A stretch of 64,000 bases of DNA, taken from positions 97,218,001 to 97,282,000 of the forward strand of contig NW_024704742.1 in NCBI RefSeq assembly GCF_018977255.1. The letters run 5' to 3'. Within the stretch, counting starts at the first letter, position 1, and every line of letters starts with the position of its first letter. Below the pieces are notes generated by a model. It ran no database searches and had not been told where the DNA came from. It worked only from the letters and a program-made list of their open reading frames with translations. The stretch comes from Callorhinchus milii. Taxonomy: Eukaryota. Shown here in pieces: positions 1 through 64,000 of this stretch. The translations under genes and the position numbers were made by a program.

Positions 1-322
1 TGTTAGTGTAAAAGTCCTGTTATTTTAGCTAAAAGTCTTCCAGCACATATGAAGCTAGCAGGCTGGCTGCACGCATGCTTAATGAATGGCATCCACAAGA
101 GTATTTGCATTATAAACAAATTTGTTCCACCATGAAGTACATTATAAGCTGGACTGCACTATATATTGCTACTTTCCATATTTCAGCTAATGTCATCAAC
201 CGTAGCTTGGATATAACATCTTCTCTCTTCAGTGTTAGAAAAGATAATCACATTTACTTTAATCTTTTCTTCTTAGTTGAGCATTATCATTAAAAGAAAA
301 GCTGTTGATCACTCATATTCAC

Positions 323-429
323 CATTTTCCTGCATTATTGTGACAAGGAACATTTGGTTTATATTTCCTATATGGCAGATTTCGTGACATCATATCGACA
401 GATCCAAGCAGTTCCATGATACTGACGTA
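323..429 (-). CDS. VPS13A: VPS13A exon 12 (gene continues beyond the left edge)
   Basis: 107 nt, YVSIMELLGSVDMMSRNLPYRKYKPNVPCHNNAGKW, cag/gtgaat flanks. Confidence 0.92.
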
Positions 430-537
430 CTGTTAAAAGAATAAAAAAAAGTCAGTTATCCTTTCAAAATGAAAGGTATGTATTCATGAAGAGATAAAAC
501 AAACAGCTCCAATGGTTCTTAAATATGATTCTAGTAC

Positions 538-665
538 CTGAGGTCTTTTGAGTTCCATGGCGATATCTTGTAGTTTTACTTCCAAGTTAGTTTTTGGTGA
601 AGTAAAGTCAATGTCTCCTCTGGGATTCATCTCCAATTTAGCTCTGGCAGATATTGGCCGAAAAA
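538..665 (-). CDS. VPS13A: VPS13A exon 11
   Basis: 128 nt, FRPISARAKLEMNPRGDIDFTSPKTNLEVKLQDIAMELKRPQ. Confidence 0.92.
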
Positions 666-731
666 CTATTGAAAAAAAACGTAGTTTGAGTAGGGGAGAG
701 GGCAGGGGAGAGAGGGGAGGGGGAAAGGGGA

Positions 732-932
732 GAGGGTGGGAGCCAACCTTTGGCTCCTGCCGCTGCAGAGATGATGTTCACTAAAGTGGGAGCGAGTGAA
801 TTGGAATGTTGGAAATGGTCTCGGGCCGGATCCGGCCCGTGGGCCGCCAGCTGGACCATGCTGGATGCAGCCCATGGACCTTTCTCAAATAGGAAATCCG
901 ACCCTCGGCAGCCAAAAGGTTGGACCACCCTG
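732..932. mobile_element. Probable hAT-type MITE
   Basis: Right end reads CAGGGTGGTCCAACCTTTTGGC on the minus strand, degenerate inverted counterpart near 732-755, internal palindrome CGGGCCGGATCCGGCCCG (822-839). Confidence 0.5.
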
Positions 933-1052
933 TCGTAGATAGTGAAAATTTATGTTATTAATTCTTTGGGAGATATTCCACTACTCAGTGTTTCTATTAT
1001 GCAAATAGAAATTCAATGTTATCTACAAAATCACCAAATATATTCCTATGTC

Positions 1053-2668
1053 TACAACAACAACAAGATTCCATTTATTGAGCGCCTTTCACGTCGGGAG
1101 GACGTCCCAAGGCGCTGTACAGTTGGGTCAGGACCCGAGCAAGGGGGAAATGGTCAGGGTGAGGGGAGGGAAGGGAGGGAGCGAGGAGGGGGTAGAGAGT
1201 CGAGAGGGGAGCTGAAGGAACAGTCAACGAGAAAGGTCTTGAGACCGGCCTTGAAGGAGGAGAGGGAGGAAGCAAGGCGAAGGCACTGGGGGATAGAGTT
1301 CCAGAGGCTAGGAGCTGAGAGGCTGAAGGCCCGTCCACCGATGGTAGGGCGGTTGGGGCGGAGGATGTGCAGCAGACCGGAGCCAGAGGAACGGAGGGTA
1401 CGGGCAGGTAAGTAGGGGGATAGTAGGTCGGAGAGGTAGGAGGGAGCGAGGCCGTGAATGGCCTTGTAGGTGAGGATGAGGATCTTGAATTCGATCCTCT
1501 GGGGGATGGGGAGCCAGTGGAGGCGAGCGAGGGTGGGAGTGATGTGGTCGCGAAGCTTGTGGAGGGAGGTGCCGGGAAGGCCGACGAGGAGAGAGTTCCC
1601 ATAGTCCAGCCTTGAGGTGATAAAGGCGTGGACCAGTTTCAGCAGCGTGAGGGGTGAGGTAGTGCCGTAGTCTGGCGACATTCCGGAGGTGATGGAAGGC
1701 GGTGCCAGTTGTGGCGCGGATATGGGGGAGAAAGGACAACTCAGGGTCGAAGAGAACCCCGAGGTTCCTGACTGGCTTTGAGAGGTGGAGAGTGCAGCCT
1801 TGGATGCTGATGCTGTCAGCGCCTGAGGTGCGGAGGCGCTGATACGAGCCAATCAGGAGGGCCTCAGTTTTGCGCACGTTGAGCTGGAGAAAGTTATCTC
1901 TCGTCCAGGACTCGATGTCGGACAGGCAGCTGTCAGGACATCGGTGGTCGTGGAGTTGAGGGTAGAGGAGGAAAGGTAGAGGTGGGTGTCATCCGCATAC
2001 ATGTGGAAGTTAACCCCATGTCTGCGGATGATGTCACCAAGGGGGAGCATATAGAGGGTGAAGAGGAGGGGACCGAGGACAGAGCCTTGAGGGACACCGC
2101 ACGAGACAGTGCGGGGGCTGGAGGAAAAGCCGTTAGTAGAAACAAAATGAAGACGGTGGGAGAGGTACGACCTAAACCACTCAAGGACAGGGCCTTGAAG
2201 GTTTAGGTGGGAGGACAAGCGGTGGAGGAGGATAGCGTGGTCGACCGTATCGAATGCTGCCGATAGGTCGAGGAGGACGAGGAGGCAGAGGGAGCCCTGG
2301 TCACAGATGGTCAGGATGTCATTGGTGACCTTGACCAGGGCAATTTCTGTGCTATGGGCAGCACGGAAACCCGACTGAAGCGGTTCGAATAGTGAATGGT
2401 TGGAGAGGAAAGAGCGCAGCTGGGAGGCGACAACTCGTTCCAGGACCTTGGACAGGAAGGGGAGGTTGGAGATGGGCCGGTAGCTTGATAGCTGTGACGC
2501 ATCAAGGGAGGGTTTTTTCAAGGTGGGAGTGATGGTGGCAGTTTTTAAGGGAATGGGAACAGAGCCAGAGGAGAGGGACAGGTTGATGATGTCTGTGATA
2601 TGTGGGGCAAGGAGGTGGAGCTGGGAGATAAGGAGTGGAGTGGAGTGGGGATGGGGTCAAGGGTCTAG
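1053..2668 (-). mobile_element. L2-clade LINE, 5'-truncated, young copy
   Basis: RT motifs [45 protein letters not shown]-terminal LHWLP..RIEFKIL; (TTG)n tail. Confidence 0.93.
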
Positions 2669-2894
2669 AAGGGAATCCACACTCTCTTCCGAGAGGGATG
2701 CATCCAGCTTATCTAAGTATTAGGTGCAGTTTAGCAAGAACCGAGGCTTGATGTTTAAAATGAAGTTTAAACTGCATCCAATCAAGAGAGCTTTATGTAT
2801 TTCATTAGATACCTTGAACAATAGCACATGATCTTTCATTTCTTTTAAACTGTGCATATATGTATATTTTAACCACAAGTTAACAATATCCTCA

Positions 2895-3265
2895 TTTACC
2901 CTCACACATTCATCACATCTAGGCTTGACTACACCAACTCCCTGCTTGTTGGCCTTCCCAACTCTTCTCTTCACAAGCTGCAGATAATCCAGAACTCTGC
3001 AGCTTGTGTCCTCTCCGGAACCAGGCTCCGTGACCCCATCACCCCCACCCTCGCCCGGCTCCACTGGCTCCCCATCCCCCAGAGTTCAAAATCCTTGTCC
3101 TCACCTTCAAAGCCCTCTATGGCCTTGCTCCTTCCTACCCATGACCTGCTGAGCCCATATCAACCTATCCTCACCCTTCGCTCAGTAGGCTGTGCGTTCC
3201 ATGTCCCCTGCCCAGATCTCTCCACCATAGGCGGTCAGGACTTTAGCATTTCTGCCCACGCTGAA
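2895..3265 (+). mobile_element. L2 3' fragment, decayed
   Basis: Similar to the RLDY / LQIIQN / LHWLP region of the other L2 copies. Confidence 0.8.
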
Positions 3266-3654
3266 AACCCTCAATGTGCCACAAACAGGCGTGGATTGAT
3301 TGACAAAATTATTATTTAATTGCTTTTTTTGACTGATGTAAAAGCTTATGGGCTTGGTGAGTCAGTGAGCGTGAGTGCGTGGTGTGCATGTGTGCAAATA
3401 TGAGCTTGTGTTGGACAAGTGTGAACGCGTGGGGGATGTGTGTGTGTGTGTACGTGTGTATGTGTGTGTGAATGAGAGGTGAATCCATGTCTCGGCAAGC
3501 TGCCCACTTGACATTATCTGTATAAAAATGTGCAAGTGAGGCTAGCACATGACCCTTCCTGAAATCTTCTAGCAGGAATGACCGAGGGCTTCTAAATCTA
3601 ATTTTGTATCGTATCTCTCCGACCTGCTTACTCACACTGCTTTACTGGCTCCAC

Positions 3655-4040
3655 TTGGCTGGCTCCGGCCTCCTGTTTGTCCCCTCTGTTCCACCATTGA
3701 AACAGAGGCCATGCTTTCAGCCACTACGACCCGAAACCTTGGAACTTTCACTCTCAATCCCTCCACGTTCCCCGTGCGGCCCGCCCCACCATCGGCAGTC
3801 GGGTCTTCAGCCTTTCTGCCCACACCCTTTGAAACTCCTTTCCACATTCCCTTCGCCTCGCTCCCTCCCTTGCCTCCTTCAAGGCACATCTCAAAACCCT
3901 CCTCTTCGATCATGCCTTCTGGCACCCTTCTACCCTCCACCCTCCCCAATCCCAGCTCAGGTCCAAATCCCTGACAGTCCAATGCCTTGGAACATCCTCC
4001 CGACGTGAATGGTTATACAAATGCAATTTTGTATTGTATC
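3655..4040 (+). mobile_element. L2 3' end fragments
   Basis: L2 3' UTR and tail motif (CCTTGGAACATCCTCCCGACGTGAA...AAATGCAATTTTGT). Confidence 0.75.
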
Positions 4041-4057
4041 CTGCTTGTGTGACTTAC

Positions 4058-4115
4058 TGAACTGATAGTTCTCTGGAACAAAGTCTCCAGTTGCAACTCC
4101 ATCCTTCATGTATTT
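4058..4115 (-). CDS. VPS13A: VPS13A exon 10
   Basis: 58 nt, KYMKDGVATGDFVPENYQF, cag/gtaagt flanks. Confidence 0.9.
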
Positions 4116-7100
4116 CTGAAAGAGGTAAAAAATCACCACATGTTAAATGCCAAATTCAATAATCAAATGATGAAAAAGAGTCTGCAAAGGAAGGCTATGA
4201 TAAATTACTTAACGCAGGTATGGCTTGCTGATTCTTTGAGGGATATTCAACTTCAAAATACTGAAATTCTCAGTTGCACTGGCAAAATTATCCTCAAGGA
4301 TATTAAAGTTTCACACTTGAAAGTGATCTTGCCCTACATCTTTAGTTACACTGTGAAGCTAATTCTCAGTTCTTTATCCTTAGAAACAATAGGGAGAGAT
4401 TTTTCAGGCGAGTGAAGCACTAAAACATACTACTCCAAGGTTGGTGGAAACATTGTTGATGACACAAACATTAAATGAAGTGAAACGTGAAGCAACACAG
4501 TACAGGTTTTAAAAACAAATGGAAAAAAAACACTAACTCTCTTTAAGATTAAAGTATAGGTACTAAGTTTATTCACAACAAAAATATAAAATGGGCAATG
4601 CAATCAACCACAACATATTACAAAATCAAAGGCTATATTTATTAGGTCATTTATCCTTTTAATACTCTTTTAAAGTTTTTTTTAAAAAAGATGTTTTGTT
4701 TATCTCCTCAGAATTTTTGCTTCTCAAACAGATTGTGGCATTCCCATCCGTGCCACAAACATATTTTACACATCACAATCTTGAACTCCCAAATAGAAAA
4801 CTGTGATGAGACGCCACTTAACTGATAGCAAGCAGAATCTCATTTTCCTCAGATTTGCCAATTTACTTGTATGAAATAGTGTTAAGAGGATCTCTCTTTA
4901 AAGAATCTATGAGTTTGATTTGATCTATTGAAGCACCTAGATCAGTTATTCCCAGCACCTGAGAGCCTCTAATCCCTGTTTTAAGACTTCCATAGTGCTA
5001 CTTTCAGCACCTTGGGATGTCAAATATAATTTTGTTGTTGGTCACAAAGATTAATTTACATTGAGTAGAAATGTCACCCAAGTTATCATAGTCATTCTAA
5101 AAGATGAAGAGCAGCAAAAAAATCCAGGAAAAAAAGAGAATTCAAATATAGTGTCTTATCCTCTGAAAACAGTCTCCACAAGATATAATACTGTGGATAT
5201 GTCCACGTTGGTGAGATATTCCAAAATAATAAGTGACAGATGATAACCATACCAAGCTGTAATCTATGACCATGGACAAACAAAGTTGAGAGTTTCGACT
5301 AAAATAGAACAAAAGTCAGAGATGATTGCTTTTTCAAAGTGATCGATAGTTAAGACATGTTTGGATCACAATTTTTGATCAGGTTTGGTTAGTTCCAAAG
5401 TTACCTCTGTCATGCTATCTAAAGACTCCTGTACATATTCTACTTGATCTGACATTTACAAACTGCCTCAGTGGTGCAGCAATCCTGCCACATCCTTCAG
5501 TTGTTGAGGCTGACAGGTCAGGAAGGTGTGCCAATTTGGATGGGGAAATTAGGCAGATATCCACCATAGCTGTTAGTCAGAATATGCTATTCACGATTTA
5601 ATAAGGATGGAGATAAATGGATCCTTCTGTCAAGATTCACTATTTCATTCTGTTATTTAAAATCTGATCTGGTTGAAACAGATGTATATCAGGGCAGTTT
5701 TCATTTCTCGGTGAGATGTTAAGAAGTTCACGTTAATGTTAAGTCATGTTTTTGCATTATTTGGGGTTGCTCGTCTGCTGTTGGAACTGCAAGCTTGAAT
5801 AAAAATCCATTTTCTTTTAAATTCTGATGTGGTTTGTCAACACGAGCAGCACTGGCCAAAGTTCAAGCAGAAAACAGTCAAGAAAATACATTAAGAGCTG
5901 AGCTAAAGAAGCATCTGAATATGACAAGAAGTGAAAACCATACAGGGTGAACCCACATATTTTACGTCTTAACTGTGAAACAGCATGCAGGCCACTGCAG
6001 AACTAGGAGGGGAAAAAAAGCAAAATGAAGTCTGAATTTATCAAAAAAAACATACAAAGTTCAGTTGGAAAAAATGGCATCTGGTGCAATGTAAGAATCT
6101 TGAACAAAAGACCTTAGCAACCTTAAATGGGTCAATTACCCACTAAAGAAACATTAGTGACCAACTAGTGACTATCCTTCTTGTGGGGAGGTAAGTGGGG
6201 GGGGGGATCTCCTTAAAGCTGAACTGGCTTCAAGGTGACATATTTGACAATGGAAAGTCAGAATCAAGCCAATCCTCTGTGGCTTACTCAGCAATCCAGT
6301 TCCTGAGAGAGGCTCACAGGACTCAAGGGCATGGCTAATGTCAGGCCAGCCAATCTAGCTCATCACCAAGATTTGGAATGGCAAACCGGTCACTGGAGTT
6401 GGGGACATTTCCCATTGAGCTCTTGGTAACCCTGCAAGCAAAAGCCCTATTGGGTAGGGTGGTCCAGCTGGACAAGTAGCTCCTCCCTACGTGAAAGGTG
6501 CTATACAAATTTAATCTTGTTGTTGTTGTTCTTGCCAGACAGTGTTTTCAACTACAATGTGATAAATTCAGACCTTCCTTTGCTGCACATGTTTAGCTGG
6601 TTACATTCCAGCAGTACCCCAATGCACTCTGGGCGTTCCCAAGAGCCAACCTATATCTATTACTCTCTGGAATTATGTAAGAAAGATGTGTCCCTCCAGG
6701 AGAGAGCACATTCCATTTCAACAAATATCTCTGGAATTTACATGTATAAGTGCAATGTATGAAACTGTTTTTGGATTTATCTTAAGCATGTTTTCTGGAA
6801 GAATATGATCAAATGATTTGAAGTGCCCTTTTCATCAAACCCTCTCGTGGGATTCGAATAAAGCAGAAGCTTCCTTGAAGTGTTTACATGAAAGAACTAT
6901 CAGTGATGAAGATGCTCTCATTAACAGAAGCAAAAATGACATCTGGCCAAGCAACTCAGAATTAAACTTTGGTTCTTGTTGTGAATCCCATTTACCAAGA
7001 TCGTATATTATGTACATCAGTCTTGCTACCAGAACATAATTTTTGCTTCCGTTTTTCCAACTTGCACATTTGAAATTCATTGTCTCAGCTTGTGATATGT

Positions 7101-7392
7101 ACCAATAACCATCACTAATGCAACATTAGAACAAATAAAGTAACGGCTTTGGTTGCAAACCTAGTTTAGGGAAGCACAACAATAGCGGCATGAGATCTCT
7201 TGTAAAAGAGCACAAGTTCTGGAGGGTTAGATTATGTTCCTTGTATTGCTTGGTGGTTAAACATATTCCACCTCTTGAAGGATATATACCTGCTGTAAAA
7301 GAGGGTCAAATTTAGCCTCAAAATTAAAGAATTATTCAGTGATTATTTACACCTAACAGCAAATTACATTTGGTACAAAGAAGTGAACTTAC

Positions 7393-7473
7393 CAAGGCCT
7401 CTTTTGAATTGTGTTTGGAATACATCACTGTGTTGACATTCCAGTAGGCACAGAGGCTGTCCAATCGGATAAG
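7393..7473 (-). CDS. VPS13A: VPS13A exon 9
   Basis: 81 nt, LIRLDSLCAYWNVNTVMYSKHNSKEAL, aag/gtaagt flanks. Confidence 0.92.
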
Positions 7474-7519
7474 CTTAAAAAAAGGGAGAAGATTCTTCAT
7501 TCACGTATCAAAAAATGTC

Positions 7520-7670
7520 TGCCTGGGTCAACTGGTAGCACTCTCACCACTGGGCAGAAGATTGTGGGTTCATGTCCTACAACAGGACTTGAGCTCACTG
7601 GCTGACAAATGTAGTGTTGGGAAAGCACTATGTTGTTGGAGGTGCAATCCTTTGGGTGAAACATTAAAAC
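7520..7670 (+). mobile_element. Deu-domain SINE 5' fragment
   Basis: Similar to the heads of the copies at 11407 and 48278. Confidence 0.55.
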
Positions 7671-7671
7671 A

Positions 7672-9500
7672 CATTCTCCTCACCTCCCTTGCTTCTTTTA
7701 ACAACTATTTTAAATTGGTGCCCTCGGGTTACCGACCTACCCGCCAATGGAAATAGTTTCCCCTTGTTCACCCTATCAAGCCCCTCATAATTTTGAAAAC
7801 TTCTATTAAGTCTCCTCTTAACCTTCTCTACTCCAAGGAGAATAATCCTAGCTTCTCTAGTCTCTCCTGATAACTGAAGTCCCTCATTCCTGGTACCATC
7901 CTACTGAATCTGCTTTGCACCCTCTCCAATGCCTTGATATGCTTCCTAAAGTGAGGTGCCCAAAACTGAACACAGTACTCTAGCTGAGGCCTAACCAGTG
8001 TTTTATAAAGGTTCATCATAACTTCCTGACTTTTGTATTCTATGCCTCTATTTATAAAGCCTTAATATCCCGTATGCTTTTTTAACAGCTTTATCTACCT
8101 GTCCTACCACCTTCAAAGATTTACTTACATGAACCCCCAGGTCTCTCTCTTCCTTCACCCCCTTTAAGATTGTACCATCAGTTTATATTCCTCATTCTTC
8201 CTCCCAAAATGCATCACTTTGCATTTCTCCACATTAAACTTCATCTGCCACGTGTCTGCCCATTTTACCAGTCTGTCTATGTCCTCTTGCAGTCTGCTGC
8301 TATCCTCCTCACTGTTTACTACTTTTCCTAGCTTAGCCTTATCTGCAAACTTGGAAATTGTACTCTTTATACCCAAGTCTAGGACATTTATATAGATCAA
8401 AAATAGCAGTGGTCCCAATATCGACCCCTGGGGGACACCACTGCACACTTCCCTCCAGTCAGAAAAACAACCGTTCACCACCACTCTCTGCTTTCTGTCT
8501 CCCAGCCAGTTCTGTATCCATGCTGCCACTGTCCCTTTAATACAGTGGGCTTCTATTTTGCTTACAAATCTTTTATGTGGCACTTTATCAAACGCCTTTT
8601 GAAAATCCATATAAACTACATCAACTGCACTACCTTCATCCACCCTCTCCGTTACTTTATCAAAAAGCTCAATCGGGTTTGTTAGATACGATTTGCCTTT
8701 AACAAATCCGTGTTGGCTGTCCTTAGAAAAATATGGGTTAATTAAGTGAAAATGTATTTTGTCCTGGATTACAGTCTTTGGAGGTTTCCCCACTACTGAT
8801 ATTAGACTTGACTGGCCTGTAGTTCCTGGGTTTATCCTTCTGCCCCTTTTTGTACAGGGGAGTAACATTTGCAACCCTCCAGTGTTCTGGCACCATAAAC
8901 TACATCAACTGCACTACCTTCATCCACCCTCTCCTTTACTTCATTAAAAAAACTTTATCAGGTTTATTGGACATGATTGGCCTTTAACAAATTTGTGTTG
9001 GCTGTCCTTTATTAACCCATATTTTTCTAAGTGAAAATTTATTTTGTCCCGGATTATAGTCTCTAAAAGTTTCCCCACTACTGACATTAGGCTGACTGGC
9101 CTATAGTTCCACGGTTTATTTTTCTGCCCCTTTTTGTACAGGTGAGTAACATTTACAACCCCCCAGTCATTTGGCACCACCCCAGTGTCCAAAGATTGAA
9201 AGTTGTGGCCACAGCCTCCAATATTTCCACCCTTTGTGGGATACATCCGTCTGGACCGGGTGACATATCTACCTTGAGCACCGACAATCTTTTTAGTACC
9301 TTCTCTGTTTATTCTTATCCAATTTGTATTTGTTCTGACCCCGAACTATCTCTACCTTGAAGGCTTCTTATTGCTCATTAGCTATTTTACCTGCCATTCT
9401 TTCTTTCCAGTCCACCTTAGCTAGACCCCTTTTTATCACTGAAATTAGCCCTCTTCCAGTTGAGTATCTTCACCTTTGATTGCTCCTTGTCCCTTTCCAT
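7672..9500 (-). mobile_element. CR1 LINE ORF2 remnant with an internally duplicated RT segment
   Basis: SQHGFVKGKS, VYMDFQKAFDKVPH, GVPQGS.LGP, RPQLEYCVQFWAPH. Confidence 0.93.
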
Positions 9501-9665
9501 CTTCTTTGACCATGCCTTCGGTCATCCTCTCACCTCCACCCCCCTTGACCGCCACCCCTCAGCTCCAATCCCCAGGACGAGTGTAAACCCTTGACTGTCC
9601 AGTGCTTTGGGATGTCCCCCTGAAGTGAAAGGTGCTATATAAATACCCTTTTTTGTTGTTGTTGT
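9500..9665 (+). mobile_element. L2 3' tail
   Basis: L2 3' UTR plus (TTG)n. Confidence 0.7.
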
Positions 9666-9953
9666 AGTAAATTAGTCATTCACTTCAGGCTGTTTATGGA
9701 ACATTGTTGTCCACAAATTGGCTGTAACATTCACCTCCAGATACAGTCACTGCACTTTATATAAATTTTGAGGTATGCTTTGCAACACTGACTTAACAGG
9801 CATTAGATCAATGCAATGATTTTTATATCATTACTATGTGAAAGGGTCAATTACTCCATGGCCATTTGTGGGACATGCAAATAGTCAATATCAAATGCCA
9901 GGATTATCAAGTTTCGAATTCTAATGCTACAAACTGTTACTATTACTATTTAC

Positions 9954-10007
9954 CTTATGGACAAGGTGTGAACAGTCATCAACTAGGCATGGAATCACGT
10001 CTGTTGT
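9954..10007 (-). CDS. VPS13A: VPS13A exon 8
   Basis: 54 nt, phase 0, cag/gtaaat flanks, TTDVIPCLVDDCSHLVHK; expected position between exons 7 and 9. Confidence 0.82.
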
Positions 10008-10077
10008 CTGTAAAACAATATTAAGAAATTGAGTGCAACAGTTGTTTCTAATGGTATCTGTATCCTCCTTCAATATA

Positions 10078-10490
10078 ACCTCCTACAAGTCCTGCCTCAA
10101 AACCCTCCTCTTCAACCATGCCATCGGTCACACCCCTTCCCCTCCCTCCCTTCTCCTTCGCTGGCCCCAGCTCGGGTCTGAAATGCTGTACACTGTCCAG
10201 CGCCTTGGGATGTCCTCCCGACGTGAAAGGCACTATATAAGTGTAATCTTGTTGTTGTTGTATCATCTGTCATACAGATAACCAAACATCTGAGATACTT
10301 TCACAATTGAGATCAGGATTCCATCCCACAGATCCTCCACTTCAACCATGCCTTTGGCCTCCCGCCTACCCTCCACACCTCCTGATCCCAAACCCCTGCT
10401 TGGGTCCAAATCCTTGAATGTCCAGCGACTTGGGACTTCTTCCTGATGTGAAAGGCGCTGCACAAATGTAATTTGTTGTTGTTGCTGTTG
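10078..10490 (+). mobile_element. Two L2 3' tails (about 10078-10260 and 10335-10490)
   Basis: Each ends in a GTCCAGCG..TTGGGA...GTGAAAGGC motif and (TTG)n. Confidence 0.75.
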
Positions 10491-10766
10491 TAATATTTCA
10501 GATTGGAATTTGAATCTGTGACCTACTGATTTGCTCGGTTTAGTGTCCAGTGGCAGTGCCTTTATCCATTAGGCCATTGAGGAAGTCCAGGCTAAAGTTA
10601 TTATTGTAAAATCAATGTTGATGTGGTCAGCAATGAGTCCTGCTGTCTCACCATTTATTTAGCACACAGTAACTATTTATTCAGTGAACTTATATCACAA
10701 ACGTACAACACAAAAATAAAAATGAATCATAAGGGTGCAAGGTTTAAAACTTTAAACTCATAATAC

Positions 10767-10826
10767 CTGCAGACTCAGATTCTGAAGTGACACTCCAAAC
10801 GATAGTGGACAGTTTTCATTTGTGAT
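10767..10826 (-). CDS. VPS13A: VPS13A exon 7
   Basis: 60 nt, phase 0, ITNENCPLSFGVSLQNLSLQ. Confidence 0.92.
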
Positions 10827-11406
10827 CTGTAAATAAAAAATCCAAACTACTCAAAAGCAGGTTTTTATGAACAATGAACATGATAGAAATGACATAATCT
10901 TAGTATTTACTTTTATATTGACACACATTATTCTGTTTTTTTCCCCAGAACTCCCAAACTGGAGGTAATTTTGTAAAAAAAAATCAAGAGTTAAGAAGAA
11001 AATCAATAAATGCTGGAAATATTAAAAAGGAATGAAAATCTTTTTTAAAATTGTCTCCTCAGCTATACCATATTAACATCACTTCATCATTTGTTAAAAT
11101 GAATACCCTTCTATTCCACTATTCTTTAAATATTTTCAACTTTTCAAAATGTATTTTTGTTATTTGCTCATCATCTCCAGCAAGTAGATTTTATAAACAT
11201 AAAAGCCCACATGCCCTCTGACAAATGCTGTATCATCATTCAGTTCTAATCCTCCTACAACAATCTTGCAAAATGAAACTCCAAAAACACACCGATAATT
11301 ATATCTAATCAAAGTCCAAATAATGGCAAATTTGAATCATATTGCAAAATCTGGATAACGTTTCTATTATTACAATACTGACAATTCTAAGTCATTCAAG
11401 AAGTAA

Positions 11407-11832
11407 GGTGTCAGCCTGGCTCAGTTGGTAGCATTTTTGCCTCTGAGTCAGAAGGTGTGGGTTCACATCAGTCCTCAACATCCATATAGTCTATGCTGAC
11501 ACCAATGCAATGCTGGGGGTGTGCTACATTGCCAGAAGTACTTTCCTTCGGATGAGACTTTAAACTGAGCTCTCATTTGTCTGTCCAGGTGACATTAAAG
11601 ATCCCAAGGGACTATTCAAAAAGAAAAGGGAAATTCTCCCAGCGTCCTGGTCAACAATCTCCCCAAATAAAATTGGTCATTCACTCCATGACGGTTTGTG
11701 AGATACTGTTGTACACAAATTGGTTTCAGTGTTCACCCACAAACTACATACAGTCACAGCAATTTCTATATATACACTGTGAAATGTCTTGATTATGTTA
11801 GAAACACAATTATCAAACACAAGACTTATTAT
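11407..11832 (+). mobile_element. tRNA-headed Deu-domain SINE (SacSINE1-like)
   Basis: Box A TGGCTCAGTTGG, box B-like GGGTTCAC, Deu-like core (CTTCGGATGAGACTTTAAAC), L2-like tail. Confidence 0.75.
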
Positions 11833-12696
11833 TACTCAACCTTGTGGAATATGTGTAACATTGCAAGGAAGAAAAAGGAATTAAGCTTCCCTACAGGAAT
11901 CAAATTTTGACTAAAACATTTTACTTTTGCCCTTTCAAAAAAGAAAATAAGAAAACACTAACATAAAATCTGCTCATTTATCTCGGAAGTTGCTAGCCCA
12001 TCCATTCAAATTATTGTCCCAAGAGGAAGGATTTAAATTAAGTGTGATTTTTTTAAAGCTTCAGGGTATCAAGTTACCAATTATCAAATAACTAGCACGT
12101 GGTAATCATCAAACATCGCCTAGATCATGAAAATATACTGCCTTGACGGTTTAAAGATAATGTTGCTACAATAAGGAGATAAAGGAGAAGATTTGCGAGA
12201 GCCTCACTTGAGCAGAGAGCCCAGCAGCGTGAGGAGGGAACTGAGTGAGGTGGAACAAAGTGAGAATTCTGTAAAGGAATGGGAATTCAATGCAGAGGGG
12301 AAAGAGGTGCATAATCATAAAATATATATAGTATATTAAGATAATATAAAACATGTCTGGAAATATGGCAAAGCAGCTGAGACCAGTTGCATGCACAATA
12401 TGTGCCATGTGGGAACTCCAGGATGGTTTGTGTGCCCTGGACAGACACATGTGTAGGAAGTGTAGGAAGTGCCTCCAGCCGCTTGAGCTCAGAGTTTCTG
12501 AGCTTGAGGAGAGGCTGGTGTCACAACATAGCATACGGGAGGCTGAAGAGTTCATGGACCTCTGCCAACTTCTCCTCCCTCCTCTCTTCCCTTAACTTCT
12601 CCCTCCTCATCCACTCCCCCACAGATGACAGTGGCCACCCCGTTGACCTGGTGATCACCCGAAGCCTCACCGTCTTGGACAGCACCATCGTCGATA

Positions 12697-12990
12697 AATA
12701 ATAATAAACCTTGCATTTGATATAGCGCTTTTCACGTCTTCTTGACGTCCCAAAGCGCTTCACAGAATATATAATAATAATAATCCTTGCATTTGATATT
12801 GCGCTTTTCACGTCGGGAGGACGTCCCAAAGCGCTTCACAGAACACACACTGTAAAGTGAATTGACTGTATATTTGTGGGCGAACGCGGCAGCCAATTGC
12901 GCACAGCAATGTCCCACAAACAGTCATGGATTTAAAATGACCAATTTATTATTGTTTTTTTTGGAGGGATTATTATTAGGCGTGTGGAGA
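12697..12990 (-). mobile_element. L2-tailed SINE, 5'-truncated with a doubled 3' tail, inserted within an L2 fragment
   Basis: Matches the body of the 39507-39823 SINE; two tandem tails ending in (TTA)n. Confidence 0.8.
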
Positions 12991-13344
12991 TAAAGCCATC
13001 TCGGACCACCACTTTATCTCCCTCAACACCTCAGTATCCCTTCCCCTTTCCCAACCCTCCACCATTACATACCGTTCATGGAAAAAACTTTCCTCCCTCT
13101 CCACTGCCCTGGAGTCATTTGAACTCCTACACCTCTGGCTCTTACTGATCGATCTCTCCTCCTCACTCTACTTTCTCCACAACTTCCTTTCCTCCATTCT
13201 GGACTCCCTTGCCCCCCTCACCTCCCGGACTGTCTCATACTCCCGCAAGTCCCCCGGTACACCAGTGCAAGCTGCTGAACGCGCCTGGACCAAATCCAAA
13301 CTAACGGTCCAAACTAACTGGATTAGACGGGGGAGAAATGCAGA

Positions 13345-13730
13345 ATAAACCTATAAGATCATCAAAGGGCATGATAGAGTAGATAGTGGGAGATTGTTTC
13401 CCCTGGTTGGAGAAACTAAAACCAGGGGTCACAACCTTAAAATCAGAGGCCAGCCCTTTCGCACTGAGTTGAGGAAGAACTTCTTCACTCAAAGGGTGGT
13501 TAATGTATGGAACTCACTACCCCAAAGGGCTGTTGACGCTCAGTCCTTGAACATGTTCAAGAGTAAGAGAGATAGATTTCTTATTGCAAAAGGTATTAAG
13601 GGATATGGGGATAAGGCCGGGTTAGGGTATTAGCTGGAGTTAGATTAGAAGATCAGCCATGATTGAATGGCGGGGCAGACTCGAAGGGCCGAATGGCCTA
13701 CTCCTGCTCCTACATGTTATGTTATGTTAA
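13345..13730 (+). mobile_element. CR1 3' end of a second subfamily nested in the large CR1
   Basis: TRGHNLKI..FFTQRVVNVWNSLP; (TGTTA)n tail; very similar to 25105-25480. Confidence 0.85.
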
Positions 13731-16700
13731 ACTAAGTCGATCTTGGAGTGCATGTGCGTAAACGCATGGAGTGTGACAAATAAGATTGGTGAGCTGCAGC
13801 CTCAAGTTGCCACATGGGTTTATGATGTAGGGGCAATAACAGAGACCTGGCTCACACAAGGGCAGGAATAGGAGCTGAATATTCTGGCTACAATGTATTC
13901 AGGCGAGATAGAGAATGAAAAAAATGGAGGGTTGGGGGTGGCAATATTAAAGACTTGGTTACGGCCCTGGAACAGAATCTATTTGGTTAGTGTTAAGAAG
14001 CAGAAAATGAGCTCTTACTATGTTAGGTGTATACTATAGACCACAAAATAGTGGGAAGTAGATAGACGAGCAAATCTGCAAGCAGATTTCAGAAAGATGC
14101 AAAACCAATAGAGTAGTGATAATGGAGGACTTCAATTATCCTAAACTGGCATAATAACAATGTAAAGGGAAAGGAAGGGGGAGGATTCCTAAAATGTGTA
14201 CAGGATAACTTTCTGGATCAATATGTTTCCAGCCCAATGAGGAAGGAGGCAGTGCTGGATCTTGTTCTGGGGAATGAAGTAAGTTAAGTGGAGCAGGTTT
14301 CAATAGGAGAATATCTGTCTGGACAACAGTGATCACAACATCATTAGGTTTAGAGTACTTATGGAAAGGGACAAGGTACAGTCAAAGGTGAAGATATTTA
14401 ACTGGAAGAGGGATAATTTCAGTGAGTTAAAAAGGGACCTAGCCAAGGTGGACTGAAAGAAAGATTGGCAGGTAAAACAGCTATCGAGTAAGGAGATAGT
14501 TCGGGAACAGAACAAGTGTACGGCATCCAAACCACTCTGGATGAATAAGGAAATTGGGATTAAAACAGAAAAAGGAGGCTCATGATAAGTGTCATATCCA
14601 AAATACAAAATATAATCAAATAGAATATAGAAAGTACAGAGGAGAACTGAAAAAGGAAATCAGAGGGGCAAAGAGTATGTTTGAGAAAAGATTAGCAGGT
14701 AACACAAAAGGGAACCCTAAGGTATTTTAAAGCATATAAAGAATAAAAGGTTAGCCAAAGGTAGGGCGGGTCTAATTAGGGACCAAAGAGGAAATCTTCT
14801 TGTGGAGGCAAAGGGTATGGCTGATGTACTGAATGAGTACTTTGCATCTGTCTTCACAAAAGAAGAGGGTGCAGTCAAGGCCACAGTATCAGAGGAGCGT
14901 GTAGAGAAATTGGAAAACATAAGACTAAACCGAGAGGAGGTACTAAAAAGGTTGTCGGCGCTCAAGGTAGATAGGTCACCAGTCCAAATGAGATTCATCC
15001 TAAGTTACTGAGGGAAGTAAGGGTGGAAATAATGGAGGTTCTGGCCACAATCTTTCAATCATTCTTGGATACCGGGGTGGTGCCAGAGCACTGGAGGGTT
15101 GCAAATGTTACTCCCCTGTACAAAAAGGGGCAGAAGGATAAACCCAGGAACTACAGGCCAGTCAAGCCTAATATCAGTAGTGGGGAAACCTCCAAAGACT
15201 GTAATCCAGGACAAAATACATTTTCACTTAATTAACCCATATTTTTCTAAGGACAGCCAACACGGATTTGTTAAAGGCAAATCGTATCTAACAAACCCGA
15301 TTGAGCTTTTTGATAAAGTAACGGAGAGGGTGGATGAAGGTAGTGCAGTTGATGTAGTTTATATGGATTTTCAAAAGGCGTTTGATAAAGTGCCACATAA
15401 AAGATTTGTAAGCAAAATAGAAGCCCACTGTATTAAAGGGACAGTGGCAGCATGGATACAGAACTGGCTGGGAGACAGAAAGCAGAGAGTGGTGGTGAAC
15501 GGTTGTTTTTCTGACTGGAGGGAAGTGTGCAGTGGTGTCCCCCAGGGGTCGGTATTGGGACCACTGCTATTTTTGATCTATATAAATGTCCTAGACTTGG
15601 GTATAAAGAGTACAATTTCCAAGTTTGCAGATAAGGCTAAGCTAGGAAAAGTAGTAAACAGTGAGGAGGATAGCAGCAGACTGCAAGAGGACATAGACAG
15701 ACTGGTAAAATGGGCAGACACGTGGCAGATGAAGTTTAATGTGGAGAAATGCAAAGTGATGCATTTTGGGAGGAAGAATGAGGAATATAAACTGATGGTA
15801 CAATCTTAAAGGGGGTGAAGGAAGAGAGAGACCTGGGGGTTCATGTAAGTAAATCTTTGAAGGTGGTAGGACAGGTAGATAAAGCTGTTAAAAAACATAC
15901 GGGATATTAAAGCTTTATAAATAGAGGCATAGAATACAAAAGTCAGGAAGTTATGATGAACCTTTATAAAACACTGGTTAGGCCTCAGCTAGAGTACTGT
16001 GTTCAGTTTTGGGCACCTCACTTTAGGAAGGATATCACGGCATTGGAGAGGAGATTTACTAGGATAGTACCAGGACTGAGGGACTTCAGTTATCAGGGGA
16101 GGCTAGAGAAGCTAGGATTATTCTCCTTGGAGGAGAGAAAGTTAAGTGGAGACTCAATAGAAGTATTCAAAATTAGGAGGGGATTCGATAGGGTGAACAA
16201 GGAGAAACTATTTCCACTGGTGGGTGGGTTGGTAACCCGAGGACGCTGATTTAAAATAGTTGCTAAAAGAAACAGAAGGGAGGTGAGGAGAATTTTTTTT
16301 TTTTTTTTTTTTTTTACAGAGAGTTGTTCGGATCTGAAATGCATTGTCTGAAAGGATGGAGAAAGCCGACTTGATAATAGCTTTTAAGAGAGAAGTAGAT
16401 AATTATTTGGGGAGGACAAGTTTGCTGGGCTATGGGGAGAGAGCGAGTTAGTGGGATTGATTTGGATAGCTCTTCTCAAAAAGCTGGTAGAGACACGATG
16501 GGCCGAATGGCCTCCTTCTGCGCTGTACAATTCTATGATAAGTAATTGTATTTTCTATTTCCCCATACCCTTTTAAGTATTGGAATAAAAAGTTTTATTT
16601 CTACATCAGATTCAGAGTTCTGAACAAAGTATTTTTTTAGAAATAAATTTAAAATGCAAATAAGTCAAAATTTTAGGAGCAAATCATGTGACTTTTACCA

Positions 16701-16823
16701 ACAAAGTTTCAGCAAAATATTTGCCTCAGAACATATCAAAGTGAACATTTGCAATAATGTTCAAAACACCCAAAAATATACATTTTGTTTAAACACAATC
16801 TATAAAAGAAATTAAATACTCAC

Positions 16824-16933
16824 GTTATCTTCATAACGAATATGGATGTTGGTAATTTGAACCTGCAAATTCTTAATAACCTGAGTAACCAACTTTTCAA
16901 CAAACGTGTCTTGCTTTTCTTCTTTTGGTTTCC
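16824..16933 (-). CDS. VPS13A: VPS13A exon 6
   Basis: 110 nt, [36 protein letters not shown], cag/gtgagt flanks. Confidence 0.93.
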
Positions 16934-18534
16934 CTGAAAAGGAAAGGATTTAATAATGGTAAAAATCACACTACCACATGTCATCTTGCTTCATCATGAA
17001 GCACTGCAACATGAAAAATTAAACAACCATTATCTTAAACTTGGTGGTGGTGGTGGGGGAAGGAGAGAGACCAAATGTGCATTTGCTAGCCCTTAAAAGC
17101 GACAGGGGTCCAGTTAAAGTAGCTTCCACTGCATTAGAAAAGGCTTACAGATCTGAACTTGTACTCATCAGNAAAAAAATGAGGCAAGGAATACAACACA
17201 CAAGTTATTTCAGACATAGATGATTTGGATTTGAACAAGATGACAAGTATATACCCAGAGACTTGGTGAAAATTTTGTGTGCAGAAAAGGATGTCAATTT
17301 GAAATTACGTAATGTGGGAACAGATGAATATTGGGGAATCGAGAAATAAATATGCATACTTTTCACCAAAATACAGAAAATACAATATATTATCTATTGA
17401 TGAAGGACTCAATACGAATGTGGAACTAAAGCAATATCTAGTGTCCAGAGACGACAATGGTTATTTTCTGAGTAAAAATTAAGGTTGAAAACACTAAGAA
17501 GCCTTTTTAAAAAACTGAGGGGGTAAATTTCACCCAAGTCTAGACTTACTCTAATTTTAGAGCATCTAGAATTTGGCAAATAGTTCAATTCAGTCTTAAC
17601 TTTAACATCAATTTTCTCTAGTTCTTATAAAGACTTAGAGAAAACCAAAATTAAGGATAAATTTAAGAATGCTAAAAGATTTGGTCTAGACCCAGGTGGA
17701 CAATCTCCCTGTAATATTTTGGCAAGATATCTTTGAGGGTATGAAGAATAAAATATGAGTTTAAAGTGGGAGATGATATTAAAAGTAAAGGATATGGAAG
17801 GAAATTGGAAAGGTTCAGGTGAGAAGTACACCCTGTTTGCCTGTTCAGGTAGACACTAAAGAATTTCTCCTAGTGCCAGTAACAAAAATCAGTCAGAGAA
17901 AAAAAAATTCCATTTACTTTGTGGCTGTTTGTGGAACACTACTGTGCACAAATTGGCTGCCATGTTCCCAAAATACAGTCACTACACTCTACAGAAAACT
18001 CTCAAGATGTTTTGAGATGTTCTCATGTGATACGACAGCAAATGCAAGGATTAATATTATTATAGGTTTTAAATAAATGTTTTAATATGCAAAATAAATT
18101 TATCCCTGAAATAAATTGTGGGGAAACAAAGAAACATTGCCGATCACCAAGAAAGTTACGGAAGCTTTGTATTATATTCCCGATTTACCATTAATATTCT
18201 GCTTTATAAAATATACACCATGTGCTGACATTTACAAGTGAAAGCATAAAACGGTTTTATGGTGCTGGAAGAGATATACTTCATTTCTAATGGGCTTAAT
18301 CAAAACTCCACCTTCCATATCCTCACTCCACCAAACTCTGCTTACCAATCATCCTAACTCTCACCAAGCTCTATTGGCTCTCAGTCTTCAAACATATAGA
18401 CTTCAAGGTCCTCACTCATATATAATTTCCTTCATGCCCTCTTCTCTCTGATCTGCTTTTACCTCGCACCCCCCCACCCTCCCACTCAGCTACATAAGCC
18501 TGGGGCCCTTTGTGCCAGCGTGGCCGAGCCTTCA

Positions 18535-18787
18535 GTACTTCAATTCCAGGCAGGGCGAAACCTTGAGCAAGTTTCCTTACTCCACACGCCTAATAATCAC
18601 TCCAAAACCAAAAAAAATAATAAATTGGTCATTTTCAATCTACGACTGTTTGTGGGACATTGCTGTGCGCAAATTGCTGCCGCATTCGCCCACAAAGATA
18701 CAGTCAATTTACTTTACAGTGTGTTCCGTGAAGTACTTTCCTGACGTGAAAAGCGCTATATCAAATGCAAGGATTATTATTATTATA
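18535..18787 (+). mobile_element. L2-tailed tRNA-SINE, 5'-truncated
   Basis: Same body and tail as 39507-39823. Confidence 0.8.
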
Positions 18788-18990
18788 GTAACTATGCCTC
18801 TATTCCTGCCTCTATCCTTCTTGCTTGCTCCTCTGTCTTTAAAATCCTATCTTCAAATCTACCTCTTCTGCGCCTGTAGTAACCTCACCACTTCTCCCTT
18901 GCTTGGCATCCAATCCAGTCATTGTGAAGCACTCAGATGTTTTCCTACGTGAATAGTGTTATATAAATGCAAGTTGTTTGTGTACTTTAC

Positions 18991-19092
18991 CTTTGTCAGC
19001 AACCTTTTGCTTTGCTTCTTCAATTCTCTTTAATTCCCTTTGTTTGAGTTCGTGAAGCTGCCGTCTTTCTTTCTCTGCATCATATGTTATAC
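18991..19092 (-). CDS. VPS13A: VPS13A exon 5
   Basis: 102 nt, ITYDAEKERRQLHELKQRELKRIEEAKQKVADK; ELKRIEEAKQKV matches VPS13A as recalled. Confidence 0.93.
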
Positions 19093-19369
19093 CTGGAACA
19101 TGCAATTCAAATATAGTATTATACAATTCCAATATTATTTAAGTCAATTTATCAAGCACATTTTTAAAAAAATATATATCTATTCTTTCAACTGGCTTAA
19201 TAGATGAAATTCAGAAACAAACTTCAATTAGACGAATAGTTGCTTTTCCTCGTACTTATTCATTTGGGCAAGTGATGAGTGGAAAACAAAAACAGGAGTT
19301 AACTTAGATTTCATTCAAACTTTTTCTTGGTTTGGAAATCATAGTATAGATCAATTGCCTAAGACTTAT

Positions 19370-19905
19370 TCTGGTCCCCACATTATAGAAGGGATGTGGA
19401 GGCACTGGAGAGGGTGCAAAGGAGATTCACAAGGATGATCCCAGAACTGAAGGGTTATACCTATCAGGAAAGGCTGAACATACCTGGATTCTTTTCTCTT
19501 GAAAAGAGGGTAAGGGTTGACCTGATAGAGGTCTTTGAAATGATGAAAGGTTTTGATAAGGTAGATGTAGGGAAGATGTTTCTACTTGTGGGGAGACCAA
19601 AACCAGGGGCCATCAATATAAAATAGTCACAAATAGATCAAACAGGGAAGTTAGAAGAAATTTCTTTACACAGAGTAGTGGGAATGTGGAACATACTACC
19701 ACACGGCGTTATAGATCAAATAGCATAGATGCATTTAAGAGGAAGCTAGATAGGTACATGAGGGAGAAAGGAATAGAAGGTTATGCTTGAAGACTTAGTT
19801 GAGGAAGGGCAGAGGTGGCTCACATGGAGCATAAACACCCGCATAGACCAGTTGGGCCAAATGGCCTGTTTCTGTGCTGTATATTCTAATGTATTCTAAT
19901 GTATT
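19370..19905 (+). mobile_element. CR1 3' fragment
   Basis: ALERVQRRFTRMIP..FSLEKR; tail with (TATTCTAATG) repeats. Confidence 0.85.
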
Positions 19906-20337
19906 ATTCATGCTACAAAACAACAACAAAATTATATTTATAGAGCGCCTTTCACGTCGGGAGGAGTCCCAAAGCGCTGAAAGGTGAGATTGCAAAATTC
20001 ACTGTTGACATACATTTCGGCATATTATTTGTGATCAAAAAGTCTAATCAAGATCAAATGTATACCATATTATCATATATGGTACAACTAGAGTAACCAC
20101 CATCAAAGACTAAGCAGCATCCATCGAAGCTTTCTAAGATAGGTTTCCAAGAAATTTTCTTTACACTAACCAGCTTTAAACAAGGTTTAGTTAATATATA
20201 GTATACACTTCCCATTTACAAATGCTACTTGATTTGTACTATAAACATTGCATGCATAACATTACTTCTGTAAAAGATTCACGTAGTTTTCATTATAGAT
20301 TTGATCTGAAAAATTATTGTAAAAAAGTTTTACTCAC

Positions 20338-20433
20338 TGGCACTAGGAACCACAAGCAAATAAACTCCGTCAAGTATAGCATCTACCGGTTGATTATAGA
20401 GATTATTCCATGGAATCTTCAGTTGAAGTTTGG
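20338..20433 (-). CDS. VPS13A: VPS13A exon 4
   Basis: 96 nt, cag/gtgagt flanks, KLQLKIPWNNLYNQPVDAILDGVYLLVVPSA; QPV is VPS13A-like. Confidence 0.92.
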
Positions 20434-20654
20434 CTGAAACATGCAAAAGTAGTTAAATGAAAAAGTACTAAGAGTTGAAAGATGTTATAAAATAATAATC
20501 CTTGCATTTGATATAGCGCCTGATCACGTCTTCGAGACGTCTCAAAGCGCTTCACAGAATATACTGTGAAGTGAATTGACTATATATTTGTGGGCAAAAC
20601 ATGGCAGCCAATTACGCACAGAATAGATGGGATGAAAAGAATGAGGGAGCATCC

Positions 20655-21020
20655 TAACAACAACTTGCATTTATTTAGCGCCCTTCACACAGGTAGCATC
20701 CTGGAGCGCTTCACAGTGGTGGAGTCTGACAATGAGCCAAGGGGAGTGGGTAGGTGACCATAAGCACAATCAAAAAGGAAGGTCTTTAGGCGGGATTTGA
20801 AGGTGGGGAAGGAGAAGGCAAGGCGGAGGGATCGAGGGAGAGAGTTCCAGAGTTTGAGGGCGTAGCGGCTGAAGGCACAGCCACCAATGGTGGAACGGAT
20901 GCAACGAGGGGCAATTAGGAGGCCGGAACCAGTTGAGCAGAGGCAGCAGTTGGTGGAGTGGGAGGTAAGCAGGTTGGATAGGTAGGGAGGTGCGAGGGAA
21001 TTAAGTGATTTGAAATCAAG
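20655..21020 (-). mobile_element. L2 3' fragment
   Basis: LAPPYLSNLL..AFS...LWNSLP..FKSRLKTFLF. Confidence 0.8.
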
Positions 21021-21199
21021 TGAAGTGATACATCCTTCTGCATGTAACAAACGTATTCCTCATCTGCTTTAGGCAAAGATTAATGTGGTCAAGATTAGAG
21101 GCAAAACAGTTACCATCAAAATCATTGATACATTATACAATATATTTCATATAATGTATAAATTATAATAATGTATATAATGTATTTTATATAATGTCT

Positions 21200-21490
21200 C
21201 CTTCCCCACCTTCAAATTCCCCGACCCACCCGCCCCACCACTGGCGGGAGAGCCTTCAGCCACTCCGCCCCCAACCTCTGGAATTCCATCCCCCAGTCAC
21301 TCTGTCTCGCCCCCTCCTTAGCCTCCTTCAAGTTCCGCCTCAAGACCCTCCTCTTCGACCATGCCATCGGCCACTCCCCTTCCCCTCTCACCGACCCCAG
21401 CTCGGGTCTGAAATGCTGTACTCAGTCCAGCGCCTTGGGACGTCCTCCCGATGTGAAAGACGCTTACAAATGTAATCTTGTTGGTTGTTT
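21200..21490 (+). mobile_element. L2 3' end
   Basis: L2 3' UTR and tail. Confidence 0.78.
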
Positions 21491-21646
21491 TGTATATAAT
21501 CAGTTGGTAGGAGTCTTGCCTTTAGAGTCAGAAAACTGTGGATCCAAAACCCAGATCGAGACTTTGTAGGCTCATAAATATCTATGTGTTGAAAGAGGCT
21601 CCAAAAAGTTAAATCTCATCAGTTGCAGTAGAAGCGAAACACTTAC

Positions 21647-21689
21647 CAATATGCCCAGCTTTTACTTTGAATGGTACATCCAACTCACT
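21647..21689 (-). CDS. VPS13A: VPS13A exon 3
   Basis: 43 nt, cag/gtaagt flanks, SELDVPFKVKAGHI. Confidence 0.93.
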
Positions 21690-22285
21690 CTGGAAAACAA
21701 ATAAACACAGATGTAAAATCAAACTTTAAACAATTACAACATCTCTGAAACTTATCAATCACCAACTAGACGATTTGTTTTTTTTTATATTTAGATTATT
21801 GCAGCTAGTATAATTAAATAATATTTGGCTACCAGAAGGGCTGGAAACATTATTTGTGTCTCTGCTATTCCCATTCATTCAAAGTCTCCATTTCCATGCA
21901 CTTAATTCAGGTAGTAATCTCTTGTGGAAAACATTAGGACATGCCTTCTGAAAGTTCATGCAGATGACATTGATTGATCACCTGTTTCACATCTCAGTGA
22001 CTGTGTCAAAGAACTCTATAAAATTAGTCTAGCTATCATAAAACAACATTGACTCTCCACAATCACTTTTTAATTTATCCAAATGCTTATTTTCTGTCCA
22101 TGATGATGGATGCAGGTCTGCTGTTGGCCAACTATTGAATTAATGGAGGAGTGTAGATAATGGAGTCTATCAATACTCGCCACTGAAACTTAACTTTGAG
22201 CCTTACATTTTCAATTTCAATCCAATGGTCCATATTGCACAGTATGAAATCAAACACAAAATAAACGCCAAAAAAAAACCCTTAC

Positions 22286-22329
22286 CAATGCATTTTCTTT
22301 AACTTCGAGGTTTGTGAGTACTGCATTTC
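22286..22329 (-). CDS. VPS13A: VPS13A exon 2
   Basis: 44 nt, AG/GT flanks, (G)NAVLTNLEVKENAL in frame with exon 1. Confidence 0.92.
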
Positions 22330-22424
22330 CTGTAATACAACACAAAATATTTTGTAGCAGGTAATGACTGAAAGAAATCAGTAAAATCATACATGCAGAG
22401 TTAATAAACCTTAATAATCTTCAA

Positions 22425-23372
22425 AAAAAAAACCTTCCCTGGATCGATCTCTGCTCTCAAATTACCAACCCATCTCCAACCTCCCTTTCCTTTCCAAGGT
22501 TCTTGAACTAGTCGTTTCCCAGCTTCGCACCTTCCTCTCTCACCACTCGCTATACAAACCCCTCCAATCGAATTTCCATCTGTGACCAGGGCTCCCTCTG
22601 TCCCCTCGTTCTCCTTGTCCTCTCTGCTGCCTTTGATACCATCGACCATTCTATCCTCCACAGCCTCTCCTCTCACCGCAACCTTCATGGTCCTTTCCTT
22701 GAATGGATCAGATCCTACCTCTCACACCGTTTCCACTTTGCCTCCACAAACAGCTTCCCCTCCAGCCCCCGCACAGTCTCGTGCGTGTTCCTCAGGGCTC
22801 TGTCCTTGGTCCTTTCCTCTTCAACGTGTACATGCTCCCTCTTGGTGACATCATTCACAGACATGGGTCAACTTCCACATGTATGTGGATGACTCCCAAC
22901 TCTATCTCTCTGCCTCCGCCCTCGATTCCAGGACATCTGATATCCTGACGGCTGCCTGTCAGACATCAAGTCCTGGATGAGAGCTAACTTTCTATAGTTG
23001 AACGTCAACAAGACCGAGGCTCTCCTGATTGGGTCCTGTCAGCGCCTCCGCACCTCAGACACTGGCAGCATCACCACCCATGAATGCAAACTCCACCTCA
23101 CTGAACTGGGCCCGTCGGCTTTCCCAACTCTTCCCTCCACAAGCTGCAGATCATTCAGAACTCCACAGCACATGTCCTCTACCACACTAGGCTCCGTGAC
23201 CCTATCACCCCCACCCTCGCCCAGCTCCACTGGCTCCCAATTCCCCAGAGGATAGAATTCCAAATCCTCATCCTCGCCTTCAAGGCCCTCCAATGACTTG
23301 CTCCTTCCTACCCCTGTGACCTGCTGACCCCATATCAACCTGACTGCTCTCTCCGCTCAGCAGGCTGTGGGT
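22425..23372 (+). mobile_element. L2 RT remnant with multiple internal deletions
   Basis: [35 protein letters not shown]. Confidence 0.85.
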
Positions 23373-24939
23373 ATTGGAAGAGTTCCCATCTAGCATCAAT
23401 GAATCCAGCTTTAATGTTTATCCAATTCATTTCCGACATATAGGACCGACAGAATAAATTATAAAGATTTTTGAGGTTTGAAATATTTTACTGAAGATAG
23501 GAACTATAACTCACTCTAAAATTGATGAGCCCCCTAGTGGGACATTAATCATATCTCAGAGCTTCATAATATAGCCTCCATTTGAAATGCAGCCATCAAA
23601 ATCCGGCAATTCAGATACATCTACGAATCAGGAATTAAAATTCCATGAGGATGAAATTATGAAGAAATATACTTGATACTTTCTGAATAAAAATTCCAAG
23701 AAGTCATTTCTATTTTTTTTACACACACACACACATACCTTGATAACAAATTATGAGTATATTTTGATATTTAGAGAAACTTTTGGCCCTCTGCAGACAA
23801 GGACCATTAATGTCAGTTTTAATCTCTAAACTAAAACCCCAAGTATTTATCAGGGGTTTCCCAGGACTATTTTTCAATCAAAGAAGAAGATAATCAGTGG
23901 GAGGGGAATTTAACAAAACAGGTAAATCAGTGAAAAACGGGATTTACTTTGTAATGTTAATAAAATTCAATCAATCAAGCCAGATACTAGTACTTGTTTT
24001 GTTTTTTAAAAAAAGACCTTCACAGATTGAGACAACAAACCAGATCAATGTTTTTGAATACACACTTATTCCAGAACTGGCTTACCAGTCTATGATCACA
24101 TTTCCAGAAACTGCTCACCTGCATGTACAATGGTACTTTGCATACATATCCAGACCAATAGTGCAGCAAATCATGGTTCAGAATATTAGCAAGAGTTCAG
24201 GCAGAATCCATTTTAACTTTCAAAATGACCTAAATAAATACCCAACAAGGAGTAAGCTGAAGGATTGCTCTTAAAAGAACCAACACAGACACAATGACCT
24301 TCTTGTGTGCTGTAAACATCTGTGGTTCGATCATGGATTGTAAATAGAAACAGCAAGTTTCTTAAAAATAAAATTTGAAATAAAAAATGTTACCAATTAA
24401 GTTTCACCCACAACATTTGGGATTTATAAGTGAAAACTGGTTAAAAAACATCTTTATATATAGTGTAAAAAATTATTTTGTCTTGCAATTTATGATCGCA
24501 CAGAATAACATAAACCTCTTAAATTCAGTTTTAATTTGGAAGCTATTTTTAAGTACTGAGAAAATTGGCTTCCAAGTTAAGATAGAATTTAAGAATTTTC
24601 CATAATAGAATTAGAGGAATGCTGAATTAGCAAGGTGGCTTCAGTTTACTTTGCCATTCAATTGCAGAAAACTATGGCTTATTGCCTGAATAGCAATAGA
24701 TCTGGAATTAAAGGTGGTGTGGAAGAGATAAGAGTTGGAAATCATATCGGAATAAACTAAACTAGCACCCACGATAGTTGGGGCCTCAGAGCAGACCACC
24801 CACTCTATGCTTCTGACTGAAGATGCATACTATATTTGGACTGTCATTCATGTCACATGCTGCATCTACTATGATTGACCGTTTCATGGAGTCTCCTCCC
24901 ATTAGTGGTATGCAGTTTTGGTCTGTATCCTTGTTACTG

Positions 24940-25480
24940 TGTGCAGTTTTGGTCGCCTTATTTAAGGAAGGACTACATGCCTTGGAGGGGGTGCAGTGTA
25001 GATTTACTAGGTTCGTACCAGGGATGAAGGGGATGTTACCAGGATAGGCTGACCAATTTTGGCTTATATTCTCTAGAATATAGATGAATTAGAGGGAATC
25101 TTATAGAAACCTATAAGATCATCAAAGGGCATGATAGAGTAGATAGTGGGAGATTGTTTCCCCTGGTTAGAGAAACTAATACCAGGGGTCACAACCTTAA
25201 AATCAGAGACCAGCCCTTTCGCACAGAGTTGAGGAGGAACCTATTCACTCAAAGGGTGGTGAATGTATGGAACTCACTACCCCAAAGGGCTGTTGACGCT
25301 CAGTCCTTGAACATATTCAAGACTGAGATAGATTTCTTATTGCAAAAGGGATTAAGGGATATGGGGATAAGGCATGGTGAGGTTATTAGCTGGTTAGATT
25401 AGAAGATCAGCCATGATTGAATGGCGAGGCAGGCTCGAAGGGCCATATGGCCTACTCCTGCTCCTACATGTTATGTTATG
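24940..25480 (+). mobile_element. CR1 3' fragment
   Basis: ALEGVQCRFTR; TRGHNLKI; (TGTTA)n tail. Confidence 0.85.
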
Positions 25481-25924
25481 CAACCTTGTCATTCTGCTCA
25501 ACTCTGAGATTTTTTTTAAATTTCCCCAAATGTAGTACATGACCAAGATCACAATATTCCACTTCCGAGCTGGAGATTGGGGAGGTTTCGGGTTGTAGTG
25601 GCTGAAAGCATAGTCGCCAATGGTGAAACAGAGGGGACAAACGGGAAGCCAGATGTTAATATAGGCTTCGTCGAAATGTATTTTTTTGATTACTATATAT
25701 CTAGAGTGAATATGCATATATGTATACATGTCTATGTATTAAGAGTTTTTAGAAATCATTGTAACAACGGAATTGTGGAGACTGGCTCTGTCAGCAAAAG
25801 AGAGGCAGTCACCTTGGTGCCAGCTGCTGTAACACAATGAACTTTACAGTATATTCTATGAAGTGCTTTGAGACATCTAGAAGATGCGATAAGACGCTAT
25901 ATCAAATGCAAGGATTATTATAAT

Positions 25925-26620
25925 AATAGTGCCTTTCACATCAAGAGGAAATCCCAAGGCGCTGGACAGTCAGGGATTTGGACCCGAGCTGGGGGTCGGG
26001 AGTGGGGAGGGTGAAGGGCAGAGCCGGGCAATGTTGCGGAGGTGGGGGAAGACAGAGCGGGTCATGGCACGGATGTGGGGTAGAAAAGACAGTTGAGGGT
26101 CAAACAAGACTCCAAGGTTCCGGACTGGCTCAGTGAGGTGGAGTGCGCATCCATGGATGATGGTGCTGTCAGCGCCTGAGGTGTGGAGCCGTTGACTTGA
26201 CCCAATCAGGAGGGCCTCGGTCTTGTTGTCGTTCAATTGTAGAAAGTTAGCTCTCATCCAGGACTTGATGTCTGACTGACATTCTATCAGGACAGCAGTG
26301 GCCCTGGAGTCGAGGGTGGAGGCAGAGAGGTAGAGTTGTGTGTCATCCGCATACATGTGGAGATGTCAAGGCGTGGGGATTTGTAAACAAGTGCGAGGAT
26401 CTTGAAGTCAATCTGCACCGTGGTGGAGTTCGACACCAAGATGGGGATAGAGGTACGATCAAAGAGGAAGATCTTCAGATTCAATCTGAAGTAAGAAGAG
26501 GCAGTCGAGGAAGATTACATGATCAACTGCATCAAAAGCAGCAGAGAGATCCAGCAGACTAAGGAGGCAGAGGGAGTCCTAGTTACAGAGAGAACGTTAT
26601 TTGTGACTTTGACAGGTGCT
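25925..26620 (-). mobile_element. L2 remnant; RT segment joined directly to the 3' tail
   Basis: [34 protein letters not shown] followed directly by the tail. Confidence 0.8.
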
Positions 26621-27356
26621 GTCGGTAGGGTAGATCCCACTTATGAGACCAATGTTAACATCCAACTCAGAGACGAAGCAATACAGAATATAATCCATTT
26701 CACCAATCATGCGAGTACAACTGTCAGTAATGCAAATATTGGAAGAGAGCCATTAGCTAAAGTTGGAAAAGCAGTTGGGCTTTTAATAAACTGGGCGTCA
26801 TCTGGAAGTATGCCAACTTTCCCTTAATACAAGAAAATCTGGACAAAAATGGTGCAAGAACCTTGAAATCAATGGGGGGAGGGGGGTGAACCAACGATCG
26901 ATTATCATACATGAGAGGTGGAGGGAGTTTATTTACTTCATGGGACTTTATTTGCTTTGTATATCACTGGGTTTCTTCAGGTTGCTGATTAGCAATGTCT
27001 TAAACAATAGATGGCTGAATATCACAGAATCGTGGCAAAAGACAAATACTACAAGATGATACTTTCAACATTTAAGATACAGGAAATAAGCTCGCCCTGA
27101 AGTATATCAATGAATAAGAAAGTTAAAAAACAAAACAGGTATTTGTAAGCAAACTTAGAAAGAAAAAACACCTTCAGTTGGCTTGATAATGTGCTCTAGA
27201 CATCAGGATAAACATTATGCTTTCTATTAAGTATCATATGAAAAAAATAAAGAGCTATCACTAACAGTTGTGCCAAGAGAGGGATTGAGGGGAAGTCAAC
27301 GATATCAAGGGAAAATACCGTACAGCAAGATCATGATGATTCAAGAAAAAGCTAGA

Positions 27357-28253
27357 CTCTCTCCGTCCCTCTCGCCTTCTATCCCCACTTGACCCTCCCA
27401 CAACCTCCCTCTGTTCCAGCCTGGGAATCCTCCGCCGGGCTCACCGTGGAAATCGGCGTTGGCTATCCAGCAGCAGCCATACCGACTGCCCCATTCCCCA
27501 CCACACAGACCCGGGGAGCCAACTTCTCCTTCCTCATCCCCATCCTCCCTCCCTCCCCACGCACCCTTCTGTCAACTGCTCCCTCCACATCAGACTACAA
27601 AACGTCCGCTCCCTCTGTAACAAGGTCCACGCCTTTATCACCTCAAGGCTGGACTATGGGAACTCTCTCCTCGACGGCCTTCCCGGCACCTCCCTCCACA
27701 AGCTGCAGGTCATTCAGAACTCTGCAGCTCGTGTACTGTCCCGCACCAGGCTTCGGGACCACATCACTCCCACCCTCGCTCGCCTCCACTGGCTCCCATC
27801 CCCCAGAGGATCGAATTCAAGATCCTCATCCTCACCTACAAGGCCATTCATGGTCTTGCTCCCTCCTACCTCTCCGACCTACTATCCCCTACTTACCTGC
27901 CCGTACCCTCCATTCCTCTGGCTCCGGTCTGCTCCACATCCCCCGCCCCAACCGCCCTACCATCGGTGGCCGGGCCTTCAGCCTCTCAGCCCCGAGGCTC
28001 TGGAACTCCATCCCCCAGTGCCTTCGCCGCCTCCTCCCTTTCCTCCTTCAAGGCCGGTCTCAAGACCTTTCTCTTTGACCGTGCCTTCAGCTCCCCTCTC
28101 GACTCTCTACCCCCTCCTCGCTCCCTCCCTTCCCTCCCCTCACCCTGACCATTTCCCCCCCAATGCTTGGGACCTGACCCAACTGTCCAGCGCCTTGGGA
28201 CGTCCTCCCGACGTGGAAGGCGCTCTATAAATGCAATCTTGTTGTTGTTGTTG
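27357..28253 (+). mobile_element. Internally deleted L2 (ORF2 start fused to the 3' end)
   Basis: LQNVRSLCNK (APE start) joined at about 27626 to HAFITSRLDYGNS; young 3' UTR and (TTG)n tail. Confidence 0.8.
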
Positions 28254-28599
28254 CAGACCTTTACACAACAGATGGGAAAAGAAGGGCGTGGGAGTAAAGA
28301 GCGGGTGAAGACCCATGTGAAGCGTAAACACAGATTTGGACTGGTTGGGCCGAGTGACCCGTTTCCATGCTGTTCTTTGTGGGGGAAAAAAACCTCTTAG
28401 GGACCACGATCACCTAAGAAATGGCACCGCTCAACAGCAGCGTGTCCAGAGACAGGGTGGGGATTGGTGCCGGCCTTACAAAGCCTGGGTCCCTCACTGG
28501 GAGTGTAGACTTGCAGCTCTGCACCGGACTTTGTAAGCAAATCAAGGGCACGTTCGCTTGCATTATTTTTTTCTGATTTGTTTTTTTTAACAAAAAACA

Positions 28600-29960
28600 A
28601 CAACAGGCACGACACGAAATGACGAACTACACATAAAAAAATACACACACGAAATGAAACGTCTGGACATCTCCCGACTGAACGCCGTTGCTTCTATTTG
28701 GGTGTTTTGACGAGCAACGTAACACTATTTGGTGCAGAGCTGCGAGACCACACCAACCCCAACCCCAACCCCCACCCACTCCAAGTGTCGTCCTCGTAGT
28801 GACCCAGGTTTTCTGAGGCCAGTAGCAGACCCCACCCCACCCCTAACCCCCTCCTCCTCCTCCTCCCCTGACACGCTGCTGTCGAGCCGTGTCATTTCTC
28901 GGGTGGTCCTGGTCACTTCAGAGGTCTTTACAAACGCGGTCAACCGCACTCTGCAGTACCGCGCAGGATCCCGAGGGGCGGGTCCCTCACTCCCCCCACC
29001 ACCCCCGGGGAGGGGGAGAAGGGAAGGGGTGGGCCATTTTCTCAACTGTCAAAAACACCAGGAAACGGCCGGGAAATTAAATACACGAACAGCCCGCAAA
29101 CATAACATCATCTGTTAACTTATTTTTTTTTCTCTCTCTCTCTCTCTCTCACTCACTCCTTTTTACCTCCCCATATTCCTATTGTCAGCTGCGAGCTGTC
29201 CAGGTTCACCACGTAATCGCCCAGGAAGCGGTTCAGCACGTCGATCACGATGGACTCGAACACCATCCTGCCGTCAGCAGCATCCTCGGGGTCCCCTGGA
29301 CCCCCACACCCCGCCCGCCCGCCCGCCCGCCGCTGTCCACCCGCTCCCCGCCGCCGCCGCCGCCGCCCTAAACCGCACAGAGGAGGACCCGCCTGTGTCT
29401 GAGCAGCGAGAGCACGAGACTCACTCACTCACTCATGCGCACACGGGGGGGGGGGGGGGGACCGAGCGCGAGCGTCAGGTGCCGTTTTTTTTAAAAACGC
29501 ACACCAACCGACCCCCCCGACGCCACAGCGACCGGAAATGCCGCCCACGCGCGCGCGCCCACCCGCCCGCCCGCGCGCGTGCGTCACCTTACCTTCACCA
29601 GCAAAGGCAACCCGCGCTCCAAAGTTGACAGCTTGGGGCGGGTTCGCACCCAGTTGGGCTATTTTCGCGGGAGGTTGTTGCTGCTGCTGCTGCTGGCGTT
29701 ACGTCGGCTTTTTTTTAAAAAAAGGCTTTGGGCGGACGCCTAATTTTGACTTTAAACTTACAAAACGTCTTTTGCGTTTTAAGACGTTTTACTGCGTCGT
29801 TTGAAAAAAAAAACACTAAAACCCGAATCGGTCAGTCTCTGCGGCGCATAGGAGGCGACACGTTACCATCGGGCTACTTTTGGGCTAGTGCTTGGTGGAT
29901 TTTGGACTCCGAGCCTATTTTAATTCCTGGCAAGTTCCTGGTCGCGGGTGGCGATGGAGA
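28600..29960. promoter_or_regulatory. CpG island / VPS13A promoter and 5' UTR
   Basis: Strong local CpG/GC enrichment against a CpG-poor background; GC boxes, CCGGAAAT (ETS-like) near 29532, GCGCGCGC (NRF1-like) runs, short (CCG)n near 29348-29367, G run near 29445-29460. Confidence 0.85.
29167..29266 (-). CDS. VPS13A: VPS13A (chorein) coding exon 1
   Basis: [33 protein letters not shown], the chorein N-terminus; 100 nt; GT donor at 29166-29165. Confidence 0.93.
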
Positions 29961-30179
29961 GGGCGGTTATTTCTGGGCTTAGGAGGAGTCTGAGGCCAAA
30001 CTGTCCATTATTTGCCGCTCCGGGTCCTTACCCCGTGTGAAGGGCGCTGTAAAATTTAAGTTGCTATGTAATATAGTACATGGTTAGTTTGGGACTTATG
30101 TGCGTGCGACCGTCAGGAAGGTGGGAGGCGAACTCGATGACCTTGGTCTTTTTGCGTTCACCATTTCTTATGTTTTTAC

Positions 30180-30915
30180 GCGGTTGCCCGGTCCACCTCG
30201 CTGAGCCAGTCTGGAACCCTGGCGTCTTGTTTGACCCTCAACTATCTTTTCTACCCCACATCTGCGCCCTGACCCGCTCTGCCTTCCCCCACCTCCGCAA
30301 CATGGTCCGCCACTGTCTCACACCACAGGCCACAGAGACCCTCACACACGCCTTCATAACATTGAGGCTCGACTACGCAGACTCCTTGCTTGTCGGCCTC
30401 TCCAACTCCTCCCTCCTGCAGGCTGCAGATCATCCAGAACTCTCCCAGACCAGGCTCCGTGACCCTGTCTCCCCCATCCTCGCCCCACTCCACTGGCTTC
30501 CATCACACAGAGGATACAGTCCAAGATCCTGGTCCTCACCTTCAAAGCCCTCCACGGTCTTGTTCCACCCTACCGCTGTGACCTCCTAACCCCCTACCAT
30601 CCTGCTCACTCCCTCCACTCAGCGGGCTCCGGCCTGCTTCACATCCCCCGCTTCGCCAGACCAACCATTGGCGGGCGGACCTTCTGCCACTCTGCCCTCA
30701 CCCTCTGGAACTCCATCCCACAGTCCCTCCACCTCACCCCCTCCTTTGCCTCCTTCAAGACCCATCTCAAGACCCTCCTCTTCGACCGTGCTTTCGATCT
30801 CCCTGCTTCCCCCCCCTGCCCTCCACCCTCCCCAATCCCGACCCTCAGCTCTGGTCCGAAACTCTGACTGTCCAGTCCTCCCAACGTGAAGCTTTACAAT
30901 GTAATTTTGTTGTTA
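30180..30915 (+). mobile_element. L2 3' fragment between the C2CD4-family gene and the VPS13A promoter
   Basis: GVLFDPQLSF..HAFITLRLDY..LHWLP; tail. Confidence 0.85.
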
Positions 30916-31025
30916 TATTTTTGTTGTTCGCAGTTAAAGTCTTAAAAGTGTTGGCGTGGAAGGTAAGCTGACAAGGCGTTAAGGAGCAACTTTGAATGCC
31001 AATCGATTTAAATCACACAACAGAG

Positions 31026-31050
31026 TTTATTATTATTATTGTTATTTATT
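31026..31050 (-). terminator. Candidate polyadenylation signals for the C2CD4-family gene
   Basis: Two AATAAA on the minus strand (31045-31050, 31026-31031) about 600 nt after the stop codon. Confidence 0.4.
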
Positions 31051-31649
31051 TTGCATCACCTCCAAATCATAAAACTTGTGAATGATTCATGGTCGAACAT
31101 AAAATTGTTATAATGTACATTTGTAATACTTTGAGCTCCAAAGAGAATGGGATTATTTACATATTTTGTTACTTTCATTTTTTAACATTTTGATACATTT
31201 GCAAAAGAAATGCAACAAAGCAACATAACCAAGATGTGTACATTTCATGAATAATCAATCTAACGTATATTGATAAAGATATACACACAAAAAAGTTACA
31301 CAGGCTACCAATTAGACAAAGTGGAAGTAAAGTTCCCAGTTTACTTGCTTACAGGTTGGTATTGTTTTCTAAATGATATATGTTGTTTCCAATGCCTTTA
31401 CTTTTCTGTGTTCAGAACTAATTAACTCAATGATGAATTTAAGAAAACGTAAGTAGTAAAGTAGTCCTACTTGTCAAGATTTCTAGATATACTGAAGCAC
31501 ACTTTTGTTGAATTTGTCTATAAATCTCTGAATTTCATTAGCAAACTACTGTACTGATAGCAACTGTGTTACGATTAACAATGGCGTACTTTTATGTGAA
31601 ACTTGGATATAGTATAGCAACTCCAATAATGGGGGGCTTTCTGAGTGTA

Positions 31650-32987
31650 TTAGAGATGGTTTGGCAGAAGGGATGAGAGAGGAAGCTCTTTTTCGCCAAG
31701 CTGGGTATTACGTTTCAGGTTAACTCCCTTGTTAATAACCTTTATTTTGAAGTACATGTTCTTGTAATTTTCCTCCGTTATCCCATCAAAGAAGAAGTCT
31801 TCATTGAAAATTGGATTACTACTGTTCTTTATTATGGTGCTGCATTGTTTTTGAAATTTACCTGGCATCAGGTATAAAAGCACATAGCAGTTGACATTCT
31901 TTATCTCAAAGTCTTTATCATACAGTTCCTCCACTGCAATGACACGCACCCGAAAGGTGACTCTGCTGAAGTCGAATTCTGTGGAGAGCCTGACTGTGCC
32001 TCTTTTATTAAGTAGGATTGTGTGCTCGTTAAACAATCTTTCACGACACTGGAGTAGATCAAGGGGAAAGATTGCTGAATGTGCAAAAGGGCATCCATGC
32101 AGAGATGTTTGACAGCTGTAAACAGACTTTCTGGAAATACTGGGGCTCGTATCTGTAGAGCTACATTCATCGGTTGAAAATGAGCTGTTCCTTCCTAAGG
32201 TCTGTTTGGATTTAGAGTGCAGAACCTGAGTGGAACTCTCATTGCTGAATAATTTCAAGAGGGAAGACCCGGACACGGACCGATGCAGGGATGGAGAGTT
32301 AAAGGGAGATGACTCTGATGAAGATTGAGTATCACTGTCAAACGTGCCTTGACTGGAGAACATTCTGGATGACTTAGATAAAGGTAATGTCAGTTCAGGA
32401 AGGCTTAGATGCTTTATCTGCAGAAAAGTGTTTGTAGTTGACTGTCTCTGATCATCATCTGTTATGTATTCTTTCTGCTGTAAGGTTTGCTGTATAGAAC
32501 TAGTGACTGGATCGACATGGAATAATGATTCCTTTCGTCTGGTATGAGGATTCTCCAATAAAGGTGAAAATCCATAGCAAGGCATCAGCGATTTATAATC
32601 TCTAATCCTATCTTTGTCACTGCTCTGGTTGTTGTCACTGCTCAGATCTTCAGCACTTTCAACCTGTATTATATGACAATTTGCTAGATGTGCAAAGTTC
32701 TTATTACTATCACATTTTCTGGAAAAAGAAGGAATATCGTTGCATGAAGCAGATAGTTTCAATTTGCATTTATTGAACTGGTTGCAAGAACCTCGTGAGC
32801 TATTCCGCTGGGCTACTGGAAGCTTGGGTGGAATAAAGAAATCTGGTATTTTGTCTGGTGTCAGTACATTGCTGTATAGTCTGGAGATCTTTACCCTGGG
32901 TACACTTCCATCATATGATGCAAACATTTTGCTGTCAGAAGAAATGCTGTTTTCACCTGATGCACGGACTTTATCAAACAGCCACAT
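31650..32987 (-). CDS. C2CD4: C2 calcium-dependent domain-containing protein 4 family member, intronless CDS, 445 aa; paralogue identity uncertain
   Basis: First ATG gives MWLFDKVRAS; family motifs SNVLTPDKIPDFFIPPKL, HIIQVES, YGF..L.E.PHTRRKESLFH, Ser-rich linker, C-terminal C2 domain (PGKFQKQCSTIIKNSSNPIFNEDFFFDG). Confidence 0.93.
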   Translation of the reverse strand: MWLFDKVRASGENSISSDSKMFASYDGSVPRVKISRLYSNVLTPDKIPDFFIPPKLPVAQRNSSRGSCNQFNKCKLKLSASCNDIPSFSRKCDSNKNFAHLANCHIIQVESAEDLSSDNNQSSDKDRIRDYKSLMPCYGFSPLLENPHTRRKESLFHVDPVTSSIQQTLQQKEYITDDDQRQSTTNTFLQIKHLSLPELTLPLSKSSRMFSSQGTFDSDTQSSSESSPFNSPSLHRSVSGSSLLKLFSNESSTQVLHSKSKQTLGRNSSFSTDECSSTDTSPSISRKSVYSCQTSLHGCPFAHSAIFPLDLLQCRERLFNEHTILLNKRGTVRLSTEFDFSRVTFRVRVIAVEELYDKDFEIKNVNCYVLLYLMPGKFQKQCSTIIKNSSNPIFNEDFFFDGITEENYKNMYFKIKVINKGVNLKRNTQLGEKELPLSSLLPNHL

Positions 32988-33652
32988 GAATGCTGAATAT
33001 TCTGAACTCAATACAATTTAATGTCAATTGCATGCACTCTGAAAGAAAGATACCACAGAATTACATGTAAAAATCTGAAATATTTATTTATTGCAAATCT
33101 ATTTCAAAATCTATATATCTAGAAAATACAATTGAATAGATTTATTGGCGATTAGTTAGAGTCCTAAGTTTTAATGAACACTTCATTTTGAATAAAATGA
33201 TGCTATAACTTATGCTTACCCAGTTAGAAACTAAATAAATGCTATTCATGAGCTAGGCATAGCTAGTTTTAATATTCTTTTTGATGTTCTCAATAAGTTT
33301 CCACTCGTATTTTGCACAATATTCTTGTATTATACCAGCAACACTAGCTTTTTTTGCACAAACTGCAGTGGTCCAAATTGTGACTAATCAATAAACATTC
33401 TCATATTTGTAAATAAAAACCTGGAAAAGTATCTTCATCCAGCCCAATGTCATGTATTTACATCTTATTTTAAATATACATAGTAAATAATAAACAAGTT
33501 GGAAAAACAGTGGGAAATGTTTATGGTATATATGTAGCTGTAAAATATACATATTTTAAATAATTGATAAAAAATTTGGATTACAGTTTGTGTTCTTCAT
33601 GAGCATTATATTAACTGAAAAAGCATCCAAAGAAAACTGCTTATTCACTTAC

Positions 33653-33742
33653 AGTTTTGAAGGAGATATCTTGCAGGTCGCTCAAAGGATTGCTTGATGA
33701 AAAACGTCGATGTCCTCACTGAAGTGCTCACGAACCACATTA
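33653..33742 (-). other. Probable non-coding exon 1 of the C2CD4-family gene
   Basis: GTAAGT donor starting at 33652; acceptor tctttctttcag ending at 33039, just upstream of the ATG; TATA box about 25-30 nt upstream; TSS position estimated. Confidence 0.6.
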
Positions 33743-33763
33743 AAGAACAGTTGCAATGAAGTG

Positions 33764-33793
33764 TTTTATATATAATGAAATGACTGAACGTCA
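33764..33793 (-). promoter_or_regulatory. TATA box plus CRE half-site of the C2CD4-family gene
   Basis: TATATATAAAA on the minus strand at 33764-33774; TGACG at 33789-33793. Confidence 0.55.
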
Positions 33794-35242
33794 TACAGTG
33801 AGAATCATTTTAACCAACCAGGTGACTGGTAACACCCAAAAGCTGCAAAATAAATTATGAATTATAAAGCATCCTTGAAAACCCCATTCAGGATTTTGTT
33901 GTACAAAATAAATAAACATTATTCAAATGTATGTACATACTATCTTGAATGCGCACAATGATGCAAAACTTGACCACTTAAAACTTGACCATTATCATAG
34001 TAAATGAGAGAATATCCATTTTAAGAAAGCATAAAAGCTTGGTTAAATAATCGCCACTGTGTAACACTCTGAAACATTATTCTACACTTGATAATTTGGA
34101 CCATTTATATTAGATTCTCTTAGAACCTCTTTAATATATACAATTCCATTTTTTAAACCTTTCATCATAACTATACCCTCTTTTTTCTCATATCACTTTG
34201 ATAGAAGATAGTGAATACATTCTTTTCTGCTCGTGGGATTCAAACAATCTGAGCAAAGTCAATATCCCTGAGCACTGTGAAGGACAGTGAGACTGTTCAG
34301 GGTGGTGTTGGCATGCGCTAGGACAGTTTGCTGTTGAGGGTCTACACATACACCTGCGGAAATTTTTAAACTTATGGGGGGTTCGGGCCTGGTCTGGCTA
34401 GCTCTTAATTCCAGATCTCCAGAGTTTGATATGCTAAGGGTTTATCTAATGCAAAGATTATTCTTATATTGTTAGTGATCCAGTAAATCTCTGCTGCACC
34501 CTCACTGTGGCTTTCATATCCTTGAAAATAGCCCAAGATTCCTAGGGAAATATGTTAGGGACTTTAGTTGTAACACACATGTTCTAAAACAGCAAGTTGC
34601 TGTTTCTGCTATTTTAATGCAAGTACTTGGAAAAAAGAAAATGTTGGGAGGAAATCTTTCCTGAATTAAGGTAATGTTACAGTAATACTTTCTGGAGCTG
34701 GGGGGAGTTTTATTCTGTGGCATTATAGACCATGCATTAGAATTATTCAAGTAACTGAACTGATTAACTGTAAGCATCTTTACAAACCTTATGGATTGAT
34801 GGTAACAAAAAGTTCACAGTTTGGGGAAAAATGCAGTATTCCCTAACATGTTAATACTAATTAAGAAAAACACCTTAAGGAATACCATAAATTAGGTCAT
34901 TAATTAATTAACATTGAAGTTTTTTGATTTACCTCAGCAATGAGCAGGCTGCTTCTGGTCCTTGCAAGTTGGACTGGAGGGGCTCAAGTGGGGAATGGAG
35001 TCCAACAACATATTCCAGGACTTTGCAGAACAAGGGCAGGTTGGAGATGGCTTGTTAGTTAAGAAATATGAGGGATCAAGGGTAGATTTTTGTGGGTAGG
35101 AGGTAGGTGATAATTATGAAGGGTGAAAACAAATAATGTGCTATAGAATGGTTATGGGGTTTAAAGGACGAACAAGAAACCAAGGTTCCACACTCAGCAA
35201 ATTACAGCAAATCCTGTGAAGCTCTTTGAGACATAATAATAC

Positions 35243-35537
35243 TAATAATAATAATCCTTGTATTTGATATAGCGCTTTTCACGTCTTCTAGACATCTCAA
35301 AGCGCTTCACAGAATAGACTGTAAAGTGAATTGACTGTATATTTGTGGGCGAACGCGGCAGCCAATTGCGCACAGCAGTGTCCCACAAACAGTCATAGAT
35401 TGAAAATGACCAATTTATTATAGTTTTGTTTTGGAGGGATTATTATTAGGCGTGTGGAGTAAGGAAACTTGCCCAAGGTTTCACTCTGCCTGGAATTGAA
35501 CTCGGATCTCTCGCTTGCTCTAACCACAGCTCCAGGA
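35243..35537 (-). mobile_element. L2-tailed tRNA-SINE
   Basis: Same family as 39507-39823, head partly deleted. Confidence 0.82.
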
Positions 35538-36617
35538 CATGTTCCTAACATGAAATATGCTCGAACAAAGTAAGGATTTTAAAAATTATTTTTAATAGAA
35601 TAATCCCAATTTAAGACAATCTGAACAAACTGCAAGTTGCCGTGTTCAGTCAACACTTTTGTTGCCCATGATTGTAACCTAAGAAAGCCACATTCTCCTT
35701 CTTAGATTTCCTGCTAGCTCTTTTCCTGCAATCATGGTATCAGTAAAAATGACTAATGTATTAACGTGGTAGTAAGTATATAAATGCAATAAAATCTTAG
35801 TGAGTTGGGAAGAAGGTGTAAAATATCATACACAGTATCAAATTGAGATTCTTTTTCAAATGTAATTCAAAATTAAGCGTTTTAATACATTTTAGTTGAA
35901 TATTTAAACATGGTACAGGAAGCAGTGAACTCTGCAGTACTAATTCGAACCATGAACCATTTAAATCAGTCTTAAATTGCCTGGGCTAAATTATTGATTT
36001 ACTGAGGCCTGTGCAATGACTGTTATAGTTGTCACAGACTTTATGATATATATAGCAAATGAGGCACGCTCTGCCAATGTATTGGATCAATTTGGTAATA
36101 GTGTGACTAATCTGAAAGATAATTGAGCAAATAATTTCAAACTTCAAACATGATGTGCAATGATACATTTATGTAAACATTTAATATTCTAACGTTATCA
36201 AATTCTACCATGGAAAAAAAACGTAACCTTGGATGACATACGATTTTCACCTTGTATTATTTAGTAAGTTAATTTTGAGCTGTCATATGATATTGGAGCA
36301 AATGCAATTGTACATCTGAACTTCTTTTCATAGGAATCTGAGCAGCTGCATGAGGTTGACATGCCTGTGCTTTCTAAGTATAGCTCCCAGTGAGACAGGG
36401 TTACTTCCCACTCAATGCAATAACAATAATTTCTTGTGAAATATTATTCAATGCTCAGTTGCTGGATTTACCTATATACTGTATGCATGCTGATGCTGAG
36501 ATGAAGACCTGTCATGATTCAATTAAAAGGCTATTTTACTTGTAAACACATTTGAACCTGAATACATTCATAAAATGCAGGCTCGACTAAGCAATTCATA
36601 ACATCTAATTCATAACA

Positions 36618-37160
36618 TCCAAACTCCCCGCTTGCCAGCCTCCCTAACTCCTCCCTCCACAGGCTGCAGATCATCCAAACCTCTGCAGCCCGAGTCCTCT
36701 CCTGCACCAGGCTCCGCAACCCTATCACCCCCATCCTCGCCCAACTCCACTGCCTTCCCATCACGCAGAGGATACAGTTCAAGATCCTGGTCCTCACCTT
36801 CAAAGCCCTCCATGGCCTTGCTCCCAACTACCTCTGCAGCATCCTAACCCCCTACCATTTTGCCCGCTCCCTACGCTCAGCGGGCTCCGGCCTGCTTCAC
36901 GTGCCCGCCTCACCCGCCTCATCATTGGCGGGTGGGACTTCAGCCACTCTGGAACTCCATCCCGGAAGTCCCTTGCCTCCTTCAAGACCCATCTCAAGAC
37001 CCTCCTCTTCTAATGTGCCTTCAGACACCCTCCTTTGCCCACCGCCCTCCACCCTCCCCGATCCCGACGCTCAGCTCAGGTCCGAAACACTGACTGTCCA
37101 GTGCCTTGGGATGTCCTCTGACGTGAAAGGCACTATACCAATGTAATTTTGTTGTTGTTA
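36618..37160 (+). mobile_element. L2 3' fragment
   Basis: LQIIQ..RIQFKILVLTFKALHGL; tail. Confidence 0.85.
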
Positions 37161-39011
37161 TTAAATACAGTACTGTACAACTACAAGAACAGAAAAACTA
37201 GTCTAAATAATATGCCAATGTACCATTCTTTCAACAAGAGAAGTGGGGAAGAATGGCTGCATCAAAGAGGTTAAACTGTTAATAGGAAGGATAAGATAGT
37301 ATTGCCATTGTAAATCTTGGTACTCTAAAATATTTATGTACCTTTTAAGAATATTATTTTTAACTTGTCCTTCACAATATTAATCCAGCTTCTATACAGA
37401 TGAAGATTGCCAGATAGAAATAGGAGGCAGTTAGAACATATTGATTATATTATCAATGACCTTCCCATGAGGCACTTATAAAACACAACAGGAGCCCTTC
37501 CACGTCAGTTGGTTACTCATCAGGAATGAAAGAACTGCAGTAGTTTATCGATTGCACACAAAACAATGTTTCTGAATTCTATTATATTTCCAGTAATTCA
37601 AGTTCGGAAGCAACTACCCTCTATTTGTTGATGTTAAGTTTTCTAGTTTGCCCAACTACCACCAATACTCCAAGTGGCTTCAAGCCTAGTAACATAGGCG
37701 TAACATCAGTAAATGTCATTGCAGAAACTTGGCGGGGAGGGCATAAGAATCAGTAAAAAAAACATAGTTATTTCTATTTATATTGAAAATTTACCACCCC
37801 TTTACCATAACACCAGTCTTTACCCCATGAGAGTGCATTACAGTAACCATTTAATGATGCATTTAAACTGTTTAGAAGACAGTTATATAAAAAGTTATAT
37901 AATACTATTTTAGGTAATCTGCTATTCACTTGCTTGGGGTAGGGAAGTATTACTGTTGGGAGTAATGCAAGTTTAAGCATTTAGAAATCTTATCAATAGG
38001 TTTATCATAAAGCCCCTGAAACTTCCCAACAGTGAAACGGTTTCCACTACAGCACTGACTGCAGAGCGCCCTCTACAGAACCAGTTGATATTTTCATTGC
38101 CAAATTATCCTGTGTTAAAATACGAGTTTCACACTGTAAATGGTTTTGGGACTATCACTGATTCGGTTCATGTAGACCCCAGGTCCACCAAGTGAGGAGC
38201 ATTTAAATGTTATTATTTTAAGCAATTTGTTCATACTGTGTAGGTTGGAATCCTTTGGTGATAACAAAGTCATCATTCAGGTGTTTTGAAACTTTGGAAG
38301 TAATATTCCTTTTGATCAGTAAAACATGTTCGCCCAACCAATAGCCAGCCAGGAAATACCTTCAATTAAGCATGTTTTGTGTAATTCAAGTTCCATAAAA
38401 AGCCAATTAGGTTTTTATGTATTATTATTATCGAATAGGACCAAGACTTTTGCTTCTGAAAGGCGGAGGGGATAGGTTATAAGGATATTTTTTCCCGCAA
38501 AAGACACAGTTAATTTTTGTGGAAGCTGGAGCGGTGTTATCTATCCTTCTCTGGTGAAAGAGGCCAGTCCTTCACCAGAACAAGCTGCTACACAGAAATT
38601 AAACTAACTTCCTCATTCAACTACAGCACAAATCAGGAACACATCAATACACTCCTCTTCCCAATTTCTCTTTCTACACTTTGCACTCTGCTGGATTTTG
38701 ACCAATAATGCAGTTAGCAATATGTGTGAGTGTACCTGTATGAACAAATTGTTTAAAACAAAGACATTATTATAATCAGAAAATTTTAGATTATTATTCT
38801 ATTATAAATTTTACTCTCAATGAAGAGTTGACATTATCCTGGGACAACAATATAGTTGGCAAATTAGCTATTCATCAGTGCTACTCCTTCCACCAGGGTA
38901 ACATATCTTATGAAGTTTACAACTCACAGAAGGTAAACACAATGACAAAAAACAATAACATACATCACTTGCAAACAACACTGCTAAATAATTCAATATG
39001 TTGAATTGGCA

Positions 39012-39315
39012 CAACAACAACAAAATTACATTTATAGAGCACCTTTCATGTTGGCAGGACTCCCAAAGCGCTGAACAGTCAGATGTCAGAGCCCAAGCAT
39101 GGGGGAGGGGTGGTGTAGGGGTGAGGGGAGGCAGAGAAGTGGGAGGGAGACCAAAGGCACGGTTGAAGAGAAGGGTCTTGAGACTGGCCTTGAAGGATGC
39201 AAGGGAGGAAGCGAGGCGAAGGGACCGTGGGATGGACCAGAGTGTGGGGGCAGAGGCGGGTCAGGCGGGAGACATGGAGCAAGCCGGAGCCTGATGAACG
39301 GAGGGAGTGGGCACG
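39012..39315 (-). mobile_element. L2 3' end
   Basis: L2 3' UTR and (TTG)n tail. Confidence 0.78.
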
Positions 39316-39506
39316 TTGGTAGGGATTGCATGGTAGGCACAAATTCTTGCAGTGTAACATTTTATTTAAGATCAAAATCAAATATCCTAAAAAAATCAAT
39401 ACAAACTAAAACGATGTGTTTCGCAGGAAAAAGATCCAATTTTAAGAACAATTCATTCGTTAATGAAAAAACATTGAAGAATGTGCTGCGATTTTATTGT
39501 ATAAAT

Positions 39507-39823
39507 ATAATAATAATAATAATCCTTGCATTTGATATAGCGCTTTTCACGTCGGGAGGACGTCCCAAAGCACTTCACAGAACACACTGTAAAGTGAATT
39601 GACTGTATATTTGTGGGCGAACGCGGCAGCCAATTGTGCACAGCAATGTCCCACAAACAGTCGTGGATTGAAGTGACCCAATTATTATTGTTTTTTTTCT
39701 TGAGGGATTATTATTAGGCGTGTGGAGTAAGGAAACTTGCCCAAGGTTTCGCCCTCTGCCTGGAATTGAACCCAGGTCTCTCACTTGGAAAGCGAGTGTT
39801 CTAACCACTGAGCTACAGGACTC
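39507..39823 (-). mobile_element. Full-length tRNA-derived SINE with L2-like tail
   Basis: Head GAGTCCTGTAGCTCAGTGGTTAGAACACTCGCTTTCCAAGTGAGAGACCTGGGTTCAATTCC (boxes A and B); tail GGGACGTCCTCCCGACGTGAAAAGCGC..(TTA)n. Confidence 0.88.
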
Positions 39824-41952
39824 CAATATCAGTTCAGACCCTATGTAGTTTGCCTTCTATCTGCTTTTAATGTCATTAACAGGCTTATATAACTTTCTTT
39901 TGATCAGTCGGGTGTCTTACATATGCGGAAACCCATCATTATGCTTGAGGGTATCCAAACCAAACTGGGAGTTCTATGCATCCATACAACTCTGTGCCTC
40001 TGTGTATCAATCAGAGCCTCTATCTCTCCCTGTCATTCACTGAGAGGGACAGACAGAGGTTCCAATGAATAAAGAGAGGCAATTAAAAATATATTTTTTT
40101 GAATTTGTCGCTGACTGTAATGATGCTGGCATCAAATATAACTGAGACATCCCTAAAGATACATTTTGAGGCTTTGTTTCCGCACTTTCGTTAATCTTGA
40201 AACATAATCAAAAGTCAAGAAACTCACAAAAGTTTTATACTTGAGAAAATCAGCTTAAACTTAAAATTCAATACTTTGGGCTGGAGAGGAATCCCAGGCC
40301 CCTTTCCCCCCATCCTTTGGGTCCACTCATAATCCAACATTGACAAGTGCTTTGAGACTCCCTCTCGCCATAAAAGGCACTATATAATTGTAAATCGTAT
40401 TTTAATCTATGTATTTATTTTGCTGGAAATGTAGCAGGCAAAATTGGGCCTATTAAATTGTTCTTATTTTACATATAGCCATATAGACACTAGATGGCAG
40501 CAAGTGAAGACAATATTATTCTTGAACAGATCGGCTTGTCTTCTGGAGGATGGATTGATGTACCTTGTGATAGATTGAAAACAAAAGGCATTATGTCACA
40601 AGCACCAAGACAAAGATGGTGAATATTTGAAAAATAATTCCTTTGTTTCTTCCATTAAAATAATATGGCAGATTTTTTTCGTTTATTTTATTACTTTGTT
40701 AGTTTATTTTCTTTAGTGGTATAATCAATATAGAAATATTTACATATATATTTACATTACATCTTTCAAATAGGAACTTCAGGGAGATTTACGAGTGGCT
40801 CCAGGGAGATTGGAAATTGCATGAGAGCGATGTTACTAAATTTCTACAATAAATGCAGCTGGAACAGCAGTAGGGGTGCTGCAATTGACCTCAGTGCCTC
40901 TGGGCTTGAGAGGGAGGGGAAATGAGCCAGGGTTCATACTCCTGATTGCTATTCAGTGACCCCTGCTGGAAAGTGAGCGTGTGAGCATCAGATCAGGCTG
41001 TCCATGGCTTCCACAGTTGAATAAGCTGCTAATACCTATTGATAAAAATAGCAGTCGTTTCAGTTTCCCTTCATGGGTGAGCTTGACCCTACTCTTCAGA
41101 TTCACACAGAAAAAAATGATTGCTTGAGTGAGGCACTGGATAGCTGCTCTACTCCAGCAAGAGTCAGCGACTGCATAGAAGAGGGAGGAATATAAAAGGG
41201 AATATTTAAGGAAATGCAAGTCTAAAAATTAATAAAAAAGCAATTTTGTTTTTCTTTGATAACTGATTTAAAGTATTGTCTCCTGATTTGAAAGGATATA
41301 AATTAGCAGAGTCCTAAATGTAGTTACTTTTCTTGTAAAATTTATAAACAACGTTTATTAAGGCATTGTGGAGTTCTATAACTTAGTGGTTAGAGCACTA
41401 TCAATAAATTGTTTCTGATTCAGGATATAGCCTGACCTTCCTTGAATTCCCTGATTCCCTGAATCTCCTGGGAGATGAAATTTGTTTCTACTATTGACAT
41501 TGAGAGTTAGTGTTGAATATTTCCAGGTCAGATATGGAGATAAATTCCTTTCACTTTTTTGAGGAATGTAACAAATGCCATCTCAGAAGAGATTTGCCTA
41601 AAAGTAAATAGTTTAGGTTGACCCAGCTATGGCTTTTTGTGGGATACTGCTGTAGGCATATTGACTACCGTATTCACTTACAAATACGCAATCACTTCAC
41701 TTTGTAGTAAATCCTGAGAAGTGCTTATCATGCCTTGACAACAATAAATAATAATAAATAATTATCCTTAATAGATATTCAATATAGCATATAATATATA
41801 AAAAGACAACAATTATTATTATCTTAATACAGTATAATATGTATATCTTTGACAAATGCTGATAGAATGATATTCAAAATCTGTTAGGTATATAGGGGAA
41901 TAGGAAGCCATTCAGCCCATCAAGCCTGTTCCTCAAATTTATTATATCTTTA

Positions 41953-42375
41953 GGTGTCAGTCCATATCAGTCGGCAGCATTCTCCCCTCTCAGTCAGTAG
42001 GTTGTGGATTCAAGCCCCAAGTTCAGACTTTGAGCTTACAGTCTAGGCCAACACTCCCAAGCAGTATTGGGGATGTACTGCATTGTTGGAGATGACGCCC
42101 TTCCGATGAGACAATAAACCTAATCTTGACTGCGTGTTCAAGTGGATGGCACCATTCAAAAAGAAAAAAAGATCTCTGTTCTGCCCAACAAGCCTCCAGA
42201 TGAAATTGGTCATTCACTCCATGACTATTTGTGGGACATTGCTGTGCACAAATTGACTGCTGCATTTGCCTAAAAATACACAATCACTACATCTTACAGT
42301 AAAATTCTGTGAAGTGCTTTGGCATGCCTTGATAACTTGATATGGTGCTATATCAAAAGCAAGGATTATTATTAT
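41953..42375 (+). mobile_element. Deu-domain SINE
   Basis: Collinear with 11407-11832 and 48278-48685. Confidence 0.75.
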
Positions 42376-42574
42376 CTTGAAAGATCATTTAATTTAAGCA
42401 TTCGTTATACACCATAATACCTCTACTACCTATCTATTTCTCTTTTAAACATCCCCATTGTTTCTACCTCTACAACTTTCTAGGACAAAGCGTTTCATAT
42501 CCTCATACTCCTGTGTATATGATATATGAGAATACGACATGTCTTATTTTGGATTATAAAGTCTTGCCCCCTTG

Positions 42575-42870
42575 GAATCATAGAATCATAGAATTATACA
42601 GCACAGAAGGAGGCCATTTGGCCCAATGTGTCTATGCCGGCTCTTTGAAAAGAGCTATCCAAATCAATCCCACTCCCCCGCTTTGTCCCCGTAGCCCTGC
42701 AACCTTGTACTAAAGAGAAGAGTCATTCACTGTCCAACATGCCAATTCCTTTAATTATTTTAAATACCTCAATCAAATCACCCCTTAACCTCTTCAGATC
42801 TAAGGAATATAACCCCAGTCTATCCAGCCTCTCATCATAGCTTTGCCCCTTCAATCCAGGTATGAATCTA
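42575..42870 (-). mobile_element. CR1 3' fragments
   Basis: Plus strand shows ATCATAGAATCATAGAAT..CAGCACAGAAGGAGGCCATT, the reverse of a CR1 tail. Confidence 0.75.
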
Positions 42871-45334
42871 GTTATGTTGCCATTTCTGATTCCTTTAAAT
42901 TACTTTTTTAATTTTCTAATTAGAAAGGTAACTGAATGTAAAGTAACTTAAAATAAAACAGTGCATCAAATTCAGTTTTGTTATATGAAAGATTATAGCC
43001 ACTTCGCACTGCAACTTTGATAAGTTATGCAATGCCTCACTTTAAAAATGTGTGATGTATTTAATTCCATGGCATGCAGTTTCATTAATGCATTCTACCC
43101 TTTTATTGTACCAATTATAAAGTGTGATCTGGAATAGATATTTCTGATAAAAGATGAATGATGTGAAATGCTTATTTACAGGGATTCTAGATTTTATCAC
43201 GGCATCAGGCATTAACTAATTATGTTTATAATTTGTTGATTAAAACAGTCACGATTGAAATAACTGAAAATGTTTTTGGATCAACCTTAACCTCGACAAC
43301 CAGCACTATTTCACCCACAAAGCACACAATCAATCCACTTTACAGTATATCCTGTGAGGTGCTTTGAGACATCTCAATAGCATGATAAAACACTATAGCC
43401 ACTATATCAAATCCAAGGATGATGATTATTATAATTATTTCATGAATATTTGGAATCCAAAAAATGCTATTTGGTAGAGCACATTGTATGATGGAATATG
43501 GCAAACTACATCTTATAGATAAATGCAGTGAAGTGGTAGGAAGCCCTCAAAAGTAGTGAGAGGCAAGGTATAAATGAGATAATTTAAGTGAGATAAGTGT
43601 TTTAACACAAAAGTAGGTCATAATTTAAGTTTTATGTGTCAAACTACAGCTACATTCTTCAAGGCGGAAGTACTTTTTCAGCATCTAAATCATTAAATTG
43701 CCTGTGGTTTCAAGCAGAGATAATGTTTTTTTTTAATGATGTCTTGCAAATGTATAATAGTGAATGTTAAACAGCACAATGAGGATAAAATATGTACCTC
43801 ATAGAGTATGCATCTGTTAGTATAGTCTGAAAAAATAAGGAGTCTTATGTTGTGTTCTTCAATTATTTCTTAGGAAAGGGATCAGTTGGTCAACCATTGA
43901 CAGCATTATTTACCAAGAAGAAACAATATCCTTCCTTGTCTTGCTATTCTTTTCTTTCCTTGATAAACAGACAAAGTAGGTAAGCAATAATTAATGGAAA
44001 CCAAAGTATAAAACACCAATTAAGATTGAAACTTAAATCACCCATTCAATAGTCCAGTGTTTTATCACTGTAGCTACCCGAGAACACATCAGACGATGCC
44101 TCACTTCATCAAAATCAATGTATTTGTAACTTTATTTGTTACTGCGCAGATCAACTATCATTTAGTTTAGAGCCTTCAAATGTATTCCTTTTTGCCGCTA
44201 GGTTGATAGTACCAATTAAAAACTGGTGCAAATGGATTTTTAATGTTTGTACCAGTCAATATTTAAATAATAACTTCCTACCAATTGGATACAGTAGATT
44301 CATATCACTGCTTCTGGAACATTTTGAAGTACATGGAAGCTAAATGCTTGAGGGGGTATGGGGAAAGGGTGGGTCAGTTAGGATTGAATGAATGACAGCT
44401 TGCTCTGAGAGCTGGCCCAGACTTGACTGGCTGAATGGCCTCCTTCTACATTGAAAATATCAATGATTCTATTGCACACTTTTTATGATTCACTGCACTT
44501 TTGTGGAAAACATTGTAAATTCAATCACTTTTGTAACTTATTATTGGATTACTCCTTCAAAGCAATTTCTATGGTTTACCTACATTGTCTATTCGCATTC
44601 ATTTGTAATCAATTTATGTTTTATGAGAGGAATTATTTAATTGTAATAATCCTTACTTCAACATAGAGGGTTATCACATCGGAAGAACGCCTCAAAGCGC
44701 TTCATAGGATTTACTGTGAACTGGAGTGTATTTTGTAGACAAACACGGCAGACCAATTGCAGACAGATCCCAATGCCCCCTCTTACAAATCCACATAGCT
44801 GTTTGTGCTAATGGATATAAATGTGATGGGCATATTCTATTGTTCAGGATGTTTTATCTGATTCAAAACAATCATGTAATAATGTTCATCTTCTGATTAT
44901 CCATCATTATAAGAAATCATGAAGCAGTTTTGGAAGCTGAACAATTGATGGGATCTAGAATTTGCTGTTTAATTACATTGCCTGTCAAATTAGTCAATGC
45001 AGCACATCTCTTTATAGAAATAAAACCTTAAAATCTCACCATCTCTTCACAAATGAAACATAAAATAGTTCGACAATGAGCTGCATTTTTCATTTGCCTT
45101 AATTCTTAGCACATGTTGCGTGAGGGTTATCAGTATTATATTTCCAAATAATCTGGGAAATAAATGATTCTGTTCTTCTCTGCTCCCTGTTCTGATTCAA
45201 CAGTTGAAAGAGAAAATACCGAAATTAATTTGACCAGGCATTCCATGTTAATTTTATCTTACTTTTGATACTTTTCTACTGCTGTCCGTCAGTGAATTGT
45301 TCAGAAGTATTTGTTGAAATGTTAAAACGTTGTA

Positions 45335-45668
45335 GAGTCCTGTAGTGTAGTGGTTGAGAGGACCTGAATTCATTGCACAGGTGGGGCAAAACTTTAGGCA
45401 AGTTTCCTTACTCCACACGCCTCTTAGCAGTAAGTAGGAACCTAATTGTAAGTTGATTGGCAGACCACATTCTGGGGGTAATAATCCCTCCAAAAATAAT
45501 AATAGCTCACTCAATCCACGACTGTTTGTGGAGCACTACTGTGTGAAATTGACAGTCACGTTTCACCCCAAACACACAGCTAATTCATTTACAGTACATT
45601 CTGTGAAGCATTTTGAGACATCTCAATGATGGATAAAGCGGTATATCAAATGCAAGGATTATTATCAT
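45335..45668 (+). mobile_element. Older copy of the L2-tailed tRNA-SINE with an extra internal segment
   Basis: GAGTCCTGTAGTGTAGTGGTT head, TTTCCTTACTCCACACGCC body, tail. Confidence 0.7.
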
Positions 45669-47362
45669 TAAAGCACAATATACATTAAATGTAGACTGAT
45701 ACTTTCTCTATTTCTTGATCATTAATTCCATATATTTGGGGTCTATAATGCAGGATTTCTGGTAAAGATTCCTTAATAAGGAATCCCATTGCATCACAGC
45801 TGAACTCCTGTGGGACAGCTCACTGTACTTGCGGAGGTGTTCCCATGTGCACAATTTGGATTCCTTATAATTACCACATTTTAGACCCCATTATTTAAAA
45901 TTTTAAAATTTATTCTGACCATGATACACTTTAAAACTAAATTCATCCATATATATTCTGCATTACTTAAATTATGTGTTTGCTTTTTTTGTACTATTGA
46001 ATAAATCCTGATATTATTATTTTAATACAGGGTAGGGAGGAAAAAACCTTGCAGACTTTATACAAGAGTTTACATTTTTTTATTAAACAATAAAGAAGTG
46101 TGGTAGTTTCTTTATTTACTGTTATTTATTGCATTATTTAATTTCCAAATTGGCAGAACTACAATTAAGAGGCTCAAACGAAACACCTTATTTTAAATGT
46201 TACAATGATATAGTCTCCATTTACATAAAATAATGAGCAGAAACTGTTACCTAGCAGCCCTAATCTTTCATGTATAAATTCTTCTCCTGAACCAGCTTCC
46301 TCCTTTTTTTTAATTGAAGGTCTTGCATATTGCAACATTTACATTTTACATGCATTCAAAAAAAATAAACAGGAAAACTAGAAGCACCTTTTTTAAACCT
46401 GAGAAAGAGAGAAGGTGAGGGTTTTAGCCTGTGGCTGCTGTCAAACATAATTTAATGCCTGGTGCTTTGTTGGGTGACCTTAAATAGAGATGCTTGCCAC
46501 TTGCACTATTATCGTGCTTGGTTTCAATTCATTCTCTAAAGGCATTGGAAGACACAGCTCACTGAAGGAGAGAAACATGAACTTGGTAATAAAGAACAAA
46601 TGTCAAGTAGTGTCAAGATCCCTTTATTCATAAAACTGATACCTCCTCGTGTGCCTGTATTTTTTCTTTGCAGCTGCATTAGCCTCAGAGTTTAGCTGCC
46701 ATGTTCAGGGAAGGATATATTACACCAACCACTGCCTGAGGTATTTTCAATGTTTTTGTATTTGTTTCCAATGATTAGTGCTTATTTAAGCAAATAATAG
46801 GTGAAGAGAGAAGCCTTCGCTAGCCTGACAAGTCAATATTCTCTTGGTAAAGGAGTGTCAGTAAAGAATATTAATGTTAAAGTTAAAGATAATTAAAATA
46901 AACCAATCATTCCTACATGTTATGTTTAAGGCTGTCAAAAATTGACCCTTCTCCCATGATCCCAGTTATCCTGCTTTGTCAAGTATTATGACCTCATTTT
47001 AGCCTCATGCCTGTGTCCAATTACTTCACTTTTGATATTTTGTTTGTTAGCTTAAGATAAGGAGAACTATTAAACATCAATTTTGTGCATTTTGTGCATT
47101 TGTTTAAGAAATGTAATGAAATGTAAAGTTGCACAACATTGAAATATGTAGTACTAGCTGTACCATTGCAGCTAAGCTTGAAAACAAAGGATCCAACATG
47201 GAATGTAGATTTCAGTGATACCACTCACAAACCATTTCACATGCCATAAACACTGTGTACATCTTAAGCAAAACTGCCATACATGTGTGATGAGCTTGTT
47301 TGGATCATAGCTTATGAACAAACAGAAGATCCTATCAAAGCTATGCTAACCAAAGGGGTTTA

Positions 47363-47835
47363 CTGTGTGACCCGGCAACACGCGAGTTAATGCAATCTTG
47401 TGCTTTGTTCTTTGTTCTTCAGTTTCATTGAATTGGCCTTTTTTCTTTTGTCTGGCAATTTAATTTGCACTTGAAAGGCTTGATGTTTATTTTGGCATCT
47501 TTATCTTGTTCCTGCCGCTTGGCGTAGTCTGAGTGCACGCGTGTTGCGTGTGTGCATGCATACGTGCTCTGTGATGCATGATGCCACAGCACCATTGGGA
47601 GTTGGTGTGGCCACCGGGTGTAACTGCAGTGCAAAACACAAAACTGCCATACATCTGTGATGAGATTGCTTAGCTCATAGCTCATCAACGATAGGAGGTC
47701 CCCAAAGAAAAATATGCCCATGACACTCCCAAATGTAAGGCCTTTCCGATGAGGTATAAATCATGTCTCTACATCAATCGGTTATTGAGATCTTGGCTGA
47801 CACAAGGACAGACATTGTTGTTTTATTTATATGGA
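47363..47835 (-). mobile_element. Probable non-autonomous Helitron
   Basis: Minus strand: A|TC 5' end followed by ATATAAATAAAA..TGTCTGTCC, subterminal GC hairpin ACTCG..CGGGT, decayed 3' end CAG|T, no TSD. Confidence 0.55.
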
Positions 47836-48277
47836 TGACTGGAAACTATTATTTGACACAAATAAATCATAAATGTAATACATTATAACTTTTATTAAAA
47901 TAATCTGCTTTAGATGTGTCGTTTCAAATCACTTTTTGAGATTTGGATTTTTTTGTTGTTCAATAAGAAATAGGATTCAGATTAAGAAAATAAAGAAAAG
48001 GTTTGGATTTTTATTTGCATTATATGTTTTCTAATTGTTTCAGGCCGTTTTGTGATACATTGATATGCACATTTTGGATGCCATGTTCAAGTACAAATGC
48101 ATAGACACTCTGCTTCACAGTAAATCCTGTGAAACTCATTGAATAGTCCTCCTAATGTGACAGGAATTATACCAAATGCAAGGATTATTATAATAATTGT
48201 TCATTTTCTTATTCTGATGTTACTGTCATGGAAGATAGTGAGATCATTCAATCACATGGGTCACCATCAATTAATAG

Positions 48278-48685
48278 GTGTCAGTTTGGCACAGTTGGCA
48301 GCACTCTTGTCTCTTGAGTCAGAAGGTTGTAGGCTCAAGCCCCAATACAGGACTTGATCTAGGATGTCACTGTTACAATGCAGTGCTGCGGATATGTTGT
48401 ATTGTTGGAGGTGTAATCCTTCGAATGTGATGTTAAATCAAAGTCCCGTTTGCCTGTTCAGGTGGACATTAAAAATCCATGTCACTACTCAAAAAGAGAA
48501 GGGAAATTCTCCCAGTGTCCTGGCCAACAATAGCCCCAAATAATTTTTAAAAATTCACTTTGTGACTGTTTGCGGGACATTGCTGGGCACAAATGGGCTG
48601 CTGTGTTCATCTACAAATATAGAGCCATTCCACTTCACCATAAAATCCAGTGAAGCTCTTTGAGAAGTCCTCCTCACTCAAAAGG
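48278..48685 (+). mobile_element. Deu-domain SINE
   Basis: tRNA-like head GGTGTCAGTTTGGCACAGTTGG, Deu-like core, shared 3' body. Confidence 0.78.
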
Positions 48686-49548
48686 CATTGGTAAGAGGGG
48701 ATCGCTGAGTGTGCATTAAGGTACTACTAGGGTTTAACCAGTCAAAACTTCACAACTTGCCATGAAGAGAACTGTCTGGCAAGCTTACCATTGCTCAGGT
48801 ACATCCGTCCTGGAAGAGAGTGCATTCCATTCAAGACACAGGGATATTCCCATGCATGTATGACATGCATATGTGGAACTCTCAGTCTGGCTTTGATATT
48901 ATTAAGAATGGTGATGAGTGTGTCCTACATGTGTCAGACACCTGGCTGACTTCAAAAAACTATCTTCAAAAGGTTGTTGATATTTCTAGATTATCTGTTA
49001 TCTGATTTTAGAATTTTTACTTTCAATTTCTTTTCATTGACAAATGTATCTGCTGTGTACAATTAGTAGAGTTAATCTTATCCAATTCTGTGTACAGGTT
49101 ACTGCTTTCAAACTTTGCACTGCAGTTATTTGTCTACAGTTATAGTCACTATACTTTACAGTAATTCCTCTGAAGCCCTGTGAGACATCTCGATAAGGTA
49201 AGGTGCTATATCAAATGCAAGTAATTTTTTTTTACATTATTCAACAACTTATGAATGGATGTACTATGATGAATGATTAAAAACATTCAACAGTTAAAAT
49301 AAACCAATATCTCTTCTCATTAATTATTGATGTAGATGTGCTCTGGCTGCTTCATGTCCCCCACCTTGCTTGCCCCACCATTGGCAGGTGGCCTTCTGCC
49401 ACTCTGGCCCCAACCTCTAGAACTCCATCCCGCAGTCCCTCCGCCTCATCCCTCCCTTGCCTCCTTCAAGACCGATCTCAAGACCCTCCTCTTTGACCGT
49501 GCTTTCAATCTCCCTGCTTCCTCCACTGCCCTCCATCCTCCGCGACCC

Positions 49549-50688
49549 CACAACAACAACAACAACAACAAGATTCCATTTATAAAGCGCCTTTCACGTC
49601 AGGAGGACGTCCCAAGGCACTGCACAGTTGGGTCATGACCCGAGCAGGGGGGAAATGGTCAGGGTGAGGGGAGGGAAGGGAGGGAGCGAGGAGGGGGAAG
49701 AGAGTTGAGAGGGGAGCTGAAGGCATGGTCAAAGAGAAAGGTTTTGAGACCGGCCTTGAAGGAGGAAAGGGAGGAAGCAAGGCGAAGGCACTGGGGGACA
49801 GAGTTCCAGAGCCTGGAGGCTGAGAGGCTGAAGGCCCGGCCACCGATGGTAGGGCGGTTGGGGCGCGGGACGTGGAGCAGACCGGAGCCAGAGGAACGGA
49901 GGGTACGGGCAGGTAAGTAGGGGGATAGTAGGTCGGAGAGGTAGGAGGGAGCAAGGCCGTGAATGGCCTTGTAGGTGAGGATGAGGATCTTGAAATCAAT
50001 CCTCTGGGGGATGGGGAGCCAGTGGAGGCGAGCGAGGGTGGGAGTGATGTGGTCCTGGTGCGGGACAGTACACGAGCTGCAGAGTTCTGAATGACCTGCA
50101 GCTTGTGGAGGGAGGTGGCGGGAAGGCCGGCGAGGAGAGAGTTCCCATAGTCCAGCCTTGAGGTGACAAAGGCGTGAAACAGGGTTTCAGCAGCGTGAGG
50201 GGTGAGGTAATGCCGTAGTCTGGCGATGTTCCGGAGGTGATGGAAGGCGGTGCCAGTTGTGGTGCGGATGTGAGGGAGAAAGGACAGCTCAGGGTCGAAC
50301 AAAACGCCGAGGTTCCTGACTGGCTTTGAGAGGTGGAGAGTGCAGCCTTGGATGCTGATGGTGTCAGCGCCTGAGGTGCGGAGGCGCTGACGTGAGCCAA
50401 TCAGGAGGGCCTCGGTTTTTCGCACGTTGAGCTGAAGAAAGTTGTCTCTCGTCCAGGACTCGATGTCGGACAGGCAGCTGTCAGGACATCGGTGGTCGTG
50501 GAGTTGAGAGTAGAGGAGGAAAGGTAGAGTTGGGTGTCATCCGCATACATGTGGAAGTTAACTCCATGTCTGCGGATGATGTCACCGAGGGGGAGCATAT
50601 AGAGGGTGAAGAGGAGGGGACCGAGGACAGAGCCCTGAGGGACACCACATGAGACAGTGCGGGGGGTGGAGGAGAAGCCATTCGTCGA
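49549..50688 (-). mobile_element. Young 5'-truncated L2 inserted into an older plus-strand L2 tail (49335-49548 resumes near 50692-50770)
   Basis: [18 protein letters not shown], highly similar to 1053-2140; flanks are the two halves of one L2 3' end. Confidence 0.9.
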
Positions 50689-51164
50689 GAATGGCTCAGG
50701 TCTGAAACTCTGTCTGTCCAGCCCCATGTGACGTCCTACCTATACAAATGTAATTTTGTTGTTGTTGTTACTGTATAAAGATGCGGAAGCTGATAGAGAT
50801 GCAGAAGATGTGCAGTGGCAGTGCATTATGATAATAATATATTGTATATTATATATTACTTTTGAACAAAATCTTTTCACTGATTTTCACAGTGCGAGGT
50901 CTTTAATTTAAAAGTTTTTACTGTGAAGGTATTTAAAACTGAGAAAAAGTTCACAAAGAATGTCACAAGTCCTCTGATGATGTGACATTATCGAGATCCT
51001 GGCAAGAACTATATTGCAGAGGCATTTTGTTTAAACAGCTGGGAATCTGACACTCACAGAAATCCCTTATTGTGCTTAAGAGTCTCCAGTTCCAATTGTC
51101 AAGAACTTGCCAAAGAAGAGTTTGCATTTGCTGGTTCTGGAATGTTCAATCATTCCCCTGAGGA

Positions 51165-51191
51165 CACACACACACACACACACACACACAC
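51165..51191. repeat. (CA)n microsatellite
   Basis: About 13 CA units. Confidence 0.9.
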
Positions 51192-54100
51192 TCCTTATTG
51201 TTGCCTTGAAAACACAGGTATGGTTGGCAGAATTCAAGGCATTAGGAATCTCAAATACACATTTAACCATCTAAAACCATACAACTTGGGAACACAAGGC
51301 ATTGGTACACTTTATGCGGCTTGATCATCTAAGACCACCCTATCCACGAGAACACTGGCTTCCTGTGTAACAATCAGAAATTGAATGGGAAGAATCCAAT
51401 CCCTCAATGTCTACCTTTACAATTTTCATTGCTCAGCCAGGCTGGTTATTCTTCTATAATAATCTAGTGCACTGCAGATCTTCCTGATTCAGGTATTGAA
51501 TTACAATAATAAAATAATAGTAATCCTTGCATTTGTTATAGCACCTTATCATGTCGTCAAATCATCTCAAAGTGCTTCACAAGATATATTCTAAAGTGGA
51601 TTGATTGTATTTTGTGTTTGAAATTATGTCTACCACTGAGTGTTAACTCAGCTCCACTTCCTCTCTGACAGTATGTCACCACATGGAGCCAGCCCAACCC
51701 AACAGAAACCTTGTTTACCTCTCCCCAGCAAGATAAATCATAAGATCACAAGAGCAGTAAAGTGGGAAACTTACCCTTTGGCCCATTTGATCTCATCATT
51801 CCAGGAAATCCATCATGCTGTGTTGCCATTACATCATTAAGCTTTTTTCTCATTGTGTCCAGGTTTCTATCAATCTTCATGGTAACTTGTTCTACTTATG
51901 AATACATTTTGTGTAAAGCAATTCTTCCTCATACCCATTCGAAAATTCTTCTTCCTATACTGCTACCTTTGCTTATCTAAAAAACATTATTTTTTTTGGT
52001 TTGTCTTCTCAATCCCTTCAGCATTGTATTACCTCTAAAAGGTCCCATCTGAGAATCTCTTTTCAGATGAAGAGCCCAACCTTGTCTAATCATTCATTAT
52101 AGTTTACTCTTTTCACAAGTTGCTGACAAGATTGGATTCAAACTATCACTAGATGGTTAACTAGTACAGGAAACTCCTCCAGTGCAGTGTAATGAACTGT
52201 ACAGCTGCATATAACCCATGCCAGTGCATTGTCACTTCAGCCAGAACATACACTGCAGCATATCATACAGAAACTTCACCAGTTGGAGCTGCAAAGTTTG
52301 AGCCATAATTACTCAGCACTGGATACCAACCACAGTAACCACTAAATACTGGATGTAAGAGTGTGTGCTTGTGAGCCTCACAGCATTTGTGGCGTGATTA
52401 TATATATGCATTGGAGACACAGATGAAACTTGTAATTAACAGGGAGTGTGACAATTTAAAAGGTTCTGATGCACATCCTAATGGTTACAAAGCTGCTTTG
52501 ATGAATTCATGGGACATGTTGGCTCATAACCCTCTTGTGTGGGATAGTCATGCAGCACTGAAGCAACCCACCTAAAAGCAGAAAGCCTACCTAAAACCAA
52601 ATATGTGGGATTCGTTATACAATACAGTATAAACAACATTAAAACATTCACATTTTACCCAAATTAGGTTGCAAGTACACTATGATTATATTGAAGAAGG
52701 GTATATTATAATACAGTGAATAGAAAAAAAGTTAATGCACAGTTGAACTATACAGCCCAATATACCCAATCGAGATATGGAAGCCATTAACATTGAACAT
52801 TTTCCATATTTACTTGTATAGATTAGATAATATGGAAATAGCGACAGTACATTTACACTTTCTACTTTCTGGGAGAAATTGCAATAATGAGAGGAATAAC
52901 GTATGAGCTAAACTATAACACTTGAAAAGATAATATGATTGAAATTAAAAAAAATATTCAAAGCAAAAAAGATTCCGGGTGAAAAGTGGATGACAGCTGA
53001 TCCTAAAAGCTGTTTGAAGCCCATTGAGCATGAACTAGACTACTGCGTAATCCAGGACAAGATAATGAACAAGAGACAAATGGCCCCAAGAGGGTCCCCT
53101 CAAGCTGCACTATGAATATGTTTATGAAGCAGATTTATTATCTTCAGTGACCTTGGAGGGGTATTGGTGATGCTTAAGTTAAAAATTAAAGAGTGACTAT
53201 ATGTTAGTTATTAAAATGAAAATATCCTCATGCTGCTAAGTGTAATGACCTTAACAGTGTGTCCTATCAGTAGAAAATTCACAGTATTTTCCCATTATAA
53301 GCCTTTAACATTAAAGTTTCTGCATTTTATATGGTATATTTTAAAATATAAAAAAATGCATTTCAAATTCAGTGAACACTGTACCCACTGACTAAAATAA
53401 TTCAACCTTTCAAAAAAAATCTTAGTTCATACACAAAGTTCGAGCACAACAGGTATGGTCAACATTTGCAGTCCAGCAAAACCACAGAGCCCTCCATTCT
53501 TATAAACCTGTATTGAGGGTTTAATTATAAGCCTGTTCAGGAGTCAGACCTATGATGTTAACCTGATCACAAGATAAGTTATCTGCCTCCAGCTGTAAAC
53601 AGCTAAGTTCATTTGAAACGTGCCTGGACCTCTCTTTTATGTGATAAATGATTGAATCGTTATTGCAAAAGTAGACTTTGGGAATGTGTGGACAACCCAC
53701 TGTGACCACCAGGCCTGATCAAAGAACCAAGCTTGGGAAACAAATAAATCAGCTTGTAGGAAGTCTGATAAATTGTTTTGAACCACTATGGGTATTGTCA
53801 AATTGGATGAATACAGATTTCTAATCCAAATGTTATGTTTTTTCAGTTTGAAAAATTGAATTGGCTTATCAACTTCAATTGGTCCCTTTGTCTTAAGATC
53901 AGATTCAATTTTACAAGGAATCATTGGCATAAATCATTTTTATTTAAAAAAAGGCTAGAAAAACCGTGAACACTGGAAATCTGAAATCAATTGATCAATC
54001 GATTAAACATATAAAATGTAACCTATTTTTTCTCCAGCAAAAGCTGAATGGCTTTCTGCGAATTTCTAGCATCGCTACATCTGTTTTTGAGAGAGCTGTC

Positions 54101-57100
54101 ACAGTACCACTTTTCTGCCACTGGACAATGCAAATATCCTGGCATTAGTAAAAGGATAATTAATGCATGCCTTTTTTTAAATCAAAGGTTGTTTACATGG
54201 AGCTGTTGATTATGCAAATTACCAGAATGGTCTTGCAATATGTTGCTAATATTAGTCAACAGGTGAATGGTTTGTGCTATTACAAGTTACTAATACCAAT
54301 ATTACAAGTATCATTCAAAAGTAATAATGCTTCAGTGCAACTAGGATTCATTCTGTAATAATATTACTAATTTACAAAACACAAATACGACTTGTTTTTT
54401 TATGGCTTGTTTTAGATTTGGATTTACTTCTACTTATGGGTGAGGACTTGAACAGCACGTTGAGGTAACAAAAGCTGGTAAAGAAACTGACAACCATCAT
54501 CTGCGACATCTCCTTCAACATCACAACCTGCAAACGCATGCCAGCAACAAGCAGAAAGATCAATTAGCAAAACCATGAAGTAGAAGTACAGGACATTGAT
54601 GAATCACAGCCATGTGACATGTTCAGTCTGTCAAACTATCAGAATAATGTTTGAAGGTGGATATTTTCATAGCTTCGGTATAAGGGAACCAAAAGTTCAC
54701 AGGAAATGCAGAAGATTATTTTAATTAAAGGGTGATAGATACAAACCACTAGCATAGGTGCATTGCATTTGATATTAACACTCATAACTCCAAAACATCT
54801 TACAATGCTTCCCACGTAATAACTGTCAGGTGTAGGGATTGTGTATTTGTAGGTGTACACATCAGCCATTTTGTGTGCAGAAAAGTCTCACAAATAGCTA
54901 TGAAGTGCATGACCAATGTATCTGGAAGATTGTTGTTCACAACACCAGTGGTATCATTTGAGAAATATGAAGATTTGGCTACAGAGAATTAAAAGTGGAA
55001 ATCTCAAATCTAGTGGTGGATTGTGTAATAACTCATAGCCTTTTGTCTAAGATCCTCTGACTTAAATCTTTGAGGATGGCTCTTGTAACAGGGGCAACAT
55101 TGAGAATGCAGATTGACAAAGATCTGGTGAGTACAAAGGCATTGGAAGATGAGGCAATGCAGATGTTGAGCAGATTGACTGAGATGCTTTTGAGAGGAGA
55201 GTGGGGGAGAGAAGCTTGAGAGGTTGCTGATATAAAGGGAGTCACGGATAATGTTTTTCATGGGCGGAAATAGAAAAGAAAAAGTTTGTTATGGGAAAAG
55301 GAATTTGTAAGGCAAAGGAGGTGAAAAAGTGACTACAAACAGCTCTGTTGGTGATCATAACATTGAAGATGATAAGCCCTTGTAGTACTAACCTGTCACC
55401 AGGTGAGGTCCTCAGACAAACACAAGGGAAAGGGATATATGGCACACAACCACAGCAAATCTGTGTAATTGTTATACTCCCTATTGCACTAAAAGCAACA
55501 GCTTCCAGAAATGCACTCAATATATATAATAATTCTTAATGCAATAATATTATTGCAGGTTGAAGAAGAGGAACGTCTAGGACAGGATAAATGATAACTC
55601 TATTTTTGCAAAAATAAGTTCTGTTTTTTATAAAAGAATTGCTTAATGCCAAGATTTCTGATGTTTCTGATCTGGTATTCCCTGATAAACATATAAGCGC
55701 GATATATTTTCTAAGCCTTGCCATCAGTACTTGTACTAGATAACTTGATAACAGAAGATTAACTAATGCTACTAATTCCTTCAAGACTATTGATAACTAA
55801 AAACAATTCAATATAGCTTTCCCCCATCACAGCCAATAGCAAAGCAGTTGAAACTGTTAAGACTGAATAGAAATAAACATCAGTTATTAGATGGCAGATT
55901 TCCATTCCTGCTACTAAGGAGAAATTCAATCTCCTTTACATTGTTCTTAAGTAGACTCTTGTCCTTAGCCAAAAGTGAACTGGTGGAGACTTTTCTACAG
56001 TTTCCTTTTTCTTGGTGTCTTTCCTCTACGATAAGCATCAGATTTATACCAAATATCAATGATTGTGTATAAAGTACAATAGAAAGCCATACTGAACCAA
56101 GTACCAAGCACAAAACAAACGTTTCTACTTTGATTCCTCAACAATGGCAGAAAAAAATCCAATTTATAAGGCCAGGAATGGCAGACATCAAAAGAATGAA
56201 ACTATGCTCATGGTACCCTAAAGCGGGCCAATAGAATAAAGTTAGAAAACTTGCTGTTAGATGGAGTTGATCTGTATATCATGGAATCCATTATATATGT
56301 ATCAGTTCCTCTTAATTAAACCCTTGTTCACTTGTGCAAGTGATAGAGAAAATTCACTTCCAAATTTGCAAAACTTTGTACTAGAGGTGAATAAATGTGC
56401 ACACATTGCCAAAAGGATAAACATGGAATGAATTTTAGGAATATTATTATTTCTTATTTTAATATGTTTAAATCTTAGCTATCCCAATAGCTTTCCAATC
56501 CCGAAAGTCTCCCAATTGCCATTGCTTTATGCATAATCTGGCAAATAGTAGAGACAGCAGGTTAGCAAATTTAAGAGGAAATAAGATAACTATTTGGAAG
56601 ATAATTCTAGTGATCAGCATGAAAGATAATAATAATAACAATAATCCTTGCATTTGATATAGCGCTTTTCACATCTTCTAGACGTCTCAAAGCGCTTCAC
56701 AGAATATGCTGTAAGATGTAGTAGGGTAGGATTTTTTAAACAATTACTTTGAGTTCAGTTACATTAATAGTCATTCCAAGCTCCTTATTTTCCCATGTTC
56801 CAATGTAACCAGGCTATGTTGTTGCCAAGTATCTTTCCAATAGCACCAAAGATCGAAGGATAGTGGACGTAGGGTACTTGAACCAAATTAAATCATAATG
56901 TCAACATTTAAACTGATGTTTTCCTTGGCTATTTACTTTTTGCAGCATATTCTGTGCATCCAAGCCTTGAGGCTATTTTAGTGACGAATGGCTAATTTAA
57001 TTTACAACTCATTTAAACTTCATAGGTGATTGATGAATGTGGATGTGTCTTTGAATGTGTTTTGAACCAACCTGAGCAGAAAGGATGCATCATGATATTG

Positions 57101-58644
57101 ACATAAAATGCATGAATTGATGTATAAGTGTGTCTGTGCCATGTATGAGTGAATGAAATAAATATTTGTTATTTTAGTTTTATATTGTATGATTGCTGTA
57201 TTTACATGTCCAGCCCACTCCACAGATAGCAATTTTTTGATGACCCATAAGGTATTTCACAGTATTGCAACACATTGCAATTCCAAAGTTTTGTTGTACC
57301 TTTCCCATTAAGTTCATGAACCGAATGATGTTTGCTTATCAGAAGACATTAATGGACCAACAGAATGAGGTGAAGGAAGAACTGTTCAAAAGGAAACAAC
57401 AAATTTGAAAATGCCTTTTCCGCCTATTTAAAGATGGTCAAACAAAATGCATTATTCTCTGGATTTATGGCTTGACGTCCCAGGATTGGACAGAGGTGTT
57501 ACATATTGGCAGTGCTTTGTAATATTCTGAATAATGGCGCTGTACATCCATAGATTTTTAAAATAATAGTTGAACCACTTATAAAATACACAATGGTTCA
57601 GACAAGGACTCTCTGAACTATTTTGTAATGTCAAAGTTATTTTCCTTTTCTTTCTTCTTTTCCAATATAAAATGTATCTATGATATGGGAGCAGTGTAAT
57701 TCAGCATTCATATGTGGAATGATTGGATGCACCTTACAGAAGTAATATGACATTAGTGCATCAGCGTAAAACATGGGTAAAAACTATTAGGTTTGTTGAA
57801 GCTTCATTATAGCCTTTAACACAGTGTGATACCTAATCCCTGTAATCCTATTACAGGTCTATAGAAAAGCCTATTGCAGCATTAATGCCAAAGGTATTTT
57901 GTCAACTGATGACATTATTTGTTTTAAAATTCCTCCATAACAGCATCTTAAGTGATGTGGCCACCAAACTTGCAGAAAATGATAAATAGACATGTCACAG
58001 TAGATAATGTAGTGTATATTAATAAAGTCTCAAATGAAAGCACATTTTATGATGATACTTCAAGAGGAAATTATGGACTTTGCAGAAACAAAATAAATCA
58101 GAAGTTACATTTCTGATTTGAAGAGCTTACTACATGCTGAATGTTATTTAATTGCCCATGCCTTTAATCGTTTGTTTTTCCCCCTACTGTTTTACAAAAG
58201 TGTTGGATTGTTTTTTTGGTATGGAGATATCTCACTGTGCCTGAAAAATCAGCTCCTCAATCAGTGAGGTCTCACACAGGCCACCTAGACAGAAGGCACC
58301 AATCTAACAGAGAGATTCATATCCACTGGGCTGAAACACATGTGTGATTTATAGATGTTATCTATATCCAAGATTAGTTTACTGTCTTAAAATCATTAAA
58401 GAGCTCTTACTATTTTTGTAGATAATTTGTAGTTTCTTTTCATTGAAGTTTTTCCTTCCATTGTGATGCCGTATTTCTAATTCCATTTCAAGATGCCACA
58501 TGACATAAGCAATGCCGTATTGACTTTATGAAGTGGAACCTTTGGCAATATTGGGTTTGTGATAGAGGACATACAACATTGCCTGGTTATTTTTGATAAT
58601 GAAATGAACTGCAGAAAATGTCACTACTGTACCTATAAATAATA

Positions 58645-58812
58645 ATCCTTATGATAATAATCCTTGCATTTGATATAGGGTCTTATCACGTCTTCGAGAC
58701 ATCTCAAAGCGCTTCGCAGAATGTATTATGAAGTAGTGATTGTATATTCTGATGGCAAAACGAGGCAACCAATTACACACAGCAGTGTCCCACAAACAGT
58801 CCTGGATTGAAT
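58645..58812 (-). mobile_element. SINE 3' half
   Basis: Shared SINE tail and body motifs. Confidence 0.7.
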
Positions 58813-60249
58813 GATGAAATTATTTTTAAAAAATATATTGTAATATAAATTGCATGCATGAATATGTCTTGGTAAAGATACAGTTAAATATTGCATGAAA
58901 ACAGAAAATATTGGCGCAAGTTTATCAGAAATATTATTGACAGCTATAATTAAATAAGTAGCACTTTTTCATGCATTTTTTCTTTTAAAATAACAGAATA
59001 AATTATGTTTACATTGGATTTGTTAAAATAAACCATAACATTATATTCTGATGTAAATTTGGGTTTGGATCTGTACCAGTACAGTATAATCTCCTGCCAT
59101 ATATTCCCATTGGCATACATTATTTTGTATCAAGATATTCAATTCAAGCCTCAATGATATGACTGACTGGATTTTTCAAACTTATGAACCCTTTAAGAGA
59201 GATGGCTGGCTGGGAATAGTTCTAATTCTTATCCAGCTAATACCTAGAACAAACTATCAAATTGTAGCTCCAGACACCAAGCCTAAATGTAGAAATAAGA
59301 GATTGAAAATATCTAATGATCTTAGGTTTAACATCATTATCTTAAAATTTAGGGTTGTGCAGAATTTCAGAAAAATCCTTAAATTCAGTGTTAATTTAGT
59401 GGCTGTTTTCCCCCTCACTTCTTCAAGTCATTTCTTGTTGAGGTGTGTATGTCATTTTGTCACATCCATTTCCCACTCACTGTCACATAGAAAATGATCA
59501 TTACAACTAACAACGCTACTCAAGTACTCTGCCACTGTGCAGAACAGCTCTATCACAGCCTTGTTGGAGTTGGAGCCTCCTTTGATGCTGATCTTTGGTT
59601 TGAGTTCAAATAAGGTTTCTAAACCCTCCCTCATGGATATAGCCTTCTGCTCAGAGACTTCCACCTGTTGTCCCTTATGTCTTGTTCAACCTATTTCTCC
59701 TCCCATAAAATCGGCATCTATTAGTGGAGTATAATACCATTTTCCAAATGACAACTTGCCCATGCACAGTGCCAAAGCTATCTCTGAACATGCAGAATAC
59801 TTTGTGCTTATGCAGATCATTATTAAATAGCCCTGCGATCAGATGCAGCAGAAATTGCAGATTTCCTGCCTTAATTGGCTTCTAGCAGCAATTAAATGCC
59901 TTAATTGCTTTTTCAACAATGTGCTGGTTAACTGCTATTTGCCACTTATACCACTAGGCAGAAAATTGCAGCTTCTGCTTTCAACTCACGATATTTCTGT
60001 GTCACTAAATCTCCTAATTTAGTCTTAATTTTAGACTTGCTTCCATTTTAACACGAGGAGGAAAACCACCTATAGCATGATATCAACTGTGTCCCCTACC
60101 TAGTATTTCAATTTGGTACAGTAAAAACAACCGTTAAGAGTCTTCAATGGATTGTACCAATGGTGGATATATGAGGAATCATACTCAGTACTGAATCTTC
60201 AAACCTGGATCCTTTTCACACAGTTGAGATTACAAAATACACAGTCAAT

Positions 60250-60520
60250 TCATAGGAACATAGGAACAAGAAAAGGCCATTCAGCCCTTTGAGCCTGTTC
60301 AGCCATTTAATTGGGTCATGGCTGATCTGTACCTCAACTACTCCATAAAATCGACATCTATTAGTGGAGTAGGTGCCATTTTCCAAATTACAACTTGCCT
60401 ATGCACAGTGCCAAAGCTATCGCTGCACATGAAACTAATCCTTTCAATTCCAATTTCCTGCTTTCTCCTCATATCCCTTAATACCCTGACCTACCAAAAA
60501 TCTATCAACCTCACTTTTGA
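60250..60520 (-). mobile_element. CR1 3' end carrying an inserted copy of 59703-59792
   Basis: CATAGGAACATAGGAAC..GGCCATTCAGCCC tail interrupted at 60343-60431. Confidence 0.75.
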
Positions 60521-60884
60521 AGGTGTGGATTGATCCACACACTTCACAGAATATACTGTAAAATTAACTTTACAGTATATTCTGTGAAGCGTGTTGAGAT
60601 ATTTCGAAGACTGTTATATCAAATGCAAGGATAATTATTATTGTTATCATCTTACAGCGAAGGTCTGAAAACAGCTTTAATTCGACATTTATCATTTTAC
60701 TCTTGTGCATATAGCAAAATTTTCCACTGACAACAGACTAGACATGTATAAAAGTATAAAGGCTTTATCCAATGTGCGAAGCTAATCATGAAAAAAGTTA
60801 CAGCTAATCAGTCAAGTTGGTTTCTACTTGTTCTTTTATTTACGTTTAAATATTATAGATTCCGCTTATTTTCATCAGCTGCCA

Positions 60885-61155
60885 AATGTCTATGCAGGTT
60901 TCATCTGGCTGTTCATGTGAACATAAAAATTCCATGAAACTATTCAAAAAGAGAAGAGAGCTTTTCCTGGTGTCATGGCCAACAAACCCCAAATAAAATT
61001 GATTATTCACTTCATGGCGATTTGTGGGACATTGCTGTGTGTAAATCGGCTGCTGTGTTTGCCTATAAATACAATCAAAAATCCTGTGAAGCAGTTTGAG
61101 AGATGTCGACAATGTGATAAGGTGCTAGCTCTATCAAATGCAAAATTATTATTAT
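60885..61155 (+). mobile_element. Deu-domain SINE 3' half
   Basis: Collinear with the 3' half of 48278-48685. Confidence 0.65.
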
Positions 61156-64000
61156 TTTTCTAATAATTTCAACTATTTTCCACAGGCCTAAAAGTGGCAA
61201 CTATTCAGTGATTACATTTATCAATTCTGTATCAGTGTTTTGCATAACATGTTTATATTGTATACTTTATTCTTATTTCTCACCACAGGAGTTAAAGACA
61301 AGTTTGTATAATTGCATTATATAAAATAAGGAAACTCCTCTTCATATTAATAGTTTACACTATGGTAGATGTGAACAAACACATGGTTAGAAATGGACAT
61401 TATATCATCTAGGGAAATAATTGGAGAATTATACTTGTTTTTGAAAGAGCCAAACTTAACTTTATCTCTAAAGATTCAAATTAAAAAACAACTTGTACTG
61501 GAATGGCACATTTTATGTGGGATAAACTCTTGGTTTAAATAATCTTATCAATCTTGCACAAATTTTAAATGCCTTTAACTTTGTTAATACTCATGGCATA
61601 GTAATGCCAGAAAGAAACAGTCAATAGTGAAATATCTGGCAACCTGGAACATGCCACAGTAAAATGATCATAAAAATGTTTGTTAAACTCTCCGTTGACA
61701 GTTACTGCAACCCTCAAGTAATAATGTATTCTGAGTATAGCAATTATCACTCAAAAGTGAAGACAGAGAGATTTTAGGCTGTGCAATTTCCTTGATCGTT
61801 TTACCGACTCTTTGTGTCTGTCTAGTTTCTGATCGTTCAGCACAATTCATAACCAGATAAAAGATTGTCATTTCACAGCCACATGGTTGATATGATTCCA
61901 CATACAGCAACTTCCACAGTAGGTGTAGATGCGTAAAATAAAGAAGCAAACCTGTGTCCAGCTTTATATACAATTTATAGTAATGTACGTAGAGGGACAG
62001 TAGGAAATGATTGAGTTTCTAAAAATGCCCCTAACATTGTCTTTGTAACATTATTAGGTGCACTGACTGAAATGGAGGCCAATTGTGTAGATAAAGCATA
62101 AAGGCTATGAATAGTATTAAGCCCTTAACCTATCTACCATATAAAGGGATGAAAAGCAGTGATGAACATGAAACATGAGGGTAAATATACTGATATGCAT
62201 GCTGACAAGTCATCACTGAAGTATCATCTGGGGAATTAATCCATGAATATATCCAAGTGATTATACGTTGAACAATTTATCTAGTCTTGAACATGATATT
62301 TACTATCAAAGAGGAAATTTGCAAATGAAGATGGGGCTAAACTTAAATTAAACTTGCAAGATAGACTTTTCTCTAATGAGGGAATTAATGAATTAAGGAG
62401 TTCATTATGACGAACCATTTTTTATGGTTGTTAGGAAGCATGTAGTATTTGTCACCATAGACCTGTCATATGAACTCTAATTATGATTAATATCTCATCT
62501 CTGATTCAGTCTTCATTCACATCTCAGGAGCAAATGCAAGTTCTATTATATGTTCAGGGTTCAGTGGTACATAGTGCTCTGTTCATGGCCTCATATTTTA
62601 TTCATGATCACATTCATATTTAACAGGTCTTCTTGAAAAACAAAAAGTCTTTGTTATTGCATTGTTTTACCATGTTTTAGTTATGATTCCTGCACAATCC
62701 AAGAGACTGAGTGCTTTCAAAATACATTGTACCAGTGATTAGTCACTTCACTACCTGTCAGTAAGGTAAATATATTTATTTGTGATTATCAATGCTTTGG
62801 TTATTGGGATCACTTATATTTACCATAGTTCCATTTATCATTAAGTATCACTGCTAAATATGTTTTTTTCACTAAACAACTAGAAAGAGAACTAAAGATT
62901 GTTTAAAAAATTAGAAGAGAAAGAAAACGCTTTCATTATTAGCCATTTTCCGTATCAATTAATGCAGTATATTTGCCAAAAATATAATGCCTCATTTATT
63001 AGGATTACTCCATTTAAAATGTAAGAATTGTATTGTGGTCTTTATGGTGAGACAACTTAAAGAGCATAATCTCCTAACTTTCCATGTGCAAACAAACTGG
63101 ACATTTATAAAATACAGGACTAAAATTGCAGTGAAACCAGGTATGAATACAATCCTTGTCTTAAAAAATAATGGACATTCACCCATCAGGGAAATCCTTA
63201 AGCACTCACAATTATGAGCAACATTTTTTGTTGGAGGTAATTTGGAGGTTACATCAAATTATCACCGATTTTTAAATATTGTTTTGCAAGCACAATCAGT
63301 ATACAGTTAAATCAGTGATTCACTGCAAAAAAGTTGATGCTGGTTAACTCATAAAGATTTTTTTTGCAGAATGTTTACTTGTTTATCTCTGCGGTGACAG
63401 TTTATTGTTTTGAAATGCCATAGAATTGATCTGCAAATTTTATTCAATATAAAGAAAGAAAATGTGTTCAAGTGAAGGGTTGATGAAATATAGCTCTTGA
63501 ACACTGGAGTAATAGATCTGTAAAACACTGTATCATCTGTCTCAGACCTCTAATGCTTTTATTCCAACCTTTAATCTCACCTCTGCTATTATGAAAATAA
63601 AGACAATCTGTATTTTCATAATGTATAGCCAGACAGGCAGTAAACAGATCATTTATCACATCCCAACACTTTCTTCTTAGAGTTCAGTATCTTAAGGGGA
63701 TACTTCCTTCAGAATGTAAAGCCTGTAAGTCCCTCGTGTCAGAAACTCTTTATGAATTCATAGAGTTGATGATGAACACTCCGAAAATAAGAACATCAGG
63801 AACTTTCAGTAAGTGGTCGAGCACATGCCAAGTGTATGCTAATCTAGTCAAAGAACTCTCTCCTGAGACGCAAGAAATCACTCATTTATCAATGTAATTA
63901 ACTGATCTCTTATTCTCCACAAAATAAAAGAGCTCAATTCCATTTATTACATTTCAAACCTGACATATTTAACACATAGTAACATTGTGCATGACATTTG

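Follow-up and report, generated by a model that had tools for sequence, protein, structure and literature searches.

VPS13A is the chorea-acanthocytosis gene and VPS13C is a Parkinson and diabetes gene. At the human VPS13C locus, C2CD4A and C2CD4B presumably stand in the same geometry as the pair of genes described below, and C2CD4C is taken here to be the gene also called KIAA1957 or NLF3. The split between VPS13A and VPS13C came last of all in the VPS13 family according to the available text of PMC12463328. The available text of PMC5129588 describes C2CD4C as cytoplasmic and dispensable for pancreas development, and that of PMC7829492 reports that C2CD4A and C2CD4B both bind PTPRN2, that C2CD4A undergoes a small Ca2+-dependent recruitment to membranes and C2CD4B none, and that C2cd4a-null fish are normal.

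In the available part of the supplement of Lamb and Hunt (2018), Table S1 lists a quartet of C2CD4CL, C2CD4A, C2CD4C and C2CD4D, with C2CD4CL placed at 34.8 Mb on gar LG2 and absent from human and chicken (PMC6170504). Supplementary Table S1 of Lamb (2021), in the part available, assigns the quads of paralogon 7 as A = [C2CD4CL], B = C2CD4C, C = C2CD4D and D = C2CD4A, with the pattern ((A,B),(C,D)); C2CD4CL is entered for gar (ENSLOCG00000017540, LG2 34.79 Mb) and reedfish (ENSECRG00000002009, chr5 190.41 Mb) and left blank for Xenopus, zebra finch, chicken, opossum and human (PMC8040251). Because the gar gene lies between PRUNE2 (34.68 Mb) and TLE4 (35.21 Mb) and near RORB (34.27 Mb), all placed on LG2 in the same table, it falls within the interval studied here. 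VPS13 is not mentioned in the supplement text examined of either paper.

The window analysed here is a stretch of 64,000 nucleotides from the chimaera Callorhinchus milii, the elephant shark (G000:C1:97,218,001-97,282,000). It contains a C2CD4 reading frame of 445 amino acids, intact and without internal stop, upstream of a VPS13 gene on the same strand, as reported in a preliminary description made from the sequence; the ORF ends 2383 nt before the VPS13 start codon. The elements of the C2CD4 gene, in window positions, are as follows.

31650..32987, minus strand: main coding exon of C2CD4CL, 445 amino acids plus stop, from the ORF and the trees
31662..31958, minus strand: C2 domain, residues 344-442, from Pfam, AlphaFold, alignment with synaptotagmin-7 C2A and Foldseek
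33585..33600, minus strand: end of a predicted upstream coding mini-exon, from an ATG to a GT donor at 33584, with an AG acceptor at 32994-32993
33653..33774, minus strand: candidate promoter or non-coding first exon, with a TATA-like element at 33774-33764 and a GTAAGT donor at 33652, proposed from sequence only
31026..31649, minus strand: probable 3′ UTR of C2CD4CL, with two AATAAA signals at 31050 and 31031

The ORF, TATA-like element, donors and two AATAAA signals together make a plausible whole gene. The span of 31650..33793 first given for it begins correctly at the edge of the ORF, and its end at 33793 takes in the TATA-like element and the candidate 5′ exons with no coding sequence of the main ORF. 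If the predicted mini-exon is joined to the acceptor at about 32993, it would supply the seven-residue N-terminal extension of a 452-amino-acid database model (P0287). The 90% cluster of the C2CD4CL protein has one other member, this 452-residue UniRef entry from Callorhinchus milii, which is identical to the ORF product except for the seven additional N-terminal residues and is named C2CD4C-like, the automatic label that had been anticipated. A homologue search with the 445-residue protein retrieved 1009 proteins at E<=0.001; among the 120 listed, nearly all are named C2CD4C or C2CD4C-like, and the best identity is 46-48% over the full length. Matches in the ESM Atlas carry family-level names only.

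A count of C2CD4 loci, proposed as a check in the preliminary description, gives three full loci in the chimaera genome: C1 (the window), C21 (C2CD4C, P0023) and C26 (C2CD4A, P0141), the N-termini of the latter two matching the proteins that carry the names C2CD4C and C2CD4A in this species. C2CD4CL is 49% identical to the C2CD4C of its own genome, its closest named paralogue. No fourth C2CD4 locus was found in the assembly with a shark C2CD4D query, which may reflect either a loss or an assembly gap.

For phylogeny, sequences were drawn from 120 named homologues, 150 further representatives and the best 120 of 1113 matches to a clade profile; 302 proteins were fetched, of which 224 passed a filter on C2 signature and length and 78 were dropped. 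A FastTree of 120 chosen rows contains four vertebrate C2CD4 clades, to which names were assigned via cluster look-ups. A second tree was computed with IQ-TREE (LG+C20+F+G4) over 400 columns from 45 rows picked for taxon spread from the 302 proteins, rooted with amphioxus and three distant sequences and containing no cyclostome sequence. It supports a clade uniting the window protein with CL proteins (100/98) and clades of C2CD4C (100/98), C2CD4D (99/96) and C2CD4A/B (93/93), and it pairs CL with C2CD4C (97/97) and A/B with D (96/84). The quartet topology ((CL,C),(D,A)) is the same as that in the available supplement of Lamb 2021 (PMC8040251). In the CL clade, which comprises coelacanth, caecilian, salamander, bichir, sturgeon, gar, bowfin and teleost proteins besides that of the chimaera, the chimaera protein is sister to all 13 bony-vertebrate rows, and these split into lobe-finned and ray-finned branches as the species do. 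AU tests reject placement of the chimaera protein inside C2CD4C (p=0.0014) and inside C2CD4A/B (p=3.6e-5), and the tree places it outside C2CD4D, which lies on the other 1R side; the earlier claim that it belongs to none of the three named clades is thereby borne out. The features of the C2CD4 family are present in the chimaera protein, namely a single C-terminal C2 domain after a long N-terminus of low structure and, in the alignments, the motifs NVLTP..IP.F.IPP and P(H/N)TRRKESLF. Very probably, C2CD4CL, the fourth 2R ohnologue, has its chimaera orthologue in the ORF of the window, which occupies its ancestral place beside VPS13A.

A lineage-specific duplicate or retrocopy of C2CD4C that came to lie beside VPS13A by chance would agree with the C2CD4C-like database label, with C2CD4C as the nearest named paralogue (49% in its own genome) and with the essentially single-exon coding sequence. 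The C21 and C26 paralogues, however, are likewise single long ORFs, branching within the clade follows that of the species, chimaera through teleosts and amphibians, and an identical C2CD4-VPS13 geometry exists on the paralogous C26 segment. With nesting in C2CD4C rejected by the AU test, an origin by duplication or retroposition stands refuted unless the alignment is badly biased, and hardly any credence is given to it.

The gar protein of the fourth clade (P0018) is UniProt W5NLY6 and gar C2CD4C is W5NM84, an accession offset of 98 that is found also between the two Ensembl gene numbers in the available tables of Lamb (PMC8040251). The identification of P0018 with ENSLOCG00000017540 is indirect but exact. 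Given this link and the [C2CD4CL] entries in the available tables of PMC6170504 and PMC8040251, the fourth clade is already named; the preliminary description, which had allowed for a clade already named and described, was mistaken in presenting it as unrecognised. The tabulated gene and that of the chimaera are alike as fourth members of the quartet, paired with C2CD4C, on the RORB-PRUNE2-TLE4 segment and missing in human and chicken. The tables as available differ in covering bony vertebrates only, by name and position, without VPS13, cartilaginous-fish or amphibian members, or sequence features. The name C2CD4CL was not found in the searchable main texts of the literature, and no C2CD4 gene beside VPS13A was found described in titles and the starts of abstracts, in a search that covered few subscription papers. 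Within that literature, no cartilaginous-fish CL member, no C2CD4-VPS13 pair on both 1R halves, no absence of CL from sharks and rays, lungfish, frogs and amniotes, and no loss of a motif from CL was found in print. The news is modest, consisting of a wider spread, the place beside VPS13A and a lost motif, as the gene itself was already tabulated for two bony fishes; the cartilaginous-fish member completes and dates the C2CD4 quartet. NCBI names the gar and several teleost CL proteins plainly C2CD4C, an annotation trap through which fish studies of "C2CD4C" may concern the wrong paralogue.

The neighbouring VPS13 gene, also on the minus strand, has twelve exons in the window, from an ATG at 29266 down to 323.

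29167..29266, minus strand: coding part of exon 1, with the ATG at 29266 and a GC- and CpG-rich promoter region before it
323..22329, minus strand: exons 2-12, from splice-site and PDB chain comparisons
22329-22286, 21689-21647, 20433-20338, 19092-18991 and 16933-16824, minus strand: exons 2-6
10826-10767, 10007-9954, 7473-7393, 4115-4058, 665-538 and 429-323, minus strand: exons 7-12

All internal exon boundaries have AG/GT, the exons splice into 327 codons without a stop, and the gene runs past the left end of the window to about C1:97.126 Mb. The VPS13 motifs first noticed in it are all present. The seven exons of sufficient length were scored against the PDB chains of human VPS13A (9yg4) and VPS13C (9yqp). 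Five of the seven score higher against VPS13A than against VPS13C, in bits: exon 1 (46.2 vs 36.4), exon 4 (32.3 vs 27.4), exon 5 (27.0 vs 20.3), exon 11 (41.2 vs 25.1) and exon 12 (40.4 vs 29.1); exons 6 (43.6 vs 44.2) and 9 (13.1 vs 14.7) marginally favour VPS13C. The summed best-domain scores are 243.8 vs 197.2 bits, of which the shorter VPS13A chain contributes an advantage of about 2 bits per exon, and identical residues number 156 vs 147. A homologue search with exon 11, among proteins of at most 2000 aa, retrieved no match. A stronger ground is exclusion, as the genome has two VPS13A/C loci and the one on C26 is of C type: exon 6 matches just C1 (the window) and C26, and exon 12 of the C26 gene prefers VPS13C (43.0 vs 35.7 bits) while for its exon 11 the two chains are level (26.3 vs 25.1). 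Relative to VPS13A, human VPS13C carries an additional 43 residues at the site of exons 5 and 6, after residue 128 in the PDB chain numbering. A Lys-rich exon is absent, as first stated, from the intron of 2057 nt that separates exons 5 and 6 of the window gene, an intron that includes the single N of the window (17172), and the same scan finds a 63-nt Lys-rich exon in the matching intron of the C26 gene. On the exon scores, the lack of a VPS13C-type insert and the C type of the other locus, the neighbour is assigned as VPS13A, in agreement with the preliminary description. Exon 8 (9954-10007) is 54 nt long, and from there the spliced protein is two residues shorter than human VPS13A.

The following genes flank the pair on C1.

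C1 96.94-97.00 Mb and 97.07-97.12 Mb, plus strand: two Gq-family genes
C1 97.31 Mb, minus strand: FoxB gene, 28 kb past the right end of the window
C1 97.48-97.50 Mb, plus strand: BNIP2-family gene
C1 98.15 Mb, minus strand: ROR gene

The order on C1 is Gq-family, Gq-family, VPS13(-), C2CD4(-), FoxB, BNIP2-family and ROR. From sequence features we take the flanking genes to be GNAQ, GNA14, FOXB2, PRUNE2 and RORB; with these labels within families, the RORB-PRUNE2-FOXB2-VPS13A-GNA14-GNAQ block that had been expected on this scaffold was found. With the same labels, the C1 order equals the human 9q21 order, in which PRUNE2 and RORB have the positions given in the available supplement of Lamb 2021 (PMC8040251). 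C2CD4CL thus lies in the RORB-PRUNE2-TLE4 segment (quad A of paralogon 7), TLE4 not being among the genes located. C26 carries, in this order, BNIP2-family, FoxB, ROR and VPS13 genes and C2CD4A; the last two share a strand, and 4076 nt separate the end of C2CD4A from the ATG of VPS13, in the same geometry as on C1 (2383 nt). On C21 (9,494,106-9,548,501), two Gq-family genes, presumably GNA15 and GNA11, follow C2CD4C within 21 kb and have the relative orientation seen on C1, and no VPS13 relic was found in 40 kb around C2CD4C. The arrangement on C21 mirrors C2CD4CL-VPS13A-GNA14-GNAQ minus VPS13. A gene for a ROR-type nuclear receptor is present at G000:C21:10,302,131-10,303,202, matching the mammal-lost RORBL row in the available table of Lamb 2021 (PMC8040251).

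If the neighbour were VPS13C and the ORF a divergent C2CD4A/B gene, the geometry would be that of human VPS13C and C2CD4A/B, and the marginal preference of exons 6 and 9 for VPS13C would fit. A true C2CD4A and a VPS13C-type gene are, however, both present on C26 with FoxB, ROR and BNIP2-family neighbours, which refutes this assignment; the AU test rejects the ORF within A/B, and the Gq-family pair lies downstream on C1. The probability left to a VPS13C locus is negligible.

The simplest history would be a pair of C2CD4 and VPS13 genes older than 1R, with VPS13A and VPS13C each surviving on one 1R half. At the outset, one C2CD4 gene would have stood directly upstream of a VPS13A/C gene and shared its strand; from 1R would have come a VPS13A side and a VPS13C side, each with a C2CD4 neighbour; after 2R, the VPS13 copy beside C2CD4C would have been lost, and presumably that beside C2CD4D likewise. 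C2CD4CL would be the 2R sister of C2CD4C and the 1R cousin of C2CD4A/B and D, lost later in several lineages, the mammalian line included. The fourth clade (100/98) and the same geometry on C26 agree with the original proposal of a remaining 2R copy of a C2CD4-VPS13 pair. C2CD4A/B, beside VPS13C at the type 2 diabetes locus, share the layout of a C2CD4 gene upstream of VPS13 (both on one strand of C26, with a gap of 4.1 kb) and differ in lying on the other 1R half, forming a separate clade and being kept in mammals. The micro-synteny is direct evidence for VPS13A and VPS13C having parted at the first genome doubling along with a C2CD4 neighbour.

The pairing of C2CD4 and VPS13 might also be more than a relic left passively by slow rearrangement, namely a functional unit with shared enhancers or promoter-proximal coupling, under selection since before 1R. 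The gaps of only 2.4 kb and 4.1 kb and the same orientation on both 1R halves are compatible with such a unit, as is the association of human risk variants with lower VPS13C and C2CD4A in female islets, given in the available text of PMC5005967. Against it, the pair has been broken repeatedly and C2CD4C has no VPS13 beside it; CL was not found in sharks and rays, lungfish, frogs or amniotes, yet VPS13A persists in mammals; and with collinearity across the whole block, no particular cause is required for the genes to lie close together. Selection on the pair is considered unlikely. The fuller scenario, offered with similar reserve, is that C2CD4 and VPS13 have been co-regulated since before 1R, with a VPS13A twin in chimaeras, many bony fishes, caecilians and salamanders, and with a functionally distinct C2CD4CL that lost a bilaterian binding motif and was dropped independently in sharks and rays, lungfish, frogs and amniotes. 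It is given low weight on account of the repeated breaking of the pair. If it were true, the human diabetes locus of VPS13C and C2CD4A/B would have an unstudied twin at VPS13A.

The CL clade accounts for 41 of the 224 filtered proteins, with named members from the chimaera, coelacanth, two caecilians, two salamanders, bichirs, sturgeons, gars, bowfin and teleosts. The gene was indeed kept in the chimaera, as first claimed, and it was also kept in many bony fishes, caecilians and salamanders. Among the best 120 of 1113 profile matches, a listing from which fast-evolving members could be hidden, sharks and rays, lungfish, frogs and amniotes contribute no CL member, and all 11 elasmobranch matches among those listed group as C2CD4C in the FastTree. 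No amniote, and so no mammal as had been stated, is among the named CL-clade proteins in these protein listings; the corresponding cells, including those of human and opossum, are blank in the available Lamb tables (PMC6170504, PMC8040251). The absences, if real, imply several independent losses. The chimaera keeps CL and apparently lacks D; sharks keep D (P0142, P0153) and apparently lack CL.

Just before the RRKES site, a DP-Q-A-SLP motif is present in 122 of 127 C2CD4C, 13 of 14 A/B and 7 of 17 D proteins and in none of 38 CL proteins (near-duplicates included in all counts). The motif is visible in amphioxus and other distant homologues, and the alignments suggest that the CL clade has lost it from an ancestral state; a motif lost only in this clade would offer a natural variant for finding the binding partners of the poorly understood C2CD4 proteins. 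Root-to-tip paths from the clade ancestor are longer for CL than for C in seven of eight matched taxa, the exception being the chimaera. C2CD4C thus resembles C2CD4CL as its 2R sister (49% identity) in length class, N-terminal motifs and single C-terminal C2 domain, and differs in keeping DP-Q-A-SLP (122/127), in evolving more slowly, in the loss of its VPS13 neighbour and in being retained in all groups sampled. The amphioxus homologue (P0189) extends about 160 residues beyond the vertebrate C-terminus with what in the alignment resembles a second C2 domain, which suggests that vertebrate C2CD4 proteins may have been truncated from a tandem-C2 ancestor.

The chimaera gene could be intact but silent or decaying, given the loss of the ancestral motif and the lack of any spliced transcript among just four short contigs over the locus, at depth 2-3.5, from two sequencing runs presumed to be RNA. 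Three of these contigs fall within the ORF or at its edge, and the fourth stops at 33654, one base from the predicted donor, a weak hint for the first-exon donor. No exon joint at C2CD4CL was seen in four sequencing runs, none of them recorded as RNA, a result that says nothing against expression. Silence is nevertheless improbable in view of the full-length open frame, the presence of all clade-invariant CL residues, a branch (0.42) no longer than that of the chimaera's own C2CD4C (0.52), and the TATA-like element, splice sites and polyadenylation signals.

AlphaFold folds only residues 308-440 or so of C2CD4CL (mean pLDDT 51), and Pfam matches a C2 domain at residues 344-442 of 445 (E 8.7e-12). 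The best sequence and fold matches of the domain, by alignment and Foldseek, are synaptotagmin C2A domains (for example synaptotagmin-7, PDB 6ANK/6ANJ). Ca2+-sensing C2 domains have five aspartates in loops 1 and 3; relative to synaptotagmin-7 C2A, C2CD4CL keeps one of five (D359), the others being N366, N419, G421 and T428. Further differences from synaptotagmin are the single C2 domain and the lack of a transmembrane anchor. C2CD4C rows also have non-aspartate residues at the same columns, which, judged from the alignment, sits badly with the Ca2+-binding motif stated for C2CD4C in the available text of PMC5129588. The N-terminal two thirds of C2CD4CL would act through short conserved motifs, NVLTP..IP.F.IPP and the basic RRKES site, and the C2A-like domain would attach to membranes or partners while binding Ca2+ directly to a small extent or not at all. 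Partial redundancy with paralogues, faster evolution and the missing ancestral motif would make the protein dispensable. From the fold confined to the C2 part, the one aspartate of five and the paralogue data in the available texts of PMC5129588 and PMC7829492, we infer with about even confidence that C2CD4CL may be a mostly disordered cytoplasmic adaptor, driven by motifs, with a largely Ca2+-independent C2 dock, redundant enough for frequent loss.

No further genes were found in the window by a Pfam scan of 157 stop-to-stop frames of at least 55 aa in 33,000-64,000, which returned just one piece of LINE reverse transcriptase and two sub-threshold matches. The region 33,900-64,000 is AT-rich, with LINE pieces and no protein-coding match, and may be home to FoxB enhancers. 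A partial tRNA match at 39756-39818 on the minus strand (Rfam RF00005, 37 bits) is probably the head of a tRNA-derived SINE. A perfect 818-nt inverted repeat occupies window positions 8078-8895 and 15078-15895, 6182 nt apart in VPS13A introns 8 and 6, with exons 7 and 8 between its arms. Each arm carries the same 234-aa CR1-like reverse-transcriptase frame, and the repeat is either the scar of a recent duplication and inversion or an assembly artefact.
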